From NCBI GenBank assembly GCA_029572955.1, contig JAKPQE010000034.1, positions 116,968-180,967 on the forward strand: a stretch of DNA of 64,000 nucleotides. The letters are read 5' to 3'. The notes beneath the pieces were generated by a model. That model searched no databases, was not told the DNA's origin, and was given only the letters and a program-made list of their open reading frames with translations. This DNA comes from Pseudomonadota bacterium. GTDB lineage: Bacteria > Pseudomonadota > Alphaproteobacteria > Rhizobiales > JAKPQE01. A program made the translations under genes and the position numbers. Positions 1 to 64,000 of this stretch are shown here, in pieces. Each line of letters starts with the position of its first letter. Positions within the stretch are counted from its first letter, which is position 1.

Positions 1-475
1 CGACCGCCGGCGAATGCAGGATCGGCGCGTCGATCGGCCCGATCTGCAGTTCGATCGCCCGCGTGTCGCGGAATTCCTCTGAAAGCGGAATGTCGCGCCA
101 GTCGAGCTTCGGCTGCCCCATGTCGACGGTGACGTTGTCGCCCTCGCCGCGCCAGACGTTGAGGAGGCCGGCCGAGGTCTCGAGGCTCAGCGCCTCGCGC
201 CCGCCTTCCCCGAACAGCACGGCGGCGACGCAGCGCGTGCCGTTGCCGCAGGCGGCCGAAAGCGAGCCGTCATTGTTGAAGATGGTCATGAAGGCGTCGG
301 TGCCGGGCGTCTTCGGCGGCAAGAGCACCATCATCTGGTCGAACCAGGTGCGCGGCTCGGCGGCGATCGAGCGGGCGAGCTGCGGCGTCATGCGATCGGC
401 GCGCGAACGCATGTCGACGACGAGGATCTCGTTGCCGATGCCGTTCATCTTCAGAAAGGAAAGGGGCTCGCTCAT
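1..475 (-). CDS. dapF: diaminopimelate epimerase, N-terminal part (gene runs off the left window edge)
   Basis: Not in the ORF track because it is open at position 1. Reverse complement from ATG (475-473) reads [23 protein letters not shown]...[17 protein letters not shown], the DapF N-terminal half with the first catalytic-Cys motif. Confidence 0.85.
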
Positions 476-542
476 CGCCATGGCCTTCATCTGCCGCTCT
501 ATATGGCGGAACGGGCGGCAAAACGGAAGGGGCGGCGTGCGT

Positions 543-1406
543 TTAGCGTGGCCGTGGCCGCGCCACGGCGAGCCGGCGGATCGAGGTCATCGCGCTCGGC
601 CGGTCGAGCACCATCTGCTCGGCGGCGAGCAGCAGTTCGTCGGACCCGGCACGGGCGCTGCGCACCACCATCTCGAAGACCGAGGCGGTCGTGCGGGCCA
701 GCGCCTTTTCCCCGTCCGCGCCGGCGAGCCGGGCACCGAGGAACAGCGCCGCCATCAGGTCGCCCGGCCCGTGCGGCGCGTTCGCGACCGCCTGGTGCTC
801 GGCAACGATCGGTCCACCCTCGCCGACGAGCAGCGTCGCCATCGCCCCGCGCATCATCGCATGCGCCGAGGAGACGAGGACGCGCGCCGGACCGAGCGCC
901 TCGGCCGCCGCGACGAGCGCGCCATTGTCCGGACACGCCGCGCCGGCGAGAAACTCGAGCTCGAAGCGGTTCGGCGTCGCGATGTCGGCGATCGGCAGGA
1001 GCCGGTCGCGGATCGCCGCCATCGTCGCTTGCGGCACGTAGAGCCCGCCATCGTCGCCGATCACCGGATCGCAGCAATAGAGCGCTTCAGGGTTGGCCGC
1101 CTTGACGCGGGCAACGAAGCCGGCGATCGCCTCGGCCTGCGACGCTTCGCCGAGATAGCCGGAAAGCACGGCACCGACCTCGCCGAGCCAGCGGCTCGCC
1201 GCAAGGTCGTCGAGCATCGCCGCGAACTCCGCCGCGCCCGGCACGACGCGGGTCGCCCGGCCATGGCCGGGATGGAACGGCAGGAGCACCGTCGGCACCT
1301 CCCAGACCGGAAAGCCGAGGCGCGCGAGCGCGAACCCGGCGGCCCTGAGGCCGACGCCGCCACGGGCGACATGGGACGAGACGACGACGACGGCGGGACG
1401 GGACAT
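543..1406 (-). CDS. pdxY: pyridoxal/pyridoxamine kinase (ribokinase fold)
   Basis: ORF 543..1541 trimmed to ATG at 1406 ([19 protein letters not shown]). PdxY/PdxK-like motifs [15 protein letters not shown] and [12 protein letters not shown]. Confidence 0.8.
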
Positions 1407-1555
1407 GGGACGAGGCCGGGCGGGAGCGGGGGTCGACGGGGCGATCCTAGCCGACCTTGGCGCCCGTGCCACCCTCTCCGTTCCACCAAAGAACACTGGA
1501 TTTTCCGCACGGGGCAAATAGGGTTCGGCCAAGCCGAACACATGGGGGAACCGAG

Positions 1556-2437
1556 ATGACCATCCGCCCGCGCCGCAGCGTGCTCTACATGCCGGGCTCC
1601 AACGCCCGCGCGCTCGAAAAGGCCCGCACCCTTCCCGCCGACGCCCTGATCCTCGACCTCGAGGACGCCGTCGCGCCCGACATGAAGGAGACGGCCCGCA
1701 CCCAGGTCGCCGCCGCCATCGCCGAGGGCGGCTACGGCCCCCGCGAGCTGATCGTCCGCATCAACGGTCTTGCCACTCCCTGGGGCGAGGCCGACCTCGA
1801 GGCCGCCGCCAAGGCCGCGCCCGACGCCATCCTCGTGCCGAAGGTCTCAAGCGCCGAGGACGTCGCCGTCATCGGCCGCAAGCTCGCCGCGCTCGACTGC
1901 CCCGGGAGCGTGAAGATCTGGGTCATGATGGAAACGCCGCTCGCCATGCTGAACGCCGGCGCCATCGCCTCGGCGGCGGCGAGCGAGGACGGCAAGCGCC
2001 TCGCCTGCTTCGTCATGGGCACCAACGACCTTGCCAAGGAAACCCGGGCACGGCTCGTGCCGGGCCGCCTGCCGATGGCCGGCTGGCTCTCGACATGCGT
2101 TGCCGCGGCGCGCGCCTACGGCCTCGACATCGTCGACGGCGTCTACAACGACTTCAACAATCTCGAGGGCTTCGCCGCCGAATGCGCCGAGGGTCGCGAC
2201 TTCGGCATGGACGGCAAGACGCTCATCCACCCCAAGCAGGTCGAGCCCTGCAACGAGGCGTTCTCGCCGGCCGAGAGCGAGGTGGAGTGGGCAAAGAAGA
2301 TCATCGCCGCCTTCGACCTGGCCGAGAACCGGGGCAAGGGCGCGATCACCGTCGAGGGCCGCATGGTCGAGCTGCTGCACGCCGAAATGGCCCGCCGCAC
2401 CGTCGCCATCGCCGAGGCGATCGCGGCGCGCGGCTAG
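1556..2437 (+). CDS. HpcH/HpaI-CitE family CoA ester lyase (malyl-CoA lyase/thioesterase-like)
   Basis: ORF 1457..2437 trimmed to ATG 1556 (MTIRPRRSVLYMPGSNARALEKARTLPADALILDLEDAV). CitE-like motifs MMETPLA and DGKTLIHPKQ. Confidence 0.8.
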   Translation: MTIRPRRSVLYMPGSNARALEKARTLPADALILDLEDAVAPDMKETARTQVAAAIAEGGYGPRELIVRINGLATPWGEADLEAAAKAAPDAILVPKVSSAEDVAVIGRKLAALDCPGSVKIWVMMETPLAMLNAGAIASAAASEDGKRLACFVMGTNDLAKETRARLVPGRLPMAGWLSTCVAAARAYGLDIVDGVYNDFNNLEGFAAECAEGRDFGMDGKTLIHPKQVEPCNEAFSPAESEVEWAKKIIAAFDLAENRGKGAITVEGRMVELLHAEMARRTVAIAEAIAARG

Positions 2438-2537
2438 CCCGCGTTGCCGCAAAGCGGAAACCGGTTTTCGGGCAGGAATGCGCGCGAAAACAATAGAATA
2501 GAGGACGGCCGCCCGATGCGGTCCGGCCCGGACAACG

Positions 2538-2789
2538 CTAGTCGGTAACGCCCTTGGCGGAGCCCGGAACCGCCCCGTCCGCAGCCGCGGGCGGGGCTTT
2601 TTCGTCGCCCGTCGCAGGGCCCGGAATGGCCGGCGCCGGGATGTCGGCAAGGCCCGCGCCCGCCGCTTCGCCCTCTGGCGCGCGGCTGCCGGCTTTCCAG
2701 TGCGCATCGGGACAATCGGCGGCGTCCGCCGGCAGGTGCCAGCCGAGAAAGGTGACAAGCGCGAGCGCCGCGACAACCGGTCGAGCCAT
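2538..2789 (-). CDS. hypothetical small exported protein
   Basis: ORF 2538..2852 trimmed to ATG 2789, preceded by GAGGAAGGA. N-terminus MARPVVAALALVTFLGW is signal-like. No family recognised. Confidence 0.4.
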   Translation of the reverse strand: MARPVVAALALVTFLGWHLPADAADCPDAHWKAGSRAPEGEAAGAGLADIPAPAIPGPATGDEKAPPAAADGAVPGSAKGVTD

Positions 2790-2937
2790 TCGATCCTTCC
2801 TCACCGACAGATCCTCGTGCCGCACCTTACGCCCTCCCGGCGCCGCGCTCAAAGCGGCGCGATCAGCCTTGCCCTTTCGTTAACGGCCGTCTGTTATAAT
2901 CTGTCCTCAGGCACCACTACCGATGGAACAGGAAACG

Positions 2938-3369
2938 ATGCGCTGGCTCCCCCTCGCCGTCCTGGCACTCGCCGCCGGCCTTTCCGCGCCGGCGACGGCG
3001 GCGGACTGCGGCCAGCCCTATCTCGCCGGCGAGTGGGAACTGAAGGACGCCAAGCTGCGCGAGTTCAATCGCGTGCAGATCACCTTCAAGTGCCGCACGG
3101 TGCAACTGCCGGACGGCGGTGAGACCACCGAGATCGAGTGGTTCATGCGGGCCTACAACCGTTGCGCCCCGCGCGACTGCCTGTGGGGCTATTCGCCGGC
3201 CCGCGTCGACGAGAGTGGCCGGCTCACCGCCAATTTCTCGACCTTCTATTCGGAGCGCGTCGTCACCGTCGAGACCGCCGGCATCGGCATCAAGGCGACC
3301 GTCCTCATCGACTATGGCGACCCCGCGCTCGACGATCGCATCGAGGAATTTTTCCTCGTCAGGGACTGA
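2938..3369 (+). CDS. hypothetical secreted protein
   Basis: ORF 2923..3369. Probable start ATG 2938 (MRWLPLAVLALAAGLSAPATAADC), a clear signal peptide. Globular Cys-containing remainder, no family recognised. Confidence 0.55.
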   Translation: MRWLPLAVLALAAGLSAPATAADCGQPYLAGEWELKDAKLREFNRVQITFKCRTVQLPDGGETTEIEWFMRAYNRCAPRDCLWGYSPARVDESGRLTANFSTFYSERVVTVETAGIGIKATVLIDYGDPALDDRIEEFFLVRD

Positions 3370-3405
3370 CGCTTCCGGATCGCTCCACCGGCCGCCTCTG
3401 CCCCG

Positions 3406-5391
3406 TCAGAGGTCGATCGCCGGCTGCAGGTCGTCGTCGGCAACCGCCTTCCAGCCGCCCGGCAACATCGCAAGGCCGAGCCCCGCCGCCAAGAACAGGC
3501 CGAGCGCCCGCGCCGGCTCGATCCAGTCGCCGCCGAGCGCGCCATAGACCGATGCCCGATAGGCCTCGACCGCGAACGTGAATGGCAGCCAGGCATGGGC
3601 GGCGCGGTAGAACTCCGAGGTGAGTTCGGCCGGCAGCACGCCGCCGCCCGCCGTCATCTGCAGCGTGAGGAGCAGCACCGCGATCAGCTTGCCGGCATCG
3701 CCGAGCCGCCGGATGAGGGCGAAGACGACGGCAAGGAAGGTGAGCGCGACGGCAAGGACCGAGACCCAGAAGCCGACGGGATCGATCGGCTCGACATGGA
3801 GCAGGTGGAGCGCCGCCAGCGCGACGAGACCGGACTGGACGACGACCACCGCCGCCGGCAGGACGATCTTGCCGAGCGCCCGGGCCGCCGACGGACCGCT
3901 CGCGAGGCTTGCCGGCACGGCGCGCAGATTGAGCATGTTGGCGAGGATGACGGCGCCGATCCACGAGGCGACCGACATCATGCTCGGCACGAAGGCGAGC
4001 CCGTTATTGTCGACCGGCGCGAGGTTTTCGAGCACCGGCTCGACCGAGAGCGCGAGCCCGGCCGCGTCGCCGTCGACCGCCTCGACCTTTTCGGGAAGCG
4101 CTGCGGCAAGTTCCGCAACGCCCTCGCTGAGGCGTGCCGCGCCGGCGGCGAGATCGTCGGCGGCGCCGGCGAACGCGTCGAGATCGGCATCGGCCGGCAG
4201 CGCGTCGGCAAGGCTGCGGATGCCGTCGCCGAGGCGGCCGACGCCAGACGTCAGCGCCGCCGTCCCGCCGGAAAGCGTCCGCGCGCCGCGGGCGAGCTGG
4301 CGCGCCCCCTTCTGTGCCGAGACGAGGCCTTTTTCGAGCCTGGCGGCCCCTTCGCCGAGCTGGGCCGCGCCATTCGCGAGCTTCTTTCCGACGAACGGGA
4401 TCTTTCCCGCCTTGTCGCGCATCTCGCCGAGGCCGTCTTCGAGGCGGCCGCTGCCCGCCGCGAGCTTGCCGAGGCCGGTGGAGAGGTCGCCCTGCGCGGC
4501 GGCAAGCTTCCTTGCCCCCGCCGCGAGCTGGTCGAGTTCGGCCTTGGCCGGCAGCCGGTCGCGCATGGTGCGCACCGCCTCGGACGCCTTGCCGAAGCCT
4601 TCGGCGACCTCGTGCGCCGCGCCGCGATATTTCGCCAGCCCGTCGCCGAGCTTTGCTGCGCCGTCGGCGAGGCGGGCGACGCCGTCGGTGAGCCGCGTCA
4701 GGTCGGCCGCCGCATCGGCCGAGGCATCGAGCACCTTCAGCCAGCGCGTCTCGTTGAGCGAGCGATTGATCTCGACCGTCAGCGCTTCGGCGAATTTGCG
4801 CACGATCGCCGCCGAGGAATAGTTGTTGCCCTCGGAAAAGACGATGCGGACCTGGCCGGCTCCGGCCTCGCGGCCGGGCACCGTGCTCGCCGAGAAATCT
4901 TCCGCGAGGAACAGCGCGAAGGCGAGCCGCCCGCCCTCGACATCGGCGAGCATCCGTTCCTCGTCGTCATAGTCGCGGAAGGTGAACTGCCCGCCGTCGC
5001 GGATCTTGGCAACGACGCTCTCGCCGAGGCGTATGTCCTCGCCGCGATAGACCGTGCCCCGGTCGGCGTTGAGGATGCCGACCGTCAGCTGGCGCGACAG
5101 CGCCGCCGGATCCCAGACGCCGCCGAGATAGATCATCAGGTAGAGCGCCGGAAAGAACAGGATCGCGCCGACCGCGAGGGCAAAGCGCGGATGGGTGGCG
5201 AGCATCGCGACCTCGGCCCGCGCCGTGCCGGCAAGGGTCGCAAGGAACCCCGGACGAGGCGAGGCAGCGCGCGCCGGCGCGCCGGGCCGGGCCGTTCCGT
5301 CCTCGGGCACGGTTCCGCTGGCGCCATCGGCGCCCGTCTCCGCGTGGCACGCCGGCTCCGCCCCGGCAAACATCTCGACGTCGTCGGTCAT
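3406..5391 (-). CDS. YhgE/Pip domain-containing membrane protein (ABC-2/phage-infection-protein family)
   Basis: 661-aa ORF. An N-terminal TM helix and a C-terminal cluster of TM helices flank a long helical region of repeated L-x-x-G units (LADGAAKLGDGLAKY, LSTGLGKLAAGSGRLEDGLGEM, LANGAAQLGEGAARLEKGL, LSGGTAALTSGVGRLGDGI). Confidence 0.8.
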   Translation of the reverse strand: MTDDVEMFAGAEPACHAETGADGASGTVPEDGTARPGAPARAASPRPGFLATLAGTARAEVAMLATHPRFALAVGAILFFPALYLMIYLGGVWDPAALSRQLTVGILNADRGTVYRGEDIRLGESVVAKIRDGGQFTFRDYDDEERMLADVEGGRLAFALFLAEDFSASTVPGREAGAGQVRIVFSEGNNYSSAAIVRKFAEALTVEINRSLNETRWLKVLDASADAAADLTRLTDGVARLADGAAKLGDGLAKYRGAAHEVAEGFGKASEAVRTMRDRLPAKAELDQLAAGARKLAAAQGDLSTGLGKLAAGSGRLEDGLGEMRDKAGKIPFVGKKLANGAAQLGEGAARLEKGLVSAQKGARQLARGARTLSGGTAALTSGVGRLGDGIRSLADALPADADLDAFAGAADDLAAGAARLSEGVAELAAALPEKVEAVDGDAAGLALSVEPVLENLAPVDNNGLAFVPSMMSVASWIGAVILANMLNLRAVPASLASGPSAARALGKIVLPAAVVVVQSGLVALAALHLLHVEPIDPVGFWVSVLAVALTFLAVVFALIRRLGDAGKLIAVLLLTLQMTAGGGVLPAELTSEFYRAAHAWLPFTFAVEAYRASVYGALGGDWIEPARALGLFLAAGLGLAMLPGGWKAVADDDLQPAIDL

Positions 5392-5418
5392 CGGCAGGTT
5401 CTTCCAATATCACGTAAA

Positions 5419-5439
5419 CGAACCGAACCGTTCGGTTCG
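5419..5439. promoter_or_regulatory. 21-bp perfect palindrome, candidate TetR operator
   Basis: cgaaccgaac-c-gttcggttcg (10-bp arms), 28 nt upstream of the YhgE/Pip start, in the divergent yhgE/tetR intergenic region. Confidence 0.4.
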
Positions 5440-5480
5440 ACGTTGACATAGAAGCCGCGCCGGCATAAATCAAGAGAAAA

Positions 5481-5498
5481 TCGAACCGATCGGTTTGA
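5481..5498. promoter_or_regulatory. second near-palindrome sharing the CGAACCG half-site, candidate TetR operator
   Basis: tcgaaccgatcggtttga (perfect core aaccgatcggtt), ending 5 nt before the tetR start region. Confidence 0.35.
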
Positions 5499-5502
5499 TG
5501 AG

Positions 5503-6153
5503 GTGGACATGATGAACGAGGACGCAACCAGCGGCCGCCGCCGCGCCGGCGAGGATCCGGCAAAGCGCAGCCAGATCCTGAAGGGCGCCTATCGCGTCTT
5601 CATGGAGCGCGGCTTCGACGCCGCCAGCATGAACGACATCACCCGCGCCGCCGGCGTTTCCAAGGGCACGATCTACGTCTACTTCCGGAACAAGGAAGAG
5701 CTGTTCGAGGCCCTCGTCGACGACGAACGCCTGCGCCTGACGGCCGGGCTCTACGAGGCGCTGGCGGGACCCGATTTCGAAACCGCCCTGCGCCGCTTCC
5801 TCGTCGCCCTCGTCGGCCTCGCCACCAGCGACGAGGCGGTCCGCGCCCAGCGCACGGTGATCGCCATCGCCGAGCGCATGCCGGCGCTCGGCGCGCGTTT
5901 CGTCGAAGAGGGAACCAGAAAGGCCGAGGCCGCCCTCGCCGCCTTCCTCGCCGCGCGAGCCGACGCCGCCGGCCTCGATATCCGCGATGCCCGCGCCGCC
6001 GCCGAAAACCTCGTGACGCTCGCCATCGGGACGATCCTGCGCCGTCGCCTCTATGGCGCCGACGCCGCCGAACCCGACGAGAAGGCGGTCGCCGCCACCG
6101 CCGACCGGGCGCTTGCGGCCTTCCTCGCCGCCGCGAGGGCCGGCGTCTGGTAG
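5503..6153 (+). CDS. TetR/AcrR family transcriptional regulator
   Basis: N-terminal HTH ILKGAYRVFMERGFDAASMNDITRAAGVSKGTIYVYFRNKEELF. Divergent from the YhgE/Pip gene. Confidence 0.9.
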   Translation: MDMMNEDATSGRRRAGEDPAKRSQILKGAYRVFMERGFDAASMNDITRAAGVSKGTIYVYFRNKEELFEALVDDERLRLTAGLYEALAGPDFETALRRFLVALVGLATSDEAVRAQRTVIAIAERMPALGARFVEEGTRKAEAALAAFLAARADAAGLDIRDARAAAENLVTLAIGTILRRRLYGADAAEPDEKAVAATADRALAAFLAAARAGVW

Positions 6154-6196
6154 GCGCCGCGCACGATCCGGCACCGAACGACGGTCGCCGGTCCGC

Positions 6197-7135
6197 TCAG
6201 GCCCGCGGGTGGGCCTTTTCGTAGGCCTCGAGTAGCCGCGCCGAATCGACGGCCGTATAGACCTGCGTCGTCGAGAGATCGGCGTGGCCGAGCAGCTCCT
6301 GGATGGTGCGCAAATCGCCGCCCTTGGCGAGGAGATGGGTGGCAAAGGAGTGGCGCAGCGCGTGCGGCGTCGCCGTCTCGGGAAGGCCGAGGGCACCGCG
6401 CAACCGCTCCATGGCGAGCTGCACGACGCGCGGCGACAGCCGCCCGCCCTTGGCGCCGTAGAACAGCGGATCGTCGGCGGTCGCGCCGTAGGGACAGGCG
6501 GCGAGATAGGCCTCGACCGCCCGCCGCGCCACCGGCAGCACCGGCACGATGCGCGTCTTGCCGCCCTTGCCGGTGATCCGCAGCGCGTCGCGCTTGGCGG
6601 TCGGCGCCTCGCCGCGATTGAGCGACAGCGCCTCGGAGATACGCAGCCCGCAGCCGTAGAGCAGCGTCATCACCGCCGCGTCGCGAAGCGCGATCCACGG
6701 CTCGCCGAAATGCATGTCGGCATCGGTGACGGCCCGCGCCGACTTGACGTCGAGCGGCCGCGGCAGAGAGCGGTTCTGCTTCGGCGCCCGCACCGCCGCC
6801 GCGCCGGCGGCATTGGCGAGCCCCTGGCGCTCGAGGAACTTCAGCAGCGAGCGGATGCCGGCGAGGCCGCGGGCGAGCGTGCGCGCCCCGGCGCCGGTCA
6901 GCCGGCGCGCCGCCATGAAGGCACGGAAGTCCGCCGCCCGCAGCTCGGCGAGATCGACGATCTTCGGCGGCTCGCCGAGATGGCCGGTAAGGAACATCAG
7001 GAACTGGCCGACGTCGCGGTCATAGGCCTCGACGGTCTTTGCCGCGAGACGTCGCTCGGCCTCGAGATGCCGCCGCCACAGCGCGATCGCGGCAAGGAGG
7101 TCGGGCGCGGCGAAGACGAGAAACGGCTGGTTCAT
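6197..7135 (-). CDS. xerC: site-specific tyrosine recombinase XerC/XerD family
   Basis: 312 aa. N-terminal core-binding domain (TVEAYDRDVGQFLMFL). C-terminal catalytic region HALRHSFATHLL...LLGHADLSTTQVYT. Confidence 0.8.
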   Translation of the reverse strand: MNQPFLVFAAPDLLAAIALWRRHLEAERRLAAKTVEAYDRDVGQFLMFLTGHLGEPPKIVDLAELRAADFRAFMAARRLTGAGARTLARGLAGIRSLLKFLERQGLANAAGAAAVRAPKQNRSLPRPLDVKSARAVTDADMHFGEPWIALRDAAVMTLLYGCGLRISEALSLNRGEAPTAKRDALRITGKGGKTRIVPVLPVARRAVEAYLAACPYGATADDPLFYGAKGGRLSPRVVQLAMERLRGALGLPETATPHALRHSFATHLLAKGGDLRTIQELLGHADLSTTQVYTAVDSARLLEAYEKAHPRA

Positions 7136-7250
7136 CGGGCGGCCTTGTGGATCGGAAAGCCCGATCCTGCGGCAAAGCCGTTGCCAAGCGGTAAGCGCCG
7201 GCGACCGGCGCCTTCACTCGGCCCTCAACCTCGACCCCTTCGCCTTCGGC

Positions 7251-7397
7251 GCCCTTCTCCCCGTTGGGGCGAGGGGACGCAAGCGGCAACGCCCTTCGGG
7301 AGAGAGATGCTCCGGAAAGCCTCCGCTCTTCGGGGGAGAAGGGTACCCCGGAAAGCCCTCTCCCCCTCGGGGGAGAGGGTTGGGTGAAGGGGGTGAT
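7251..7397. repeat. REP-like GC-rich hairpin repeat cluster (family 1, locus a)
   Basis: Three successive short palindromes (ccttctccccgttggggcgagggga; ctcttcgggggagaagg; ccctctccccctcgggggagaggg). The 3' unit ggaaagccctctccccctcgggggagagggttgggtgaaggggg recurs at 16585-16632. Confidence 0.7.
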
Positions 7398-7416
7398 TGC
7401 GACGCTGCGCGCGCCC

Positions 7417-8073
7417 TCAGAGGATCGACTGGCCGGTCTTCTTCCAGTCGGCCATGAAAAGCTCGATGCCCTTGTCGGTCAGCGGATGCGAGACGAGATC
7501 CTTGATGACCTTCGGCGGAATGGTCGCGACGTCGGCGCCGGCGAGCGCAGCGCGCTTGACATGCACCGGCGAGCGGATCGAGGCGGCCAGCACCTCGGTC
7601 GAAAGCGCCTCGTAATTGTCGAAGATCTGGCGGATCTCGGCGATCAGCTCCATGCCGTCGAGGCCGATGTCGTCGAGCCGGCCGATGAACGGCGAGACGA
7701 ACGTTGCCCCGGCCTTGGCCGCGAGCAGCGCCTGGTTGGCCGAGAAGCAGAGCGTGACGTTGACCATCGTGCCCTCGCCGGAAAGCGTGCGGCAGGCCTT
7801 CAGCCCCTCGAAGGTGAGCGGCACCTTGATCGTCACATTGTCGGCGATCCGGGCGAGCTTGCGCCCTTCCGCGATCATGCCGGCGGCGTCGAGCGCCGCG
7901 ACCTCGGCCGAGACCGGCCCCGGCACGATGGCGCAAATCTCCTCGATCACCGCGAAGAAATTGCGCCCGGTCTTGGCAACGAGCGAGGGATTGGTGGTGA
8001 CGCCGTCGAGCAGGCCGGTCGCGGAAAGCTCGGCAATGGCCGCAACGTCGGCCGTGTCGATGAAGAACTTCAT
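7417..8073 (-). CDS. fsa: fructose-6-phosphate aldolase / type 3B transaldolase
   Basis: ORF 7417..8112 trimmed to ATG 8073 ([16 protein letters not shown]...GVTTNPSL...IKVP...SPFIGRLDD). Confidence 0.85.
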
Positions 8074-8209
8074 GGACCTGATCCTTTCGAGGCTGGCGGC
8101 GCCTCGTCCCACGCCGCATGCTGCATTGCATCAAACCTAGTGCGATTTCCGGTTCGCGGGAATCGCCAAAAGGCTCTATTCCTCGAAGAAACCCATCGCC
8201 GGAGGGCTC

Positions 8210-10384
8210 GTGACCGCAACAGCCGACATCGTCTCGGTGCTGGTGCCCCTCGCCATCGAGGGCACCTACAGCTATCGCGTGCCCGCCGGGCTGGCGCTGG
8301 CGCCGGGCGATATCGTCGAGGTGCCGGTCGGGCCGCGCAGCTATGTCGCCTGCGTCTGGGACGACCCGGCCGAGCCGATCGCGACGAGCCGGCTGAAGTC
8401 CGTCGCGGCCAAGTTCGATTGCCCGCCGCTGTCGGAAAACATGCGCCGCTTCGTCGACTGGGTGGCCAACTGGACTCTGGCGCCGAAGGGCATGGTGCTG
8501 CGCATGGTGCTGCGCGCCCCGGCAGCGCTCGAGCCGCCCGCCCCGCAGGTCGGCGTGCGCGCAACGGGCGAGGCTCCGGAACGACTGACCGATGCCCGCC
8601 GCCGCGTCCTCGACCTCATGGACGGCGGCCTTGCCTGGACGAAGCGCGGCCTTGCCGAGGCCGCCGGCGTCTCGCCCGGCGTCGTCGACGGCCTCGTCGC
8701 GCACGGCGCGCTCGAACTCGTCGAGCTGCCGCCGAAGCCGCTCTTTCCCCCGCTCGACCCGGACCATGCCCCACCCGACCTTTCCGACGGCCAGGGCGAG
8801 GCCGCCGGCCACCTCAGGGACAAGATCGCGGCCGACGCCTTCTCGGTCACCCTCGTCGACGGCGTCACCGGCTCGGGCAAGACCGAGGTCTATTTCGAGG
8901 CGATCGCCGAGGCGCTGCGCCGCAGGAAGCAGGTGCTGGTGCTCCTGCCGGAAATCGCGCTGACCCACGAATTCCTCGAGCGCTTCGACCGGCGCTTCGG
9001 CGCCCGGCCGGCCGAGTGGCATTCCGACCAGACCCCGGCGATGCGCGAGCGCATCTGGCGCGGCGTGATCTCCGGCGAGGTCCGCGCCGTCGTCGGCGCC
9101 CGCTCCGCCCTGTTCCTGCCGTTCCGCGACCTCGGCCTCATCGTCATCGACGAGGAACACGACATCGCCTACAAGCAGGAAGACCGCGTCGCCTACAATG
9201 CCCGCGACATGGCGGTGGTGCGCGGCCATCTCGCCGGCTTTCCGGTCGTGCTTTCCTCGGCGACGCCCTCGATCGAGAGCCGCAACAACGCCGATCGCGG
9301 CCGCTACGAGCGCATCGTGCTCGCCGAGCGCTTCAACAGCGGCACCGTCCCGCGCATCGAGGCGATCGACCTGCGCCGCGAGGCGCCGGAGCGCGGCCGC
9401 TTCCTCGCCCCGCGCCTCGTTTCCGAGATCGAGCGCACGCTCGGCGCCGGCGAACAGGCGCTGCTCTTCCTCAACCGTCGCGGCTATGCCCCGCTGACGC
9501 TCTGCCGCGCCTGCGGCCACCGCTTCGGCTGCCCGAACTGCTCGGCCTGGCTCGTCGACCACCGCTTCCGCGGCCGCCTCGTCTGCCATCATTGCGGCCA
9601 CGAGGAGCCGAAACCCCTCGCCTGTCCCGAATGCGGCGCCGAGGACAGCCTCGTTGCCTGCGGCCCCGGCGTCGAGCGCGTCGCCGAGGAGGTGAAGGCG
9701 CGCTTTCCCGACGCCCGCACCCTGGTGCTGTCGAGCGACCTGCCGGGCGGCGTGCGGCGCATGCGCATGGAGCTCGAATCCGTCGCCGCCGGCGAGGTCG
9801 ACATCATCGTCGGCACCCAGCTCGTCGCCAAGGGCCACAACTTCCCGGAACTCACCCTCGTCGGCGTCGTCGATGCCGATCTCGGCCTTGCCAATGGCGA
9901 CCCGCGCGCCGCCGAGCGCACTTTCCAGCTCCTCGCCCAGGTGACCGGACGCGCCGGCCGCGCCGGCCAGGTCGGCATCGGCTACGTCCAGACCCACGCG
10001 CCCGAGCACCCGGTGATCCAGGCCCTCGTCGCCGGCGACCGCGAGCGCTTCTACGAATACGAGATCGAGGCCCGCCGCGACGCCGGCCTGCCGCCGTTCG
10101 GCCGCCTCGCCAGCATCATCGTCTCGGCCGAGGACAGAAATGCCGCCCTCGCCTACGCCCGCGGCCTCGCGCGGGTCGCGCCCGTCGTCGACAAGGTCGC
10201 CGTGCTCGGTCCCGCCGAGGCGCCGCTCGCCATCGTGCGCGGCAAGTCGCGCTTCCGCCTCATCGTCCAGGCCGCCCTCGGCGTCGACCTGCAGGCCTAT
10301 CTGCGCCGCTGGCTCGCGCTCGCGCCACCGCCGCGCGGCGGCCTGCGCGTCGCCGTCGACGTCGATCCGCAGAGCTTCCTCTGA
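8210..10384 (+). CDS. priA: primosomal protein N' (replication restart helicase)
   Basis: 724 aa, GTG start. Walker A GVTGSGKTEV, DEEH box VIDEEHD, Cys-rich zinc region CRACGHRFGCPNCSAWLVDH...CHHCGH...CPECG. Confidence 0.92.
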   Translation: MTATADIVSVLVPLAIEGTYSYRVPAGLALAPGDIVEVPVGPRSYVACVWDDPAEPIATSRLKSVAAKFDCPPLSENMRRFVDWVANWTLAPKGMVLRMVLRAPAALEPPAPQVGVRATGEAPERLTDARRRVLDLMDGGLAWTKRGLAEAAGVSPGVVDGLVAHGALELVELPPKPLFPPLDPDHAPPDLSDGQGEAAGHLRDKIAADAFSVTLVDGVTGSGKTEVYFEAIAEALRRRKQVLVLLPEIALTHEFLERFDRRFGARPAEWHSDQTPAMRERIWRGVISGEVRAVVGARSALFLPFRDLGLIVIDEEHDIAYKQEDRVAYNARDMAVVRGHLAGFPVVLSSATPSIESRNNADRGRYERIVLAERFNSGTVPRIEAIDLRREAPERGRFLAPRLVSEIERTLGAGEQALLFLNRRGYAPLTLCRACGHRFGCPNCSAWLVDHRFRGRLVCHHCGHEEPKPLACPECGAEDSLVACGPGVERVAEEVKARFPDARTLVLSSDLPGGVRRMRMELESVAAGEVDIIVGTQLVAKGHNFPELTLVGVVDADLGLANGDPRAAERTFQLLAQVTGRAGRAGQVGIGYVQTHAPEHPVIQALVAGDRERFYEYEIEARRDAGLPPFGRLASIIVSAEDRNAALAYARGLARVAPVVDKVAVLGPAEAPLAIVRGKSRFRLIVQAALGVDLQAYLRRWLALAPPPRGGLRVAVDVDPQSFL

Positions 10385-10399
10385 GAGACCGGAAGCGGT

Positions 10400-11446
10400 T
10401 CAGGCGGCGCGGGCGAAAAGGCCGGCACCGACCTGGCCCGACGGATCGGCCGAGACGACCAGCACCGGGCCGCGGATGTCGTGCTTCTCGTCATAGGCAA
10501 GGCCGGCGAGCGTCTGCACCAGATTGAGGCCGCTCATCGTATTGCCGACGAAAGGAACGACCTCGAGGAGATTCGGCCGCGACCGGAAGAAGGTCGCCTC
10601 GACCGCCGCCGCCTCGTAGGCATCGACCAGCGGATGACCGAGACCGGAGGTGATCACCGTCGAGACGTCGCTCGCCTTGATGCCGGATTTCGCGAAAAGC
10701 TCGGTCAGGCGACCGACCAGCCGGCGCGGCGCCGCCTTCTCGGCGACCGCCGGATCGTGGTCGACGACGCAGCCGAGCACTTCGGCATGGATCCGGCGAC
10801 CGCCGACCCGGGCGTGGCTCTCGTCCTCGAGCACGAGGAAGACGCCGCATTCGGTCAGCGCCGCCCGCTTGCCGGTCGCGGCATTGCCGTCCCCGCCGCG
10901 CCGTGCCGAGGCCGGAAGCTCCTCGCCGGCACCGACCAGCAGCGTATGGGCGTGGCCCGCTTCCATCTCGTCGAGCGCCCGGCGCAACGCCAGCAGGCCG
11001 GAGAGATAGCCGCCGCTCACCTTGGCCGTCAGCGAGCGCATCCGGTACCAGATATCGCACATGCCGACCGGTGCGGGCAGCCTGAGGTTGACCGGGTTGG
11101 TCGCCGCGGCGAGGCAGATCGGACAGGGGCAGATCGAATCGGTCACCGCCGCCGCCAGCAGGGCGACCGAGGCATGGTGCGAGGCAAGCACGATGCCGAG
11201 CCGCTCGGCGGAGAGCTTCGCGATCTCGAGACCGGCATCGGCAAGGGCGGCCCGCGCCGCCTCGGCCGCGAGCGCCGTTCCGCGATCGAGGGCGCCCCGC
11301 TTGGTCGCGCCGTCCGGGGCCTCACCGGAAAAACCGGAGACCGCGCCGGTCCGGCCCGGCAGCCCGGTGTCGAAACCCGTGGCAAGGGCGTCGGGCGTCC
11401 GCCCGCCGGGCGAAATCAGCCCCCTGCCGGTGACGAATGCTTTCAT
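10400..11446 (-). CDS. beta-ketoacyl synthase-like protein, catalytic triad apparently degenerate
   Basis: ORF 10400..11458, start ATG 11446 (MKAFVTGRGLISPGG, KAS I/II-like N-terminus). Thiolase-fold blocks are recognisable, but the expected ACATS Cys region reads SLTAKVSGG and the two His motifs read TSGLGHP and VGNTMSGLN. Contains a CPCPIC insertion. Confidence 0.6.
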   Translation of the reverse strand: MKAFVTGRGLISPGGRTPDALATGFDTGLPGRTGAVSGFSGEAPDGATKRGALDRGTALAAEAARAALADAGLEIAKLSAERLGIVLASHHASVALLAAAVTDSICPCPICLAAATNPVNLRLPAPVGMCDIWYRMRSLTAKVSGGYLSGLLALRRALDEMEAGHAHTLLVGAGEELPASARRGGDGNAATGKRAALTECGVFLVLEDESHARVGGRRIHAEVLGCVVDHDPAVAEKAAPRRLVGRLTELFAKSGIKASDVSTVITSGLGHPLVDAYEAAAVEATFFRSRPNLLEVVPFVGNTMSGLNLVQTLAGLAYDEKHDIRGPVLVVSADPSGQVGAGLFARAA

Positions 11447-11890
11447 GGCCGATACCACTCCGCAAGCGGTAGGACTTGGCAGATACTCTCCAAGCGAGCA
11501 CTATCCACGCCAATTCACCCGAAATCCCTTCCGTCACGTAACTGAATGTAACTAGACGTTCGCATTAAGCCCGCAGGAAGTCGCAGAACTATTCTGGACC
11601 ACCTTTCGTCTGGAAATATTACAGAAAGTAAGTCGTAAATGATTGGTTTTAGACTGATATGAACTATGAGATTTCAGGGGGCGCAGGGAGCGAGATCAAC
11701 CCTGCCCCTTCGGGAAAGTTGCCGATTGTCAACGCGATCGCGTCAGACTAGACAAGGGCCGCGATCGCGGGCGGCGGGGCCTTGAAAGGAACCTCGCCGA
11801 TCCCGATCTGGAGCCGGAGGCCCCGCCGAACGGCCCCATTGCCCCCGCGGCCCGGCCCCTTCGAGTGCGAAACATCCTCGCGAGACAATC

Positions 11891-12601
11891 ATGACCTCAC
11901 TCATCGACGGCCTTGTCGCCCTGTCGCAGGTCGTCCTCATCGATGTCGTGCTGGCGGCCGACAACGCGGTCGTCGTCGGCATGGCGGCCGCCGGCATCGC
12001 CCCGGCCCTGCGCCGGCGGGCGATCTTCTGGGGCATCGCCGCGGCCGTCGTGCTGCGCATCTTCTTTGCCGCGATCACCACCGAGCTGATGGCCGTCGTC
12101 GGCCTGACGCTCGCCGGCGGCATCCTCCTGCTCTGGGTGTGCTGGAAGATGTGGCGCGAGATCAAGAGTTCGGCCGGGCACGCCGCCGCCGAGGCGGTCG
12201 CCCCGGAGCCGTCCTTCGCCCTTGCTTCCACCGGCAGCGTCGTCACCGCCGGCACCGGCGGCAAGACCTTCGCCCAGGCGATGGTGCAGATCGTCCTTGC
12301 CGACGTGTCGATGTCGCTCGACAACGTGCTGGCCGTGGCCGGCGCCGCCCACGGCCACCTCACCGTCCTCGTCTTCGGGCTGACGCTGTCGGTGGTCCTG
12401 ATGGGCGTTGCGGCGAGCTACATCGCCGACCTCCTCGAGCGCCACCGCTGGATCGCCTGGGTCGGCCTCCTCGTCATCCTCTATGTCGCGCTCGAAATGA
12501 TCTGGCGCGGCGCCGGCGAGATCGCCTGCGCCGGCGGCGCCGGCGACGAGGTCTGCCGCAACGGCCTCGTCGCCCCCCTGCGCGCCATGACGGGCTGGTA
12601 G
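11891..12601 (+). CDS. TerC/YjbE family integral membrane protein
   Basis: 236 aa. LIDVVLAADNAVVVG and MSLDNVLAVAGAA are duplicated TerC-type motifs. Multiple TM helices. Confidence 0.85.
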   Translation: MTSLIDGLVALSQVVLIDVVLAADNAVVVGMAAAGIAPALRRRAIFWGIAAAVVLRIFFAAITTELMAVVGLTLAGGILLLWVCWKMWREIKSSAGHAAAEAVAPEPSFALASTGSVVTAGTGGKTFAQAMVQIVLADVSMSLDNVLAVAGAAHGHLTVLVFGLTLSVVLMGVAASYIADLLERHRWIAWVGLLVILYVALEMIWRGAGEIACAGGAGDEVCRNGLVAPLRAMTGW

Positions 12602-12726
12602 CCGGCGCCCCGGCACGGCGGCGGCATCGCGCCGCGCGGCCCGGATTGGCCCGGCCGGTCGCGGCGAACGGCCTTGCACGCGCCGCGTTTCCGTTGTCAG
12701 GTCTCCCCGGCTCGATTTTTCCAAGG

Positions 12727-13944
12727 ATGGGATCCATGATTCGGAAGACCGCCCGCGCCGTCGCGTTTCTCGCCGCCCTCGCCGCCACGACCGCGAGCCC
12801 GGCCCTCGCCGCCTGCAGCAACCAGGGCAACTTCGGCGACTGGCTGGCCGGCTTCAAGGCCGACGCCGCCGCCGCCGGGATATCGAAGGGCACGATCGAG
12901 GCCGCCCTTGCCGGCGTCTCCTTCGACCAGTCGGTGATCGGCAAGGATCGCGCCCAGAAGGTGTTCTCGCAGACCTTCCTCGAATTCTCCGACCGCATGG
13001 TCGCCGACTATCGCCTGAAGCAGGGCGCCCAGCTGCTCAAGAAATACGGCGGTACCTTTGCCCGCATCGAGGACGAATTCGGCGTGCCCGGCGAGGTCGT
13101 CACCGCCTTCTGGGCCCTCGAGACCGACTTCGGCGCCAATATCGGCGACATGCAGACGCTGCGCTCGCTGGCGACGCTCGCCTATGACTGCCGCCGCCCG
13201 GAAATGTTCCACGAGCAGCTGATCGACGCCCTGAAGATCATCGATCGCGGCGACCTGAGGCCGGAAGAGATGCGCGGCCCCTGGGCCGGCGAACTCGGCC
13301 AGCTGCAGTTCCTGCCCTCGCACTATCTCGACTATGGCGTCGACTATGACGGCGACGGCCGCCGCAACCTCCTGAAGAGTTCGCCGGACGCCCTCGCCTC
13401 GGCCGCCAATTACCTGTCGAAGCTCGGCTGGCGCCGCGGCGAGCCCTGGCTGGAGGAAGTGAAGGCCCCCGCCGGCCTCGACTGGGCCGAGGCCGACCTC
13501 ACCGTCGAGCATCCGCGCTCGCAATGGGCCGCCTGGGGCGTGACCCGCGCCGACGGCAAGCCGATCGCCGCCGACGGCATGAAGGCCTCGCTGCTCCTGC
13601 CGATGGGCAAGGACGGCCCGGCCTTCCTCGCCTATCCGAATTTCCGCGTCTATTTCGAGTGGAACCAGTCGCTGGTCTATTCGACGACCGCCGCCTATCT
13701 CGCCACCCGCTATACCGGCGCCGGCAAGGTGCGCCGTGGCAATGGCGCCGAATCCCTCGCCTTTGCCGAGATCAAGGAACTGCAGCAGCGCCTGCAGGAC
13801 CGCGGCTTCGACGTCGGCGGCGTCGACGGCTTCATCGGCGAGAAGACCCGCGCCGCGGTGAAGGCGGTGCAGAAGGAGGCCGGCATGGCGCCGGATTCCT
13901 GGCCGACCCCGGCGCTGCTCGCCCGCCTGCGCGCCGGCAAGTAG
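12727..13944 (+). CDS. lytic murein transglycosylase (MltB family) with C-terminal peptidoglycan-binding domain
   Basis: Real part of ORF 11782..13944. Start ATG 12727 or 12736 (MGSMIRKTARAVAFLAALA signal). Motifs WALETDFG and GQLQFLPS. C-terminal PG-binding repeat LQDRGFDVGGVDGFIGEKTRAAVKAVQ. Confidence 0.85.
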   Translation: MGSMIRKTARAVAFLAALAATTASPALAACSNQGNFGDWLAGFKADAAAAGISKGTIEAALAGVSFDQSVIGKDRAQKVFSQTFLEFSDRMVADYRLKQGAQLLKKYGGTFARIEDEFGVPGEVVTAFWALETDFGANIGDMQTLRSLATLAYDCRRPEMFHEQLIDALKIIDRGDLRPEEMRGPWAGELGQLQFLPSHYLDYGVDYDGDGRRNLLKSSPDALASAANYLSKLGWRRGEPWLEEVKAPAGLDWAEADLTVEHPRSQWAAWGVTRADGKPIAADGMKASLLLPMGKDGPAFLAYPNFRVYFEWNQSLVYSTTAAYLATRYTGAGKVRRGNGAESLAFAEIKELQQRLQDRGFDVGGVDGFIGEKTRAAVKAVQKEAGMAPDSWPTPALLARLRAGK

Positions 13945-13954
13945 GCGCCCCCCC

Positions 13955-14737
13955 GTGCGGCTCGCCGCCAACCTCACCATGATGTTCGGGGAAGTCCCCT
14001 TCCTCGAACGCTTCGCGGCCGCCGCCGGGGCCGGCTTTGCCGGCGTCGAGTTCCTCTTTCCCTACGACCATGCCGCGGAGGCGGTGGCGGCCGCCGCCGC
14101 CGCGGCCGGCGTCGAGGTCGTGCTTTTCAACCTGCCGCCCGGCGACTGGGCCGCCGGCGAGCGCGGCATGGCGGCGATCCCCGGCCGCGAGGCCGAATTC
14201 TCGGCAAGCCTCGAGGAGGCCCTCGACTACGCCCGCGCACTGAAGGTGCCGCGCCTTCATGCCATGGCCGGCGTCACCGAGGGTCTCGACGGCGCCGCCT
14301 GCCGGGCGACCTATGCGGCAAATCTCGCCCGCGCCGCGGCGCGTCTCGCCGAAGACCGCATCGACCTTCTGATCGAGCCGCTCAATCCGCGCGACATGCC
14401 GGGCTATTTCCTCAGGCGGACGGCCGACGCCCTCGCGATCATTGCCGAAATCGGCGCCCCGAACCTGAAACTCCAGTTCGACGTCTACCACCGCCAGATC
14501 GTCGAGGGCGACGTCATCCGCGGCCTCGAAGCCGCCTTCCCCCGGATCGGTCACGTCCAGATCGCCTCGGTGCCGGACCGCCACGAGCCGGACGAGGGCG
14601 AGCTTTGCTATGCGGCGGTGTTCCGCCGCCTCGCCGAACTCGGCTATGACGGCTGGATCGGCTGCGAATACCGGCCGCGCGGCGCGACCCTCGACGGGCT
14701 TTCCTGGCGCGGCACGCTGCTGCCGCACCGCTCCTGA
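13955..14737 (+). CDS. hyi: hydroxypyruvate isomerase family protein (TIM barrel)
   Basis: 260 aa, GTG start. MRLAANLTMMFGEVPFLERF...GFAGVEFLFPY...IEPLNPRDMPGYFL...QFDVYHRQIVEGD. Confidence 0.8.
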   Translation: MRLAANLTMMFGEVPFLERFAAAAGAGFAGVEFLFPYDHAAEAVAAAAAAAGVEVVLFNLPPGDWAAGERGMAAIPGREAEFSASLEEALDYARALKVPRLHAMAGVTEGLDGAACRATYAANLARAAARLAEDRIDLLIEPLNPRDMPGYFLRRTADALAIIAEIGAPNLKLQFDVYHRQIVEGDVIRGLEAAFPRIGHVQIASVPDRHEPDEGELCYAAVFRRLAELGYDGWIGCEYRPRGATLDGLSWRGTLLPHRS

Positions 14738-14969
14738 GAACCCGATCGAACGCGAAGCGTTTTGCCAAGCGCGACCGCGCGCCGGCCGGTCAGGCCGCAC
14801 TTCTCGCAGCCGGTGAGCGCAGCGAACCCGGCGTGAGGAGAAAACACCGCGCCAGCGGTTACCATCTGGTGCGAAAGGCACCTCGCCGGCCGCGCCAAAC
14901 CTTGCGGCTCGCCGCCCGCTTGTCTACATGAGGCCAAACGCAACAGCCTGACGGAATGGATTCTCCCCG

Positions 14970-15260
14970 ATGCGCGCCATTCTCGACGTGATCCTCATCG
15001 CTCTCGACCTTTATGTCTGGATCATCATCATCTCGGCGGTGCTGAGCTGGCTGGTGGCCTTCAACGTCGTCAACACGCGCAATCAGCTCGTCTCCACGAT
15101 CTACGAGGCCGTCTATCGCCTGACCGAGCCGGCGCTGCGCCCGATCCGGAGCTTCATGCCCAATCTCGGCGGCCTCGACATTTCGCCGATCGTGCTGCTG
15201 CTCGCCATTTTCCTCGTGCAGCGGGTCATCATGTACAACATCTACCCGCTGGTGATGTGA
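14970..15260 (+). CDS. yggT: YggT family membrane protein
   Basis: 96 aa. [17 protein letters not shown]...[10 protein letters not shown]...GGLDISPIV, typical YggT. Confidence 0.8.
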
Positions 15261-15598
15261 GCGAGCTTCCCTACCGCGCCACCGCGACCGGCCTCCTCCT
15301 CGAGGTTCGCCTGACGCCGAACGCCGCCCGCGACGCCGTCGAGGGGCTGGAGACGCTGGCCGACGGCAAGACGGTGCTGATCGCCCGGGTGCGCGCCGTG
15401 CCGGAAAAGGGTGCGGCGAACAAGGCTCTGGAAAAGGCGCTCGCGGCGCTGTTTTCTCTTCCCAAATCGAAGGTCGAGGTGGTCAAAGGACTGACCGCCC
15501 GGCAAAAGACCGTGGCGATCGCCGGCGGCGCGGACGAACTCGCCGCGCGGCTGGTGGAATATTTGCGTCGGGCTGGCGAGAAGGAGACGAAGCGATGA
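15257..15598 (+). CDS. DUF167 (YggU) family protein
   Basis: 113 aa, start overlaps the yggT stop. [16 protein letters not shown]...[21 protein letters not shown]...[14 protein letters not shown]. Confidence 0.75.
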
Positions 15599-16491
15599 GC
15601 GCGACATTGATCGACGGCAAGGCGCGGGCCGAGCGGCTGCGCGCCGACGTGGCGACCGCCGTCGCTGCCCTCAAAGCGGCCCACGGCGTCCAGCCGGGCC
15701 TTGCCGCCGTGCTCGTCGGCGACGATCCGGCGAGCCATGTCTATGTCGCCAACAAGGTCCGCCAGACCGCGGAAGCCGGCATGCAGTCGTTCGAGCATCG
15801 CCTGCCGGCCGACACCAGCGAGGCCGACCTGCTCGCTCTCGTCGAAAAGCTCAACGCCGACGAGACGGTCGACGGCATCCTCGTGCAGATGCCGCTGCCG
15901 AAACATATCGACAGCGACCGCATCGTCATGGCCATCGATCCGGCCAAGGACGTCGACGGCCTCCACCCGCAGAACGCCGGTCTCATCGTGCTCGGCCGCC
16001 CGGGCCTCGTGCCGTGCACGCCGCAGGGCTGCGTCATCCTCGCCGAGGAGGCGATGGGCGACCTTTCCGGCGTCGACGCCCTCGTCATCGGCCGCTCGAT
16101 CCTCGTCGGCAAGCCGGTCGCGCTCCTGCTGCAGAACAAGAACGCCACCGTGACCATGGCCCATTCCCGCACCCGCGACCTTGCCGGCCTCTGCCGCAAG
16201 GCCGACCTCGTCGTCGCCGCCGTCGGCCGGCCGAAGATGGTGCGCGGCGACTGGCTGAAGCCCGGCGCCTGCGTCATCGATGTCGGCATCAACCGCGTTC
16301 CGGCCCCGGAAAAGGGCGAGGGCAAGACCCGCCTCGTCGGCGACGTCGACTTCGCCGAGGCCGTCGAGGTCGCCGGCTCGATCACGCCGGTGCCCGGCGG
16401 CGTCGGCCCGATGACCATCGCCTGCCTCCTTGCCAATACCGCGAAGGCCGCCGCGCTGCGCCGCGGCCTGCCCGTCCCGGCCGGCGTCTGA
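15595..16491 (+). CDS. folD: bifunctional methylenetetrahydrofolate dehydrogenase/methenyl-THF cyclohydrolase
   Basis: 298 aa. [49 protein letters not shown]. Start overlaps the DUF167 stop. Confidence 0.93.
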
Positions 16492-16520
16492 TCCCGCTCG
16501 ACGGCTTTCCCGAGCAAGGA

Positions 16521-16632
16521 TGCCCCCTCACCCTGTCCCTCTCCCCCAAGGGGGCGAGGGAACGCGGGGCGCCGGCGCAAACGCCGGAAAGCCTTCTCCC
16601 CCTGGGGGGAGAAGGTTGGATGAGGGGGGACA
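16521..16632. repeat. REP-like GC-rich hairpin repeat cluster (family 1, locus b)
   Basis: ccctctcccccaagggggcgaggga and ccggaaagccttctccccctggggggagaaggttggatgagggggg. Same orientation and unit order as 7251-7397. Lies between the convergent folD and argG. Confidence 0.7.
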
Positions 16633-16726
16633 TGAACCGAAAAGCGAGAAGGCCGCGCCGGTTGCCCGACGCGGCCACATTGGTCCCCCTCGCCCCATTG
16701 GCGAGAGGCGCTGGGCTGCGAACGCC

Positions 16727-17956
<1,230 letters not shown>

Positions 17957-18079
17957 TGCCGTTTTCCTTGTCTGAAGGGGCGCACCGCCCCCTTTTCGGA
18001 CCCTCCTCGGGCCCGCCCGAATTCGCGCCGCACTATAGGCGGACGGGGCCGGGGTGCAAGAGGGATGGGTGGGGAGAGT

Positions 18080-18175
18080 CGTAGGGTGCGTTAGCCGCGT
18101 CAGCGGCGTAACGCACCATCCAGACCTGCCGCAAACCCGAACGGTGCGTTACGCCCTTCAGGCTAACGCACCCTA
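18080..18175. repeat. REP doublet (left)
   Basis: gtagggtgcgttagcc...ggcgtaacgcacc...ggtgcgttacgcc...ggctaacgcaccctac, nested inverted repeats. Near-identical to 18786-18881. Confidence 0.85.
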
Positions 18176-18180
18176 CGGTG

Positions 18181-18711
18181 CTAGCGCTCCCCGAATCCAC
18201 TCCCGTCGTCCGAGTCACCGGCCCAATCACATGGGAACAGCCCCGCGCGGACATCCCTGTGGAACGAGGAATAGGGCCAGTCGGCGACGCGCTTCACATG
18301 CCCATGCTTGACGGGATTGATGTAGCAATAATCGACATGGCGCCAGAAATCCGCCTCATCACGGATGGCATGATCCCAGAACCGTCGCTGCCAGATGCCC
18401 CGTTCCTTTCGCGCGCTCCGCGATGCCGACACGGGTTCGACATCGGCAACGGACTTCGAAAAATGGGATTTGATCAATCGCCACCGCACCGAGATACCGG
18501 TATCTCCGAATGGAAGCGTCCAGACGGCATGGATGTGGTCAGGCAGAACCACGAAGGCGTCGATCGAGAACGGAAATCGCACTTGGCATTTCCGGGTAGC
18601 CGATCTCAAACCCAAAATGTTTTCAGTAAGCAATCGACTGCTTCGGTCGCGGAGATTGACCGTGAAGAACCAGCTCGCCCCTTCGATCGTCGGTCGGATG
18701 TAGTTCGGCAT
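18181..18711 (-). CDS. REP-associated tyrosine transposase (RAYT, IS200/IS605 Y1 HUH family)
   Basis: ORF 18181..18777 trimmed to ATG 18711 (MPNYIRP). HUH motif LPDHIHAV and catalytic-Tyr helix YCYINPVKHG. Visibly lower GC than its neighbours. Confidence 0.85.
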   Translation of the reverse strand: MPNYIRPTIEGASWFFTVNLRDRSSRLLTENILGLRSATRKCQVRFPFSIDAFVVLPDHIHAVWTLPFGDTGISVRWRLIKSHFSKSVADVEPVSASRSARKERGIWQRRFWDHAIRDEADFWRHVDYCYINPVKHGHVKRVADWPYSSFHRDVRAGLFPCDWAGDSDDGSGFGER

Positions 18712-18785
18712 AGATCGAGAATAGACGATGCCCGGGAGTGCCGCGAGAGGCCAGGCCACTGCCCCCTTCGGCTGCACCTTGCGCC

Positions 18786-18881
18786 GTAGGGTGCATTAGC
18801 CGCGGGAGCGGCGTAACGCACCGTCCAGCCCTGCCGCAAACCCGAACGGTGCGTTACGCCCTTCAGGCTAACGCACCCTAC
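18786..18881. repeat. REP doublet (right)
   Basis: gtagggtgcattagcc...ggcgtaacgcacc...ggtgcgttacgcc...ggctaacgcaccctac, a direct copy of 18080-18175. Confidence 0.85.
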
Positions 18882-18980
18882 GCTTCTGACCTCCCTCTCT
18901 GTCATCGCCCCCATTGACCCTACCCCTGCATTCCTGTCCGATTGCCTCCTCAACGGGGTGGCAACGACGGGAGCCAACCA

Positions 18981-19748
18981 ATGCAGCTCGGCAGGGATAT
19001 TTCGGCGGTCGTGACCGGCGGGGCCTCGGGTCTCGGCGAGGGCGTCGTCCGGGCGCTCGTCGGCCGCGGCGTCCGCGTCGCGATCTTCGACCGTGGCGAG
19101 GCGGCAGGCGCCCGTGTCGCCGCCGAGACCGGCGCGCTCTTTTGTGCCGTCGACGTCGGCGATCCGGCAAGCGTCGCCGAAGGTTTTGCCGCGGCGCGCG
19201 CCGCGAACGGAGCAGAGCGCGTGCTCGTTGCCTGCGCCGGCATTGCCCCGGCCGAGCGCACCGTGACGAAAAGAGGCGCCCACGATCCGGCGATCTTCGA
19301 GCGCGCCGTCCGCGTCAATCTCCTCGGCGTCTTCAATTGCGCGACGCAGGCCGCCGCCGCCATGGCCGCCCTCGAGCCCGTCGGCCCGGGCGGCGAGCGC
19401 GGCGTCATCGTCAACACCGCCTCGATCGCCGCCTATGAGGGCCAGATCGGCCAGATCGCCTATGCCGCCTCGAAGGCGGGCGTTGCCGGCATGACGCTGC
19501 CGATGGCCCGCGACCTCGCCCGCCACGCCATCCGCGTCGTCGCCATCGCCCCCGGCCTCTTCATGACGCCGATGATCGCCGGGTTTTCGCAAGAAATTCA
19601 GGATGCCCTCGTATCGAAGCTCGAATTCCCGCGCCGCCCCGGCGCGCCCGAGGAATTCGCCGCGCTGGTGCTTCATATCTGCGAGAATGCCATGCTCAAT
19701 GGCGAGGTCGTGCGCCTCGACGGCGCCTACCGGATGCCGCCGGCCTGA
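18981..19748 (+). CDS. SDR family oxidoreductase (3-hydroxyacyl-CoA dehydrogenase type-2-like)
   Basis: ORF 18942..19748 trimmed to ATG 18981. TGGASGLG cofactor motif and YAASKAGV catalytic motif. Confidence 0.85.
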   Translation: MQLGRDISAVVTGGASGLGEGVVRALVGRGVRVAIFDRGEAAGARVAAETGALFCAVDVGDPASVAEGFAAARAANGAERVLVACAGIAPAERTVTKRGAHDPAIFERAVRVNLLGVFNCATQAAAAMAALEPVGPGGERGVIVNTASIAAYEGQIGQIAYAASKAGVAGMTLPMARDLARHAIRVVAIAPGLFMTPMIAGFSQEIQDALVSKLEFPRRPGAPEEFAALVLHICENAMLNGEVVRLDGAYRMPPA

Positions 19749-19792
19749 ACCGCCGGCGCCGGACCTTTCGCCAAACCCGAAGGCATTGCCCC

Positions 19793-21328
19793 ATGGATAT
19801 CGGCTCCCTCCTGCCCCGCCACGCAAGGTTCCGGCCCGACCACACCTGCTTCGTCTTCGGCGGGCGCCGCTTCAGCTATCGCGAGTTCAATGCCGAGGTG
19901 AACCGCCTCGCCAACGCCATGCTCGGCGCGGGGCTGGAGAAGGGCGAGAAGATCGCGACGGTGCTGCCCAATTGCCTCGAACTGATGGTCGCCTATTGGG
20001 CCGCGGCGAGGATCGGTGTCGTCATCGTGCCGTCGAGCCCGCTGCTGCAGGCCTCGGGGCTGAAGACGCTGCTCGCCGATTCCGACACCGTCCTCGTCCT
20101 TGCCGATGCCCGCTTCGCCGAAACCCTCGGTGCCATCCGCGCCGACCTGCCGGCGATCGCCGACGACCGCTACGTGCTCGTCGGCGGCGCGGCGGCGGGC
20201 TTCCGCACCTATGGCGATTTCGTCGCCGGCGCCTCGCCGGACAATCCGGCCGTCGCCGGCAACAGCGGCTCGGACGACTACAACATCATGTATACGAGCG
20301 GCACGACCGGCGCGCCGAAGGGCATCGTCCACACCCACCAGATCCGCGCCATGTATTGCACGCTGTTCGCCGAGGCCTGGCGCATGACGCCGGAAAGCAT
20401 CGTGCTGCACGCCGGCGCCATCGTCTTCAACGGTGCCATGCTCGACCTGATGCCGTGGATGTATCTCGGCGCGACCTACATCCTGCACGAGGCCTTCGAC
20501 CCGGCCCGCGTCATCGCCGAGATCGAGAAGGAACGGGTGACCCACGTCATCATGGTTCCCTCGCAGATCATGGCGCTCCTGAACCATCCCGATTTCGACC
20601 CGGCAAAGCTCGCCTCGCTCGAAATGATCCAGAGCGTCGGCGCGCCGCTGCTCCTTGAATACAAGAACCGGCTGAACGAGGCCCTGCCCAACCGCTTCTA
20701 CGAGCTCTACGGCCTCACCGAGGGTTTCGTCACCATCCTCGACCGCGACGACGCCATGCGCAAGGCCGGCTCGGTCGGCTGTCCGCCGCCGTTCTTCGAG
20801 ATGCGCATCCTCGACGCCGACGGCCGCGACTGCCCGCCCGGCACGGTCGGCGAGATCTGCGGCCGCGGCCCGATCCTGATGAAGGAATACTACAAGCGCC
20901 CCGACCTCACGGCCGCCGCCGTCGTCGACGGCTGGCTCCGCTCCGGTGATCTCGGCATGGTCGACGAGGAGGGCTACCTCTATCTCGTCGACCGCAAGAA
21001 GGACATGATCATCTCCGGCGGCGTCAACGTCTATCCGAAGGACATCGAGGAGATCGCCGTCCAGCATCCGGACGTGAGGGACGCTGCCGTCTTCGGCGCG
21101 CCGGACGACAAATGGGGCGAGACGCCCGTCGCCGCCATCGTGCCGATCGACGGCGCAAGCGCCGATCCGGCGGCGATCCGCGACTGGGTCAACGAGCGCG
21201 TCGGCGCCAAGTTCCAGCGCCTCGCCGAGGTGGTCGTCCTCGATGCCTTCCCGACCAATGTCGCCGGCAAGACGCTGAAGCGCGAGATCGCCGAGCGCTA
21301 TATCGCCGGGCGGAAAAAGCCGGCCTGA
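19793..21328 (+). CDS. class I adenylate-forming acyl-CoA synthetase (long-chain-fatty-acid-CoA ligase-like)
   Basis: 511 aa. AMP-binding motifs YTSGTTGAPKG, YGLTE, SGDLG, and GKTLKRE at the C-terminus. Confidence 0.88.
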   Translation: MDIGSLLPRHARFRPDHTCFVFGGRRFSYREFNAEVNRLANAMLGAGLEKGEKIATVLPNCLELMVAYWAAARIGVVIVPSSPLLQASGLKTLLADSDTVLVLADARFAETLGAIRADLPAIADDRYVLVGGAAAGFRTYGDFVAGASPDNPAVAGNSGSDDYNIMYTSGTTGAPKGIVHTHQIRAMYCTLFAEAWRMTPESIVLHAGAIVFNGAMLDLMPWMYLGATYILHEAFDPARVIAEIEKERVTHVIMVPSQIMALLNHPDFDPAKLASLEMIQSVGAPLLLEYKNRLNEALPNRFYELYGLTEGFVTILDRDDAMRKAGSVGCPPPFFEMRILDADGRDCPPGTVGEICGRGPILMKEYYKRPDLTAAAVVDGWLRSGDLGMVDEEGYLYLVDRKKDMIISGGVNVYPKDIEEIAVQHPDVRDAAVFGAPDDKWGETPVAAIVPIDGASADPAAIRDWVNERVGAKFQRLAEVVVLDAFPTNVAGKTLKREIAERYIAGRKKPA

Positions 21329-21350
21329 CCGGCAGCGGCGGCGCGGGCGG

Positions 21351-22292
21351 CTAGACGGCCGTCAGCGCCCGTCCCTCGCGGAACCAGCCGAGGAGATTGT
21401 CGCGCGTCAGGCGCGCCATCGCCTCGCGGGTCGGGATCGAGGCCGAGCCGACATGGGGGAGAAGCACGGCGTTGTCGCAGGCGATCAGCCGCTCCGGCAC
21501 GCGCGGCTCGTCCTCGTAGACGTCGAGCCCGGCGGCAAGGATCGCGCGGGATTCGAGCGCCTCGATCAGCGCTTCCGTGTCGACGAGGCTGCCGCGCCCG
21601 ACATTGACGAGAATGCCCGTCGGCCCGAGCGCTTCGAGCACCTCGGCATCGACCGCGTGCCGTGTCGCCGCCCCGCCGGGGGCTGCCGCGACGAGCACGT
21701 CGACATCGCGCGCCATCTCGACGAGGCTCGCATGGTAGCGCCAGGGCACGTCCTGGCGCGTGCGGCCGCAATAGGCGATCGGCATGTTGAAGGCCTCGGC
21801 ACGCCGGGCGATCGCCTTGCCGACCCGGCCGAGGCCATAGATGCCGAGGCGGCGGTCGGTGAGCGAGGCCGGCGTCAGCGGATAGGGCGCCTGCGGCCAG
21901 CGGCCCGCGCGCAGATAGCGCTCGGCCCTCGAAAGCTCGCGCACGGTCATCAACAGGAGCCCCATCGCCGTGTCGGCGGTCTCGTCGGTCAAGACGTCCG
22001 GCGTGTTGGTGACGACGATGCCGCGGGACTTGGCATAGGCCGCGTCGATGTTCTCGTAGCCGACGCCGAAGTTCGAGATGATCTCGAGCGCCGGCAGCCG
22101 GTCGATCAGCGCCGGGTCGACGCGCGCATGCGCATAGCTCGTCGCGATGCCGCGGATCTTCGGGGCGATCTCGGCAAGGAACGCCTCGCGGTCCGGCGCC
22201 TGCCACAGCCGATGGATCGTGTGGCCGGCCGCGCCGAGCCCGTCCTCCACGATCGCCATCATCGGCCCCGTCATCAGGATGTCGATCGTCAT
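21351..22292 (-). CDS. D-2-hydroxyacid dehydrogenase / glyoxylate-hydroxypyruvate reductase family
   Basis: Real 3' part of ORF 21351..23240. Start ATG 22292 (MTIDILMTGP). GIYGLGRVGKAIARR NAD motif, NVGRGSLVD, and HVGSAS. Confidence 0.85.
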   Translation of the reverse strand: MTIDILMTGPMMAIVEDGLGAAGHTIHRLWQAPDREAFLAEIAPKIRGIATSYAHARVDPALIDRLPALEIISNFGVGYENIDAAYAKSRGIVVTNTPDVLTDETADTAMGLLLMTVRELSRAERYLRAGRWPQAPYPLTPASLTDRRLGIYGLGRVGKAIARRAEAFNMPIAYCGRTRQDVPWRYHASLVEMARDVDVLVAAAPGGAATRHAVDAEVLEALGPTGILVNVGRGSLVDTEALIEALESRAILAAGLDVYEDEPRVPERLIACDNAVLLPHVGSASIPTREAMARLTRDNLLGWFREGRALTAV

Positions 22293-22297
22293 GCCGT

Positions 22298-23188
22298 CTA
22301 GTCCCCGGCCTTTTGCGGTCTTTCGCGGGCGATGAGATAGAGCCCGGACGCAATGACGATACCTGCCCCGACGATCGTCGTCAGCCCCGGCACCTCGCCG
22401 AAGACGAGGTAGCCGAAGGCGATCATGGTGATGATCTGGCCATAGGTGAAGGGGGCGAGCACCGGCGCCGGCGCCTGGCGATAGGCGAGGATGAGGAACC
22501 AGTGGCCGACCGCCCCGAAGACACCGAGGGAGAAGAGCAGCACCCATTGCAGCGCCGTCTGCGGCGTCTCCCAGACGAAGAACACGAGCGGCGCGATGAT
22601 CGCCGCCGGCAGGAAGGCCGAGAAGATCAGCATGCTTTGCGGCGAGTCGGTCGCCGCCAGCATGCGGGTCGTGATGAGATAAAGCGCGTAGCTGAGCGTG
22701 GCGCCGACCGAGAGCGAGGCCGCCCAGTGCAGTCCGCCGAGGCCCGGCCGCATGACGACGACGACACCGAGGAAGCCGACGGCGATCGCCGCCCAGCGCC
22801 GCGGGCCGGCCCATTCGCCGAGCAGCGGCCCGGCGAGCATCGCCACGATGAAGGGCGCGGCAAAGAAGATCGCCATCGTCTCGGAAAGCTGCAGATAGCG
22901 CAGGGCAAAGAAGTTGAACGCCGTCGCCCCGAACATGAAGAGCGCGCGCAACACCTGCAGGCCGATGCGGCCGCTGCGATAGAAAGCCGGCTGCGAGAAC
23001 GGATTCCACAGCACCAGCACGATCAGCGAGTGGCTGACGAAGCGCATCCACACGACCTCGAGCGACGGCAGGCTCTGGCCGAGATACTTCGCCGTGGTGT
23101 CGAGGCAGGCAAAGAAGGAAACGGCAATCAGCACGTAGCCGATGCCCTTCAGCCGCTCGCCGGGCGCGGCGTCCGCACCGGGGCTCAT
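22298..23188 (-). CDS. DMT superfamily (EamA) transporter
   Basis: 296 aa, about 10 TM helices, duplicated EamA halves. Stop lies 6 nt from the start of the downstream dehydrogenase. Confidence 0.8.
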   Translation of the reverse strand: MSPGADAAPGERLKGIGYVLIAVSFFACLDTTAKYLGQSLPSLEVVWMRFVSHSLIVLVLWNPFSQPAFYRSGRIGLQVLRALFMFGATAFNFFALRYLQLSETMAIFFAAPFIVAMLAGPLLGEWAGPRRWAAIAVGFLGVVVVMRPGLGGLHWAASLSVGATLSYALYLITTRMLAATDSPQSMLIFSAFLPAAIIAPLVFFVWETPQTALQWVLLFSLGVFGAVGHWFLILAYRQAPAPVLAPFTYGQIITMIAFGYLVFGEVPGLTTIVGAGIVIASGLYLIARERPQKAGD

Positions 23189-23405
23189 CGCCAGACGACC
23201 GGACCGGCGCCGCGACCGAAGGCGCGGGCCGGACGGGCACTCTCCCTCACGGCAGAACAGTCGAAGACCGCCGCCATCTGACCCTCATGCGCTCGGCTAA
23301 TCGTAAGCCGCGCACTCTAGCGGTCGTCTGTCGGGCGAGCCAGCGCGTTTGCGCATGCACCCCATTTGCCGGATGCATGGATCGAACCGGCGGATGCGGC
23401 GGGTG

Positions 23406-23927
23406 TCAGACGGTCTCGTCGAAGGTCTCGTCGGTATCGACGCCCTCGTCGCCCGGTACCTCCTCGGCCGCGAGCGGCGGCGTCTCCTCGGGTTCCCCGG
23501 TAGCGCCGAGATTGGTCTCGACCTGCTTGAGGAGCTTGCGCAGTTTCTTGCGGTCCTTGTCGGTCATGCCGACAAGGGCGATGCGCTCCAGACGCTTCCA
23601 GGCATCGGCGATGCCTTCGGCCCGTGCCCGTCCCTCCTCGGTGAGGTAGACGCGCGCGAGCCGGGCATCGCGATCGGCCGATTCCCGACGCACGAAGCCC
23701 TGCGCCCCGAGGCGCGAGATCATCTTGGTGACAGTTGGCGGACGCACATTGAGCGCCTCGGCAATCGCTCCCATTGTCTGCCCGTCGATTTCGGACAGCA
23801 CCTTGAGCAAGGCATCCTGACCAGGATGCACATCGAGTGCACTGAGTTCGCTGGCCGCTCGGTTGCGATACAGCTTGGCAGCCTGCGTCAGCCTGTAGGT
23901 TGCCGACTTTCGGTAGTCGTAAACCAT
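23406..23927 (-). CDS. MarR family transcriptional regulator with acidic C-terminal tail
   Basis: ORF 23406..24125 trimmed to ATG 23927 (MVYDYRKSATYRL). Winged helix QTMGAIAEALNVRPPTVTKMISRLGAQGFVRRESADRDARLARVYLTEEG. Confidence 0.85.
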   Translation of the reverse strand: MVYDYRKSATYRLTQAAKLYRNRAASELSALDVHPGQDALLKVLSEIDGQTMGAIAEALNVRPPTVTKMISRLGAQGFVRRESADRDARLARVYLTEEGRARAEGIADAWKRLERIALVGMTDKDRKKLRKLLKQVETNLGATGEPEETPPLAAEEVPGDEGVDTDETFDETV

Positions 23928-24128
23928 TTTTTCCCCCTCGGCTGACGGTGGGAGACTCCTGCCCCACCTATCGCATTTTTCACCAAGGGCAAGAATCCTC
24001 GAAGCGACTTGAGCACTTGGTGAGCGCGACCCATGGCCGCAATGGAACGTTCCTGACGCTGGAAGGATTAACGCGATCCGGGTCTTAGAACAATTCCACC
24101 CTATGGAATTAGGAATTTTATCCACATC

Positions 24129-24929
24129 TTACCGTGCGGCAAGCTGTCCCATCGCGCGGCGCAACGCCAGCGAAATGGCCGCCGCGCGGTCGGCGAAATC
24201 GGCCGAAAGGCGGAAATCCGGCTGGCGCGGATGGGCGACGTCGACGGCGAATTCCTCGGCGATCGGCCCCGGCCCGGCCTGCATGACGAGAACCCGGCTG
24301 GAGAGGTAGACCGCCTCGTAGACGCTGTGGGTGACGAAGATCACCGTCCAGCCGTGCCGCTCCCAGAGCGCCATCAGGTCGTCGTTGAGCCGGAACCGCG
24401 TGATCTCGTCGAGCGCGGCGAACGGCTCGTCCATCAGGAGGAGGCGCGGCGCGGCGACGATCGCCCGGGCGATCGAGACGCGCATGCGCATGCCGCCGGA
24501 GAGTTCGCGCGGCAGCTTGTGGTGCGCATCGGCCATGCCGACCATCTCGAGCGCCGCCATTACCCGGCCCTCTGCCTCGGCGCGCGAGACGCCTTTCAGC
24601 TTCAGCGGCAGGTGGACATTGGCGAAGGCGTCGGCCCAGGGCATCAGCGTCGGGTCCTGGAAGACATAGCCGATCGAGCCGGCCGACACCTCGCCGGAGC
24701 GCCGGATCTCGCCGCGCGTCGGCGCCTCGAGCCCGGCGACGAGCCTGAGGAGCGAGGTCTTGCCGCAGCCGGACGGGCCGACGAGGCTGACGAACTCGCC
24801 GGCCGCGACGGCAAGGTCGATGCCGTCGAGAACGAGCCCGTCCTCGGCGAACTCCTTGCCGACACCTTTCAGCCGCACGATCGTCTCGGCCACCCGCCTT
24901 GCACTCCTCTCCTTGCAACGGCACGCCAT
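24129..24929 (-). CDS. ABC transporter ATP-binding protein (NitT/TauT-type), no cognate permease or binding protein adjacent
   Basis: Walker A GPSGCGKTS, signature LSGGMRMR, Walker B LLLMDEPF. An alternative GTG start at 24893 has a better upstream AAGGAG. Confidence 0.85.
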   Translation of the reverse strand: MACRCKERSARRVAETIVRLKGVGKEFAEDGLVLDGIDLAVAAGEFVSLVGPSGCGKTSLLRLVAGLEAPTRGEIRRSGEVSAGSIGYVFQDPTLMPWADAFANVHLPLKLKGVSRAEAEGRVMAALEMVGMADAHHKLPRELSGGMRMRVSIARAIVAAPRLLLMDEPFAALDEITRFRLNDDLMALWERHGWTVIFVTHSVYEAVYLSSRVLVMQAGPGPIAEEFAVDVAHPRQPDFRLSADFADRAAAISLALRRAMGQLAAR

Positions 24930-24984
24930 GACGCATAGCGTGCGGTGCGGGATCGCGCGAGGAAAAAACCGGAGGAACCGAGGA

Positions 24985-25773
24985 ATGCGCCTGCCCCGGC
25001 TCTGGGAGGAAATGACGAGCGCGGCACTGGCCGAGGCCGAGACCGCCGGCCTCGTCGCCGTCCTGCCGATCGCCGCCGTCGAGCAGCACGGCCCTCATCT
25101 GCCGCTCGGCACCGACCGCATCATCGCCGACGGTTTCGTCGCCCGCGTCATCGAGCTGATGCCCGACGACCTGCCGGCCGTATTCCTGCCGACCGTCGCC
25201 GTCGGCCGCTCCGGCGAGCATTCGAGCTTCCCGGGGACGCTCGCCGCCGGCTGGGACACCTTCACCCGCCTCCTCATCGAGATCGGCGAGGCGGTCAACG
25301 ACGCCGGCATCGACAGAATGGTGATCGTCAATTCCCATGGCGGCAACGTCGCGGCGATGGATACCGCCGCACTCGAACTGCGCATCCGCCGCGCCATGAC
25401 CGTCGCTGCCACCAACTGGTATCGCTTCGGCCACCCGGAAGGCGCCTATCCGGAAGACGAGCTGAAGCTCGGCATCCATGGCGGCATGCTCGAGACCTCG
25501 ATCATGCTGCACCTGCGCCCCGATCTGGTGGCGACCGACAGGCTTGCCGACTTCCCCTCCGCCCAGAGCCGCTTCGCCGGCGCGTTCAAGCGCCTCAGGG
25601 TGCACGGGCCGGTGCAGTTCGGCTGGCTCGCCGAGGACCTCAACCCCGAAGGGGTCACGGGAAACGCCGCCGGCGCGATGGCCGGGAAGGGCGCCCGCTC
25701 GATCGACCACGGCGCCCGCGCCTTCGTCGAGCTTCTCGACGACATGGCCCGGCTCGACACGATCGCCGGCTGA
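24985..25773 (+). CDS. creatininase family amidohydrolase
   Basis: ORF 24760..25773 trimmed to ATG 24985, preceded by GGAGGA. LPIAAVEQHGPHLPLGTD...VNSHGGN...GIHGGMLETS. Confidence 0.85.
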   Translation: MRLPRLWEEMTSAALAEAETAGLVAVLPIAAVEQHGPHLPLGTDRIIADGFVARVIELMPDDLPAVFLPTVAVGRSGEHSSFPGTLAAGWDTFTRLLIEIGEAVNDAGIDRMVIVNSHGGNVAAMDTAALELRIRRAMTVAATNWYRFGHPEGAYPEDELKLGIHGGMLETSIMLHLRPDLVATDRLADFPSAQSRFAGAFKRLRVHGPVQFGWLAEDLNPEGVTGNAAGAMAGKGARSIDHGARAFVELLDDMARLDTIAG

Positions 25774-25781
25774 AACGAGAA

Positions 25782-25804
25782 AAGGCCGGCGCAAAGCCGG
25801 CCTT
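25782..25804. terminator. bidirectional hairpin between the convergent creatininase and korB genes
   Basis: aaggccggc-gcaaa-gccggcctt, a 9-bp perfect stem flanked by A/T runs. Confidence 0.55.
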
Positions 25805-25829
25805 CCCGAAATTTCGACGTCCGCTCGCC

Positions 25830-26840
25830 TCAGGCGACATGCCAGGTGTTGCCCGAACGCAGCGCCTTGTCGAGCCGCTGCAGCAGCGTCGGCGCGTCGT
25901 GCTCGACCGGCTCCAGCTTGTCGGCGAAGCTCGCCTCCGGATGGGCGTAGAGCACGCCGACCGGCAGCGGAAACACCGTCGTGTCGAGATCGGCGAGCAT
26001 CGTCGCGATCGCCCGGTTGTTCTCGTCGTGGACGAGAATGTCGGCCTCGGTCACGCCGTTCTCGCCGATCGTCACCATGTCGAGGGCGAGCGTCCCGGTG
26101 TTGAAGCGGATGCCGCGATTGCGCTCGCGCCCGAAGATCATCGGCTGGCCGTGGACGAGCTGCAGCTGGCGGTCGGCGATCACCGACTTCTCGGCGACGT
26201 CGTCGAACGAGCCGTCGTTGAAGACGAGGCAGTTCTGCAGCACCTCGACGAAGGCGGCGCCGTGATAGGCATGCGCCCGCTTGATCGTCTCGAGCAGCAT
26301 GCCCTGGGTGGTGTCGACGCCGCGGGCGACGAAGCGCGCGCCGGCGCCGATCGCGAAGCGCAGCGGATGCACCGGCTCGTCGAGCGTGCCGCGCGGGCTC
26401 GTCGGCGTCTTCAGACCGACCTTCGAGGTCGGCGAGGCCTGGCCCTTGGTCAGGCCGTAGATCTCGTTGTTGAGCAGCAGGTAGGTCATGTCGACGTTAC
26501 GGCGCAGCACGTGCAAGAGGTGGTTGCCGCCGATGGCGAGGCTGTCGCCGTCGCCCGAGACCACCCAGACGTCGAGCTTGGGATTGGCCAGCTTGACGCC
26601 CGTCGCCACCGCCGCCGCGCGGCCGTGGATCGTGTGGAAGCCGTAGGTTTCCATGTAGTACGGAAAGCGCGACGAGCAGCCGATGCCCGAGACGAACACC
26701 GTCTCGGCCGGATCGGAACCGGCGTCCGCCAGCACCTTCTGCACCGCCTTGATCACCGAGTAGTTGCCGCAGCCGGGGCACCAGCGCACTTCCTGGTCGG
26801 AGGCGTAGTCCTTGGGCTTCAGGGGCGTCTGCAGGGTCAT
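25830..26840 (-). CDS. korB: 2-oxoglutarate/2-oxoacid:ferredoxin oxidoreductase subunit beta
   Basis: 336 aa. WCPGCGNYS, the TPP-binding GDGD...NNEIYGLTKGQ. Confidence 0.9.
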   Translation of the reverse strand: MTLQTPLKPKDYASDQEVRWCPGCGNYSVIKAVQKVLADAGSDPAETVFVSGIGCSSRFPYYMETYGFHTIHGRAAAVATGVKLANPKLDVWVVSGDGDSLAIGGNHLLHVLRRNVDMTYLLLNNEIYGLTKGQASPTSKVGLKTPTSPRGTLDEPVHPLRFAIGAGARFVARGVDTTQGMLLETIKRAHAYHGAAFVEVLQNCLVFNDGSFDDVAEKSVIADRQLQLVHGQPMIFGRERNRGIRFNTGTLALDMVTIGENGVTEADILVHDENNRAIATMLADLDTTVFPLPVGVLYAHPEASFADKLEPVEHDAPTLLQRLDKALRSGNTWHVA

Positions 26841-26844
26841 GGCG

Positions 26845-28758
26845 TCAACCCTCCTTGATCAGGCTGCGCACCGCGACGGCGATCTCGTCGACCGCGAACG
26901 GCCGGCCGGACACCTTGTTGAGCGGCTTGGCATCGATGAGATATTCGGCGCGGATCAGCGTCACGAGCTGTCCGGTGTTCATCTCCGGCACGATGACGTG
27001 CTCGAAGCCCTTCAGGAGATCGCCGAGATTGGCTGGCATCGGCCAGATGTGGCGCAGGTGGATGTGGCTGACCTTCAGCCCCTCGGCGCGCAGGTCGGCG
27101 ACCGCGTCGGTGATGGCGCCATAGGTCGAGCCCCAGCCGACGACCGCGACGTCGCCGGTCGTCTCGCCGAGGGTCGGCGCCTGCGCCGGGATCGCCCGGG
27201 CGATGCCGAGGATCTTGTCGCGGCGGATATCGGTCATCTTCTGGTGGTTGGCCGGGTCGTAGGAGACCTCGCCGCTGCCGTCCTGGCGCTCGAGGCCGCC
27301 GATCCGGTGGATCGTGCCCTGCGTGCCCGGCACCACCCACGGCCGCTTCAGCGTCTCCGGATCGCGCATATAGGGCGCGAAGTTTTCCGGCACGGCGTGC
27401 GCGTCCGCGCTGCGCCGTTCGAGCGCCGAGAGGTCCGGGATGCGCCAGGGCTCGGAGGCATTGGCGAGATAGCCGTCGGTCAGCACCACGACCGGCGTCA
27501 TGTAGTCGACGGCGAGTTCCACCGCCTCGCGCGCCACCTCGAAGCCGTCGGACGGCGAGGACACCGAGAGCACCGCGAGCGGCGTATCGCCGTTGCGACC
27601 CATCACCGCCTGATAGAGGTCGGACTGCTCGGTCTTGGTCGGAAGACCCGTCGAGGGCCCGCCGCGCTGCACGTTGATGACGACCAGCGGCAGCTCGGCC
27701 GCGACGGCGAGGCCCAGCGCCTCGGTCTTCAGCGCCATGCCCGGGCCGGACGTGCCGGTGATGCCGACGGCGCCGGCATAGGACGCGCCGATCGCCGCGC
27801 AGGCCGCCGCGATCTCGTCCTCGGCCTGGAAGATGCGCACGCCCTGGTCGCCGCCGAGCTTGGCGAGGAGGTGCAGCATGGTCGAGGCCGGAGTGATCGG
27901 ATAGGAGCAGTAGACCGGATCGAGGCCGTACTGCTCGCAGCCGGCGATGAGGCCGAAGACGATGGCATCGGCGCCGGTGACCGAACGATAATCGCCGGCC
28001 GGCAGCCGCGCCGGCGGCACCGCGACCGGTTCGATCGTCGAGGGCAGGCCGACCGTCTCGCCATAGGCGAAGCCGGCATCGAGGGCGGCGCGGTTGATCT
28101 TCAGAACCTGGTCGTTCTTCTTGAACTTCTTCTCGATCCACGCGGCGGTCGTCTTGCGGTCGCGGCCGTAGAGCCAGAGAACGAGGCCGAGCGCCCACAT
28201 GTTCTTGGCGCGCAGCGCTTCCTTCTTCGACGTGCTGTCGATGTCGGGGATCGCCTCGACCGTGTTCATCGTCAGCTTGGAGATGTCGGGGGCGAGCACG
28301 CGATAGGCCTCGAGGCTGCCATCCTCGAGCGGATTGGCGGCAAAGCCGGCCTTCTGCAGGTTGCGCGTCGTGAATGCGCCGGCGTCGGCGATCAGCAGGC
28401 CGTCCTTCTTGAGGTCCTTCAGCGCCGCCTTGAGCGCCGCCGGGTTGAAGGCGACGAGCGCGTCGAGGCTGTCGCCGGGCGTGTGGATGTCGTGGCCGGC
28501 GAGCTGCAGCTGGAACGAGGAGACGCCGGCGACCGAACCCTGCGGCGCGCGGATCTCGGACGGATAGTCCGGGAAGGTGGCGATATCGGCGCCGCCGATC
28601 GCCGCCTCGAGGCCGAACTGGCTGCCCGTCACCTGGATGCCGTCGCCGGAATCGCCGGCAAAACGGATCACCGCGGATTCGACGGTCCGCCGCACATCGG
28701 TTGCAGTCGACGATGCCGTCGCGTTGCCTTGAACGGTCATGAAATCTGCTCCGGCCAT
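26845..28758 (-). CDS. korA: 2-oxoglutarate/2-oxoacid:ferredoxin oxidoreductase subunit alpha (fused alpha/gamma)
   Basis: 637 aa. N-terminal gamma-like domain followed by the alpha domain (YPITPAS...GTSGPGMALK). 4 nt upstream of korB. Confidence 0.9.
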   Translation of the reverse strand: MAGADFMTVQGNATASSTATDVRRTVESAVIRFAGDSGDGIQVTGSQFGLEAAIGGADIATFPDYPSEIRAPQGSVAGVSSFQLQLAGHDIHTPGDSLDALVAFNPAALKAALKDLKKDGLLIADAGAFTTRNLQKAGFAANPLEDGSLEAYRVLAPDISKLTMNTVEAIPDIDSTSKKEALRAKNMWALGLVLWLYGRDRKTTAAWIEKKFKKNDQVLKINRAALDAGFAYGETVGLPSTIEPVAVPPARLPAGDYRSVTGADAIVFGLIAGCEQYGLDPVYCSYPITPASTMLHLLAKLGGDQGVRIFQAEDEIAAACAAIGASYAGAVGITGTSGPGMALKTEALGLAVAAELPLVVINVQRGGPSTGLPTKTEQSDLYQAVMGRNGDTPLAVLSVSSPSDGFEVAREAVELAVDYMTPVVVLTDGYLANASEPWRIPDLSALERRSADAHAVPENFAPYMRDPETLKRPWVVPGTQGTIHRIGGLERQDGSGEVSYDPANHQKMTDIRRDKILGIARAIPAQAPTLGETTGDVAVVGWGSTYGAITDAVADLRAEGLKVSHIHLRHIWPMPANLGDLLKGFEHVIVPEMNTGQLVTLIRAEYLIDAKPLNKVSGRPFAVDEIAVAVRSLIKEG

Positions 28759-28855
28759 TTCGGGAATCTTGGGGTCACAAGCTCTAATATAGGGCTGGAA
28801 TCCTTAAGACATGACTTTTGTCAACAGAATCGGCCCGGCGTCTTGATTCTTTCGA

Positions 28856-31330
28856 CTAAGGCCGCGCGTCGGCGCCGCCTGCCGGCCCGAAATCCGGCTT
28901 CCAGCCGCGCAGCAGCGCCGCGTTGGAGACCACCGACACCGAGCTCATCGCCATCGCCGCCCCGGCGATCGCCGGCGACAGGAAGCCGAGCGCGGCGAGC
29001 GGGATGCCGACGATGTTGTAGACGAACGCCCAGAAGAGGTTCTGGCGGATCTTGGTGCGCGTGCGCCGCGAGGCGTCGAGCGCCGCCGCGACGAGGCGCG
29101 GATCGGGGCGCATCAGCGTGATCGCCGCCGTCTCCAGCGCGACGTCGCTGCCCGTACCCATGGCGATGCCGACATCGGCGGCGGCGAGCGCCGGGGCGTC
29201 GTTGACGCCGTCGCCGACCATCGCGACCACCTTGCCGCCCGCGCGGAAGTCCTCGACCGCCCGGCTCTTCTCCTCCGGCCGCACCGGCCCGCGCCAGTGC
29301 TGCAGGCCGGCCTCGGCGGCGATCGCCGCGGCGACCTTGGCGGCGTCGCCGGTCAGCATGCCGGTCTCGATGCCGCGCGCCCCGAGCGCCGCGATCGCCG
29401 CCCGGCTCGTCTGCCGCAGCGGATCGGCGAGGGCGACGAGCCCGGCGGTCCGGCCGTCGACGGCGACCGTCGCGACCGTCTTGGCTTCCGCCTCGAGACC
29501 CGCCGCCGCCTCGGCGAGCGCCGCGGCGTCGACGCCCTTTGCCGCCATCAGCGCCGCATTGCCGACGACGACGGCCTTGCCGTCGACGATGCCCTCGACG
29601 CCGGCGCCGGTCGTCGAGCGGAAGCCTTCGACCTTGGCCGCCGCGAGACCGTCCGCCGTGGCGCGTTCGACCATCGCCCGCGCCAGCGGATGCTCGCTCA
29701 TCGCCTGCACGGCGGCGGCAAGGCCGAGCACCTGCGGCCTCGAAAAGCCCTCGGCGGCGACGATGTCGGTCACTGCCGGCCGGCCTTCGGTCAGCGTCCC
29801 GGTCTTGTCGAAGACGACGAGGTCGACGTCGCCGGCGCGCTCCAGCGCCTCGATGTCCTTGATGAGGATGCCGGCCCTCGCGGCCGCACCGGTACCGGCG
29901 ACGAGCGCCGTCGGGGTGGCGAGCCCGAGCGCGCAGGGGCAGGCGATGACGAGCACCGAGACCGCCGCGACGAGCGCCTCCTCGAAGCTGCCGCCGGCAA
30001 CGAGCCAGCCGGCGAAGGTGAGAATGGCGATGCCGATCACCACCGGCACGAAGACCGCGGCGATGCGGTCGACGAGGCGCTGGATCGGCACCTTGCCGGT
30101 CTGCGCCGCCTCGACGAGACGGACGATCCGGGCGATCGTCGTCTCCTCGCCGACCGCCATCGTCTCGATCTCGATCGCCCCGGTGCCGTTGATGGTGCCG
30201 GCGGTGACCCGGTCGCCGGGCCGCTTCTCGACCGGCAGGCTCTCGCCGGTGACGAGCGACTCGTCGATCTCCGTCGCGCCGCGCGCGATCCGTCCGTCGA
30301 CCGGCAGGCTCTCGCCGGGCCGCACGAGCACGATGTCGCCGTGGCGCACGAGCTCGACCGGAACGGTCTCCTGCCGCCCGTCGACGAGCCGCGTCGCGGT
30401 CTCAGGCTTCAGCTTCATCAGCGCCCGCACCGCGGCGCTCGTGCCGCGCTTTGCCCGCGCTTCCATGTACTTGCCGAGGAGCACGAGGGTGAGGATCGCC
30501 GCCGCGCCCTCGAAATAGAGATGGCCGCGCGCCGCATCGCCCATCCGGAGCAGGACGACGAGGCTGTAGAAATAGGCCGCCGAGGTGCCGAGCGAGACGA
30601 GCACGTCCATATTGGCCGAGCCGCCGCGCAGCGCCTTCCAGCCGCCGCGATAGAAGCGCTGGCCGACGAGGACCTGCACCGGCGTTGCGAGCGCCAGTTC
30701 CAGCCAGGGCGAGATATGCAGCATGATGCCGAACGGCATCAGCAGCATCGGCAGCACCAGCGGAACGGTGAGGAGGGCCGAAAAGGCGAGGAGCCACAGC
30801 GTGTGCCGCTCCTCGCGCGCCCGGCGTTCGTCCGCCTCCGCCTCGCGCCGCCGCCGCGCCTCCGCCCGGCTCTCCATCACCCGGGCACCGAAGCCGGCCC
30901 CCTCGACGGCCGCCACGAGCTCGGCCGGATCGATGCCGGCGCCGGCGATAGATGCCTGTTCGAGGGCGAGATTGACGCTGGCCGAGGCAACGCCCGGAAC
31001 CCGCGCGAGCACCTTTTCGAGCCGTGCCGAACAGGCCGCGCAGGTCATGCCGGAAATTTCGAGGCCGATGACGCCGGCCGGCGGCGCCTCTTCGCTCTCG
31101 CGCGGCACGGCGCCGAAGCCGGCGCCTTCCACCGCCGCGACGAGGGCGGTCGCATCGAGGTCCGATCCGGCGATCGTCGCCTGTTCGAGGGCGAGATTGA
31201 CGCTGGCCGAGGCAACCCCCGGAACCCGCGCGAGCACCTTTTCGAGCCGTGTCGAACAGGCCGCGCAGGTCATGCCGGTGACGTCGAGCGTCACGCTCTG
31301 CGGTTCGATTGCTGCACGCGCTTCGGCCAT
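28856..31330 (-). CDS. copA: copper-translocating P1B-type ATPase with two N-terminal HMA domains
   Basis: 824 aa. Two [15 protein letters not shown] HMA domains, the CPC motif ([11 protein letters not shown]), DKTGTLT, and GDGVNDAP. Confidence 0.93.
30954..31278. repeat. intragenic direct repeat (two ~100-bp near-identical copies, offset 225 bp) encoding the duplicated HMA domains
   Basis: 30954-31053 and 31179-31278 differ at only a few positions (gcctgttcgagggcgagattgacgctggccgaggcaac...caggtcatgccgg). Confidence 0.8.
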
Positions 31331-31351
31331 CCGGCGGTCTCCTTGCCCGAG

Positions 31352-31383
31352 GAGATAGAGCCTCCTGTCACGGGAAGGTCAAG
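31352..31383 (-). promoter_or_regulatory. MerR/CueR-type promoter-operator of copA
   Basis: The minus strand reads cTTGACCttcccgtgacaggaggctcTATCTC. The -35 and -10 elements are separated by 19 bp and embed an imperfect dyad ACCTTCC-N7-GGAGGCT. AAGGAG lies 8 nt before the copA ATG. Confidence 0.5.
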
Positions 31384-31460
31384 GCCGGCACCCCTCGCCT
31401 GGGCCACAGTCGGCGCCTGCCGCAACGGCAACCCAGAGTTATGCGAAAATCACATATGCT

Positions 31461-31514
31461 GCATGCGTTTTCCGCATGCCATTTGCGAGAATTCGCCTCG
31501 ACAAGGGCGAATTC
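31461..31514. promoter_or_regulatory. two inverted repeats upstream of emrA (candidate operators)
   Basis: gcatgcg-ttttc-cgcatgc (31461-31479) and gaattcgcc-N8-ggcgaattc (31489-31514). The second ends about 45 nt before the emrA ATG. Confidence 0.3.
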
Positions 31515-31558
31515 CGGCCGCAACTAGGGCCCTTCTCCAAACGAGCCGCGGGTTCGCC

Positions 31559-32665
31559 ATGTCAGAACAGGTTTCCGAGACCGCGGCGGGCGCGGCAGAG
31601 CCCGAGGCCGCGCCGAACGCGCCGGTCGACAAGGCCTCCAAGCGCAAGCTCCGCATTCTCGCGCTCGCCCTCGTCGTCGCCGGCATCGCCGCCGCCGCGT
31701 GGTGGCACTATCAGGCGCGCTATCCCTCGACCGAGGACGCCTACCTGCAGGCCAACATCGTGCGCATCGGCGCCCGGGTCGGCGGCACCATCCTCGACGT
31801 CGCTGCCACCGACCATCAGCGCGTCGCCCGCGGCGATCTGCTGTTCCGGATCGATCCGGCGCCTTACGAGGCCAATGTCCGCCAGGCCGAGGCCGCCCTC
31901 GAACAGGCGCTGCAGGCCGCCGGCGCCAGCGGCGCCGAGGTCGAGGCCGCCCGGGCCGGCGTCGAGAAAGCGCGGGCCGGCTTCGTCAACACCGAGCGCG
32001 CCTATGGCCGCACCGCCAAGCTGCGCAAGACCGGCGACGTCGCCGAAGCGGCCCTCGACAAGGCGCGGAGCGACCTCGACCAGGCCAAGGCCGCGGTCGC
32101 CGCCGCCGAAGCCGATCTGCAGCGTGCCGAAGCCGCGCTCGGTGCGGGCGGCGCCGCCAATGCCGGCGCCCGCGCCGCCGCCGCCGCGCTCGACCGCGCC
32201 CGCCTCGATCTCGACGACACCCGGGTCGTCGCCCCCGCCGACGGCTGGCTCGCCACCGTCGCCATCCGTCCCGGCCAGACGATCGGCGCCGGCGCCGCGC
32301 TCTTTGCCCTCGTCGAGGACGGCGAATGGTGGGTCGAGGCGAACTTCAAGGAAACCGACCTCGGCCGCATCCGTCCCGGCCAGCCCGCGACGATCGAGGT
32401 CGACGCCTATCCCGACCTCGAGCTCGCCGGCACGGTGGAAAGCATCGGCCCGGGCTCGGGCGCCGTCTTCTCGATGCTGCCGCCGGAAAACGCCACCGGC
32501 AACTGGGTCAAGGTCACCCAGCGCTTCACCGTGCGCGTGCGCATCGACAACCCGCCGACCGAGGCCCGGCACCAGCTCCGCGTCGGCGCTTCGAGCGTCG
32601 TGCGCGTCGACACCACGGTGGAAGGCAATGCCGAGGCCACCGGCAAGGCGGGCGGCGCGTCGTGA
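31559..32665 (+). CDS. emrA: HlyD/EmrA family membrane fusion protein
   Basis: Real 3' part of ORF 29297..32665. Start ATG 31559 (MSEQVSE...). TM anchor LRILALALVVAGIAAAAWW, coiled-coil region, TRVVAPADGW, and WVKVTQRFTVRV. Confidence 0.85.
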   Translation: MSEQVSETAAGAAEPEAAPNAPVDKASKRKLRILALALVVAGIAAAAWWHYQARYPSTEDAYLQANIVRIGARVGGTILDVAATDHQRVARGDLLFRIDPAPYEANVRQAEAALEQALQAAGASGAEVEAARAGVEKARAGFVNTERAYGRTAKLRKTGDVAEAALDKARSDLDQAKAAVAAAEADLQRAEAALGAGGAANAGARAAAAALDRARLDLDDTRVVAPADGWLATVAIRPGQTIGAGAALFALVEDGEWWVEANFKETDLGRIRPGQPATIEVDAYPDLELAGTVESIGPGSGAVFSMLPPENATGNWVKVTQRFTVRVRIDNPPTEARHQLRVGASSVVRVDTTVEGNAEATGKAGGAS

Positions 32666-34206
32666 GCGAAGCGGCGGCCCTTCCCGCCCCGGCCGTCAGG
32701 ACCCGCCACGCCCGCTGGCCGCTGGTCGTCGCCGTCGTGCTGGCGGCGATCCTCGAAGTGCTCGACACGACCATCGTCAATGTCGCGATCCCGCACATGC
32801 TCGGCTCGTTCGGCGCGACCATGGACCAGATCACCTGGGTGCTGACGAGCTACATCGTCTCGGCCGCCGTGGTGATGCCGCTGACCGGCTATCTCTCGAC
32901 CCGCTTCGGCCGGCGCAACCTGCTGGTCACCGCCATCATCGGCTTTGCCATCTCCTCGATGCTCTGCGGCATCGCCTGGAGCCTCGTCTCGATGGTGGTG
33001 TTCCGCCTCGCCCAGGGTTGCTTCGGCGCCGTGCTGGTGCCGCTCTCCCAGACCATCCTCTTTACCGCCTTCCCGCGCGAGAAGCGCGGCCAGGCCATGG
33101 CCCTGTTCGGTCTCGGCATCATCGTCGCCCCGGTGCTCGGCCCGACCATCGGCGCCATCCTCACCGAGGCCTTCACCTGGCGCGCGGTGTTCTACGTCAA
33201 CCTGCCGGTCGCCGCCCTGGCGCTCGCCCTCGCCATCGGCGAGATCCCCTCCGAGCCGCCGAAGCCGATCCGCACCGACTGGATCGGCCTCGGCCTCCTC
33301 GCCCTCTCCGTCGGCGCGCTGCAGTTCACCATCGATCAGGGCGAGAGCCGCGACTGGTTCGCCTCGCGGATCATCCAGACCTCTGCCTTCGTGTCGGGCT
33401 CGATGGGGCTCGCCTTCATCTGGTGGGCCTGGTCGAAGCGCGATGCCATCGTCGACCTGCACCTCTTCAAGGACCGCAACTTCCTTGCCGCCAATGTCGC
33501 GATGCTCGCCTTCGGCGTCTCCATGTTCGGCTCGATCGCCCTCATCCCGCTGCTGGTGCAGCGCCTGCTCGACTATCCGGTGCTGGATTCGGGGCTTCTG
33601 TTCATGCCGCGCGGCCTTGCCGCCGGCGTCTCGATGATCCTCGTCGGCTCGGTGCTGCTGAAGCGCGTCGACCCGCGCATCCTCGTCGCCATCGGCCTCA
33701 GCCTGACCGCCGCCGGCAACATCACCCTCGCCTCGATCGATCTCGACGTCGATTTCTGGCGCCTCGCCTGGCCCGGCATCATCGCCGGCTTCGGCATGGG
33801 TTTCTTCTTCGTGCCGCTGTCGACGGTCGCCTTCGACCGCATCCCGCCCCGACAGGCCGACGAGGCCGCCGGGCTCTACGGCGTCATGCGCTCGATCGGC
33901 TCGTCGATCGGCATCGCCTTCGTCGGCTGGCAGATGGTCAACCGCACCCAGATCCACTGGAATGCCCTCGTCGGCCACGTCACGCCGTGGAGCCACGAGG
34001 CGCGGGCCTATCTCGCCCCGCTCGGGCTCGATCCGTCGAGCCCCGAGGGCGCCCGGCTGATCGCCCGCGAGATCGCCCGCCAGGCGCAGATGTTCGCCTA
34101 TATCGAACTCTTCTGGGTGCTCGGCTGGACCGCGCTCGCGATGTTCCCGGTCATCCTGCTGATGCGCAAGCCGACCCACGGCCCCGGCATGCCCGGCGCG
34201 CACTGA
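32662..34206 (+). CDS. emrB: DHA2-family MFS efflux transporter (EmrB/QacA type)
   Basis: Real part of ORF 31699..34206. GTG 32662 overlaps the emrA stop. LDTTIVNVAIPHM...GYLSTRFGRRN, 14-TM type. Confidence 0.85.
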   Translation: MSEAAALPAPAVRTRHARWPLVVAVVLAAILEVLDTTIVNVAIPHMLGSFGATMDQITWVLTSYIVSAAVVMPLTGYLSTRFGRRNLLVTAIIGFAISSMLCGIAWSLVSMVVFRLAQGCFGAVLVPLSQTILFTAFPREKRGQAMALFGLGIIVAPVLGPTIGAILTEAFTWRAVFYVNLPVAALALALAIGEIPSEPPKPIRTDWIGLGLLALSVGALQFTIDQGESRDWFASRIIQTSAFVSGSMGLAFIWWAWSKRDAIVDLHLFKDRNFLAANVAMLAFGVSMFGSIALIPLLVQRLLDYPVLDSGLLFMPRGLAAGVSMILVGSVLLKRVDPRILVAIGLSLTAAGNITLASIDLDVDFWRLAWPGIIAGFGMGFFFVPLSTVAFDRIPPRQADEAAGLYGVMRSIGSSIGIAFVGWQMVNRTQIHWNALVGHVTPWSHEARAYLAPLGLDPSSPEGARLIAREIARQAQMFAYIELFWVLGWTALAMFPVILLMRKPTHGPGMPGAH

Positions 34207-34240
34207 CGCGGCCGGAGTCTCGTACCGGGGGCCCTCGGTA

Positions 34241-34885
34241 TCAGAGCGCGACGAACTCGTCGGTTTCCTCGTCGAGCACCATCAGGTGGCCGCCGGCGAT
34301 GTCGTAGAAGGCGCCGTGCAGGGTGAGGGATCCGCGCTCTTCGAGGGTGCGGATGCAGGGGAAGGTCCTCAGATTGCGCATCGAGGTGCGCACCGCCTCG
34401 CGCTCGAGCTGGGCGAGATGGACATGGCGCGGCGCATCCGGCTGCGCGGCGATGATCGAGGCCCGCGCCTCGCCGATGATCGACATCCAGCGCCGCACGA
34501 AATCGCCGCGCTCGTCGGGCTCGCCGGCCGGCGTCTCGTAGGCCGCCCGGATGCCGCCGCACTGGGCGTGGCCGAGCACCACGAGGTCGGTCACCCTGAG
34601 CGACAGGACGGCGAATTCGAGCGCCGCCGAGACGCCGTGGTAATTGCCGCCGGTCTCGTAGGGCGGCACCAGATTGGCGACGTTGCGCACGACGAAGAGA
34701 TCGCCGGGCCCGGCCGTGAACACCGCCTCCGGGTGGACCCGCGAATCGCAGCAGCTCACCACCATCACCTTCGGGCTCTGCCCGTAGACGGCGAGCGCCT
34801 GATAGTCGTCGCGGTTGGGCTCGAACTCGGTCGTCTGGAACCGCCGAAAGCCTTCCGTGAGAGTCGCCGGAAACTTGATCCCCAT
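34241..34885 (-). CDS. can: beta-class carbonic anhydrase
   Basis: 214 aa. SCCDSRV and GHAQCGG zinc-ligand motifs. Confidence 0.9.
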   Translation of the reverse strand: MGIKFPATLTEGFRRFQTTEFEPNRDDYQALAVYGQSPKVMVVSCCDSRVHPEAVFTAGPGDLFVVRNVANLVPPYETGGNYHGVSAALEFAVLSLRVTDLVVLGHAQCGGIRAAYETPAGEPDERGDFVRRWMSIIGEARASIIAAQPDAPRHVHLAQLEREAVRTSMRNLRTFPCIRTLEERGSLTLHGAFYDIAGGHLMVLDEETDEFVAL

Positions 34886-34969
34886 TCTGCCCCGTCCGTT
34901 TCTTGTCGGTCTTCCCGTGCGGATGCCCGAGGGGCACCCGCGCTATCAGGCGCAGGAACCCCCCTGCCG

Positions 34970-36172
<1,203 letters not shown>

Positions 36173-36348
36173 CGATACCTCCGTCGATTTCCGCGCCGGC
36201 CCGATGGCGGCGTTCCTTGCGGCCGATATAGGTAGCGCTGCGCCGCACACAACCGAAATCGGCAGCGCCGCCGTCGATTTCCCCCCGTTGGCCCGCCGGC
36301 GATTTGCGCTTAGGCTCCGACCGAGCCAACCGGGAGGACTGCGGCGCG

Positions 36349-37176
36349 ATGAAAACCCACCTCGTGAAAGCCGGCGACGGCACCGTTCTCGCCGTCGACG
36401 AAGCCGGCGATCCCGCCGGCCCGCCGATCCTGTTCATCCACGGCTACAGCCAGTCGCGCCTGTGCTGGCACCGCCAGATGACCGGCATTCTCGCCGCCCG
36501 CCATCGCCTCGTCGCCATGGACATGCGCGGCCACGGCCTTTCCTCGCGGCCGCACGACGCCTATGGCGACAGCCGGGTCTGGGCCGACGACGTCGCCGCC
36601 GTGATCGAGACGCTGGCCCTCGACCGGCCGGTCGTCAGCGCCTGGTCCTATGGCGGCGCGCTCCTCTGCGATTACGTCCGCTTCCACGGCACGAAGGGCA
36701 TCGCCGGCCTGCAGTTCGTCGCCGCCGTCTCCAAGCTCGGCAAGCCGTCACTGGCCTATCTCGGCGCCGATTTCCTCGCGCTCATGAAGGGGTTCGTCTC
36801 GACCGACGCCGAGGCGAGCGTCGCCGCCCTCGAAAACCTCACCGCCCTCGTGCCGGCCGCGCCGCTCGACCCGCTCGAGGCGGCGAGCCTTCTCGGCGAG
36901 GCGGTGATCGTGCCGCCGCATGTGCGTCGCGGCCTCTTCTCGCGCACCCTCGACAACGACGATCTCCTGCCGCAGATCGCCTGTCCGGTGCTCTTGACGC
37001 ACGGCTCGGCCGATCGCGTCATCCTGCCGAGCCTGTCGGAGCACCACGCGAGCCTCATGCCGAATGCCACCCTGTCGCGCTTCGAAGGGTTCGGCCACGC
37101 CCCCTTCCTCGAGGCGACCGACCGTTTCGACAGGGAGCTTGCCGCCTTCGTCGCGACCGCCCGGGCGGCCGGCTGA
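36349..37176 (+). CDS. alpha/beta hydrolase
   Basis: ORF 36304..37176 trimmed to ATG 36349, preceded by GGGAGGA. HGYSQS, nucleophile elbow AWSYGG, C-terminal GHAPFLE. Confidence 0.8.
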
Positions 37177-37255
37177 TCGGCCGGTTTCCGGCCCGCCCCT
37201 CCCATGTTTTAATGTTAGGGGTCCGAACCACGGATCCGAAAAAAGGGAGGGTACG

Positions 37256-37645
37256 ATGCACCCCTTCAGGACGATTGCCGCCGCGGCCGCCGCGACAGTG
37301 CTTCTCGGCACCGGCACCGCCGGGGCCATGGGCCTCGACTTCAGCTGGGCGGGCACCGGCAAGTGCTTCGACAAGAAGTCGCCGCCCTTTACCGTCAGCG
37401 GCGTGCCGAAGGGCACCAAGAAGCTGCGCTTCCGGATGGTCGACCTCGATGCGCCGAACTATCCGCATGGCGGTGGCACGGTCGGCTATTCCGGCAAGGG
37501 CTCGATTCCGAGCGGCGCCTTCAAGTATACCGGGCCGTGCCCGCCGGGCGGCCAGCACCTCTATCAGTGGACGGTGCAGGCGCTCGACGAATCCGGCAAG
37601 GTGATCGGCACCGCAAAGGCGAAGAAGAAGTTCCCGCCGAAGTGA
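37256..37645 (+). CDS. YbhB/YbcL (PEBP/Raf-kinase-inhibitor-like) family protein, secreted
   Basis: ORF 37064..37645 trimmed to ATG 37256, preceded by AGGGAGG. Signal peptide. SPPFTVSGVPKGTKKLRFRMVDLDAP and GPCPPGGQHLYQWTVQALD. Confidence 0.75.
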   Translation: MHPFRTIAAAAAATVLLGTGTAGAMGLDFSWAGTGKCFDKKSPPFTVSGVPKGTKKLRFRMVDLDAPNYPHGGGTVGYSGKGSIPSGAFKYTGPCPPGGQHLYQWTVQALDESGKVIGTAKAKKKFPPK

Positions 37646-37709
37646 CGCGCTCTCCGCCCGGCCTCGCGCCGCCCGGCGGCGGCACGAGGACGAGAGGAAA
37701 GGAGACGCG

Positions 37710-38294
37710 ATGGGCGACCGGCACGGCGGCATGGAGCCATGCATGCGCGCACCCTCGCCATGGGTGCTGCGCTTCCTTCGAGGGGTTCGCCCGGCCGGGA
37801 CGATGCTCGACGTCGCCTGCGGCGGCGGCCGTCACCTGCGCGCCGCCCTGGCGGCGGGGCTGACGGTCACCGGCATCGACCGAAACCTCGAGGACGTCGC
37901 CGACCTCGCCGGTCGGCCGGACGTCGAACTCGTCGAGGCCGATCTCGAGAACGGCAGCCCGTTCCCGCTCGCCGGCCGCCGTTTCGACCTCGTCGTCGTC
38001 ACCAACTACCTCTGGCGCCCGCTCTTTCCCGCGCTCCTCGACGCCCTTGCCGATGACGGCGTGCTCGTCTACGAGACCTTCGCGCTCGGTCACGACCGCA
38101 ACGGCCGGCCGGTCGACCCCGCCTTCCTGCTCGGTCCCAACGAGTTGCTGCGTCTTCTCGACGACCGCGCGGTGGTCGTCGCCTACGAGCACGGCGTCAT
38201 TCCGCCGCCGCCCCGGCCGAAGATCGTGCAGCGCGTCGCCGCCGTCGGCCGCGCCCATCGCTGGGCGAATGGCGAGCCGATGCCGCTCGGCTAG
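37710..38294 (+). CDS. class I SAM-dependent methyltransferase
   Basis: 194 aa. Motif I LDVACGGGRH, then DLVVVTNYL. The start is uncertain (several in-frame Met within the first 12 codons). Confidence 0.75.
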   Translation: MGDRHGGMEPCMRAPSPWVLRFLRGVRPAGTMLDVACGGGRHLRAALAAGLTVTGIDRNLEDVADLAGRPDVELVEADLENGSPFPLAGRRFDLVVVTNYLWRPLFPALLDALADDGVLVYETFALGHDRNGRPVDPAFLLGPNELLRLLDDRAVVVAYEHGVIPPPPRPKIVQRVAAVGRAHRWANGEPMPLG

Positions 38295-38411
38295 CGTTTC
38301 CCGGCCAAGCGGAAACCGGTTCGCCTCTGGCGAGCGCGACACGTGAACGGCCGGGGACCCTCCGTCGAATCCGTGAAGAAATGAACGCCGGCGGGCGGCC
38401 GGCCGTGCCGG

Positions 38412-39050
38412 TCAGTCGACCTCGAAAACGCCGCTGCCGGCCGCCATCCGGCGCAGCCGGGCAAAGGCGAGGCGGGTGCGCGACTTGACCGTGCCGAGCG
38501 GCAGCCCGGTGTGTTCCGCGATCTCGGCCTGCGACATGCCATCGTAGAAGGCGAGCTTCAGCACTTCGCGTTGCTCGTCCGGAAGCTCCTCGAGAACCGC
38601 CTGGACCTGCAGCTTGCGACGGCCCTCGTCGATGCCCTCGTCGGGGTGCTCGGCGCCATCGGTGATCCCGCGCGCCATATCGATCGTCACCAGGCCGACA
38701 CTGCCGCGCCGCATCAGGTCGATGAATCGATTGCGGGCGATCCGGAATAGCCAGGTGCCGACCGACGACCTGTCAGGCCGAAACTGATCGGCCTTCGTCC
38801 ACAGCGTCAGCAGGGCATCCTGGGCGAGTTCCTCGGCAAGATCGGAACTCGCGCCCCGTCGCATCAGGTAGGATTTCAGGCGCGGCGTATAGTGATCGAA
38901 GAGCGTGGCGAATGCCGCACGGTCGCGTTTTTCTGCGACCGCTTCGACCAGATCGGCGAAGGTCTCACGGTTCCAATTCAATGAGCCACACCAAGTCGCA
39001 ACGCGGACAGGATACCTGTCACTTTCCGTAAGGAAAACACCTGCTGACAA
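38412..39050 (-). CDS. ECF-type RNA polymerase sigma-70 family factor
   Basis: Region 2 (DLAQDALLTLW...WLFRIARNRFIDLMR) and region 4 (LPDEQREVLKLAFYDGMSQAEIAEHTGLPLGTVKSRTRLA). The start is uncertain (TTG 39050 or an internal TTG). Confidence 0.85.
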   Translation of the reverse strand: MSAGVFLTESDRYPVRVATWCGSLNWNRETFADLVEAVAEKRDRAAFATLFDHYTPRLKSYLMRRGASSDLAEELAQDALLTLWTKADQFRPDRSSVGTWLFRIARNRFIDLMRRGSVGLVTIDMARGITDGAEHPDEGIDEGRRKLQVQAVLEELPDEQREVLKLAFYDGMSQAEIAEHTGLPLGTVKSRTRLAFARLRRMAAGSGVFEVD

Positions 39051-39306
39051 AGTTTACGCAACACCGGCGGCTGATTTTTTCCCGATTGACGTTCCGGGGC
39101 ATATTGCAGGTCCGGATCGCCCACCTGCCAAACTGTCGCCCCAGTTTTCTGGTCCGCCTTGCTCCTGACACGAGGAGGCCAGCCAAAAAGGTATCGAAGG
39201 CGTTAACGTTCACCATTTGCTAACGGCTTCGGATATACCCCTAGTTGGTCAGGATTCGGGACCTCAGGGTCCCAAAATGCAAGGCTACGGGAAGGGACGT
39301 TCGCAT

Positions 39307-39816
39307 ATGCAACTCGCACGCACCCTCACCGCGGCGGCGCTCGCGCTCGCTCTGGGAGCGACCGTGGCGGCGGCGCAGAAAGCGACTCCGCTGGAGCAGT
39401 ACAAGGACTGGGGCGCCTACGCCTTCTCGGCCGGTGGCGGCAAGGTCTGCTACGCCATCTCCAAGCCGACCGCCAAGGAGCCCGGCGACCGGAATCACGG
39501 TGACGTCTTCTTCTTCGTCACCCACCGGCCGTCCGAAAAGGTCCGCAACGAGGCGAGCCTGCTCGTCGGATATACGTTCCGCGAGGGCTCGCCGGTGACC
39601 GTCGACATCGACGGCACGAAGTATCGCATGTTCTCCAAGGGCGACGGCGCCTGGGTCGAGAACGCCGCCGAGGAAGGTCGCCTGATCGGCGCCATGAAGG
39701 CCGGTCACGGCATGACCGTCTCGGGCACCTCGAGCCGCGGCACCGACACCAAGTACACCTTCTCGCTCTCCGGCGTCACCGCCGCGCTCGGCCGCATCGA
39801 CAAGGAATGCAACTGA
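39307..39816 (+). CDS. invasion-associated locus B (IalB) family protein
   Basis: ORF 39217..39816 trimmed to ATG 39307 ([24 protein letters not shown] signal). YKDWGAY...GKVCYAISKP...TFSLSGVTAALGRIDKEC. Confidence 0.8.
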   Translation: MQLARTLTAAALALALGATVAAAQKATPLEQYKDWGAYAFSAGGGKVCYAISKPTAKEPGDRNHGDVFFFVTHRPSEKVRNEASLLVGYTFREGSPVTVDIDGTKYRMFSKGDGAWVENAAEEGRLIGAMKAGHGMTVSGTSSRGTDTKYTFSLSGVTAALGRIDKECN

Positions 39817-39861
39817 GCGAGGCGATCGCGCCGCGGTCTTCGCGGCGACATGGGGGTTTCG

Positions 39862-39894
39862 ACCGGCGCCGGCCATCCCGGCGCCGGTTTTTTC
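39862..39894 (+). terminator. rho-independent terminator after ialB
   Basis: accggcgccgg-ccatc-ccggcgccggt followed by tttttt. Confidence 0.75.
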
Positions 39895-39996
39895 TCGTGC
39901 CGGACCCCGCTTCTTCGAAAACGGACCGGGCGACCTAAATAAAAAGGCCGCGCCGGGCCGCCCGTCGCATGCTATAGGGCGCCGGAGAGAAGGCCC

Positions 39997-41214
39997 ATGA
40001 ACGAACCCGTCGTCATCACCGAGCCGGCCGCGCCGGCCGCAGTCGCCGCCGCGCCGCGCCCCTCCCTCGTCGGCCTCGACCGCGACGGGCTCGCCGCCGC
40101 GCTCCGCACGCTCGACATTCCCGAGAAGGCCGTGCGCATGCGCGTCAGCCAGCTCTGGAACTGGCTCTACGTGCGCGGCGTCTCCGACTTCGACGACATG
40201 ACCAGCATCTCCAAGGACCTGCGCGCCCGGCTGAAGGAGAGCTTCGGCGTCGCCCGGCCCGAGATCGTCGCCGAACAGGCCTCCGTCGACGGCACCCGCA
40301 AATGGCTGATCCGCTTCGCGGCGCGCGAACCCGGCGAGCGTCCGGCGGAAGTCGAGACCGTCTACATTCCCGAGGAGGGCCGCGGCACGCTCTGCGTCTC
40401 CTCGCAGGTCGGCTGCACCCTCACCTGCTCGTTCTGCCACACCGGCACGCAGAAGCTGGTGCGCAACCTCACCGCCGAGGAGATCGTCGCCCAGATCCTC
40501 GTCGCCCGCGACCGGCTCGGCGACTGGCCCGGCGCGACGCCGCCCGAGGGCGCGTTCGTGCCGACCGACGGCGGCCGCTTCGTCTCCAACATCGTCATGA
40601 TGGGCATGGGCGAGCCGCTCTATAATTTCGACAACGTCAAGACGGCGCTGCTGATCGCCTCGGACGGCGATGGTCTCGGCCTGTCGAAGCGCCGCATCAC
40701 GCTCTCGACCTCCGGCGTCGTGCCGATGATCGAGCGCGCCGGGGCCGAGATCGGCGTCATGCTGGCGATCTCGCTCCATGCGGTGCGCGACGAGCTGCGC
40801 AACGAACTCGTGCCGCTCAACAAGCACTATCCGATCGCCGCGCTGATGAACGCCTGCCGCAACTATCCGGGCCTGTCCAACGCCAAGCGCATCACCTTCG
40901 AATACGTGATGCTGAAGGGCGTCAACGACAGCCTCGACGACGCCCGCCAGCTCGTTCGGCTGTTGCGCGGCATTCCGGCCAAGATCAACCTCATTCCGTT
41001 CAATCCCTGGCCGGGCTCGAAATACGAATGCTCCGACTGGGAGACGATCGAGCGCTTCGCCGAGGCGGTCAACAAGGCCGGCTACGCCTCGCCGATCCGA
41101 TCCCCTCGCGGCCGCGACATCCTCGCCGCCTGCGGCCAGTTGAAGTCCGAAAGCGAGCGACTGCGGGCCCGCGAGCGCCTGGCGCTCGCCGCGATGATCG
41201 GATCGGACGGGTGA
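39997..41214 (+). CDS. rlmN: 23S rRNA/tRNA (adenine-C2)-methyltransferase, radical SAM
   Basis: 405 aa. [18 protein letters not shown] radical-SAM cluster and MGMGEPL. Confidence 0.92.
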
Positions 41215-41753
41215 TCTTCGTCGCCATCATCGGCCGGCTGTTCGCCATTCTCGTCGGCTATGCGCTGGCCGCCTTCGTCGCCGCCGAGGTGCTCCTCGCC
41301 GCCTCCCTCGTCGGCGCCGTGCCGGCGATGGAAACGCTGTTCGATCCCTCGCTCGAAATCCTCGTCGTCGGCGTCTTCGGCGCGCTCTTCATCGCCTGGG
41401 CGGCATTCGTGCCGACGGTTGTCGCCGTCACCCTCGCCGAAATCTTCAGCGTCACCGACATCGTCTTCCATGCCGGCGCCGGCGCGGTCGTCGCCGCGAT
41501 TACCGGCGGCGTCCTTCTCGGCGTCGATCCGGTCGAGAGCCTCGCCGATTTCGGCACCTGGTCGACGACCGTGGTGCTCGGCGCCGGCTTCGCCGCGGGC
41601 CTCGCCTACTGGCTCGTCGCCGGCCGCCGCTCCGGCAGCTTCCACCGCTTCCTCACGCCGGCCTCAGCCGGCCCGCGCCGCGATCAGGCGAACCGCGAAA
41701 CTCGCCATCAGCCCGGCGAACAGCCAGTCGAACACCCTCAGGATCCGCGGTGA
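41211..41753 (+). CDS. hypothetical membrane protein (about 4 TM helices)
   Basis: In frame of ORF 41028..41753. GTG 41211 overlaps the rlmN stop (GTGA). Hydrophobic helices throughout. The 3' ~90 nt overlap the convergent lysE-family gene. Confidence 0.5.
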
Positions 41754-42308
41754 CCGGCGCAGCGCCGCCGCGAACCGGTCGGCCGCGAGGATCAGCCCGA
41801 GGCAGACCGGCGCCGCCACCACGATGAAGCCGATGCCGAGGACGAGCAGCCGGCCCATCGCGTGCGGGTCGTGCGCATCGACGAACTGCGGCAGGAAGGT
41901 CATGAAGAAGATGATGATCTTCGGATTGAGCAGGTTGATCGCGAGACCGCCCATGAAGGTCGCCGCGAGCGACTGACCGGACCGGCCGTTGGCCTCGAAG
42001 CGCACCGACGAGCCGTGCCGCACGGTCTGGAAGGCGAGCCAGAGCAGGTAGAGCGCGCCGACGACCTTGAGGACGACGAAGGCCGTCGCCGAGGCGGCGA
42101 GCAGGGCCGCGAGCCCGACCGCGACCAGCACCGAATGGACGACGAGCCCGGCCCCGGCCCCGGCAAAGGCGGCAATCCCGGCCTTCACCCCGCCGGCGAG
42201 CGTGCGGCCGACGAAATAGACCATGTCGGGGCCCGGGGTAAGGGCGAGCAGCACCGCCGCCGAGGCGAAGGCGAGGAACACCGGAAGGCTCGGCAGATAG
42301 TCGGTCAT
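41664..42308 (-). CDS. LysE/RhtB family amino-acid exporter
   Basis: ORF 41664..42323. Probable start is ATG 42308 (MTDYLPSL). LTPGPDMVYF and NLLNPKIIIFF motifs. Confidence 0.85.
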   Translation of the reverse strand: MTDYLPSLPVFLAFASAAVLLALTPGPDMVYFVGRTLAGGVKAGIAAFAGAGAGLVVHSVLVAVGLAALLAASATAFVVLKVVGALYLLWLAFQTVRHGSSVRFEANGRSGQSLAATFMGGLAINLLNPKIIIFFMTFLPQFVDAHDPHAMGRLLVLGIGFIVVAAPVCLGLILAADRFAAALRRSPRILRVFDWLFAGLMASFAVRLIAARAG

Positions 42309-42329
42309 CGTCCCGCTCTCCACGTCGCC

Positions 42330-42956
42330 TCAGAGCGCGCCGCGCTCGCCGGCGGCCCATTCGAGGGCCTCGTCGAGGCGGTCGTTGCCCCAGAAAAGCT
42401 CGCCGTCCTCGGTCAAGAAGCTCGGCGCGCCGAAGATGCCGCGCGCCATCGCCTCCTCCGTCTCGCTCTTCAGCAGCGCCTTGTTCTGCGGCGCCAGCGC
42501 CCGCTCGATGACGATCTCGGGATCCTGATAGACGTCGAGCAGCAGCTCGGCGACGACGCTTTCCTCGCCGATGTTGCGCCCCTCGCCGAACTCGGCCTTG
42601 TAGACCCGGCGCACGAAGGCCGGTCCCCAGTCGCCGGCAAACTCGCCCGCGAGCCCGACCAGCGCCACCCGCGCCGCCAGGAGCCCGTTCTGCGGAAACG
42701 GATCGGGCCGCGCGAGCGGCAGGCCGGCGCGCCGGCATTGCCGCTCCATGTCGCGCCACATGTAGCGCCCCTTGGCCGGATAGATGTTGAACGGCGAGGT
42801 CGACCAGCCCTGGCCGGCGAAGATCGGCCCGAGCAGGAACGGCCGCCAGCGCACGTCGACGCCGATCGCCGCGGCGTGGACGTCGATCCGCATGGCGGTG
42901 AGGTAGGAATAGGTCGAGGCGAACTCGAACCAGAAATCGATGGAGGGACGGGTCAT
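42330..42956 (-). CDS. 2-hydroxychromene-2-carboxylate isomerase (DsbA-like) family protein
   Basis: 208 aa. IDFWFEFASTYSYL...GIFGAPSFLTEDGELFWGNDRL. Confidence 0.8.
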   Translation of the reverse strand: MTRPSIDFWFEFASTYSYLTAMRIDVHAAAIGVDVRWRPFLLGPIFAGQGWSTSPFNIYPAKGRYMWRDMERQCRRAGLPLARPDPFPQNGLLAARVALVGLAGEFAGDWGPAFVRRVYKAEFGEGRNIGEESVVAELLLDVYQDPEIVIERALAPQNKALLKSETEEAMARGIFGAPSFLTEDGELFWGNDRLDEALEWAAGERGAL

Positions 42957-43092
42957 GCGGGTGGCGAACTCTCGACTGGGGCCGAACCTCGTTGCAGCCT
43001 ACAACAGCCGCCCCGCCGCTGTCGCGCCCCTCCCTCCAATGCACGACTTGACGCCGGGCCGCGCATCGGCGATGCCCGCAGGGAGGTGATCG

Positions 43093-43884
43093 ATGACGGA
43101 GAGGGACGACCGCGCGATGGGTAGCACCCGGTCATTCTGCGACGACAATGCCGGCACGTTCGCCGTGGTGGCGGCCGCGGCGCTCGCCGTCGCCAGCCTC
43201 GTCTTCCACATCGAATCGTGGATCGATCTCGCGCTCGCCCGGCTCTTCTTCGATCCGGCGAGCAGCGTCGGACCGTTCCCGGCGAACGCCGATCCGGTGC
43301 TCCGCATCCTGCGCGAGGTCGGCCTGAAGCTGCCGCCGCTCGCCATGGTCCTCCTCGGCGTCGTCGCGCTCGCCGGCCTGTTCCGCCCCGGCGCCAGGAC
43401 ACCGGTCTCGGTCCGCGACGCGCTCTGGATGCTGACGACGGCGGCCCTTGCCAACGGCCTCCTCGTCAATCTCGTCCTCAAGGAACACTGGGGCCGCGCC
43501 CGGCCGCACCAGACGATCGAATTCGGCGGCGCCGGCGTCTTCACGCCGGCCTGGACGATCGGCGATGCCTGCGCCAGCAACTGCTCGTTCGTCTCCGGCG
43601 AGGCGGCGAACGCCTTCTGGATGCTGACCGCGCTCTGTCTCGTGCCGGCCGGCTACCGGGCACCGGCGGGCGCCTTCCTCGTCGTCCTTGCCGGCACCGT
43701 CGCCTTCAACCGCGTCGCCTTCGGCGGCCACTATCTCTCCGACGTCGTCCTCTCCGGCCTGATGGTACTGACGATCGCGGCGGTCCTGCGCCTCTTCTTC
43801 CGCCCCGGCGGGCCGCGCAGCGCCGACGGCAACGGCTTCTGGCGCCGCCTGCGCGCCGGCTATTCGGCCGCGGCCGGGGATTGA
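43093..43884 (+). CDS. PAP2 superfamily phosphatase (membrane)
   Basis: 263 aa. KEHWGRARP...SFVSGEA...GGHYLSD, the tripartite acid-phosphatase motif. Confidence 0.8.
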   Translation: MTERDDRAMGSTRSFCDDNAGTFAVVAAAALAVASLVFHIESWIDLALARLFFDPASSVGPFPANADPVLRILREVGLKLPPLAMVLLGVVALAGLFRPGARTPVSVRDALWMLTTAALANGLLVNLVLKEHWGRARPHQTIEFGGAGVFTPAWTIGDACASNCSFVSGEAANAFWMLTALCLVPAGYRAPAGAFLVVLAGTVAFNRVAFGGHYLSDVVLSGLMVLTIAAVLRLFFRPGGPRSADGNGFWRRLRAGYSAAAGD

Positions 43885-43891
43885 AACCCGG

Positions 43892-45352
43892 CTACCGCCG
43901 CTGCTCGATGCGGTCGATGAACCAGCGCGTCAGGCGGATCCAGAGGTCGTCCTTGGTCATCGCGTCCTCGACCCCGTGCTCGATGTTCGGGTTGTCGTTG
44001 ACCTCGATGACGTAGATGCCGCCGTTTGTCTCCTTGATGTCGACGCCATAGAGCCCGCGGCCGATGAGCCGCGCCGCGCGCACGCCGATGTCGATCACCG
44101 CCGGCGGCGCATCGTCGAGCGAGAACGCCTTGAAGCCGCCCTCCAGCGGCTCGCCGCCGGTGTCGTGCTTGACGATCTGCCAGTGCTCCTTGGCCATCAG
44201 ATACTGCACGACGAACAACGGCTCGCCGTCGAGCACGCCGACCCGCCAGTCGAAGCTCGTCGGCATGAACTTCTGGGCGATGAGCAGGTCGGTCTCCTCG
44301 AACCACTCGTCGAGGAGCTTGGCGAAGGCCGCGCGGTTGTCGACCTTCTTGACGCCACGCGAGAACGAGCCGTCCGGGATCTTGACCACCAGCGGATAGC
44401 CGAGCGCCGCCTCGGCCTTGTCGATGTCGGTCGTCGAGGCCAGCATCACCGTCGGCGGCATCGGCAGGCCGTGCGCCGTCAGCAGCTCGTTGAGATAGAG
44501 CTTGTTGGTGCAGCGGATCATCGACACCGGATCGTCGATCACCGGCATGCCCTCCTGCTGGGCGCGGCGGGCGAAGCGGAAGGTGTGATTGTCGATCGAC
44601 GTCGTCTCGCGAATGAACAGCGCGTCGAACTCGGCGAGCCGCGGCAGGTCGCGCCTGGTGATCGGCTCGACCTCGACGCCGAGCTTCTCGGCGACCCGCG
44701 CCCAGTGCTTCAGCGAGGCGACCGAGGTCGGCGGCAGCTCTTCCTTGGGGTCGTGCAGCGCCGCGAAGGTGTAGCGCAGCGGTTCCTTGGCCTTCGGCCG
44801 CCGCCATTCGCGCTTGGTATAGGCGTGCAGGCTGTCGTGGAAGAAGCCGACCTCGTCCGGATGAAGCTTCGAGAGCGACACCGGCTTCAGCCGCTCGATC
44901 GCGTTCCACTCGCCGGCCTTGATCGTCACTTCGAGGATCGGGCAGCGGAACCAGTCGAAGGTGAGCCGCCCGAAGCGCTCGAAGCGCGGATCGGCGACGC
45001 CGCCGAAACAGACGAGCATGCGCGCCGGCAGGTCGCCGCCGCCTTTCCGCAGGCTCTTGTTGAGCGCGTCCTCGAGCTCCGGCAGGGCGTGCTCGTAGAG
45101 CCCGCGCGCGCCGAGTTCGAGCATCGTCTCGACCGTCGGCACGACGCGATGGCCGCGCGCCTCGGCGAGGAGCGACGCATAGTAACCCTGGCTCTGATAG
45201 GCGTAGGACCGCGAGAGATTGACGATCTTCGGGCGGTCGCCGCGAAACAGTTGCGGCCGTGCGAGATATTCCTTGGTGGTGATCACCTTGTGCGGGGTAT
45301 CCGCATTCGGCAGGTCTTTGGGGAAGTCGACGACGACGACCCAACCGGGCAT
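43892..45352 (-). CDS. RimK-family ATP-grasp ligase with N-terminal RLAN-type domain
   Basis: ORF 43892..45526 trimmed to ATG 45352 (MPGWVVVVDFPKD). The N-terminal ~190 aa is RLAN-like (IVNLSRSYAYQSQGYYASLLAEARGH). C-terminal ATP-grasp (YPLVVKIPDGSFSRGV, LIAQKFMP, GLYGVDIKE...IYVIEVNDNPN). Confidence 0.8.
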   Translation of the reverse strand: MPGWVVVVDFPKDLPNADTPHKVITTKEYLARPQLFRGDRPKIVNLSRSYAYQSQGYYASLLAEARGHRVVPTVETMLELGARGLYEHALPELEDALNKSLRKGGGDLPARMLVCFGGVADPRFERFGRLTFDWFRCPILEVTIKAGEWNAIERLKPVSLSKLHPDEVGFFHDSLHAYTKREWRRPKAKEPLRYTFAALHDPKEELPPTSVASLKHWARVAEKLGVEVEPITRRDLPRLAEFDALFIRETTSIDNHTFRFARRAQQEGMPVIDDPVSMIRCTNKLYLNELLTAHGLPMPPTVMLASTTDIDKAEAALGYPLVVKIPDGSFSRGVKKVDNRAAFAKLLDEWFEETDLLIAQKFMPTSFDWRVGVLDGEPLFVVQYLMAKEHWQIVKHDTGGEPLEGGFKAFSLDDAPPAVIDIGVRAARLIGRGLYGVDIKETNGGIYVIEVNDNPNIEHGVEDAMTKDDLWIRLTRWFIDRIEQRR

Positions 45353-45356
45353 GTGG

Positions 45357-46457
45357 TTATCCTCTCGTGACGACGATGGTCGCCTTGAGCCCGTCTCGGC
45401 CCCAGCGCGCCATGCGGTCGAATTCGCCATAGGGAATGGGCAAATTTGCGGCATCGGCGAGCACTTCGCCGCGCTTCTTTTCCACCCAGGGATCGTGGAT
45501 GAAAATGTGCCGCCCGTCGTCGCCATGGGCGATGACCCAGTGCGGCACCTTCTTGCCGAACATGCGGTAGCCCGAGATCAGCACGATGGCGACGGCGCCA
45601 CCCCGCAGCGCCTCGGCGGTGCGCTCGGTGCCGAGCGCCTCGTAGGTAACGGGAATGTCCATCGCCGCCGCCCGCGCCCGGAAGCACTCCTGGGCGATCC
45701 GCATTACCCGGCGGTTCTCGGCGTTGCGCACCGTCTCGAGGAACAGCGGCCCGTCGGCATTGATGTAGACGTGCGGCCGAAGGCCGTGCTCGGCGAGCGT
45801 GACGGCAAGGCCGAACGGCTCGCAGCCGCCGAGCCCCGTGGTCATGAAGATCGTCGTCGCCTCGCGCCACAGCCGCACCTCGGTGCGCTCGTCGAGCTCG
45901 AAGCCCGGATCGAAATGGGCGCAGGCCATCATCAGGCAGGCCGGGCCGCAGGTGAATTCCGTCGTCTGCTCGTAGTAGCGCGTCGTCACCTTGGGCGCGG
46001 CGCCGAGCCTCAGCAGCTTCTCGAAGCGCAGCGCGTCGGCATGGTCCTCGTAATAGTCGAGATAGCGGCCGAAGCGGCGGTAGCCGGCCCGCTCGTAAAG
46101 CGCGATCGCCGGGAGATTGTCCTCGCGCACCTCGAGGCGCAGCAGAATGCGGTCGCGATCGAACGCCGCCCGCTCCGCTTCGGCGAGGAGCAGCCCCCCG
46201 AGCCCGCGGCCGGCGCGGTCCGGCGCGACGGCGATCGAATAGAGCCGGGCGAGCGCCGTGCCGGCGCGAAAGAGCAGCATGGCGTAGCCGGCGACCTTGC
46301 CGTCGATCTCGGCGACGATGCAGGCCGCCGTCGGCGCGGCGACGAGGCTGCGGAACGAGCGCCGCGAGATGCGGTCGGTCGAGAAGGCGGCATCCTCGAT
46401 GGCGACGAGCGCGTCGACATCGCCAAGGCCGGCGGGACGAAAGACTGGGGTATCCAT
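45357..46457 (-). CDS. GNAT N-acetyltransferase fused to papain-like (C39-type) cysteine peptidase domain
   Basis: ORF 45357..46622 trimmed to ATG 46457 (MDTPVFRPAG). GNAT core IAVAPDRAGRGLGGLLL. C-terminal YEQTTEFTCGPACLMMA (Gln/Cys) and KKVPHWVIAHG...IHDP (His/Asp). Stop lies 4 nt before the ATP-grasp start. Confidence 0.78.
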   Translation of the reverse strand: MDTPVFRPAGLGDVDALVAIEDAAFSTDRISRRSFRSLVAAPTAACIVAEIDGKVAGYAMLLFRAGTALARLYSIAVAPDRAGRGLGGLLLAEAERAAFDRDRILLRLEVREDNLPAIALYERAGYRRFGRYLDYYEDHADALRFEKLLRLGAAPKVTTRYYEQTTEFTCGPACLMMACAHFDPGFELDERTEVRLWREATTIFMTTGLGGCEPFGLAVTLAEHGLRPHVYINADGPLFLETVRNAENRRVMRIAQECFRARAAAMDIPVTYEALGTERTAEALRGGAVAIVLISGYRMFGKKVPHWVIAHGDDGRHIFIHDPWVEKKRGEVLADAANLPIPYGEFDRMARWGRDGLKATIVVTRG

Positions 46458-46581
46458 GGGTCGGGCCCGGAAGACGGCGCCGCGGTTGCGCGGCGCGATT
46501 CGTCGTCCCGATATATCGTCGCTTTTGCGGCGGCCCGCCAGCGCCAAAATCGGGCACCGCCGCAACTGCCGGCAGCCAACG

Positions 46582-46600
46582 AAAAAGCCCCGCCGGGGGC
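46582..46600 (-). terminator. short rho-independent terminator after tRNA-Glu
   Basis: The minus strand reads gcccc-cggc-ggggc followed by ttttt, about 35 nt downstream of the tRNA 3' end. Confidence 0.5.
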
Positions 46601-46633
46601 GAGGCTTGCGAACAACGATCATGCGCCGAGAAT

Positions 46634-46709
46634 TGGCACCCCGTAGGGGAATCGAACCCCTGTTTCCGCCGTGAGAGGGCGGCGTCCTGGGCCGCTAGAC
46701 GAACGGGGC
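46634..46709 (-). tRNA. tRNA-Glu (anticodon CUC), CCA encoded
   Basis: Reverse complement GCCCCGUUCGUCUAGCGGCCCAGGACGCCGCCCUCUCACGGCGGAAACAGGGGUUCGAUUCCCCUACGGGGUGCCA folds as a cloverleaf. The anticodon loop CU-CUC-AC is close to the canonical tRNA-Glu architecture. Confidence 0.9.
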
Positions 46710-46929
46710 AGCGGCTCATCGCTTGGCGACGGCGGTTCGTATACCGCCGACCGCCGACGAGTTCAAGCCCAATCGTCTCGCCCCGGGCGCACGAGTTTCG
46801 CCACCCGCCTCGGGTCCGGGCGAACTGCCACCACCGCGACGCGGCGCTGTTCCCGCACCACCGCCGCCGCCATTGCCATCCTCGGGGAAGGCTCTATCCT
46901 CGGCCTCCCCAAGGGTTCGGACGCCGGAC

Positions 46930-48612
46930 ATGCGCATTCTGTTTCTCGTTCACAGCTTCAATTCGCTTGCCCAGCGCCTCTATGTCGAACTCGCCGAAGC
47001 CGGTCACGAGCTCAGCGTCGAATACGACATCAACGACGAGACGACCCGCGAGGCGGTCGCCCTGTTCAGGCCGGACGTCGTGCTCGCGCCGTTCCTGAAG
47101 CGCGCCATCCCCGAGGATGTCTGGCGCGCCCTGCCCTGCCTCGTCGTCCATCCCGGCGTGCGCGGCGATCGCGGCCCGAACGCCCTCGACTGGGCGATCC
47201 TCCGGCGCGAGCAGAGCTGGGGCGTGACGATCATCGAGGCCGAGGCCGAGATGGACGCCGGCCCGGTCTGGGCCTGGCGTGAGTTCGAGATGCGCCATGC
47301 GCCGAAATCGAGCATCTACCGCAACGAGGTGACCGAGACGGCGGTCATCACCGTCTTCGAGGCGCTCGCGATGATCGAGGCGCGCGACTTCCGCCCGACC
47401 CGGCTCGACCTGACGAAGCGCGAGATCCAGGGCACCGAGAACCCGCCGGTGCGCCAGGCCGACCGCCGCATCAACTGGCATCGCGACACCTCGATGCGTG
47501 TCGCCCGCATGATCCATTCCGGCGACGGCACGCCCGGCCTCCTCGACGAGATCGACGGCGTTCCCTACTACCACTACGACGCCCGGCCGTGGACCGGCCG
47601 CGAGCATGTGCTCGGCGCGCGCGGCGCCATCGTCGCCAAGAGTGGCCCGGCGATCGCCCGCGGCACCCGCAACGGCCTCGTCTGGATCGGCCATCTCAGC
47701 GAAAAGCGCGAGCGCGCCCTGAAACTGCCGGCGACGACCGTGCTCGCCGGCCGCCTCGACGGCGTGCCCGAGATCGAGGGCGGCTATCGCGAGATCTGGT
47801 ACGAGGAGGAGGGCCAGGTCGGCTACCTGCATTTCGCCTTCTACAACGGCGCGATGAGCACCGACCAGTGCCGCCGCCTCGCCGCCGCCTACAAGGAGGC
47901 CCGGGCCCGGCCGACCCGCGTGCTCGTGCTGATGGGCGGCGCCGACTTCTGGTCGAACGGCATCCATCTCGGCACCATCGAGGCCGCCGAAAGCCCGGCC
48001 GACGAAAGCCTCGCCAACATCGAGGCGATGGACGACCTCGCCCTCGCGATCCTGACCACCGAGGACAAGATCGTCGTCTCGGCCCTGCGCGGCAATGCCG
48101 GCGCCGGCGGCGCGTTTCTCGCCCTTGCCGCGGACGAGGTCTGGGCGCGCTCAGGCATCGTCCTCAATCCCCATTACAAGGACATGGGCAACCTCTACGG
48201 TTCGGAATACTGGACCTACCTGTTGCCGAAGCGGGTCGGCGCCGAGACGGCCGCCGCGATCGCCGCGCGCCGACTGCCGATCGGCGTCGCCGAAGCGCTG
48301 CGCCTGAAGCTCGTCGACCGCGCCCTGCCGAACGAGCGCACCGCCGCCGAAGCGGAGATCCGCCAGCGCGCCCGGGAGCTGGCGACCCGCGAGGGCTTCT
48401 CCTCACGCCTCTGGGACAAGCGCATCGCCCGCGGCCGCGACGAGAAGGAAAAGCCCCTCGCCGCCTACCGCGCCGAAGAACTGGAGAAGATGCATCTCAA
48501 TTTCTACGGCTTCGATTCGAGCTACCACGTCGCCCGCTTCAACTTCATCCACAAGGTGCCGAAGTCGAGGACGCCACTGACGCTGGCAAGGCATCGGGCG
48601 AAGAAGGGGTGA
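46930..48612 (+). CDS. HypX/HoxX-like protein (N-terminal formyltransferase domain + C-terminal enoyl-CoA hydratase/crotonase domain)
   Basis: Real part of ORF 46723..48612. Start ATG 46930 (MRILFLVHSFNSLAQRL). Formyltransferase motifs LVVHPGVRGDRGPNALDWAI and EMDAGPVW. Crotonase motifs VLVLMGGADFWSNGIHL and GNAGAGGAFLALAAD. Confidence 0.75.
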   Translation: MRILFLVHSFNSLAQRLYVELAEAGHELSVEYDINDETTREAVALFRPDVVLAPFLKRAIPEDVWRALPCLVVHPGVRGDRGPNALDWAILRREQSWGVTIIEAEAEMDAGPVWAWREFEMRHAPKSSIYRNEVTETAVITVFEALAMIEARDFRPTRLDLTKREIQGTENPPVRQADRRINWHRDTSMRVARMIHSGDGTPGLLDEIDGVPYYHYDARPWTGREHVLGARGAIVAKSGPAIARGTRNGLVWIGHLSEKRERALKLPATTVLAGRLDGVPEIEGGYREIWYEEEGQVGYLHFAFYNGAMSTDQCRRLAAAYKEARARPTRVLVLMGGADFWSNGIHLGTIEAAESPADESLANIEAMDDLALAILTTEDKIVVSALRGNAGAGGAFLALAADEVWARSGIVLNPHYKDMGNLYGSEYWTYLLPKRVGAETAAAIAARRLPIGVAEALRLKLVDRALPNERTAAEAEIRQRARELATREGFSSRLWDKRIARGRDEKEKPLAAYRAEELEKMHLNFYGFDSSYHVARFNFIHKVPKSRTPLTLARHRAKKG

Positions 48613-48615
48613 CGC

Positions 48616-49377
48616 TCAGCGCCCCCAACGCATCCCGGCGATCCTGGGGTCCGCGGCAAAGGCGTCGCGGTCGAATTCGAGGGCGAGCTTCGGGAACTCC
48701 CGCAGGGCAAGCACGCCCGAAGCACTCGGCCTGATCCGCCAGGTCTGTCGGTCGACCGGAGCCGGGCGGGCGAAGGCCGAGCAGGCAAGGACCGCGACAT
48801 TGGCCCGATGCCGGGGATCGCGGACCGATTCATAACGCAGAACCTGCGCCCCGGCGTCGCCCGCGCCATCGGCAAGCCGTTGGCTGGCTTCGTAGTTCGT
48901 CGGATCGACGAAATCCGCCCGATCGCGATCGAGCGGCGGGCGCGTCAGATCCAGCGCAGCGTCCACGCGGATATCGACGGCAAACGCGGAATATTCGGCC
49001 GCGTTGCTCGGCCACGGCGTGTCCGGCGACTCGGCGTAGAACAGCAGGCGATAGAAGGCCATTTCGGCCGCGGTCGTCTCCACCTCTTCGCCGGCATAGA
49101 AGACGCCGGGCGTCGGGCCGGCGCGGCGGAACCTGGAACCCACGGGATAGATCGCGCCATACCGGAACGGCGTTGCGAGAAGATAGTCGAGACCGGCACA
49201 GTCCGGCGGCAGGCGCGGCTTGGTCGTCTCCAGCAGGTCTTCCAGGAGTTCCTGCTCGGCCCGGCTGTCGACCAGCTTCAGCGTCGACACCTGATGCTGC
49301 GCCTCGACCATGCGCCAGCCCGTGCCCGTATAGGGGCCGAGTTCAGATGCGAGCGCGGCGAGCGTCCAGATAGCCAA
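48616..49377 (-). CDS. RES domain toxin (NAD+-targeting RES family)
   Basis: In frame of ORF 48616..49563. The start is uncertain (TTG 49377 overlapping the antitoxin end, or ATG 49311). GWRMVEAQHQVSTLKLVDSRAEQELLEDLLE...ATPFRYG...GSRFR...YESVRD. Confidence 0.78.
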   Translation of the reverse strand: MAIWTLAALASELGPYTGTGWRMVEAQHQVSTLKLVDSRAEQELLEDLLETTKPRLPPDCAGLDYLLATPFRYGAIYPVGSRFRRAGPTPGVFYAGEEVETTAAEMAFYRLLFYAESPDTPWPSNAAEYSAFAVDIRVDAALDLTRPPLDRDRADFVDPTNYEASQRLADGAGDAGAQVLRYESVRDPRHRANVAVLACSAFARPAPVDRQTWRIRPSASGVLALREFPKLALEFDRDAFAADPRIAGMRWGR

Positions 49378-49726
49378 GGATTTCCACCAGCCCCGTGATC
49401 GTGTCGAGCCGGTCGATGGGCCGACCGTCGAGCACACTGTTGAACCCCCGCAGCCACGACCGGGCAACCGCCTCGTCGCCACCGACGATCGCATCGAGCG
49501 AGCGGAACAGTCTGACCAGCAGCAAGCCGAGCTCGAAAGCCTTGTCGCCCGGCTTGAGGCCATATTGGCCGTTCTGCATGCGCGAAATCGTCGGCTCCGA
49601 GAGCCCGAGAATACCCGCGAGCTGCCGGTTGGACAGCCCGAGGATATTGGAGGTCCTTGTCACCGCCTTGGTAACGACGGCGGATTCGACTGCCTTTTGA
49701 TCCGGATTCGACGCGGAGGATGGCAT
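49343..49726 (-). CDS. Xre-family antitoxin with DUF2384 (MbcA/ParS-type) toxin-binding domain
   Basis: 127 aa. HTH ILGLSNRQLAGILGLSEPTISRMQNG. C-terminal ARSWLRGFNSVLDGRPIDRL. Immediately upstream of, and overlapping, the RES gene. Confidence 0.8.
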   Translation of the reverse strand: MPSSASNPDQKAVESAVVTKAVTRTSNILGLSNRQLAGILGLSEPTISRMQNGQYGLKPGDKAFELGLLLVRLFRSLDAIVGGDEAVARSWLRGFNSVLDGRPIDRLDTITGLVEILGYLDARRARI

Positions 49727-49842
49727 CGCAGTTTCCTTTCACTAGAAAATGTAATGCAAAAAAATTTCCAATGAAAGAACATCTTTCGATTTCTTCGACT
49801 GACCGCATGTCGCTGCGGTGATCGCAGCGCCGGAATCGGGCC

Positions 49843-50736
49843 CTACCGCCGCTGCGCCGCGATGAGACCGACGACGACGAGGCCGTAGCCGACGAGGTGG
49901 TAGAACTCCAGCCGCTCGCCGAGGAAGAGGATGGCGAGCGCGGAGCCGAACAGCGGCACCAGGTTGATGAACAGGCCGGCGCGGTTGGCGCCGATCAGCT
50001 CGACGCCGCGGGCATAGAAGAGCTGGGCGAAGAACGAGGGAAACAGCGAGACGTAGAGGATGAGGAGCGCCGCCTCGGCGCCCGGCCGGATGCGCGCGCC
50101 CGCAATGAACTCGGCGATCATGAACGGCAGCGAGGCCGCCGCCGCCGACAGCGAGAGGACCGCGAGGAAGCTCGCCCAGTGCAGCTTCGGCCGTTTGCGC
50201 AAGGCCACCGAATAGCCGGCATAGAGCGCGACCGCGACGAGCATCATCGCATCGCCCCGGTTGACGTCGGCGCCAAGCAGCGCGCCGAGATCGCCATGCG
50301 CCGCGATCACCATGACCCCGACGAGCGACAGCACCACGCCGGCCGCCAGCATCCAGCCGATCGTCTCGCGAAAGAAGAGGAAGTTCGCCGCGACGATCAG
50401 CATCGGCATCGCCGACTGCTCGATGGCGACGTTGATCGCCGTCGTGTGGTGAACCGCGCTGTAGAGGAGAAGGTTGAAGGCGCCGAAGCCGAGCGCTCCC
50501 ATGGCGACGAGCCAGGCGAGGCTCGCCCGGATCGTCTTGGCGTCGCGGTCGATCTCGCCGCGCGCGAAGACGAGCAGCGTGGTCCCGGCGATCGCCCATC
50601 TGAGGAAGGAGAGCATCATCGGCGGCACGACGCCGACCGCCGCCTTGCCGGCAACGGCGTTGCCGCCCCAGAACAGCGCCGTCAGGAGCAGGATCAGATA
50701 GGGCCGCTTCAGGACCGCCTCGGCCATGCCGTTCAT
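49843..50736 (-). CDS. DMT superfamily (EamA) transporter
   Basis: 297 aa, 10 TM helices, LFWGGNAVAGK, duplicated EamA halves. Confidence 0.8.
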   Translation of the reverse strand: MNGMAEAVLKRPYLILLLTALFWGGNAVAGKAAVGVVPPMMLSFLRWAIAGTTLLVFARGEIDRDAKTIRASLAWLVAMGALGFGAFNLLLYSAVHHTTAINVAIEQSAMPMLIVAANFLFFRETIGWMLAAGVVLSLVGVMVIAAHGDLGALLGADVNRGDAMMLVAVALYAGYSVALRKRPKLHWASFLAVLSLSAAAASLPFMIAEFIAGARIRPGAEAALLILYVSLFPSFFAQLFYARGVELIGANRAGLFINLVPLFGSALAILFLGERLEFYHLVGYGLVVVGLIAAQRR

Positions 50737-50896
50737 TTTTCGACACTCCTTGCCGGTCGCGATCGCCGCACCACCCGAAACCGCCTCAGTGTTTCCCCAA
50801 TTGCAGAGGAAAGGTCAATCGGGGCAAACACGTGGATGCGGCATCCGCGATCGGGCGCCCGGCGCCCGGATTTTCGCCGCCGGAGGGAAACCGAAC

Positions 50897-52594
50897 ATGA
50901 AACGTCTGTCCGCCAGCCTGCTCTTTTTCGTATTGTCGACGACCGCGCTCACCGCGGCCGAAATTCCCGCCACCTCGAAGATTTCCGAGGTCACCGTCTA
51001 TCCCTCGGGCGCGACCGTCACGCGCCTCGTGCCGTTCCGCGCGCCGGCGGGTGAATCGGTCGTCCTCCTCGAGGATTTCCCCGTCACCCTCGACGTCGAC
51101 ACCCTGCGCATCGAAGGCAGCGCCGGCGCCGGCCTCGAGATCGGTTCCATCGACCACGAGATCGTCGAGCCGACGGTCGCCGAAAGCGCCGCCTCGACCG
51201 GCATCCGCGCCCAGATCCGCACGCTCCAGGACGAGCGCGACACCCTCGACGACGCCATCGAGGCGGCCGAGGTCTCCAAGCAGTTCATCGCCAATTTCGC
51301 CAAGGTGAAGCCCGAGGCGATGACCGACGACCTCGATCGCGGCCGCATCGGCATTTCCGACTGGGTCGGCGCCTGGTCCGCCGTCGGCACCGAATATGCC
51401 CGCGCCAACAGCGCCATCCGCACCGCCAAGATGCGCCAGCGCGAGATCGACGAGTCGATCGCCGAACTGGAGGAAAAGCTCGTCCGCGATCCCGGCAAGG
51501 AGGAGACGAAGCTCGTTCTGAAGGTCAACATCGCCGCCGCCGCCGATCTCGACGGCGCCCTGTCGGTGACCTACCGGGTGCCCGACGCGAGCTGGCAGCC
51601 GCTCTACGACGCCCGCCTCGACCTTTCCAGGCCCGACCAGCCGGCCGCCGTCTCGCTGGTGCGCCGCGCCGAGGTCCGGCAGGCGAGCGGCGAGGACTGG
51701 GCCGACGTCGAGCTGACCCTTTCGACCGCCCGCACCCGCGGCGGCACCGCCGCGCCCGACATCGATCCCTTGCGCGTCTCCTTCTACGAGCCGCGGCCGA
51801 AGACCCGCATGGGCGGCGGCTTCGGCATGGAGGATACCTACATGAAGGCCGAGCGCATGGCCGAGTCCGCCTATGACGCCGCGCCGATGGCCATGCCGCC
51901 GGTGCCCGAGCCGATGCTGATGCCGGCGAGCGAGCGCGAAACCGCCCTCGACCTTTCCGGCTTCAACGCCGCCTTCGTCATCCCGGGCAAGACCAGCGTC
52001 TCGACCGGCGGCGCCGCCAAGTCGCTGCGTCTCGGCAGCTCCGACCTTGCCGCCGACGTCGTCGTCAAGGCCGTGCCCGAACTCGACGACACCGCCTATC
52101 TCTCGGCCAGGGTCACCAACAAGACCGGCGCCCCGATCCTGCCCGGCCGCGCCGCGCTCTATCGCGACGGCGTCTATATCGGCGACGGCAACCTCGCCTT
52201 CCTCGCCGATGGCGACGACACCACCCTCGGCTTCGGCGCCGACGACGCGATCGTCGTCAGCCGCGTCCCGCTCGCCCGCGAGGAGGGCCAGTCGGGCATC
52301 CTCACGAAGAAGTCGACCGACGTGCGCGACTACCGCATCACCGTGAAGAACCTGCACGATCGCCAGATGAAGGTGACCGTGCTCGACCGCGTGCCCTATT
52401 CCGAGCACGAGGACATCACCGTCGAAATGCTGGCCACCACCACCAAGCCGACCGAGACCGATGTCGACAAGGAACGCGGCGTCATCGGCTGGACCGCCGA
52501 GATGGCGCCGAAGTCCGACAAGGAATATCGGCTGAACTATCGGGTCTCCTGGCCGGCCGGCCGCGAGGTCAGCTGGGATGCCATGCCGCAGTGA
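50897..52594 (+). CDS. DUF4139/DUF4140 (MuiA, mucoidy-inhibitor-like) family secreted protein
   Basis: Real part of ORF 50726..52594. Start ATG 50897 (MKRLSASLLFFVLSTTALTAAE signal). EVTVYPSGATVTR, central coiled coil, C-terminal WPAGREVSW. Confidence 0.7.
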   Translation: MKRLSASLLFFVLSTTALTAAEIPATSKISEVTVYPSGATVTRLVPFRAPAGESVVLLEDFPVTLDVDTLRIEGSAGAGLEIGSIDHEIVEPTVAESAASTGIRAQIRTLQDERDTLDDAIEAAEVSKQFIANFAKVKPEAMTDDLDRGRIGISDWVGAWSAVGTEYARANSAIRTAKMRQREIDESIAELEEKLVRDPGKEETKLVLKVNIAAAADLDGALSVTYRVPDASWQPLYDARLDLSRPDQPAAVSLVRRAEVRQASGEDWADVELTLSTARTRGGTAAPDIDPLRVSFYEPRPKTRMGGGFGMEDTYMKAERMAESAYDAAPMAMPPVPEPMLMPASERETALDLSGFNAAFVIPGKTSVSTGGAAKSLRLGSSDLAADVVVKAVPELDDTAYLSARVTNKTGAPILPGRAALYRDGVYIGDGNLAFLADGDDTTLGFGADDAIVVSRVPLAREEGQSGILTKKSTDVRDYRITVKNLHDRQMKVTVLDRVPYSEHEDITVEMLATTTKPTETDVDKERGVIGWTAEMAPKSDKEYRLNYRVSWPAGREVSWDAMPQ

Positions 52595-52779
52595 ACTTCG
52601 GCACCCCTGATCGGGCGAACATTATCCTGCGAACAAATGCGAAAATCCTCATGACGGCCCTATCCAAGGGTCGCCATGAGGAGTCAATGTGGATATAGTC
52701 GCGCGCCGTTGTGTCCGGGGATGGCCGCGCCACCGCCCGGGCTGCAGCATGGGACAAGGGAACCGGGGGAAACACCAGC

Positions 52780-54072
52780 ATGGCCAACGTGGTCGTCGTC
52801 GGGTCGCAGTGGGGCGACGAAGGCAAGGGTAAGATCGTCGACTGGCTGTCGGAGCGCGCCGACGTCGTGGTGCGTTTTCAGGGCGGCCACAATGCCGGCC
52901 ACACGCTGGTCATCGACGGCGTCACCTACAAGCTCTCGGCGCTGCCCTCCGGCATCGTGCGCGGCGGCAAGCTGTCGGTGATCGGCAACGGCGTCGTGCT
53001 CGACCCCTGGGCTCTCGTCGCCGAGATCGCCAAGCTCAAGGATCAGGGCGTCGAGGTCAGCCACGAGAACCTGCGCATCGCCGAAAACACCACGCTGATC
53101 CTGCCGGTCCATTCCGAGCTCGACCAGCTGCGCGAGAAGGCGGCGGGCGCCGCCAAGATCGGCACCACCGGCCGCGGCATCGGCCCGGCCTACGAGGACA
53201 AGGTCGGCCGGCGCGCCATCCGCGCCATGGACCTGCGCGATATTCCCTCGCTGCGCGCCAAGGTCGACAAGCTGCTGAAGCATCACAATATCCTGCGCCG
53301 CGGCATGGGCGAGCCCGAGGTCGATGGCGAGGCGCTCTACCAGAAGATCGTCGACATCGCCCCCGCCGTCACGCCGTTCGTCGAGCCGATATGGAAGCTG
53401 CTCGACAACGAGCGCCGCGCCGGCCGGCGCATCCTGTTCGAGGGTGCCCAGGGTGCTCTCCTCGACATCGACCACGGCACCTATCCGTATGTGACCTCGT
53501 CGAACACCGTCGCCGGCCAGGCCGCCACCGGTTCGGGCATCGGCCCCGGCGCCCTGACCTACGTGCTCGGCATCACCAAGGCCTACACCACCCGCGTCGG
53601 CGAGGGCCCGTTCCCGAGCGAGCTCTTCGACGAGAACGGCGAGCGCCTCGGCCAGCGCGGCCACGAATTCGGCGTCGTCACCGGCCGCAAGCGCCGCTGC
53701 GGCTGGTTCGACGCGGTGCTCGTGCGCCAGACCGTGCGCACCAGCGGCATCAACGGCATCGCCCTCACCAAGCTCGACGTGCTCGACGGCTTCGCCGAGA
53801 TCAAGGTCTGCGTCGGCTATCGCCTCGACGGCGAGGTCATCGACTACCTGCCGGCGAGCGCCAACGATCAGGCCCGTGTCGAGCCGATCTACGAGACGTT
53901 CGAGGGCTGGAACGAGACGACCCGCGGCGCCCGTTCGTGGAACGACCTGCCGGCCCAGGCCGTGAAATATGTCCGACACATCGAGGAACTGATCGGCGCG
54001 CCGGTGGCGCTGCTGTCGACGAGCCCGGAGCGCGACGACACGATTCTTGTGCAGGACCCGTTTCAGGACTAA
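52780..54072 (+). CDS. purA: adenylosuccinate synthase
   Basis: ORF 52711..54072 trimmed to ATG 52780 ([21 protein letters not shown]). GGHNAGHT and [14 protein letters not shown]. Confidence 0.95.
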
Positions 54073-54117
54073 AGCCTGAAAGGACTACCTGCGGTTTTGA
54101 GGGACTAGAGCAACAAG

Positions 54118-55710
54118 ATGGCCGATTACTACGCCGTACTGAAACGTGCGCTGTCCGGCTTGCCGACCAACACCGGGGAAGCCCGGCGCGCGGTCTATGA
54201 CAAGGCCCGGAACGCGCTCGTCAATCAGCTGAAGGCGATCGAGCCGCCGTTGAAGCCCTCCGAGATCACGCGCCAGCGTCTCGATCTCGAGGAAGCGATC
54301 CGTCGCGTCGAGTCCGAAGCGGCCAATGCCGCCCTGTTCGCGCGCCGCAGTGCGTCCGCGCCGGCCCCGGAGGTGACCGCCGGCGCCCGCCCGACCGCCC
54401 CCGCCGTCGAGCCCCCGGCGCCGCCCAGGCGCGAGCCCGAGCCGCGCCCGGCGCCCGAGGCGCCCCGGCCGGAGGCACCCGCCGCGGCCGCCGAGGAAGA
54501 CGTTTTCGAGCCGGCACCGATGCCGAAGGCCGAGGCGCCGAAGGAGGCCGACAAGTTCGTCGCCGACGACCTGCACCAGGTCGTTCGTGCCGCCGAAGCC
54601 CTTGGCGGCGCGAGCCGCGAGGCCGCCCGCGGCGCCCGCGAGACGCTCGCCTCCCTCGACGAGGAAGCCGCCGTCGAGACGCGGATCGAGCCGCGCATGG
54701 AGCCGCCGGCGCCGAAGGCCGAGGCAAGCCCGCCGCATCCCGAGAAGGCGACCCGCCACACGCCGGTGGTCGCCGAGGAGCCCGGGGCGGACGCCGACGA
54801 CGAGGCCGCCTTCGAGGAGGCGCCGATCGAGCGGCTGCCCGACAGCGGCGGCGGCACGCTGAAATTCCTGATCCTGATCCTCGTCGTCCTGCTGGTCGGC
54901 GTCGGCGTCATCGGCTGGCTGCAGCGCGACGCGCTGTTCGGCCCCTCCTCCGACCCCGGAACCGAGCAGCAGACCGGCGCCGGCGAGGCGACCGACAAGC
55001 CGTCGGCCTCCGGCAAGATCGAGGACCGCCTGCCGCAGGACGGCGTGCCTGAGACCCAGAAGCCGGCCGACAGCGGCCCGGCGCTGCCGCCCGCCAAGGA
55101 CGACGGCGCCGCCGCGACCACCGACGCCGGGCCGGCGACCGCCGCCGCGCCCGACAGCGGCGTCTCCGCCAGCCTCGTCGCCCAGCGTTCGATCCTCTAC
55201 GAGGAAGCCGCACCCGAGGACCCCGAGAAGGGCATCGCCCTTGCCGGCGGCGTCACCTGGGAAGTCGGCCGTGACGACCAGTCGAGCGATCCGGTCATCC
55301 GCGCCCGCATCGAGGTGCCGGACCGCGGCCTGCGGGTCATCCTGACCATCCGGCGCAACAACGACACGGCATTGCCGGCGAGCCATCTGGTCGAGATGCT
55401 GTTCGACTTCCCGGCCGATTTCCCCGGCCAGGGCATCGCGTCGGTGCCGGGCCTGATCCTCAAGGCCAGCGAGCAGGAGCGCGGCGAGGCGCTGCGCGGC
55501 GCTGCGGCCAAGGTCGCCGACGGCTTCTTCTGGATCGCGCTCTCCTCCACCGAGGAGGACCGCAAGAAGAACCGCGAGCTGCTGACGAGCCAGACCTGGT
55601 TCGACATCCCGCTGATGTATCAGAACGGCCGCCGCGCCATCCTGACCCTCGAAAAGGGCGTGCCGGGCGAGCGGGCGTTCCAGGAGGCCTTCGCCGCCTG
55701 GGGCGAATGA
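54118..55710 (+). CDS. hypothetical single-pass membrane protein with Pro/Ala/Glu-rich linker
   Basis: 530 aa. Helical N-terminal domain (MADYYAVLKRALSGL), a long P/A/E-rich low-complexity segment, one TM helix (LKFLILILVVLLVGVGVIGWL), and a globular C-terminal ~200 aa. Confidence 0.6.
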   Translation: MADYYAVLKRALSGLPTNTGEARRAVYDKARNALVNQLKAIEPPLKPSEITRQRLDLEEAIRRVESEAANAALFARRSASAPAPEVTAGARPTAPAVEPPAPPRREPEPRPAPEAPRPEAPAAAAEEDVFEPAPMPKAEAPKEADKFVADDLHQVVRAAEALGGASREAARGARETLASLDEEAAVETRIEPRMEPPAPKAEASPPHPEKATRHTPVVAEEPGADADDEAAFEEAPIERLPDSGGGTLKFLILILVVLLVGVGVIGWLQRDALFGPSSDPGTEQQTGAGEATDKPSASGKIEDRLPQDGVPETQKPADSGPALPPAKDDGAAATTDAGPATAAAPDSGVSASLVAQRSILYEEAAPEDPEKGIALAGGVTWEVGRDDQSSDPVIRARIEVPDRGLRVILTIRRNNDTALPASHLVEMLFDFPADFPGQGIASVPGLILKASEQERGEALRGAAAKVADGFFWIALSSTEEDRKKNRELLTSQTWFDIPLMYQNGRRAILTLEKGVPGERAFQEAFAAWGE

Positions 55711-55764
55711 GGACAAGGGGTCCCGGGACCCGGCGGCCTGCCGGGTGACCCGAGCGAACACGCG

Positions 55765-55806
55765 AAAGGCGCGCCGACCTCCAGGTCGGCGCGCCTTTTT
55801 CGTTTT
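55765..55806 (+). terminator. rho-independent terminator (may serve both convergent genes)
   Basis: aaaggcgcgccgacc-tcca-ggtcggcgcgccttt followed by ttcgtttt. Confidence 0.75.
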
Positions 55807-55851
55807 ATCGTCCGGCGGGTCCCAGCGCGACCCGCTCTGGCGGGGCCGGCC

Positions 55852-56430
55852 TCAGAAGTCGCCTTCGGCGCCGCGCTTCATCACGTCCTGGATGATCCGC
55901 TTGACCTCGATCGCCTCGGCCCGGACGTCCTCGGGCAGCGGCTTGCCGCCATGGATCATCATGTCCATGTCGAGGCTGTAGAGCCACAGCTTGCCGGTCT
56001 TGTCCTCGACGAGCGTCACCCGGCACGGCAGATAGGCCGAGAAGGCGTCGTCGAAGTCCATCATCTTGGCCGCGGTCAGCGGGTTGCAGTAGAGGTAGAT
56101 CTTGACCTGGCGCCACTTGCCGCCGGTCATCGCCTCGATCTGGCGGCCGAGCGGCAGCGCCCCGACATCCTTGATGTTGTTCTCGATGGCGATCGACTGG
56201 ATCGACTCGTCGACATCCTCGAAGCTCAGCCCCTCGGCGACCTCGGTCTTCCAGACGGTCGCCTGCGCCGGGCTGCCGGTCTCCAGCAGCTTCACCGCCA
56301 TCGTCTTGTAGGTCGCGTACGCGCCGGGATCGAATTCGGTGAAGAACGGCCTGACCTTGGCGCCGACGACGGCGGCCCCGATCAGCGCGACGACGCCGAT
56401 CGCCGCCAGCAGATTGCGGATGAAACCCAT
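55852..56430 (-). CDS. DUF302 domain-containing protein with N-terminal membrane anchor/signal
   Basis: ORF 55852..57054 trimmed to ATG 56430 (MGFIRNLLAAIGVVALIGAAVVGA). DUF302-like core VKIYLYCNPLTAAKMMDFD...LPCRVTLVEDKTGKLWLYSL. Confidence 0.75.
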   Translation of the reverse strand: MGFIRNLLAAIGVVALIGAAVVGAKVRPFFTEFDPGAYATYKTMAVKLLETGSPAQATVWKTEVAEGLSFEDVDESIQSIAIENNIKDVGALPLGRQIEAMTGGKWRQVKIYLYCNPLTAAKMMDFDDAFSAYLPCRVTLVEDKTGKLWLYSLDMDMMIHGGKPLPEDVRAEAIEVKRIIQDVMKRGAEGDF

Positions 56431-56562
56431 CACTTTCCTCCCCCTCGTGGTCCCGCCGGTCTTTCCAGCCGTCTCGCGACGCGCCGCATGCGGTGCCGGC
56501 AGTGGACAAAATGACACTTCCGCGCGGGCGGCAGGGCCACCGGCGCGGAAGTGCGTTCGCGA

Positions 56563-56586
56563 TGCGGCGGCGTTTCGGCCGCCGCA
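56563..56586 (-). terminator. hairpin 14 nt downstream of gene A
   Basis: tgcggcggc-gtttcg-gccgccgca, a 9-bp GC stem with no clear U-run. Confidence 0.35.
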
Positions 56587-56599
56587 GAACCGTCCGGCA

Positions 56600-57739
56600 T
56601 CACTGCGCCGGCTTGGCCTCGCCGGCCATGCCACCCATGCCGGACATGCCGCCCATGCCCTGCTGCGGCATCGGCGGATAGCCCGGAGGTGCCGGATAGC
56701 CCGGCGCCGGCGGGTAAGCCCCGCCCTGCGGGCCGCCCGGATACTGCGGCACGTAGCCGCCCGGCTGGCCGTAACCGGCCGGCGGCTGGCCGTAGCCCGG
56801 CGCACCGCCCTGCGGACCGCCATACTGCGGACCCGGATAACCGGCCGGCGGCTGGCCATAGCCCGGCGCGCCACCCTGCGGACCGCCATACTGCGGACCC
56901 GGATAGCCGGCCGGCGGCTGGCCGTAGCCCGGCGCACCACCCTGCGGACCCGGGCCGCCCTGCGGACCCGGACCGGCCTGCGGCGCCGGGCCTTCCGGCT
57001 GGGCCGGCGCCTCGAGCTTGCGATAGCCTTCCGGCACGCTGAACAGCGCCGCATCCGGCTTGATCAGCTGCACGCCGCGCAGTTCGCGCGCCATGCCGCC
57101 CGGGAAGTGCTCATAGACGTTGAGCTTGTATTCCGGGTCGAACAGAACGACGCCGTTCTCGAAGCGGCCGTTCGGCTGACGGAAGCCGATTTCCCAACGC
57201 TCGACCAGGCGCCCGCCGAACTTCTCGGTGCCCTGCAGGGTGCCCTGCATCACGCGACCGTCCGGGAATTCCTGCCGGATCACCATCTTGCGCTCGGTAT
57301 CCCAGAGCACCTTGAGGGCGCCGGGCATGCCCTTCGGCGTCACTTCCCACTTCTCGACCTTGACGCCGGCGATCTGATCTTCACCGACCCGCTCGCACTT
57401 CAGCTCCTCGGAGGCGACGCACGGCGCGTCGCTCGGGGCCGAAATCTGGCCGACGCCTTCGGGCGCGGGAAATTCCACATAGGTCCGATCGTCGGGGAAG
57501 AGCACCCGCGCGGTGCCGTCCTTGGCGGAGCGGATCTCGATGATCCGTCGGCCGTCCTTCAGCGACTCGAAGCGCACACCTTCCGCCGTCACGAAGATCG
57601 TGCCGCTCTGTGTGCCCATGCCCGGCACGGTCATCACGGCATTGGCCGTGAATTCCACCGGCTCGGCAGCCGCCGGCGACAGGCTCACCAGGCTCACCAG
57701 AGCCGTGCCCGCCGCGATGGCCGTCCAGTTCCTTGACAT
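56600..57739 (-). CDS. secreted protein A: LolA/DUF4412-like N-terminal domain + Gly/Pro/Gln/Tyr tandem-repeat, Met-rich C-terminal tail
   Basis: 379 aa. Signal [27 protein letters not shown], then ~230 aa globular ([45 protein letters not shown]). Three repeats of ~22 aa follow ([22 protein letters not shown]), ending [24 protein letters not shown]. Confidence 0.7.
56775..56960. repeat. 66-bp in-frame tandem repeat (about 2.8 copies) inside gene A
   Basis: Units start at 56775, 56841 and 56907 (ccggccggcggctggccgtagcccggcgcaccgccctgcggaccgccatactgcggacccggataa) with few substitutions. Confidence 0.8.
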
Positions 57740-57858
57740 ATGACCGCCTCCCTGAATGTTGCGTTGGCGCCGGACCGGACCTGAAACCCAAGGCCACGGA
57801 CCGGGTCGGGGCGCGCGCGCCCTTCGTTCCCTGTCCCGCAGGCAATTCCATGTGAAGG

Positions 57859-57895
57859 GTGGAGACAGGGTGACGCCGGGTCACCCCGTCTCCAC
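57859..57895 (-). terminator. strong hairpin 33 nt downstream of gene B
   Basis: gtggagacagggtgac-gccgg-gtcaccccgtctccac, a 16-bp stem with one mismatch. Confidence 0.5.
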
Positions 57896-57927
57896 GCGTC
57901 TGCTAGCTGGGGATCCCAGCTCTCAGA

Positions 57928-58299
57928 TTACTGAGCCGGAGCAGCCGGAGCGGCCGGAGCGGCCGGAGCGGCCGGCGGGGCCGGCGGGGCATAGCCATAC
58001 GGGGCATAGCCGTACGGAGCGCCGTAGCCATACGGAGCGCCGTAGCCCGGATAACCGCCCCAGCCATAGCCCGGATAGCCGTAGCCGTAGCCGTTGCCAT
58101 AGCCACGACCGCCGCCACGGCCGCCGAAGCTCATGTTGAAATCGCCGTCACCCCAGCCGTTGCCGTCCCAGGGGCCACCGCCGCCCCACGGGCCGCCGCC
58201 CCAGGGGCCCCAGCCCCAGGCATTCGCACTGGTGGTGGCGGCAGCGGCCGCGAGGCCGACAACGCCGGCGAACAGCGTCGCCTTCAGGATCTTCATCAT
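57928..58299 (-). CDS. secreted protein B: small Trp/Gly/Tyr/Pro low-complexity protein (sulfur-globule-protein-like composition)
   Basis: ORF 57928..58848 trimmed to ATGATG 58299, with AAGGAG 7 nt upstream. Signal [27 protein letters not shown]. Then [23 protein letters not shown]...[58 protein letters not shown]. Confidence 0.65.
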
Positions 58300-58405
58300 G
58301 TCGTCACTCCTTGCTTTGCGTCCCTCTTTCAAACTCAACTTCCGGAAGGAGGGAGCTCTCCCGAAAAGCCGCCTCGGCCCGAAGGCTTCGGATTCTGTGC
58401 GGTGC

Positions 58406-58876
58406 CTACCAGGCACCGAGGACCCACGGCGCCGCAAAACCGGGCGTCGCGAGCATGTGTGGATCGGCATAGGGCCCGTAACCCGGACCCATGAGACCGT
58501 AGCCGGGCGCCCCGAGGCCGTAGCCGCCGAGCACGCCGCCAAAACCGCCAAAACCGCCGTAGCCGCCGAGCGGCGCCATCGGGTAGCCGTAGGGCGCACC
58601 GTAGCCCCAGGCGCCATACCCGGCCGGCGGCGCATAGGCCGGCGCGGCGGGTGCGGCAGGTGCCGGGCTCGTCGCCGGCGGCGCCTGATAGCCGTAGCCG
58701 CCGCTCGGCCGGCCGCTGCCGGAGAACACGTTGCCCGTGGTCTGCGGATCCTGCGGCACGTAGGACTGCCCGGCCGGCGCCCACGGATTGCGCCCTTGCG
58801 CGAGCGTCGGCTGCACCGCGGCGAGGAACGCCATGGCGAAGACCGCAAGCACCGTCAGAGCTGTGACCTCGTTCAT
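58406..58876 (-). CDS. secreted protein C: Gly/Tyr/Pro/Ala low-complexity protein
   Basis: 156 aa. Signal [27 protein letters not shown]. Shares GAPYGY and PAAPAAPA motifs with protein B. ATG lies 11 nt after the protein D stop, with GAGGA in between. Confidence 0.65.
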
Positions 58877-58887
58877 CGTCGTCCTCG

Positions 58888-60336
58888 TCAGCGCGCTTGC
58901 CCGGGCGCCTGCGGCGGCCAGGCGGAAATGGAAGCCGTCATCGGCGCGCCGGTATGGCTCCGCGGCGCCGGCCGGCTACCGAAATCGACGCGCACCGTGT
59001 TGCCGGCGGACGGCAGCGCACCGTTGTGCGGCGGATAGACCGCGATGCCGACGCCGGTCACCGTGTTCGAGCCGCGCTGCTCCGGCAGGGCGCCGCCCCG
59101 GCCGCCGCCCGCCTCGGGCGTGAAGCCGCCCGGCGGAAACCCCTGGCCGGAAACCGGGCCGGTCGAATAGGGCAGATTCTTGTCCCGCCCGGCGGTACCG
59201 ACCGGCTGCCCGGGTGCGAACGGCATGCCCGGCGCGGCCGGCGCGTATGTCGGCGCGCCACCGTTCCAGGGACTCGCGGCGCCGGCCGGCACGGTCGGGC
59301 TCGGCCGTTCCGGTGCCGGCGGCGGAGCGTAGGCCGGCGCGGCGTAAGGATAGCCCGGCATGCCATAGGCCGGCGGGTAGGGCGCGGCGAAGCCGTAGCC
59401 GGGCATCGGGCCGTAGCCCGCGGGCGGCACCGGGCCACCGGGATAACCAGCGGCGGGCGCCGGCCAGGCCGGAGGCGCCGGCGGGCGCCCGCCATATCCG
59501 CCGTAGCCGTCGACCCGCGGCGGCGCACCATAGGGCCGATAGCCCGGATACGCCGTTCCCCCCTGCGAGTCGGCCGTTCCCCCCTCCGGCGGGAAGTCCG
59601 AATAGCGCGGCATGCCCGGATAGCCCGGCGCACCCGGCGCCGCCGGTCCGGCCGCCCCGGCGGGCGGCACCGCATTTCCCGCGCCGTCGCTGCCGCCCCA
59701 TCCGGGGCCGGACCAGTCGTGACGGCCGCTGGCATAGTGATCGTTGACCGAGATCGGCTCGGCGCCGGTGTGCGGCAGCGGCCAGGGCGCCCCGCCCTGC
59801 CCCCAGGCCGGCACCGGAACACCGTCGCCCGACATACCGGACATGCCCGACATGCCGGACATGCTGTCCATCGGCATCGGCATCGGCATCGGCGCACCGG
59901 CCGGTCCGCCGAGCGGCATATAGCCCGGCGCCTGCAGCGGCGTGCTGCCGCCGACGGCCGAGAAGCTGCCGACCGCATCCTTCTCCGAAGCAGCGGAGGC
60001 GTCCTTCCTGTCCTGCTCGGGATCGTAGCCGACCGGCGGATAGGCGCCGAACTGACCGGCCTGCGCCATCTGCGGTCCGACCGCCGCCGGCTCCCAGGCC
60101 GCCGCCGCGGGTCCCGCCCCCGGCAGCCGGTGCTCGACCGCGGTGAGTTCGCAGCAGCGCTGGCGGCCGAAATCGACGTTCCCCGTCTCCGGCAGCAGCA
60201 TCGCGGTGCGGGCCGCCACGTCCCGTCCGGCCGCCTCGGCCGGCGTGTCGATCACCCCGCGCGCTGCCGGCAGCGCCATGGCCAGGGCCCCGAGGCCGGC
60301 CATCGTCAGCAAATGAACCTTCTTCAGTGCCATCAC
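58888..60336 (-). CDS. secreted protein D: large Pro/Gly/Ala/Tyr/Met low-complexity protein
   Basis: 482 aa. Signal-like MMALKKVHLLTMAGLGALAMALPAARG. PMPMPMPMDSMSGMSGMSGMSG block plus GYGGYGG and [16 protein letters not shown] motifs. The start GTGATG overlaps the RND stop TGA, with AAGGGAGGG upstream. Confidence 0.65.
   Translation of the reverse strand: MMALKKVHLLTMAGLGALAMALPAARGVIDTPAEAAGRDVAARTAMLLPETGNVDFGRQRCCELTAVEHRLPGAGPAAAAWEPAAVGPQMAQAGQFGAYPPVGYDPEQDRKDASAASEKDAVGSFSAVGGSTPLQAPGYMPLGGPAGAPMPMPMPMDSMSGMSGMSGMSGDGVPVPAWGQGGAPWPLPHTGAEPISVNDHYASGRHDWSGPGWGGSDGAGNAVPPAGAAGPAAPGAPGYPGMPRYSDFPPEGGTADSQGGTAYPGYRPYGAPPRVDGYGGYGGRPPAPPAWPAPAAGYPGGPVPPAGYGPMPGYGFAAPYPPAYGMPGYPYAAPAYAPPPAPERPSPTVPAGAASPWNGGAPTYAPAAPGMPFAPGQPVGTAGRDKNLPYSTGPVSGQGFPPGGFTPEAGGGRGGALPEQRGSNTVTGVGIAVYPPHNGALPSAGNTVRVDFGSRPAPRSHTGAPMTASISAWPPQAPGQAR
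59831..59893. repeat. in-frame microsatellites inside gene D (9-bp x4 then 6-bp x4)
   Basis: gacataccg-gacatgccc-gacatgccg-gacatgctg, then (catcgg)x4. These encode (MSG)4 and (MP)3-4. Confidence 0.75.
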
Positions 60337-63300
60337 CCGTGCCCTCCCTTGGCTTTCCGGGTTGCGACGCGGCGCGCCTTGCGCATGTCCGCCCGCGACT
60401 GCCGCCGCCGCTCGCCGTGGCGAGCCTGGCCGGCGGCATTCTCATCGCCGTCATCCGGCGAGATCTCGGTATCGTCGTGTTCGTCGTCGTCCGCCGTGAC
60501 CGGCGCCGCGACCACCATCGGCTCGTCTTCGACGAGAACCGGCTTTGCCGTCTTCGGCGGCGCCTTGCGCGCCGGCTCGGCATCAACGCTGTGATCGGCC
60601 TTGCGCGCCACTGCGGCGGCGGCCGACCGCGGCTTTGCCTTCGCCGCGCGCGGCTTCGGCGCTTCGGCCGGCGTCTCGGCCACCGGCTCGTCGGCGACCT
60701 CGGCAGTCTCGGCGGCGGCGCTCTCGGCCCGCTCTTCCGCGGCCGCATCGAGGATCAATTCCGCTTCGGCAGCCGCTTCGGCATCCATGTCGGCCGTGTC
60801 GGTGTCGTCGTCCGTCATCGTGCCGGCGGCGTGCGGCGCCGCTTCGGCCGCGACGGCCACTTCGTCAGCACCGGTCTCGGAGAAGATCTCGTCCGCCTCG
60901 AGCGCGGCCTCGGCCTCGTCACCGGCGACTTCGTCCTCGGCTTCCATCGCCGCCACCGCTGCAGCGGCAGCCGCCGCGGCCGACGTCACCGCCTTCGACG
61001 TGGTCTCGGCAGGCGCCGGGGCCGGGGTCGGAGCTGGAGTAGCCGCCGGAGCGGGTGCCGGGGCCGCCGCCTCGGCGACGGGCTCGCTCTTGGCCGGCGC
61101 GGCCTTGGCCGGAGCCGCGGCAGCCGGGGTCGCGGCTGCGGTCGGCGCTGCCGGCGCGGGCTGCGGCTTCGGCGCACCACCGCCGCCACCGCCACCGCCG
61201 GTCGGACCGCTCGGCGGCTTCGGCCGCTTGAAGATGCCCTTCGCGGTTTCCTTGATGAACAGCCACAGGAACGTCGGCAGGGCGCGGATCGCATAGAAGA
61301 CGAAGGTGATCTTCTCCGGGTCGATGACCTTGGAGACCAGCGCCTTGATGCCCATCCAGGCCATGATGAACACCGCCCGGACCATGTAGAAGGCCATCAT
61401 CAGCGCCTGGCCGATGCGGCCGGGCTCCGAGGGCGCCTCGTCGACGGCGGCCACCGCGCCGTTCTCGCCGAGGCTCGAGCGCGCCTTGACGCAGGCCAGC
61501 GGGATCAGCATCAGCGTCAGCAGGGTCGAGACCATGCCGCCGAACATCAGCGAGATCGCCATGCCCTGGAAGATCGGGTCGGTGATGATGACGCTCGAGC
61601 CGGCGACGAGGGCGAGCGCCGTGATCAGGATCGGCCGGGTACGCGTGCGCGCCGCCTGCAGCACCGCCTCGCGCGGCGCCATTCCGGCCATCACCGCCTG
61701 CTGCGAGAAGTCGACGAGCAGGATCGAGTTGCGCACGATGATGCCGGCGAGCGCGATGAAGCCGATCATCGAGGTCGCGGTGAACTCGGCGCCGAGCAGC
61801 ATGTGGCCGGGCACGATGCCGATCAGCGTCAGCGGGATCGGCGCCATGATGATGCCGGGCAGGCGGAAGTTTCCGAACTCCCAGACGACCAGCATGTAGA
61901 TCATCACCATGGCCGCCGCGAAGGCGATGCCCATGTCGCGGAACGTCTCGTAGGTGACGGTCCACTCGCCGGTCCACTCGAAGGCCGAGGTGAAGCTGTC
62001 TTCCGGCGGGCCGATCCAGTTGGCGTCGAGCTTGACGCCGTCGGGCGCCGTGTAGTCCTCGAGCAGGTGCTCGACCTCGATCATGCCGTAGATCGGCGCG
62101 CCGAGACGGCCGGCGACGTCGCCGGTGACGTATTCGATCGGCCTGAGGTCCTTGTGATAGATCACGAGGTCTTCCGGCAGGCGGTCGAAGCGGCCGAGCT
62201 CGGCGATCGGCACCATGGTGCCGGCCTGCGAGCGGATCGGAATCTCGCCGAGGCGCGACATCTGGCTGCGCACCTCGAGCGGCGCCTGCAGCACGATGAA
62301 GCGCGGCTCGAGCTCGTGGCCGAGCTTGGCGTCGCCGAGGCGGAAGCCGCCGAGCGCCATCGCCAGCTGCTCGTTGACCGAGGCGATGGTGACGCCCTTC
62401 AGGGCCGCCTTCTGGCGATCGATCATGAACTGCCAGCGCTGGTAATGCGCGGTCAGGTAATTGTCGACGTCGACGACCGAGGGCGCCTTCTCGAAGATCG
62501 CGGTCAGATCCTCGGCGACGCGCCGCCGGGTCGTGGCATCGGGACCGTAGACTTCGGCGACCAGCGTCTGCAGCACCGGCGGTCCGGGCGGCATTTCGAT
62601 GACCGCGACCTTGGCGCCCATTTCCTTGGCGATCGGGCTCAGCGCGGCGCGCGCCGCCACGGCGATCTGGTGGCTCGAGCGGTCACGGTCGCTCTTGTTG
62701 ACGAGCTGGACCTGGACGTCGGCCTCCCAGGGGTGCTGGCGCAGGTAGTAGTGCCGCACCAAGCCGTTGAAGTTGAACGGCGAGGCGGTGCCGGCATAGC
62801 TCTGCACCGCCGTCACTTCCTCCATCTCGAGCAGCTTGTCGGCCACCCGCTGGGCGACGTTCGCGGTGGTCGCCAGCGCCGTGCCTTCCGGCATGTTGAT
62901 GACGACGTTGAACTCCGGCTTGTTGTCGAAGGGCAGCATCTTCACGGCGACATGCGTCGTGTAGAAGGCCATGCAGAACAGCAGGAACACGCCCCAGATC
63001 GCGAGCTTCAGGATGCGGTTCTTGGCCTTGCTCTCCATGAACGGCACGAGCAGGCGCTTGTAGAAGCGGCCGAGCGACTCGCTCTGGCGGTGCTCCTTGT
63101 CCTGCGCCTTGGAGAGCTGGGCCAGCGACGGCCGGATGCGGTAGGCGAGCCACGGCGTGAACACGAAGGCGGCGAACAGCGAGAACAGCATCGCCACCGA
63201 GCCGAGCGCCGGGATCGGCTCCATGTAGGGGCCCATCATGCCCGACACGAAGCCCATCGGCAGCAGTGCCGCGATGACGGTGAAGGTCGCCAGAATGGTC

Positions 63301-64000
63301 GGGTTGCCGACCTCGCGCACCGCGTCGACCGTCGTCTCGGTGTCGATGTCGCCCTTCAGCAGCCAGCGCCGGTAGATGTTCTCCACGACGACGATCGCGT
63401 CGTCGACGAGGATGCCGATCGAGAAGATCAGCGCGAACAGGGACACGCGGTCGATGGTGTAGTTGAGCACCCAGGCCGCGAAGACGGTGATCAGGATGAC
63501 CACCGGGATGACGATCAGCACCACGGTCGCCGCCCGGATGCCGAGCGCCATCAGGATCAGGATGGTGACCGCGCCGGTCGCCACGAACAGCTTGAAGATC
63601 AGCTCGTTGACCTTCTCGTTCGCGGTCTCGCCGTAGTTCCGGGTGATCGACACCTGGACGTCGCCCGGGATCACCCGACCCTTCAGGTAGTCGACCTTCT
63701 CGAGAATCGCGTCGGCGACGGTGACGCCGTTGGTGCCGGTCTTCTTGGCGATCGCGATGGTGACCGCGGCAGCGCCCCCGTCGGCCCGCACGCTCGCGTC
63801 CTCGGCCGCCGGGCCGGTGAAGTACTGGACGACGCTGTCCGCCTCGCCCGGCCCCTCGATGACATTGGCCACATCGCGCAGATAGACCGGGCTGCCATTG
63901 AAGGTGCCGACGACGAGGCGTTCCAGGTCCGCCGCATGCTCGAGGAATTCGCCGGAATAGACGGTGAAGCTCGTGCCATCCATTTCGGCCTGGCCGACCT
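60333..64000 (-). CDS. RND superfamily efflux permease (N-terminus beyond right window edge) with ~380-aa C-terminal extension
   Basis: The frame is open to position 64000. RND core motifs FSIGILVDDAIVVVENIYRR and GFIALAGIIVRNSILLVDF. After the last core TM (about 61480) come two extra hydrophobic helices, a Gly8 run, and a ~300-aa Ala/Pro/Glu/Asp-rich tail ending in a basic RRRQSRADMRKARRVATRKAKGGHG. Confidence 0.85.
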   Translation of the reverse strand, partial: VGQAEMDGTSFTVYSGEFLEHAADLERLVVGTFNGSPVYLRDVANVIEGPGEADSVVQYFTGPAAEDASVRADGGAAAVTIAIAKKTGTNGVTVADAILEKVDYLKGRVIPGDVQVSITRNYGETANEKVNELIFKLFVATGAVTILILMALGIRAATVVLIVIPVVILITVFAAWVLNYTIDRVSLFALIFSIGILVDDAIVVVENIYRRWLLKGDIDTETTVDAVREVGNPTILATFTVIAALLPMGFVSGMMGPYMEPIPALGSVAMLFSLFAAFVFTPWLAYRIRPSLAQLSKAQDKEHRQSESLGRFYKRLLVPFMESKAKNRILKLAIWGVFLLFCMAFYTTHVAVKMLPFDNKPEFNVVINMPEGTALATTANVAQRVADKLLEMEEVTAVQSYAGTASPFNFNGLVRHYYLRQHPWEADVQVQLVNKSDRDRSSHQIAVAARAALSPIAKEMGAKVAVIEMPPGPPVLQTLVAEVYGPDATTRRRVAEDLTAIFEKAPSVVDVDNYLTAHYQRWQFMIDRQKAALKGVTIASVNEQLAMALGGFRLGDAKLGHELEPRFIVLQAPLEVRSQMSRLGEIPIRSQAGTMVPIAELGRFDRLPEDLVIYHKDLRPIEYVTGDVAGRLGAPIYGMIEVEHLLEDYTAPDGVKLDANWIGPPEDSFTSAFEWTGEWTVTYETFRDMGIAFAAAMVMIYMLVVWEFGNFRLPGIIMAPIPLTLIGIVPGHMLLGAEFTATSMIGFIALAGIIVRNSILLVDFSQQAVMAGMAPREAVLQAARTRTRPILITALALVAGSSVIITDPIFQGMAISLMFGGMVSTLLTLMLIPLACVKARSSLGENGAVAAVDEAPSEPGRIGQALMMAFYMVRAVFIMAWMGIKALVSKVIDPEKITFVFYAIRALPTFLWLFIKETAKGIFKRPKPPSGPTGGGGGGGGAPKPQPAPAAPTAAATPAAAAPAKAAPAKSEPVAEAAAPAPAPAATPAPTPAPAPAETTSKAVTSAAAAAAAAVAAMEAEDEVAGDEAEAALEADEIFSETGADEVAVAAEAAPHAAGTMTDDDTDTADMDAEAAAEAELILDAAAEERAESAAAETAEVADEPVAETPAEAPKPRAAKAKPRSAAAAVARKADHSVDAEPARKAPPKTAKPVLVEDEPMVVAAPVTADDDEHDDTEISPDDGDENAAGQARHGERRRQSRADMRKARRVATRKAKGGHG

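Follow-up and report, generated by a model that had tools for sequence, protein, structure and literature searches.

Two adjacent genes in an alphaproteobacterial contig, within a stretch of 64,000 nucleotides that was analysed as a whole (the window), encode a putative ligase, an acetyltransferase and a peptidase in only two polypeptides. This combination raises the question of what the three activities would make and turn over together, and whether their substrate is a protein or a small molecule. A sequence-only reading of the locus had suggested by analogy that the pair might build, acylate and trim a tag. Our analysis tentatively points to the making and turnover of a short N-acetylated peptide, C-terminally extended with Glu-type residues, a function that we consider plausible though short of probable.

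Structure of the gene pair and its upstream region

The ORF listing places the start of gene A at 46457 (MDTPVF...) and its TAA stop at 45359-45357, with gene B running from an ATG at 45352 (MPGWVVV...) to 43892 (Table 1). The spacer between them comprises 4 nt (ccac), and the Shine-Dalgarno sequence of B (GAGAGGA, 45366-45360) is read inside the end of A. The homologue alignments of both proteins begin at residue 1, and these starts are for that reason preferred over longer upstream ORFs. The coordinates and spacer hence confirm the earlier description of two minus-strand genes 4 nt apart, and its interpretation of the pair as an operon is upheld by the short gap, the internal Shine-Dalgarno sequence and the conserved adjacency of the genes. 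The GC content of the operon (0.67) equals that of its surroundings, and recent horizontal transfer was rejected on these grounds. With the gene structure established, A and B are best explained as a conserved, cytoplasmic and co-transcribed two-gene module with three enzyme activities.

ARAGORN and Rfam identified a tRNA-Glu(CUC) at 46634-46709 on the minus strand, and a hairpin pattern search detected a terminator-like hairpin with a T-run after it (46607-46585), close to the terminator that had been proposed at 46582-46600. The same reading had credited the pair with its own promoter, a claim that found no backing, as no sigma-70-like site was detected in the 128-nt stretch separating the hairpin from gene A; a promoter of the A-B pair is therefore something that we infer only. 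No riboswitch or other known RNA was found upstream of the pair. The tRNA-Glu was also considered as a functional partner, for instance as a source of aminoacyl-tRNA for GNAT, and was rejected in this role: apart from the window, a tRNA-Glu precedes A in no locus but L001, that of the closest relative, the four tRNA calls in other loci correspond to different tRNA species in a different position, and the GNAT domain retains its acetyl-CoA loop. The presence of the tRNA-Glu beside the pair is a coincidence.

Table 1. Positions in the window of the two genes, their domains and the upstream boundary
Feature	Position	Strand	Length	Residues and details	Basis
Gene A: GNAT N-acetyltransferase and DUF3335 papain-like cysteine peptidase fusion	45357..46457	minus	366 aa		ORF, Pfam
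GNAT domain of A	46008..46457	minus		approximately residues 1-150; CoA loop A82-G83-R84-G85-L86-G87; RimI-like E109, Y121	Pfam, 2cnm alignment
DUF3335 papain-like domain of A	45369..45977	minus		residues 161-363; Q164, C170, H306, D322; invariant E193, W197	Pfam, conservation, AF2, Foldseek
A-B junction	45353..45366	minus		Shine-Dalgarno GAGAGGA within A 3' end, TAA stop, 4-nt spacer	read from sequence
Gene B: RLAN and RimK/LysX-clade ATP-grasp ligase	43892..45352	minus	486 aa		ORF, Pfam
RLAN domain of B	44834..45274	minus		residues 27-173; core N45 L46 Y52 G56 Y57 Y58 S60 L61 L62 E64 A65 R66 P72	PF14401, conservation
ATP-grasp catalytic region of B	43919..44641	minus		residues 238-478; K284, K324, G328-S331-G333 loop, D438, E450, N452	RimK alignment, conservation
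tRNA-Glu(CUC) and terminator-like hairpin (upstream boundary, outside the system)	46585..46709	minus			ARAGORN, Rfam, hairpin pattern

Protein A fuses a GNAT domain to a DUF3335 peptidase

Pfam searches matched residues 35-126 of protein A to the GNAT family (PF00583, E=2e-18, 67.4 bits against a threshold of 20.7). The domain aligns to the RimI structure 2cnm, with matching and conserved Glu and Tyr residues (E109 in 54 and Y121 in 46 of 62 homologous sequences), and the acetyl-CoA loop is likewise preserved (G85 in 50/62, G/A87 in 52/62). The loop position usually occupied by R or Q is Ala82 in protein A, with R present in 35 of the 62 homologues. The score against TIGR01575, the model of RimI, which acetylates the N-terminal alanine of S18, is 83.5 bits and falls slightly below the equivalog cut-off of 86.4; phosphinothricin (E=7e-7), nourseothricin and tabtoxin-resistance acetyltransferases are matched about as well as RimI is.

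The C-terminal portion of protein A matches DUF3335, listed in Pfam as 'Peptidase_C39 like' (PF11814), over 203 of the 206 model positions (E=2e-76, 256.4 against 25 bits). The true C39 model (PF03412) reaches only residues 160-190, with 19 bits against a cut-off of 22, and the peptidase of A is a DUF3335 domain rather than a bona fide C39 member. The Gln/Cys/His/Asp set and the acetyl-CoA loop, both of which the sequence-only reading had described as kept in this protein, are present and conserved, with Q164 in 61, C170 in 53, H306 in 59 and D322 in 58 of 62 sequences. The AF2 model of the domain (pLDDT 86, pTM 0.88) places the Cys at a helix N-terminus and the His and Asp on strands, and Foldseek returned 28 PDB matches at E<=1e-3, all of them papain-like, including the PCAT1 and ComA C39 domains, 3ERV, PeiR, phytochelatin synthase and staphopain. 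On its predicted fold and its Gln/Cys/His/Asp set, the domain is papain-like (clan CA). Neither the window nor any of the 80 loci compared contains the ABC exporter or the precursor ORF that would accompany a C39 peptidase.

Protein B combines an RLAN domain with a RimK/LysX-type ATP-grasp

An RLAN domain (PF14401, E=4e-42, 143.7 bits against a gathering threshold of 25) precedes a RimK-type ATP-grasp domain (PF08443, E=1e-7) in protein B. The protein aligns to E. coli RimK (5zct/4iwx, E=2e-13), with LysX/ArgX also among its closest solved relatives, and K100, K141, D248, E260 and N262 of RimK correspond to K284, K324, D438, E450 and N452 of B. Each of the ATP-grasp catalytic residues is conserved in at least 95% of 70 sequences, as are the RLAN core residues. 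The best NCBIfam matches are LysX, rimK_fam, MptN and RimK, enzymes that form an amide bond to glutamate or alpha-aminoadipate. All of these matches lie below cut-off, with 84.7 against 143.4 bits for the RimK family model (TIGR00768) and 45 against 331 bits for the RimK equivalog (NF007764).

Comparison of the RLAN profile with PDB sequences returned nothing meaningful, leaving the domain without a solved homologue by sequence. The idea that RLAN is a degenerate duplicate of the pre-ATP-grasp/ATP-grasp module was considered and could not be established. The AF2 model of the N-terminal region of B has a pLDDT of only 68; its top Foldseek matches are all ATP-grasp enzymes, but at E>=2.6e-3 and a TM of 0.29, with PsnB and MdnB/C among the weak matches, and hhalign of RLAN against the ATP-grasp module gave P=0.02 and P=0.12, with reversed controls at 0.15-0.18. 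These data offer a hint of kinship only.

The complete ATP-grasp motifs and N-terminal RLAN domain that had been described for protein B are hence borne out by the Pfam matches and by residue conservation. For the pair as a whole, HMM searches upheld the RLAN, RimK ATP-grasp, GNAT and papain-like peptidase assignments and did not extend to C39 proper; the catalytic residues are intact on alignment and no characterised orthologue was found, so that none of the findings named beforehand as contrary to the assignments was encountered.

Distribution and genomic context

The pair is real and intact, and it occurs in hundreds of bacterial species. Protein A has more than 4000 homologues, the nearest being 99% identical and encoded in a Hyphomicrobiales MAG, and B has at least 8000, named 'RimK family protein'. 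Gene B adjoins A in 72 of 80 genomes from at least six phyla, in loci that span the Alpha-, Beta- and Gammaproteobacteria, Leptospiraceae, Phycisphaerales, Bacteroidota, Gemmatimonadota and Acidiferrales. The A-to-B order with short gaps is observed in 58 of the 80 loci, which establishes the tight synteny of the pair, and loci with an A closer to that of the window tend to have a closer B as well (r=0.87 between the two identities). At least six loci contain A with no B nearby, and no alternative ligase was found in the loci lacking B.

Across the 80 loci, no third gene with the potential to specify a tag or precursor is conserved beside the pair. In 11 loci, A is immediately preceded by a DUF2817 (M14-like) gene. 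Furthermore, stand-alone DUF3335 paralogues stand last in ABC importer operons of two kinds, an SBP_bac_5 peptide-type and a siderophore-type operon, each seen twice. This arrangement favours small peptide substrates over proteins; since these paralogues share only 29-31% identity with A and lack the GNAT domain, the importer context may not transfer to A. The DUF2817 partner gene, the importer-linked DUF3335 paralogues and the coincidental nature of the tRNA-Glu are new in this analysis.

Two further candidate associations were rejected. An ArgE-type M20 gene adjoins A in 22 loci, all in related gammaproteobacterial lineages, and its adjacency most likely reflects inherited synteny given this restriction; the encoded protein is a bona fide acetylornithine deacetylase (535 against 460 bits) and was discarded as a third component. 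Membership in a defence system was discarded as well, with PADLOC models matching neither A nor B.

Proposed function and alternative explanations

In the small-peptide route that we tentatively favour, B would be an ATP-dependent carboxylate-amine ligase of the RimK/LysX/MptN clade, converting a carboxylate to an acyl-phosphate for coupling to the alpha-amine of an amino acid (L-glutamate or a near analogue being the most likely), while its RLAN domain probably holds the substrate or growing product. Protein A would supply an acetyl-CoA-dependent, RimI-like alpha-amine acetyltransferase and a papain-like cysteine amidase, two activities that should act on one molecule because they are carried in a single chain. 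As product, we envisage a small molecule akin to N-acetyl-aspartyl-glutamate or N-acetyl-glutaminyl-glutamine. Limiting or recycling this product would fall to the peptidase domain of A, and the DUF2817 M14-like carboxypeptidase may take the same role in some lineages. In this scheme, we infer the chemistry and order of the steps, the identity of the amino acid and the smallness of the substrate.

Our leaning towards a small molecule follows from several lines of evidence: no conserved tag or precursor gene lies beside the pair; DUF3335 paralogues end peptide-type and siderophore-type importer operons; the structural neighbours of the peptidase include phytochelatin synthase, whose substrate is glutathione; a DUF2817 gene directly precedes A in some loci; and the NAGGN operon, which has been characterised, is built from the same parts (PMC8070244).

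Two observations run against a small peptide. The GNAT domain is nearest to RimI, a protein N-terminal acetyltransferase, and the ATP-grasp domain to the protein-modifying RimK/LysX, so that a protein substrate fits these relationships equally well. In addition, the importer-linked paralogues are distant from A, and A occurs apart from B in some loci.

A protein encoded elsewhere could accordingly be the target, with B adding one or more amino acids to its C-terminus or to an acidic side chain, in the way of RimK with ribosomal protein S6, and with the peptidase of A trimming the tail as RimB does and the GNAT domain acetylating a free amine on the same protein. We regard this as possible but rather doubtful. 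It agrees with RimK and LysX/ArgX being the closest solved relatives of the ATP-grasp domain, with a GNAT score barely under the RimI cut-off and with the polypeptide-cutting C39 domains as nearest structural neighbours of the peptidase. The neighbourhood of the pair contains no conserved candidate substrate; to our knowledge, however, rimK is not linked to the gene of its substrate either, and a missing linked gene is for this reason no argument against tailing. The pairing of RimK with a dedicated protease, RimB, offers a precedent (PMC11957791). What tells against it is the distance of B from the RimK cut-offs, its additional RLAN domain and the association of DUF3335 paralogues with small-molecule importers.

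Salvage or detoxification appears improbable. Here A would act on a peptide-like toxin, an antimetabolite or an imported peptide, first by cleavage and then by N-acetylation, and B would re-ligate or modify the released amino acid, in a manner comparable to MccF/MccE microcin C immunity and to the phosphinothricin and tabtoxin acetyltransferases. The matches to resistance acetyltransferases rival the RimI match, having hydrolase and acetyltransferase in one chain suggests cleavage followed by capping of the new amine, and importers precede the DUF3335 paralogues, but the surroundings of A-B contain no conserved transporter or toxin-biosynthesis genes, no defence-system model matched, and the tight linkage to an ATP-grasp ligase is left without explanation. 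Maturation of a RiPP or bacteriocin, in which the C39-like domain would cut off a double-glycine leader and the other two domains, ATP-grasp and GNAT, would modify the core, is very unlikely. Structural searches do place C39 domains (PCAT1, ComA and an AMS/PCAT transporter) near the top of the matches, and ATP-grasp enzymes, including the weakly matching PsnB and MdnB/C, make graspetides. However, the loci show no conserved RiPP genes, be it a precursor ORF, an ABC exporter or another component, their intergenic spaces leave no room for a peptide gene, PF03412 is under its cut-off and the ATP-grasp domain of B falls in the RimK/LysX clade, outside that of graspetide enzymes.

A module with three activities is carried by thousands of bacterial genomes. 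If it makes an N-acetylated oligopeptide, as we tentatively favour, it would add a metabolite class (osmolyte, store or signal) to bacterial physiology. That the pair instead constitutes a second widespread bacterial protein-tailing system, in which the RLAN-ATP-grasp protein extends a protein C-terminus and the GNAT-peptidase caps and trims it, is conceivable though unlikely; it would imply a reversible modification in hundreds of species of several phyla, beside RimK/RimB. N-acetyl-oligoglutamate metabolites would be an equally novel outcome, as a class without prior description. The homologous pair present in Azospirillum brasilense Sp7 provides a tractable organism, and strains with the pair also occur in Mesorhizobium and Pseudomonas fuscovaginae.

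Comparison with known systems

The pair belongs to a catalogued family whose architecture is already in Pfam, and lies outside every characterised family: RimK, LysX, RimI, Ngg and true C39 all have curated cut-offs that its proteins do not reach. Its genes are typical full-length RLAN (PF14401) and DUF3335 (PF11814) members, showing no difference from them; the window adds no new architecture, and its value is that of a clean, typical example. PMC10318531 remarks, with reference to Iyer et al. 2009, that DUF3335 is frequently fused to GNAT; the prediction of the architecture by comparative genomics is credited to that 2009 study. In the literature, we found no experimental paper on the pair, no biochemical characterisation of an orthologue, and no product, substrate or phenotype for any homologue.

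The RimABK system, which polyglutamylates ribosomal protein S6, resembles the pair in coupling a ligase to a product-trimming protease, RimB, which removes glutamates and stimulates poly-Glu synthesis by RimK (PMC11957791). Both systems are cytoplasmic, and B has a RimK-type ATP-grasp domain with the same ATP and Mg residues. B nonetheless falls well short of the RimK cut-offs and has 185 aa of additional RLAN region, giving 486 aa against a single module of about 300 aa; instead of a retropepsin such as RimB, the present pair has a papain-like Cys protease joined to GNAT, and there is no RimA.

In mammals, NAT8L and RIMKLA/B make N-acetyl-aspartyl-glutamate. In the bacterial NAGGN operon, which serves an osmolyte pathway, a GNAT-family enzyme N-acetylates one glutamine and joins a second to it, and a peptidase is encoded alongside; the shared parts list of an N-acetylating GNAT, peptide-bond formation and an operon peptidase there yields an N-acetylated acidic/amide dipeptide (PMC8070244). 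Here, GNAT is combined with the peptidase, and the ATP-grasp domain with RLAN, whereas Ngg joins GNAT and ATP-grasp in one chain. The ligase activity of Ngg resides in its ATP-grasp domain. The Ngg model (TIGR03103) gives 22.3 bits on A against a cut-off of 569 and is not within the best 25 of 35 matches of B, and no asnO or asparagine synthase gene lies beside the pair. The peptidase is papain-like in our pair and a glutamyl aminopeptidase, M42 per NCBIfam, in the NAGGN operon.

Peptidase C39 domains of PCAT/ComA ABC transporters have in common with A the papain-like fold and the Gln...Cys, His, Asp-Pro pattern; the domain of A is about 80 residues larger, has no ABC fusion and shows no evident double-glycine substrate. 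Phytochelatin synthase, also a papain-like Cys enzyme, has a small non-ribosomal peptide as its substrate, and Alr0975 is a structural neighbour of A; the likeness is a distant one of fold only (TM ~0.5, 10% identity), with no sign of thiol peptides here. Glutathionylspermidine synthetase/amidase, finally, combines an ATP-dependent ligase and a papain-like amidase acting on one small molecule.

Gene structure and domain composition

Reading of the ORFs and of the 4-nt spacer (ccac) confirmed the two-gene minus-strand operon proposed at 43892-46457, in which gene A (a GNAT acetyltransferase fused to a papain-like DUF3335 domain) precedes gene B (an RLAN domain and a RimK/LysX-type ATP-grasp), with a GAGAGGA Shine-Dalgarno sequence for B within the final codons of A. 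Longer mechanically listed ORFs, starting at 46622 and 45526, were rejected as genes, since homologues match the shorter versions from residue 1 and a gene beginning at 46622 would run across the hairpin 3' of the upstream tRNA. That hairpin bears out the terminator placed after the tRNA-Glu by the sequence-only reading, which also granted the operon its own promoter; no sigma-70-like site was detected in the 128 nt preceding A, so that this promoter is only inferred. In the flanks of the best 80 loci the tRNA-Glu adjoins the pair solely in the window and in its closest relative (locus L001), and its presence beside the operon is hence coincidental. The GC content of the operon (0.67) is that of its surroundings.

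Pfam searches supported the RLAN, RimK-like ATP-grasp and GNAT assignments made earlier. The "C39-like" label given to the peptidase agrees with its strong match to DUF3335, but the true C39 model (PF03412) remained sub-threshold on A (19 vs 22 bits). No NCBIfam model met its curated cut-off for either protein: B scored 86 bits with LysX (cut-off 276), 85 with rimK_fam (143), 66 with MptN (350) and 45 with RimK (331), and A scored 83.5 with RimI (86.4) and 22 with Ngg (569). Judged by sequence, A and B are thus members of known superfamilies and of two Pfam families of unknown function, falling outside every characterised orthologous group.

Coordinates of the A-B pair, its domains, its flanking features and related loci (L0xx, loci carrying relatives of A, numbered within each locus)
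Feature	Location	Strand or orientation	Details
Gene A (MDTPVF...VVTRG)	window 46457..45357	minus	ORF, 366 aa; TAA stop at 45359-45357
A GNAT, PF00583	residues 35-126		Pfam E=2e-18
A DUF3335 "Peptidase_C39 like", PF11814	residues 161-363		Pfam E=2e-76
Gene B (MPGWVVVV...)	window 45352..43892	minus	ORF, 486 aa; ATG start at 45352
B RLAN, PF14401	residues 27-173 (window 44834-45274)		Pfam E=4e-42
B RimK ATP-grasp, PF08443	residues 283-460		Pfam E=1e-7
tRNA-Glu(CUC)	window 46634-46709	minus	upstream of A
Terminator-like hairpin	window 46607-46585	minus	after tRNA-Glu(CUC); GC-rich, 10 bp, T-run
PAP2-family gene	window 43093-43884	convergent with B	ends 7 nt from B stop
Formyltransferase N-domain/enoyl-CoA hydratase fusion	window 46933-48612	plus; divergent from tRNA-Glu	ORF opens 46723, start codon uncertain; HypX/HoxX-like architecture
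RES-Xre toxin-antitoxin pair	window 48616-49726	minus	RES toxin PF08808 (E=9e-26); overlapping Xre/MbcA/ParS-type antitoxin gene (PF09722, PF20432)
A-B pair, Azospirillum brasilense Sp7	L085 6001-8594		plasmid p1, 775531-776625 and downstream
DUF2817 genes (PF10994)	L046 6878-7996; L052 1161-2279; L063 6748-7986; L068 6622-7986	same strand as A	seven further loci
argE, examples	L025 2721-3890; L026 6732-7934	divergent from A
MscS-family channel gene	L055 9103-11505	convergent with A	800 aa
GNAT-less DUF3335 paralogues	L081 6944-7612; L083 6944-7642; L082 6542-7660; L084 6404-7645

Catalytic residues and predicted folds

Alignment with E. coli RimK (5zct/4iwx; E=2e-13) equated its K100, K141, D248, E260 and N262 with K284, K324, D438, E450 and N452 of B, and conservation across 70 diverse homologues is 95% or higher both at these ATP-grasp positions and in the G328-S331-G333 loop. 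Among 62 diverse full-length homologues of A, the peptidase set is retained at Q164 (61), C170 (53, with Ser replacing it in four), H306 (59) and D322 (58), E193 and W197 are invariant, and G85, G/A87 and the RimI-like E109 and Y121 of the GNAT domain are mostly conserved. The ATP-grasp, acetyl-CoA loop and Gln/Cys/His/Asp motifs first recognized by inspection are therefore present and largely conserved across the family.

A confident AlphaFold model of A residues 148-366 (pLDDT 86, pTM 0.88) places the Cys at a helix N-terminus and the His and Asp on neighbouring strands. Foldseek searches of the PDB with this model matched papain-like proteins only (E 1e-5 to 1e-3, TM ~0.5), including the C39 domains of PCAT1 and ComA, the C39-like protein 3ERV, the pseudomurein endoisopeptidase PeiR, phytochelatin synthase Alr0975, staphopain and papain. 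The conserved catalytic residues and papain-like fold suggest that the ligase, acetyltransferase and peptidase activities are probably all live. Both proteins are taken to be cytoplasmic, since their N-termini, read by eye, resemble neither a signal peptide nor a membrane segment.

Sequence searches returned no solved structure homologous to RLAN. A mediocre AlphaFold-type model of B residues 1-240 (pLDDT 68) had only ATP-grasp enzymes (ArgX, PsnB, MdnB, RimK) as best Foldseek matches, all weak (E>=2.6e-3, TM 0.29). The RLAN core, KIVNLSRSY.YQS.GYY.SLLAEARGHRV.P, can be aligned by eye with the pre-ATP-grasp elements found in RimK and in B, and the order of secondary structures resembles the pre-ATP-grasp/central part of ATP-grasp enzymes. 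With hhalign, the by-eye register gave P=0.12, reversed controls 0.15-0.18 and a different register P=0.02; no test of this likeness reached significance. That RLAN may have arisen as a degenerate copy of a portion of an ATP-grasp enzyme is thus no more than a hint.

Distribution and genomic linkage of the pair

Relatives of A were detected in at least 405 genomes, scanned at one genome per species. The best 80 of these loci (42-86% identity) span the Alpha-, Beta- and Gammaproteobacteria, Leptospiraceae, Phycisphaerales, Bacteroidota, Gemmatimonadota and Acidiferrales. B neighbours A in 72 of them: A precedes B on one strand in 58 (gaps of 6-171 nt), the two are divergent in 12 (six directly adjacent, six with one intervening gene) and convergent in two. 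Among the eight loci lacking B, two end at a contig edge, and in six B is missing within several kb of A. Across loci, the identity of A to its window counterpart tracks that of B (r=0.87). Such linkage far exceeds chance and, with the co-varying identities, supports a shared function.

Plasmid-record searches also located full-length A homologues on the chromids of Azospirillum brasilense and A. argentinense and on a Tistrella plasmid. A. brasilense Sp7, a genetically tractable model bacterium, carries an intact A-B pair (48% and 49% identity, 45-nt gap) in a region left unannotated in the plasmid-collection record.

Clustering of all flanking ORFs in the 80 loci turned up neither a third gene conserved throughout nor a small ORF fit to serve as tag or precursor. 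A DUF2817 gene (E=3e-78), whose HxxE and NRNF motifs, read by eye, resemble those of M14 carboxypeptidases, lies immediately 5' of A in 11 loci; B is divergent from it in six, not nearby in four, and one locus is truncated. In 22 loci A is divergent from argE, a true acetylornithine deacetylase gene by its score (535 bits, cut-off 460), but argE was rejected as a functional partner because its restriction to related gammaproteobacterial lineages (Competibacteraceae, Chromatiales) probably reflects inherited synteny. An MscS-family mechanosensitive channel gene directly downstream of A, in a locus without a ligase gene, is a single case, recorded in view of an osmolyte hypothesis. In the window, the flanking genes for LysE, a DsbA-like protein, the formyltransferase/enoyl-CoA-hydratase fusion and the RES-Xre pair showed no functional link to A and B.

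Paralogues and substrate class

Plasmid records showed GNAT-less DUF3335 paralogues (29-31% identical) in two kinds of neighbourhood, with two examples of each. On Sinorhizobium meliloti AK83 pSINME02 and on a Microvirga plasmid, the paralogue ends an operon that encodes an SBP_bac_5 (Opp/Dpp-type) binding protein together with two ATPases and two permeases; in two Streptomyces plasmids, it lies directly 3' of siderophore-type ABC importer genes. Enzymes encoded last in importer operons normally process the imported small molecule in the cytoplasm. The position of these paralogues therefore speaks, modestly, for small peptide-like compounds as what DUF3335 proteins handle. Other architectures were also observed: among the proteins P0341, P0343, P0349, P0356, P0372 and P0374, some of ~350 aa have an N-terminal region of ~140 aa, with no Pfam match, where the GNAT domain would be, and one carries a tandem pair of DUF3335 domains.

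Functional interpretation

Full-text literature searches by Pfam, NCBI product and combined domain names returned no experimental study of these families. A 2023 classification of papain-like peptidases (PMC10318531) places DUF3335 close to PF09778 (GUCD1-like), notes its frequent fusion to GNAT and cites the 2009 comparative-genomic amidoligase survey of Iyer et al. The window pair is a typical member of an already catalogued, computationally predicted but experimentally uncharacterised family, and a worthwhile conserved case rather than a surprise. The sequence-only reading had the parts right, and was appropriately hedged on function.

The pair very probably constitutes a co-transcribed module of a predicted RimK/LysX-clade ATP-dependent carboxylate-amine ligase, an acetyl-CoA N-acetyltransferase and an active papain-like amidase, the latter two presumably acting on one substrate, as they share one chain. 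Our tentative preference, held at somewhat below even confidence, is that it makes and turns over a short N-acetylated peptide: B would extend the peptide with Glu-type residues, and A would acetylate its N-terminus and turn it over through the papain-like domain. The next most likely reading, at a lower probability, is that the pair tails, caps and trims a protein whose gene lies elsewhere, in the manner of RimK. RimK with its trimming protease RimB (PMC11957791) is one of the two characterised systems nearest to the pair in logic. A role in detoxification or salvage is improbable, and RiPP maturation very improbable. The leaning towards a small peptide stems from the importer-linked paralogues, the lack of a linked tag gene and the recurrence of a GNAT, ATP-grasp and peptidase design in NAGGN; the NAGGN operon (PMC8070244) is the other of these two nearest systems.

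Follow-up and report, generated by a model that had tools for sequence, protein, structure and literature searches.

To our knowledge, only four sulphur globule envelope proteins have been described, all of them from one purple sulphur bacterium. SgpA, SgpB and SgpC of Allochromatium vinosum (Pfam family PF17228, SGP) are proteins of 8-14 kDa with Sec signal peptides, keratin-like repeats rich in Gly, Tyr and Pro, and an expected periplasmic location, and the classical sgp genes have been described as separate transcription units. SgpD is also Sec-exported; it has about 160 residues, regularly spaced prolines and two long helices predicted with high confidence, it is dispensable and limited to the Chromatiaceae, and its gene has its own promoter and terminator. 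The gene for SgpD (Alvin_2515), an experimentally confirmed globule protein, adjoins that of an HAE exporter in A. vinosum (PMC10386293). Our literature searches connected RND pumps with sulphur globule genes through a single sentence of that paper and nowhere else.

We analysed a 64-kb stretch of DNA (the window) in which two genes for low-complexity proteins, D and C, lie directly 3' of a gene for an HAE-1-like RND permease. The features of the locus are collected in Table 1.

Table 1. Positions of the pump locus genes and their sequence features in the window.
Feature	Positions	Strand	Remarks
RND (HAE-1-like) permease	60333..64000	-	Pfam ACR_tran, E=2.7e-104; N-terminus beyond window end
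RND C-terminal tail	~60336-61250	-	~300 aa, A/P/E/D/K-rich
Shine-Dalgarno-like AAGGGAGGG	60350-60342	-	inside end of RND gene, 8 nt 5' of D ATG
Alternative D start	60336-60334	-	GTG, giving a GTGA overlap with RND stop
RND stop codon	60335-60333	-	TGA
Possible D start	60333-60331	-	ATG, one base shared with RND stop (TGATG)
Gene D	58888..60333	-	481 aa from ATG; P/G/A/Y-rich, predicted secreted and disordered
D signal-peptide-like N-terminus	60256..60333	-	residues 1-26, MALKKVHLLTMAGLGALAMALPAARG before V (...ALPAARG before V); judged by eye
D Cys60-Cys61 pair	60151..60156	-	read from sequence
D-family signature YPPVGYDPEQ	60013..60042	-	residues 98-107
D Met-rich tract PMPMPMPMDSMSGMSGMSGMSG	59827..59893	-	coded by tandem repeats of 6 and 9 nt, in frame
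D termination codon	58890-58888	-	TGA
D-C spacer CGAGGACGACG	58887-58877	-	11 nt, carries GAGGA ribosome-binding site
Gene C	58406..58876	-	156 aa; G/P/A/Y-rich, predicted secreted; start ATG at 58876
C-family NPW motif	58781..58789	-	residues 30-32, directly after signal peptide
C stop codon	58408-58406	-	TAG, after ...PWVLGAW
Gene B	57929..58299	-	123 aa, signal peptide, G/Y/W/P-rich; Pfam PF17228 SGP, E=1.3e-14
LolA-like periplasmic protein	56600..57739	-	379 aa; signal peptide, LolA-like beta domain, P/G/Q/Y tail; weak DUF4412 match
DUF302 protein	55852..56430	-	192 aa; Pfam DUF302, E=1.2e-12; last conserved cluster gene

The first-pass annotation, made from the sequence alone, had proposed that D and C are real genes while warning that low-complexity ORFs are suspect in a genome in which long ORFs occur in every frame. 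A 565-aa ORF on the plus strand and a 590-aa ORF on the minus strand overlap D. ORF length is thus no proof of coding, and the claim was therefore tested by codon statistics and comparison with relatives. The fraction of GC at codon positions 1, 2 and 3 is 0.74, 0.68 and 0.86 in D and 0.72, 0.64 and 0.83 in C, and the D and C frames have the highest GC3. Their codon adaptation indices are 0.596 and 0.558, as compared with at most 0.37 in all other open frames and 0.59-0.82 in reference genes of the window; the sole frame with comparable scores contains 23 and 13 internal stops. The codon-usage check that had been suggested favours exactly these two frames.

The closest genome, L004, gives the same answer. 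Its pump protein is ~92-93% identical to that of the window, and in protein-guided alignments D is 63% and C 56% identical. The D and C frames are open there, whereas stops interrupt the alternatives, among them the antisense ORF present in the window. Differences between the two genomes number 104, 112 and 211 at the three codon positions in D and 48, 48 and 81 in C, an approximately twofold enrichment at third positions, and 109 codons of D and 39 of C differ only synonymously. The third-position excess persists in an unguided DNA alignment, although its gaps are placed ambiguously and it is no clean test for indels: multiples of three account for 3 of the 9 gap runs in D and for 8 of the 12 in C. 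Tandem repeats occur in D, C, B and the gene for the 379-aa protein, and every one of their periods is a multiple of three.

It is scarcely credible that D and C are chance ORFs of a high-GC genome, with the information in another frame or in none. The two overlapping ORFs of more than 560 aa, the extreme composition of both proteins and the near absence of homologues from large protein databases speak for that explanation; however, high GC3, high codon adaptation and freedom from stops are combined only in the D and C frames, only these frames stay open in L004, the substitutions are concentrated at third positions with many synonymous codons, family motifs are kept in distant genomes, and the start geometry and ribosome-binding sites are conserved. 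Together these observations effectively refute the chance-ORF explanation, and we conclude from these comparisons that D and C are genuine protein-coding genes.

The arrangement of starts and stops had been the principal argument of the first-pass annotation. Both the overlap of the RND stop with the D start behind an upstream ribosome-binding site and the short spacer leading from the D TGA to the C ATG are present on the minus strand. The junction of pump stop and D start, AAGGGAGGGCACGGGTGATG, is identical in the window and L004, and the D-C spacer of L004 has 17 nt. In at least six more distant lineages (L043, L031, L032, L068, L019 and L046) the next start overlaps the pump stop as ATGA or GTGA, and L084 has GGGAGGAGGA followed by a GTG start ~10 nt short of the pump stop. 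A conserved stop/start overlap and a short spacer with a ribosome-binding site are the pattern expected of coupled operon genes. Translation of D would be coupled to that of the pump through the overlap, C would be coupled to D through the spacer with its own ribosome-binding site, and both would be carried on the same mRNA as the membrane-fusion protein (MFP) and the tail-bearing permease. On a longer contig a perfect sigma-54 promoter (TGGCACGCAGATTGCT) stands in front of the operon, as does a divergently transcribed gene for a PAS/sigma-54 activator. A scan of positions 57700-60500 found neither a sigma-70 promoter nor an intrinsic terminator, and the predicted folding of the C-B spacer is no more stable than that of shuffled controls (z=+1.2).

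The features that had been read from the two proteins are also there. The hydrophobic N-termini of D and C have the n/h/c layout of signal peptides, as judged by eye, with small residues at -3 and -1 and, in C, predicted cleavage before RNPW; both are conserved in the orthologs, that of D as ...ALPAART before L in L004. The Cys pair near the N-terminus of D is kept in L004 (GRGCCAL) and absent from more distant members of the family. Mature D (455 aa) is 18% P, 18% G, 16% A and 5% Y; mature C is 25% G, 17% P, 16% A and 10% Y and has three Met residues. Lys and Arg together number only two in C and 22 in D. GYG and PGY repeats are common to D, C and B. A single-sequence AF2 run, which is weak evidence of disorder, predicted D to be almost wholly unstructured (mean pLDDT 41.7), its only helices being two low-confidence ones of 6-7 residues. 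The tandem repeats over the Met-rich tract of D have TRF periods of 6, 9 and 18, and the tract corresponds to GMAGMSGMSGMSGMSG in L004. Such Met-rich tracts hint at metal binding instead of a structural role.

Neither D nor C matched any Pfam or NCBIfam model, nor did their counterparts at other loci. In a word-indexed search with full-length D, low-complexity candidates predominated and the only sequence returned was a fragment of D; the N-terminal 135 residues of D returned no matches. A metagenome scan with the D-family alignment gave 128 pattern matches, none of which was confirmed; with D alone the sole match was an identical fragment from activated sludge. A full-length recognisable ortholog of D was found in one close relative only, and a JGI contig carries D called as a 481-aa gene. 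A phmmer search with C against 1.84 billion cluster representatives found two fragments and the L004 ortholog (P0004). Because homology searches returned almost nothing, the D and C families are not traceable by sequence search; synteny with the pump succeeded where sequence search did not. The motif [YF]PPxG[YF]DP[EG] occupies a comparable position in L004, L084, L005 (Rhodobium orientis), L006 and L020, and variants of it in L024 and L037. In the ten-locus alignment of the C family (A2), NPW is invariant in all ten sequences and is accompanied by a [SQ]x[YF][AV]PxD motif and a C-terminal SPFGFW. By their sequences, D and C are each a member of a small, motif-defined family for which Pfam and NCBIfam have no model. 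For annotation, the lesson is that codon-position statistics and synteny can validate low-complexity ORFs in high-GC genomes when homology searches fail.

Gene B, the next gene downstream, is a true member of the SGP family (55.2 bits, with a cut-off of 26.7) and encodes a protein of 34% G, 16% P, 15% A and 13% Y. SGP-like ORFs occur in 25 related loci, always 3' of the pump and on the same strand, and 10 of 21 reach Pfam significance. D and C share with SgpA, SgpB and SgpC the repetitive Gly/Tyr/Pro-rich composition that marks sulphur globule envelope proteins and the expected periplasmic location, and their N-termini, as judged by eye, resemble the Sec signal peptides of those proteins. Gene B belongs to the operon neighbourhood of D and C; many SGP-like proteins of the Magnetococcales end, as C does, in an aromatic residue (...PWGW). 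However, D and C did not match the SGP model (gathering threshold 26.7 bits) even at E<=1, and profile comparison revealed no relationship: when the C-family alignment was compared with 21 SGP-like proteins by hhalign, just 14 columns, in the signal peptide, could be aligned. D is also several times larger than SgpA, SgpB and SgpC, D and C have signature motifs of their own (YPPxGYDPE in D, NPW...SPFGFW in C), and, unlike the classical sgp genes, they appear from their start geometry to be coupled to a pump.

D resembles SgpD in its predicted Sec export and regularly spaced prolines and in being apparently dispensable and lineage-restricted. The comparison with SgpD was made by N- and C-terminal peptides only, recovered from primer sequences, and neither the N-terminus (MSKLIQTVSAIALAAATTTAFA before W) nor the C-terminal peptide had a significant match in the fetched loci. 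Whereas SgpD has its long helices and its own promoter and terminator, D is predicted to have only short, low-confidence helices in 481 residues and its start overlaps the pump stop. We therefore do not assign D to the SgpD family.

The 379-aa protein encoded next has homologues 3' of the pump in 36 loci, and its gene contains a 66-nt in-frame repeat. Its AF2 model (pLDDT 63) had LolA3, LolA-superfamily proteins, RseB and EPDR1 as top Foldseek matches. Like the LolA and LolB carriers it would be a periplasmic protein with an all-beta half-barrel, although TM-scores are only ~0.4 and the DUF4412 match is weak. It differs from LolA proteins in its long PGQY/Met tail, and we know of no such tail among them. 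On the evidence of the model, this neighbour suggests that the pathway to which it, D and C belong handles hydrophobic cargo. The DUF302 gene is kept downstream in L004, L084 and several gammaproteobacterial loci. At the other end of the cluster, the upstream 122-aa protein matches no Pfam or NCBIfam model; an SCP2-like assignment found no support in its sequence.

The permease has 1466 aa at full length on contig L003. We surveyed the best 80 of its 589 relatives. A tail of 120-380 aa is present in all 80 except L053 and five whose contigs are cut off, and a low-complexity gene with a signal peptide lies right 3' of the pump at nearly every locus. Those of the 80 that are named to family or order include ~14 Chromatiaceae or Chromatiales, 9 Sedimenticola or Thiodiazotropha, 12 Magnetococcales and 3 Thiotrichaceae or Thiotrichales. 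Chromatiaceae and Chromatiales, Sedimenticola and Thiodiazotropha, Magnetococcales and Thiotrichaceae are typical formers of intracellular sulphur globules (PMC10386293). The first-pass annotation had missed both the SGP-family neighbour and the conservation of the cluster in sulphur-storing bacteria, which give D and C a probable biological role.

We consider it probable that D and C, as real genes coupled to the pump, encode exported, disordered structural proteins of the coat or matrix of a sulphur or other hydrophobic inclusion. A structural role is the most likely because of the SGP neighbour, the LolA-like carrier and the occurrence of the pump clade in sulphur storers with periplasmic globules. 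Since both proteins carry putative Sec-type signal peptides, export to the periplasm is expected; there they would be intrinsically disordered polymers rich in Pro, Gly, Ala and Tyr, and D, C and the SGP protein would wrap and stabilise an inclusion on which the pump acts, made of zero-valent sulphur or of some other hydrophobic material. The sequence comparisons establish that D and C are coding, how the operon is arranged, that it is conserved and that an SGP gene adjoins it, and from these we infer export, disorder in the cell and any contact with sulphur. The two proteins may be hitherto undescribed components of the sulphur globules of bacteria.

In a quite improbable alternative, the pump exports metal, and D, C and the tail of the LolA-like protein serve it in the periplasm by binding the soft metals Cu(I) or Ag(I), which their Met-rich tracts would capture and pass to the MFP and the RND permease. 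The tract of D, kept in L004, may resemble the CopB/PcoB-type Met-rich repeats of copper-resistance proteins, the tail of the 379-aa protein ends in Met-rich sequence, and (GMSGMDGM)n repeats form a long tail in its homologue P0006. A match to the CusB/HlyD barrel-sandwich domain was obtained with the MFP (its L084 homologue has a weak BSH_CzcB match), and a copper P-type ATPase is encoded in the window at 28856-31330. However, that ATPase is 27 kb distant, the Met-rich tracts are limited to this lineage, 33 further homologues of the 379-aa protein lack them in their tails, and C has few Met residues. The permease scores 308 bits with the multidrug/HAE-1 model and 194 bits with the CusA/CzcA model, so that by score it is not of the HME type, and its closest relatives of solved structure are MdtB, CmeB and MexK, ZneA ranking far lower. 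Pfam and NCBIfam searches found no metal-binding domain in D or C, and the cluster has no outer-membrane factor gene. CusF, the accessory partner of CusCBA, is periplasmic, as D and C are expected to be, and is like them encoded in a pump operon, and the D/C lineage has Met-rich segments; but Pfam and NCBIfam searches gave D and C no similarity to CusF or any other accessory family, and in contrast to small folded metallochaperones of the CusF type they are predicted to be disordered low-complexity polymers. Metal efflux would also leave the SGP gene and the sulphur-storing taxa unexplained.

The proteins could instead be secreted and disordered in a cluster that serves another cargo or envelope role, for instance the export of lipids or hopanoids, another kind of inclusion body or an adhesive matrix, with the SGP neighbour a generic Gly/Tyr/Trp-rich coat protein. 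The cluster is also carried by Hyphomicrobiales and by Rhodobium orientis, Sinisalibacter and other Rhodobacteraceae, for which we know of no intracellular sulphur globules, and the contigs carrying D come from a JGI sample and from activated sludge. Lipids and amphiphiles are the usual cargo of LolA-like proteins and HAE-type RND pumps. Genes of sulphur oxidation (sox, dsr, sqr, fcc) were not seen within the 64-kb window, and the sulphur-oxidising capacity of the organism is therefore unproven. We nevertheless find such a role unlikely: the best-sampled carriers of the cluster are exactly the bacteria that form periplasmic sulphur globules, gene B scores twofold above the curated SGP threshold, and the confirmed globule protein SgpD is likewise encoded beside an HAE exporter (PMC10386293).

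It is possible, though doubtful, that D and C are the lineage-specific scaffolds of an unrecognised and widely conserved module for sulphur globule assembly. Such a module may comprise a small cytoplasmic protein, an MFP, an HAE-type RND permease with a long disordered cytoplasmic tail and one or more coupled, secreted, disordered proteins, together with SGP coat proteins, a LolA-like carrier, a DUF302 protein and, in most lineages, a ParA/MinD-like ATPase. If so, the deposition of zero-valent sulphur into periplasmic globules would be active and pump-driven; its site might be set by the cytoplasmic tail with the ParA-like ATPase, and nucleation or wrapping of the hydrophobic sulphur phase would fall to the disordered proteins. 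The locus supplies candidate genes for this and a testable hypothesis, that globule formation depends on a pump. It joins an SGP gene, two unannotated families of predicted disordered proteins, an RND pump and a LolA-like carrier, and the same arrangement recurs in Alphaproteobacteria, Gammaproteobacteria and Magnetococcales.

D and C, two low-complexity ORFs following an RND permease (the pump), had been proposed in the first-pass annotation as real genes on the strength of their coupling to that pump, and the junctions described there are present in the sequence: AAGGGAGGG lies upstream of D, the D start shares one base with the pump stop, and D is separated from C only by CGAGGACGACG. An alternative start for D is a GTG at 60336. 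The signal-like N-termini of both proteins, the P/G/A/Y-rich composition, the cysteine pair near the N-terminus of D (Cys60-Cys61) and the ...PWVLGAW end of C were likewise confirmed. We gathered 80 related loci by synteny, anchored on the core of the pump. The pump/D junction, AAGGGAGGGCACGGGTGATG, does not differ between the window and the closest of these (L004, a Hyphomicrobiales MAG with a pump ~92-93% identical), and ATGA or GTGA overlaps of the pump stop with the next gene occur in six further loci (L043, L031, L032, L068, L019 and L046), so that the start/stop geometry is conserved in relatives, as the annotation had proposed checking. In another fetched locus, L084, a GTG start lies ~10 nt before the pump stop, with GGGAGGAGGA ahead of it. 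The layout of D and C suits translation coupled to that of the pump, their frames are conserved, and both lie inside a conserved cluster with a true SGP gene.

Coordinates of the features discussed (window positions unless L003 or L041 is named; L003 is a longer JGI metagenome contig covering the cluster, L041 a related locus)
Feature	Position	Strand	Basis or remark
Sigma-54 promoter, TGGCACGCAGATTGCT	L003 3593-3608		perfect consensus
122-aa gene before MFP	L003 3729-4097		conserved upstream of MFP in many loci
Pump C-terminal tail	60336-61250	minus	~300 aa
AAGGGAGGG ahead of D start	60350-60342	minus	sequence inspection
RND ORF stop TGA	60335-60333	minus	sequence inspection
D, 481 aa	start ATG 60333, stop TGA 58890-58888	minus	sequence inspection
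D-C spacer, 11 nt, CGAGGACGACG	between D stop and C start	minus	sequence inspection
C, 156 aa	start 58876, stop TAG 58408-58406	minus	C-terminal ...PWVLGAW
C-B spacer, 106 nt	58300-58405	minus	
Gene B, 123 aa, just after C	57929-58299	minus	Pfam SGP E=1.3e-14, nearly whole model covered
379-aa periplasmic protein	56600-57739	minus	signal peptide, predicted LolA-like all-beta domain
Xre-like antitoxin and RES-domain toxin	~48600-49800; L003 20608-21446		JGI gene calls
943-aa ORF	31476-34307	plus	wrong-frame artefact
Copper-type P1B ATPase	28856-31330	minus	two HMA domains
ParA/MinD/MipZ-like ATPase (example)	L041 16363-16995		

ORF length carries no weight as evidence for D or C, because a 565-aa ORF on the plus strand and a 590-aa ORF on the minus strand overlap D. 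GC content at codon positions 1/2/3 is 0.74/0.68/0.86 in D and 0.72/0.64/0.83 in C, and GC3 is at most 0.75 in every other open frame there. The codon-adaptation index, referenced to 14 ordinary genes of the window that themselves score 0.59-0.82, is 0.596 for D and 0.558 for C, with the remaining open frames at 0.25-0.37. Comparable values are reached only by the wobble-sharing antisense frame, which has 23 and 13 internal stops. Every tandem-repeat period in D, C, B and the 379-aa gene is a multiple of three, and the gene calls of an independent JGI metagenome contig include both D and C.

Against L004, D has 63% amino-acid identity over 470 aligned codons (109 synonymous-only codons; 104/112/211 differences at codon positions 1/2/3) and C has 56% over 148 (39 synonymous-only; 48/48/81), giving chi-square values of ~50 and ~12 on the position counts. 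Both frames are unbroken in L004, where the antisense frame fully open in the window is interrupted by stops. Codon statistics and frame conservation were the refutation tests named in the first-pass annotation; they were run, they favour the D and C frames, and the ORFs passed. D and C are almost certainly real genes, and chance ORFs are effectively excluded as an account of them. The 943-aa ORF, which is Arg/Pro/Ser-rich and has no Pfam match, contrasts with D and C and is a good negative control for spurious ORFs here.

On sequence comparison, D and C belong to small, fast-evolving families. Pfam and NCBIfam hold no model for D, C or the low-complexity proteins of other loci, and sequence searches found almost no homologues of D or C among billions of proteins. 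C-family members occur in the window/L003, L004, L005 (Rhodobium orientis), L010, L011, L017, L036 (Sinisalibacter aestuarii), L038 and L061, and probably in L020. They share an invariant NPW 2-3 residues past the predicted cleavage site, the motif [SQ]x[YF][AV]PxD and, in most members, a C-terminal SPFGFW. The D-family motif, [YF]PPxG[YF]DP[EG], lies ~75-100 residues from the N-terminus in the window, L004, L084, L005, L006 and L020, and L024 and L037 carry a variant of it. Full-length orthology of D is based on a single close genome, the other matches being at the level of the motif. A different low-complexity protein with PxPGPYQ…PYWMQ occupies the D/C position in Rhodobacteraceae loci, and another with [YF]RFRPL does so in many gammaproteobacterial loci. 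A metagenome contig from activated sludge (L085, ENA UOWE01110499) encodes the C-terminal 267 residues of D at 100% identity, which is the only hint at the habitat of the organism.

Gene B is absent from the first-pass annotation. Of the related loci, 25 carry SGP-like ORFs downstream of the pump and in the same orientation, and 10 of 21 reach Pfam significance on their own. In the C-B spacer we detected no terminator (fold z=+1.2), nor any match to a sigma-70 or sigma-54 consensus. The beta domain of the 379-aa protein (model pLDDT 63) matches LolA3, LolA-superfamily proteins, RseB and ependymin-related proteins, and its homologues follow the pump in 36 loci; the P/G/Q/Y-rich tail, built from a 66-nt repeat (~3 copies, 94% identical) with a Met-rich end, occurs only in this lineage. 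A DUF302 protein is the last gene of the cluster.

The pump is a divergent HAE-1-type RND protein, with MdtB, CmeB and MexK as nearest solved structures. Its A/P/E/D/K-rich, disordered tail follows two extra hydrophobic helices and is presumably cytoplasmic. Long disordered C-terminal tails are unusual among RND pumps; tails of 120-380 aa occur in nearly all 80 pump relatives. A ParA/MinD/MipZ-like P-loop ATPase is conserved downstream of the pump in ~50 loci from most lineages; the window, L004 and L084 lack it. Taken together, this ATPase and the pump tail hint at a positioning system. Upstream of the pump on L003 are the MFP gene and the 122-aa gene, whose product has no Pfam or PDB sequence match and is reminiscent of an SCP2-type lipid-binding domain. 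The sigma-54 promoter, just past the window end, precedes the 122-aa gene, the first of the operon, by ~95-135 nt, and a PAS/sigma-54 enhancer-binding activator gene is divergent from the operon.

D and C resemble the sulphur globule proteins of Allochromatium vinosum in composition, likely targeting and neighbourhood, but are not members of PF17228 (SGP), and D is unlike SgpD (Alvin_2515), which is helical, ~160 aa and separately transcribed. Judged by eye from their signal peptides, D and C would be exported by Sec; they are predicted to be disordered (AF2 mean pLDDT 41.7, single-sequence run) and, with the SGP protein, may form a coat or matrix around zero-valent sulphur, the hydrophobic cargo that the pump and the LolA-like carrier would handle. 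We found no description of a pump-SGP cluster in the literature. Of the 80 best pump relatives, the ones named to family or order level comprise approximately 14 loci from Chromatiaceae/Chromatiales, 9 from Sedimenticola/Thiodiazotropha, 12 from Magnetococcales, 3 from Thiotrichaceae/Thiotrichales, 9 from Rhodobacteraceae and 7 from other Alphaproteobacteria; the remainder are mostly unclassified gammaproteobacterial MAGs. According to PMC10386293, sulphur globules that are intracellular and periplasmic are typically formed by purple sulphur bacteria, magnetotactic sulphur oxidisers, sulphur-oxidising symbionts and Thiotrichaceae.

Taken as a whole, the statement that D and C are real genes with a sulphur-globule role seems to us moderately probable. 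Another hydrophobic cargo, or an envelope role, is unlikely by comparison, and would fit the lack of sulphur-oxidation genes within the 64-kb window and the presence of the cluster in some organisms not known as globule formers. The Met-rich tracts suggest metal handling, but they are limited to this lineage and the pump is not HME-like. The copper-type P1B ATPase of the window, 27 kb away, is probably unrelated to the cluster. A few genes separate the downstream end of the cluster from the pair of Xre-like antitoxin and RES-domain toxin.

Follow-up and report, generated by a model that had tools for sequence, protein, structure and literature searches.

Why does an AcrB-type RND permease, a kind of transporter whose canonical members end soon after their twelfth transmembrane helix (TM12), run on in the same frame for a further 381 codons, and what might so long a tail do? 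The question is raised by a gene on the minus strand of the window, the 64,000-nucleotide stretch of DNA analysed here. A sequence-only reading of the locus had noted a continuation of about 380 codons containing two hydrophobic segments, a Gly8 run, low complexity, acidic blocks and a basic end, and all of these are present; the extent it gave holds apart from the coordinate 60333, which belongs to the stop codon. The parts of the gene are as follows.

60333..63983 (minus strand): continuous RND open reading frame encoding an AcrB-type permease, N-terminus outside the window
61497..63962 (minus strand): RND permease core, window-protein residues 8-829 (Pfam ACR_tran, E 2.7e-104)
61488..61565 (minus strand): TM12, the last canonical RND helix, residues 807-832, from hydropathy; alignment with solved RNDs stops just past it
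60336-61478 (minus strand): C-terminal extension, residues 836-1216, 381 aa
61419..61487 (minus strand): acidic linker behind TM12, residues 833-855
61323..61418 (minus strand): helix A, RIGQALMMAFYMVRAVFIMAWMGIKALVSKVI, residues 856-887, first copy of the FYxxRA...W motif
61224..61313 (minus strand): helix B, KITFVFYAIRALPTFLWLFIKETAKGIFKR, residues 891-920, conserved motif FYA(L/I)RALP(Y/T)F.WL.IKE
61161..61223 (minus strand): Pro/Gly hinge, PKPPSGPTGGGGGGGGAPKPQ, with the Gly8 run at 61176-61199
60975..61160 (minus strand): neutral Pro/Ala spacer, residues 942-1003, 71% Ala+Pro by composition
60669..60974 (minus strand): main acidic block, residues 1004-1105, net charge -31
60426..60668 (minus strand): basic block, residues 1106-1150 (+7), then second acidic block, residues 1151-1186 (-14)
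60336..60425 (minus strand): basic C-terminal peptide, residues 1187-1216, net charge +10

The ACR_tran match begins only at profile position 228 (and ends at 1015 of 1021), which implies that the gene continues off the window; it passes the window end (beyond base 64000), and about 250 N-terminal residues are absent. A full-length orthologue of 1465 aa, 91% identical and encoded at a related locus (L001), matches the profile over residues 37-1079 (E 6.2e-138). The AlphaFold2 model of the core has a mean pLDDT of 85.7 and the same fold as AcrB, AcrD and CmeB (target-normalised TM-score 0.83-0.90), and the Asp-Asp pair of TM4 and the Arg residues of TM10 and TM11 are invariant across 107 homologues. 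Like the HAE-1-like AcrB/AcrD/CmeB/MdtB systems, the protein has the 12-TM core, two periplasmic porter loops and ACR_tran homology end to end, and it shares with them a membrane-fusion partner, given that subfamily relatives carry an HlyD-type adaptor gene directly upstream. It differs from them in showing only about 20% identity, in scoring far below the NCBIfam subfamily cut-offs, in a conserved cluster with no outer-membrane factor gene, in a C-terminal extension (120-540 aa in the subfamily) found in no solved RND, and in having genes for secreted low-complexity and sulfur-globule proteins as its neighbours instead of drug-resistance regulators. A proton-driven, AcrB-type permease from a distinct and uncharacterised subfamily is thus how the window frame is best read, as part of an overall explanation that we hold to be somewhat favoured.

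Alignment with every solved RND relative stops within about 30 residues of TM12, and beyond that point the extension is widespread in the subfamily. Among the best 120 homologues of the window protein together with the best 120 of a Chromatiaceae member (about 230 listed), nearly all are 1200-1600 aa long, and essentially every close homologue listed, from Alphaproteobacteria, Gammaproteobacteria and Magnetococcales, carries the extension; in genome loci with complete tails these measure 121-432 aa in 73 of 74 cases. A profile of the helix module, run against 1.84 billion representatives, finds only fragments of this same RND subfamily. By these sequence comparisons the long tail is a hallmark of the subfamily and common within it, which overturns the earlier suggestion of a lineage-specific gene fusion. 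The reading had also envisaged a common, already annotated feature of a characterised subfamily: common it is, and no annotation or description of it was found in the literature searched.

Within the extension, the acidic linker varies in length and sequence among homologues and has pLDDT values below 50 at the matching residues 1093-1106 of P0001, the homologue modelled with AlphaFold2. The Gly8 run, written in mixed GGC and GGT codons, corresponds to GSGGGGGG in the L001 protein. From this run onward the P0001 model stays below pLDDT 50, in line with the low complexity seen earlier; the first ~28 residues behind helix B are thereby shown as predicted disorder, and the remaining tail would, judging by composition, be disordered as well. 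Neither Pfam nor PDB yields a match to the tail, which contains Ser/Thr-rich islands. In P0002-P0006 (67-74% identity) the helix is likewise followed by a similar PAPA-rich stretch; the main acidic block is restricted to the window/L001 lineage, the tails of P0002-P0006 being net basic. Islands of this block that are conserved with L001 read SKAVTSAAAAAAA, EADEIFSETGADE and DMDAEAAAEAE, and the net charge of the whole window tail is -23. The two proteins agree at every one of their last 23 residues, RQSRADMRKARRVATRKAKGGHG.

That the extension is a genuine, translated C-terminus, beyond a mere open frame in GC-rich DNA, is shown by coding signatures and homologues, because GC3 is frame-specific (0.86 in the RND-tail frame; 0.58 and 0.76 in the alternative frames), all eight indels in the DNA alignment with L001 are multiples of 3, dN/dS is below 1, and P0001, from an independent assembly, shows 100% identity up to and including the Gly8 run. 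Over the disordered tail dN/dS is about 0.3 between the window and L001; for the helix region it is fairly high (0.62 over 70 codons), and the stretch encoding the last 23 residues has changed synonymously yet yields an identical protein. An artefact in which a frameshift or misassembly fuses the permease with a downstream gene, or a recent fusion, has nothing further than the unusual length to speak for it; the architecture recurs in L001 and some 200 more homologues from many taxa and assemblers, and the helix module is never seen as a free-standing protein. We give such an origin next to no credence. As a candidate, artefact or recent fusion was ruled out by the homologue, GC3 and indel comparisons. 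It is quite unlikely, too, that the distal ~290 residues are neutral low-complexity sequence, expanded by slippage or GC pressure and serving at most as a length spacer while the helices alone matter. Such drift would fit homologue net charges that span -37 to +90, the numerous indels that separate the window tail even from that of a 91%-identical relative, the lack of a domain match, and the preponderance of Ala, Pro and Gly, GC-rich codon classes in a genome of 70% GC; it fits poorly with a frame kept through every indel under the dN/dS just given, with conserved islands and a terminus common to the window and L001, with a near-invariant terminal motif or folded domain family-wide, and with tails of 120-540 aa kept in nearly all members listed.

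The ends of the tails provide the main clue to function. Most relatives have basic Ala/Pro/Lys tails that close on a near-invariant RRGIRLK (R100 R99 G99 I100 R94 L94 K86 in the sequence logo), which occurs in 126 of 193 tails at a median distance of 8 residues from the C-terminus; the tails of some others end in a helix-hairpin-helix domain. Where RRGIRLK loci have enough flank, 52 of 57 encode a ParA-like protein within 6 kb downstream (deviant Walker A KGGSGKST; Pfam CbiA, MipZ and ParA), five have no such gene in the flank searched, and it is absent at 6/6 loci with helix-hairpin-helix tails (Fisher p = 7e-6, uncorrected for phylogeny). The association of RRGIRLK with the ParA-like ATPase is one of gene co-occurrence in related genomes. 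The window protein has neither RRGIRLK nor a helix-hairpin-helix domain, and the search turned up no ParA-like gene, either across the 64 kb window or in the sequence flanking L001. Its basic C-terminal peptide contains KARRVATRKAK (60348-60380), a possible degenerate counterpart of the family motif, although equating RRVATRK with RRGIRLK leaves only two Arg and one Lys in common.

These data are compatible with a model in which the tail acts in the cytoplasm as a flexible tether whose end docks the pump onto a cytoplasmic scaffold, and family comparison lends most support to this reading, which the sequence-only reading had also raised; as a mechanism for the subfamily, we consider it slightly more likely than not. 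Specifically, one or two amphipathic FYALRALPYFxWL helices would lie on the cytoplasmic membrane face without spanning it, followed by a long, fast-evolving disordered spacer (Pro/Ala-rich and then strongly acidic in the window protein) and, at the extreme end, by a basic peptide that is short and conserved. In most members the scaffold would be the nucleoid. Some tails would reach it by way of RRGIRLK, acting together with the ParA/MinD-type ATPase encoded in the cluster and with a histone-H1-like Ala/Pro/Lys tail, and others by way of a helix-hairpin-helix domain at their end. Three ways of tying bacterial inclusions to the nucleoid are known, namely histone-like tails, helix-hairpin-helix domains, and ParA-type ATPases whose partners are basic and disordered, as in PhaM/PhaF/AlgP with their histone-H1-like Ala/Lys/Pro tails, PhaH, and McdA-McdB, respectively (PMC13052382). 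All three devices match features of the subfamily's tail ends and its ParA-like co-occurrence. The known tethers, however, are soluble adaptors on cytoplasmic inclusions, whereas the candidate here belongs to a transporter of the inner membrane and the associated inclusion would be periplasmic; the window protein, furthermore, combines an acidic tail with the absence of all three canonical devices. Another parallel comes from the mycobacterial lipid transporters MmpL3, MmpL11 and MmpL13, likewise RND proteins, whose C-terminal domain is long, disordered and cytoplasmic and mediates protein interactions; in MmpL3 this domain guides subcellular localisation, and transport does not require it (PMC10171966). 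These transporters belong to another RND family of Actinobacteria with another periplasmic architecture and no membrane-fusion protein, and their dissimilar tails lack the FYALRALPYF helix, RRGIRLK and the helix-hairpin-helix end.

Two other accounts of the extension have to be weighed, one concerning its helices and one its tail. Helices A and B were first described as two extra helices; the segments exist, but they are probably amphipathic and lie on the cytoplasmic membrane face, because their copy number (0, 1 or 2) varies among relatives while the RRGIRLK or RRAVSKR tails are kept regardless. The C-terminus of AcrB-type RND permeases is cytoplasmic. A true TM13-TM14 hairpin, giving a 14-TM RND with the tail as whatever follows in the cytoplasm, is unlikely but retains some weight: the segments, of 23-31 residues, are hydrophobic enough for the Kyte-Doolittle threshold, AlphaFold2 predicts two long helices with a short turn (P0001 residues 1106-1134, at a moderate pLDDT of ~57-76, and 1139-1168), and an even number, as in the window, would leave the tail cytoplasmic. 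Yet helix A is missing from the close relatives P0002-P0006, P0019, P0020, P0043, P0062 and P0088, one homologue has the motif tandemly duplicated, P0002-P0006 and gammaproteobacterial members have one helix with the same tail layout, and some Magnetococcales have none, so that a spanning helix would put a tail with a conserved RRGIRLK end in the periplasm. Each helix, moreover, has an invariant Arg midway (Y, A, R, A and P being invariant in the helix B motif, alignment A2), basic residues border both on all sides, the connecting DPEK loop included, and their hydrophobic moments (0.28-0.47; 0.31 for helix A) are 2-4x those of TM8, TM11 and TM12 (0.07-0.11; 0.07-0.18 for true transmembrane helices overall). 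As for the tail, it is improbable that it acts as a regulatory or autoinhibitory domain (phosphorylated, partner-binding, or with acidic blocks masking the basic end) and not as a positional tether. In MmpL3, phosphorylation regulates the C-terminal domain, which also mediates protein-protein interactions (PMC10171966), and the window tail, a block polyampholyte (-31, +7, -14, +10) with its Ser/Thr-rich islands, could fold back; the conserved cluster, on the other hand, holds no kinase or phosphatase gene, and histone-like tails, helix-hairpin-helix ends and ParA-like co-occurrence favour nucleoid association over gating. Regulatory and tether roles are not mutually exclusive.

What the tether would position is suggested by the genes that follow the permease in an apparent operon.

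60331..60347 (minus strand): junction at which the RND stop TGA (60333-60335) overlaps the downstream start
58891..60336 (minus strand): downstream gene 1, 482 aa, signal peptide, Pro/Gly/Ala/Tyr-rich
58409..58876 (minus strand): downstream gene 2, 156 aa, signal peptide, Gly/Tyr/Pro-rich
57931..58293 (minus strand): downstream gene 3, 121 aa, sulfur globule protein family (Pfam SGP PF17228)
56603..57739 (minus strand): downstream gene 4, secreted DUF4412-like domain (weak Pfam DUF4412 match), then repeats
55855..56430 (minus strand): downstream gene 5, membrane-anchored DUF302 protein (Pfam DUF302, E 1.2e-12)

The start of gene 1 is GTG 60334-60336 or ATG 60331-60333, with a Shine-Dalgarno-like AAGGGAGGG within the last RND codons, and the same stop/start overlap recurs at L001, L023 and L083. 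Gene 1 has no family match and a homologue at the same position in L001; the N-terminal domain of gene 4 is conserved 3' of the RND gene in 30 loci, and gene 5, conserved in 20, is the last of the operon, followed by a terminator-like hairpin (55764-55799). The resemblance once drawn between the tail and these low-complexity products is superficial: they are signal-peptide-bearing periplasmic proteins rich in Gly/Tyr/Pro/Trp, the tail is cytoplasmic and Ala/Glu/Asp/Pro-rich, and what they have in common is GC-rich codon usage.

Across the subfamily, the order of small unknown protein, membrane-fusion protein, RND and secreted low-complexity proteins is conserved in sulfur-oxidising Proteobacteria, within clusters of sulfur-globule-protein genes (Chromatiaceae, Sedimenticola, Thiodiazotropha, Parabeggiatoa and Magnetococcales). 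Gene 3, 2 kb downstream of the RND gene, matches Pfam SGP well above the cut-off (E 1.2e-14, 55.3 bits; cut-off 26.7) and recalls SgpA/B/C/D of Allochromatium vinosum; Pfam SGP genes also lie 3' of the RND gene at L009, L014, L026, L028 and L080, and in Thiocapsa bogorovii FccAB adjoins the cluster. In A. vinosum, sgpD is reported beside a hydrophobic/amphiphilic exporter gene (PMC10386293). Allochromatium is absent from the best 120 matches listed, in which Thiocystis and Thiocapsa are present; the window organism's annotated 20 kb downstream holds no sulfur-oxidation genes, and the literature searched does not describe any part played by an RND pump in sulfur-globule biology. The link between the pump and sulfur-globule positioning is one that we infer, as is the pump's substrate.

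For the window and L001, the comparison suggests, with the same modest preference as for the explanation as a whole, a derived variant of the family that lacks the ParA-like gene, has a spacer turned acidic and keeps only a degenerate basic end. The docking function probably persists in this lineage, because that end shows strict conservation between the window protein and its nearest relative; since the window tail is net acidic, a role as DNA or nucleoid tether cannot simply be transferred to it. In the family at large, docking of the tail's end would bring along the periplasmic site of sulfur-globule assembly that the pump may serve.

The RND permease gene of the window (60333..63983, reverse strand) is open for 1216 codons and, with no stop ahead of it within the last 17 bases, runs off the window end. 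Its product matches Pfam ACR_tran (PF00873) with 350 bits against a cut-off of 28, the match beginning at profile position 228, and the full-length orthologue of 1465 aa at L001, a 91%-identical locus from a Hyphomicrobiales MAG, reaches 461.6 bits over residues 37-1079 and profile positions 3-1015. P0001, a public-collection protein of 1195 aa truncated by a contig end, matches the window product at every one of the 950 residues common to both. Its AlphaFold2 monomer model, built with 107 homologues as input, has a mean pLDDT of 85.7; against AcrB, AcrD and CmeB, which are ~20% identical, it gives target-normalised TM-scores of 0.83-0.90. Specifically, D444 and D445 in TM4, R1001 in TM10 and R1033 in TM11 (P0001 numbering) are invariant among 107 homologues and by our own mapping, through the motifs VDDA, RNSILL and RTRPI, would correspond to AcrB D407, D408, K940 and R971. 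The gene for an HlyD-type adaptor (MFP) lies directly upstream in L001 (HlyD_D23, HlyD_3), and the position of its window counterpart falls beyond base 64000. By homology, the core is shown to be a proton-driven AcrB-type permease with an adaptor. No OEP family gene was found inside the conserved gene cluster of L081-L086, L088 and L090, and the single OEP gene seen, at L087, is 7 kb off on the opposite strand; the outer-membrane factor may be a shared TolC-like protein encoded elsewhere.

The multidrug subfamily models of NCBIfam, RND_permease_1, RND_permease_2 and TIGR00915, give the window protein 308, 255 and 210 bits, below their cut-offs of 1250, 1250 and 940, a shortfall far larger than the ~250 residues missing from the query can account for. 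The window-type RND belongs to a separate clade and, by annotation rules, is no drug pump. Membership of the MMPL family is likewise not indicated: the best matches are AcrB-type, and PF03176 appears in some homologues as an overlapping secondary match. In the databases, proteins of the subfamily are simply named 'efflux RND transporter permease subunit'.

What sets the protein apart is its C-terminus. TM12 spans residues 807-832, and the extension occupies residues 836-1216 (60336-61478). The sequence-only reading had described two helices, a Gly8 run, low complexity and a basic end, and this description is accurate, with every part located as follows.

Layout of the permease tail in the window (gene on the reverse strand; residues of the window product)
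833-855: acidic linker
856-887: helix A
888-890: DPE turn
891-920: helix B
921-941: Pro/Gly hinge with the Gly8 run
942-1003: Pro/Ala spacer, 71% Ala+Pro, neutral
1004-1105: acidic block, net -31
1106-1150: basic block, net +7
1151-1186: second acidic block, net -14
1187-1216: basic terminus, net +10

A frameshift or fusion artefact is ruled out by the independent identical protein P0001, by a GC3 of 0.86 in the tail frame (0.58 and 0.76 in the other two), and by the indels in the alignment of window and L001 tail DNA (67% identical), all eight of which are multiples of three. By these coding signatures, the tail is translated. Against L001, dN/dS is 0.31 in the disordered part and 0.11 in the core, and the last 23 residues (RQSRADMRKARRVATRKAKGGHG) are identical despite synonymous differences there; the islands SKAVTSAAAAAAA, EADEIFSETGADE and DMDAEAAAEAE within the acidic block are also conserved. 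The RND stop and the start of the following gene share bases (GTGA or TGATG; window 60331-60347, reverse strand), as they do in L001, L023 and L083, and the last five RND codons, those for KGGHG, contain the strong Shine-Dalgarno-like AAGGGAGGG; the two features suggest translational coupling of RND with the next gene, and conservation at the extreme C-terminus may be partly owed to the start signals of that gene. The tail is low-complexity along its whole length. In the AlphaFold2 model of P0001, the linker ahead of the helices and everything modelled after them has a pLDDT below 50, so that the tail is predicted to be disordered over the modelled stretch. Searches of the window tail against Pfam and NCBIfam (E up to 1) and against PDB sequences (E up to 10) returned glycine-linker noise alone.

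Almost all of the best 120 homologues of the window protein have 1200-1600 aa; those below 1200 aa bear 'partial' in their source names, come from short contigs or, in the two cases of P0065 and P0119, are plainly shorter. Nearly all of the best 120 homologues of a Thiococcus member have 1200-1430 aa, with three shorter, one of them labelled partial. With the end of TM12 mapped, 90-520 residues follow it in essentially all complete sequences; among loci taken at one genome per species, 73 of 74 complete tails measure 121-432 aa. Solved RNDs (MdtB, CmeB, MexK, AcrB, AcrD, OqxB and others) align up to residues 1079-1099 of P0001, less than ~30 residues from their own ends, which confirms that homology stops past TM12. 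The suggestion of a gene fusion specific to this lineage is thereby refuted, because the extension is a family trait that the solved RNDs lack and that matches nothing in the databases. The subfamily occurs in alphaproteobacteria (Hyphomicrobiales, Rhodobium, Rhodospirillaceae, Rhodobacterales), in Magnetococcales and in gammaproteobacteria (Chromatiaceae, Sedimenticola, Candidatus Thiodiazotropha, Parabeggiatoa, Thiorhodospira, Granulosicoccaceae). A natural tail-less comparator is the 61%-identical RND at L060 (9236-12541), which has a tail of 12 residues and stands alone, with neither an MFP gene nor any other cluster gene.

Helices A and B both carry FYxxRA followed by an aromatic residue and, because they share this motif, are an internal duplication; the subfamily motif FYA(L/I)RA.P.F.WL after TM12 occurs in two copies in the window protein. 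No member of the alphaproteobacterial clade lacks the second copy, M-A-F-Y-A-L-R-A-L-P-Y-F-x-W-L-x-I-K-E, whose Y, A, R, A and P do not vary in the alignment covering the module. The first copy is variable in this clade and missing in the nearest named relatives (P0002-P0006), including Rhodobium orientis. Gammaproteobacterial members have one related helix (LFYAVRGIFLLL) and some Magnetococcales have none. In the metagenomic homologue P0122, residues ~189-260 hold the second helix (MAFYALRALPYF.WLAIKEAFGS) twice in tandem and nearly unchanged, which shows that copy number shifts by recent duplication. A profile of the module, run against 1.84 billion cluster representatives, gave six matches, all C-terminal fragments of the same subfamily; since the library is clustered at 50% identity, this number is no measure of family size. 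A mobile domain shared with other proteins is thus ruled out, and on the strength of this profile search the module is seen in no context but this RND subfamily.

How the helices sit relative to the membrane bears on where the tail lies. AlphaFold2 renders both segments helical with moderate confidence (pLDDT 57-76), and they could form a transmembrane hairpin. The distal tail and terminal motif are retained whether a protein has zero, one or two helices, and if each helix spanned the membrane, odd and even numbers would make the tail switch sides between relatives. Each helix also has an invariant Arg at its middle, Lys/Arg occur on every helix flank and in the connecting loop, and the hydrophobic moments of 0.28-0.47 compare with 0.07-0.18 for TM8, TM11 and TM12. 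On account of copy-number parity, the invariant Arg, the flanking charges and the moments, we read helices A and B as amphipathic, lying on the cytoplasmic face of the membrane and holding the start of the tail there, and consider the hairpin unlikely.

Beyond the helix module the tails fall into classes, which were assigned by regular expressions. The majority, with basic, Ala/Pro/Lys-rich tails, end in a near-invariant peptide, RRGIRLK (pattern [RK][RK][GRA]I[RKQ][LVI][KNSR] within ~35 residues of the C-terminus). Precomputed Pfam annotation gives some of these tails a histone-H1-like HC2 match. The peptide is present in 126 of 193 tails with the logo R100 R99 G99 I100 R94 L94 K86; Lys/Arg come before it, and a median of eight acidic or polar residues separates it from the C-terminus. 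The partner peptides by which small ParA ATPases are activated, such as those of ParG, ParB N-termini and PomX, have in common with RRGIRLK that they are short, basic and Arg-containing. Another class has a folded helix-hairpin-helix end, GIGP...L..G...QIA.W...GRI.RE.W..QA, matched by Pfam HHH_5, Cdd1 or DNA_pol_lambd_f and named 'flap endonuclease-1-like' at JGI (COG3743-like domain).

The window tail has neither end. The RRGIRLK pattern is absent from the window and L001 termini (KARRVATRKAKGGHG), where R-R and the final K alone align with the logo. Up to E 1, the window tail has no Pfam match to a helix-hairpin-helix domain, and the corresponding regular expression found nothing in L001, whose tail is collinear with that of the window and which stood in the scanned set in its place. 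Near the C-terminus, Rhodobium and P0002-P0006 have A-R-R-A-V-S-K-R-T-T-A-R, and the window and L001 have K-A-R-R-V-A-T-R-K-A-K; with two Arg and one Lys aligning, the ends of the window clade may be degenerate versions of RRGIRLK. Acidic blocks are restricted to the window and L001, with net charges of -23 and -19 against +9 to +21 in the nearest relatives.

The genes around the permease were compared at 80 loci by tblastn within 10-kb flanks, and gene order around RND is conserved across them.

Genes of the conserved cluster and the loci in which they were found
~131-aa protein assigned to no family, ahead of the adaptor gene: 36 loci
HlyD-type adaptor (MFP), directly upstream of RND: 71 loci
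RND permease: 80 loci
Secreted low-complexity proteins with signal peptide, Gly/Tyr/Pro-rich: variable loci
DUF4412-like protein: 30 loci
~210-aa ParA/MinD-type ATPase (KGGSGKST; Pfam CbiA, MipZ, ParA): 57 loci
Membrane-anchored DUF302 protein: 20 loci
DUF948-like membrane/coiled-coil protein: 46 loci
Dynamin-family GTPase with C-terminal membrane segments, nearby: 48 loci

The cluster extends over 5457-17605 in L023 and 6647-16985 in L084 and is counted in 57 of the 80 loci, from sulfur oxidisers and Magnetococcales. It resembles a locus for the biogenesis or positioning of an organelle. In the literature searched, no description was found of the subfamily, the helix module, the RRGIRLK motif or a cluster that includes ParA-like and dynamin-like genes.

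In the window, the apparent operon comprises RND, a 482-aa and a 156-aa secreted protein, a gene of the Pfam sulfur globule protein (SGP) family, a DUF4412-like gene with repeats and DUF302.

Features of the window operon and its surroundings
58409-58876 and 58891-60336, reverse strand: secreted Gly/Tyr/Pro-rich proteins without a family match
57931-58293, reverse strand: secreted SGP member
56603-57739, reverse strand: secreted protein with a DUF4412-like N-terminal domain, then at least three near-identical repeats and a Met/Gly-rich end
55764-55799: 16-bp GC-rich perfect hairpin with T-runs, between the convergent DUF302 and 530-aa genes
54118-55710, forward strand: 530-aa protein, with a homologue in the same place in L001
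46723-48609, forward strand: formyltransferase/enoyl-CoA-hydratase fusion
43895-45526, reverse strand: RimK-like ATP-grasp protein with RLAN domain

The hairpin probably terminates transcription from both sides and marks the end of the operon. The 530-aa protein has no Pfam or NCBIfam match and consists of a helical N-terminus, long Ala/Pro/Glu-rich low complexity, one transmembrane segment and a conserved C-terminal domain. No sulfur-oxidation genes lie in the 20 kb downstream of the operon, where housekeeping genes are found (purA, rlmN-like, nhaA, RimK-like and others). The RimK-like protein appears unrelated to the RND tail; so does the fusion, whose architecture we take to be HypX-type and a similar version of which stands beside hyp genes in L083.

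At other loci, the ~131-aa protein (L001 7262-7765; L023 7372-7773; L081 8382-8780) directly precedes the MFP gene in every case. It has 69% mean column identity and several invariant Trp, and profile searches found no Pfam or PDB match; a by-eye guess of an SCP2-like lipid carrier had no support from these searches and the label was dropped. In alphaproteobacterial clusters a PAS-containing sigma-54-dependent activator is divergent from the operon (L081 6653-8068, L083 6629-8029, L085 6565-7992, L088 6337-7725), an arrangement that suggests sigma-54 control of the operon. In L001 this activator is split into two ORFs (5648-6391, 6388-7134), possibly by a frameshift.

Many of the secreted cluster proteins are, by profile match, sulfur globule proteins, and the link to globule-forming physiology is drawn from taxon names and gene content. 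Specifically, the Gly/Trp/Tyr-rich SGP member of the window (121 aa), in a Hyphomicrobiales-type genome, scores 55.3 bits with PF17228 (cut-off 26.7), and 5 of 10 candidates from other loci tested against Pfam SGP are above the cut-off; Sgp-like proteins of Magnetococcales are alike by eye and under Pfam SGP significance. In Thiocapsa bogorovii, the cluster adjoins flavocytochrome c sulfide dehydrogenase. An A. vinosum orthologue was sought in view of the remark that sgpD there adjoins an exporter gene (PMC10386293), and no Allochromatium protein is among the best 120 homologues of the Thiococcus member. Sulfur globules are absent from a 2025 review on how bacteria position their organelles (PMC13052382), and an RND pump with sulfur globules in such a cluster is not described in the literature searched.

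The ParA-like gene lies at most 6 kb downstream in 52 of 57 RRGIRLK loci having at least 6 kb of downstream flank, and in all six helix-hairpin-helix-tail loci examined the 10 kb to each side contain no gene for ParA, CbiA or MinD. That tail type and ParA-like gene go together (Fisher's exact p 7e-6) is suggestive, because the genomes are related and the test is uncorrected for shared ancestry. With the ParA-like protein of L023 as query, tblastn matched 57 loci and found none in the window, L001 or L002; in the window clade the gene is absent from the window, L001 and L081-L083. Three devices are known to anchor bacterial inclusions to the nucleoid: the histone-like tails of PhaM, PhaF and AlgP, the helix-hairpin-helix domain of PhaH, and the ParA-type ATPase McdA with McdB, a partner with a basic disordered region (PMC13052382). 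The same three devices appear at the ends of the tails of the RND subfamily.

In the model that we consider most likely, the tail would be a cytoplasmic leash that attaches the pump at its end to the nucleoid, by way of the ParA-like ATPase or directly via DNA-binding ends. Such a leash could spread the pumps over the length of the cell, perhaps together with the periplasmic globules that they serve. The window cluster has lost its ParA-like and dynamin-like genes, and the basic end of the tail is a diverged one; the leash architecture would be kept, with its chemistry turned to an acidic block polyampholyte. The end is under strong constraint relative to L001 and therefore probably still docks onto something, for which another ATPase, DNA, anionic lipid or, as a switch, the protein's own acidic blocks are options. 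The closest functional precedent is the C-terminal domain of MmpL3, which is disordered and cytoplasmic, steers polar localisation, interacts with partners, is regulated by phosphorylation and is not needed for transport (PMC10171966), although the tail is unrelated to it in sequence, the two belong to different RND families and the likeness is functional only.

A wider reading, which we regard as possible though doubtful, is that the subfamily forms the inner-membrane core of an unrecognised apparatus for making and positioning sulfur globules, with the tail coupling the periplasmic globule to the nucleoid. The MFP-RND pair at the globule would then deliver hydrophobic sulfur species or organise the Sgp-like envelope. 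Coupling across the membrane would be achieved by a ParA-type ATPase gradient (via RRGIRLK), a histone-like tail or a helix-hairpin-helix domain, the dynamin-like GTPases of the cluster would remodel membrane, and the acidic, ParA-less tail of the window would be an alternative coupling solution. As a guess prompted by context alone, the pump substrate could be hydrophobic sulfur species or envelope components, exported or handed over.

To our knowledge, long cytoplasmic RND tails are regarded as rare and have been studied only in mycobacterial MmpL3. The subfamily is a second case, independent of the first and widespread among Gram-negative bacteria, and brings with it a new membrane-proximal helix module and a sharply conserved short linear motif, RRGIRLK, ending an otherwise hypervariable tail. 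The bigger point is the genomic company of SGP genes, a small ParA-like ATPase, a dynamin-like GTPase and conserved proteins without an assigned role, in a cluster that spans purple sulfur bacteria, lucinid and other symbionts, Beggiatoa relatives and magnetococci and that supplies testable candidates for globule nucleation, feeding, spacing and inheritance in cultivable organisms such as Thiocapsa. The window taken by itself has a more modest meaning, as a divergent member showing that tail chemistry can invert with the architecture kept; at the level of the family, the lead is a possible trans-envelope positioning system for sulfur globules.
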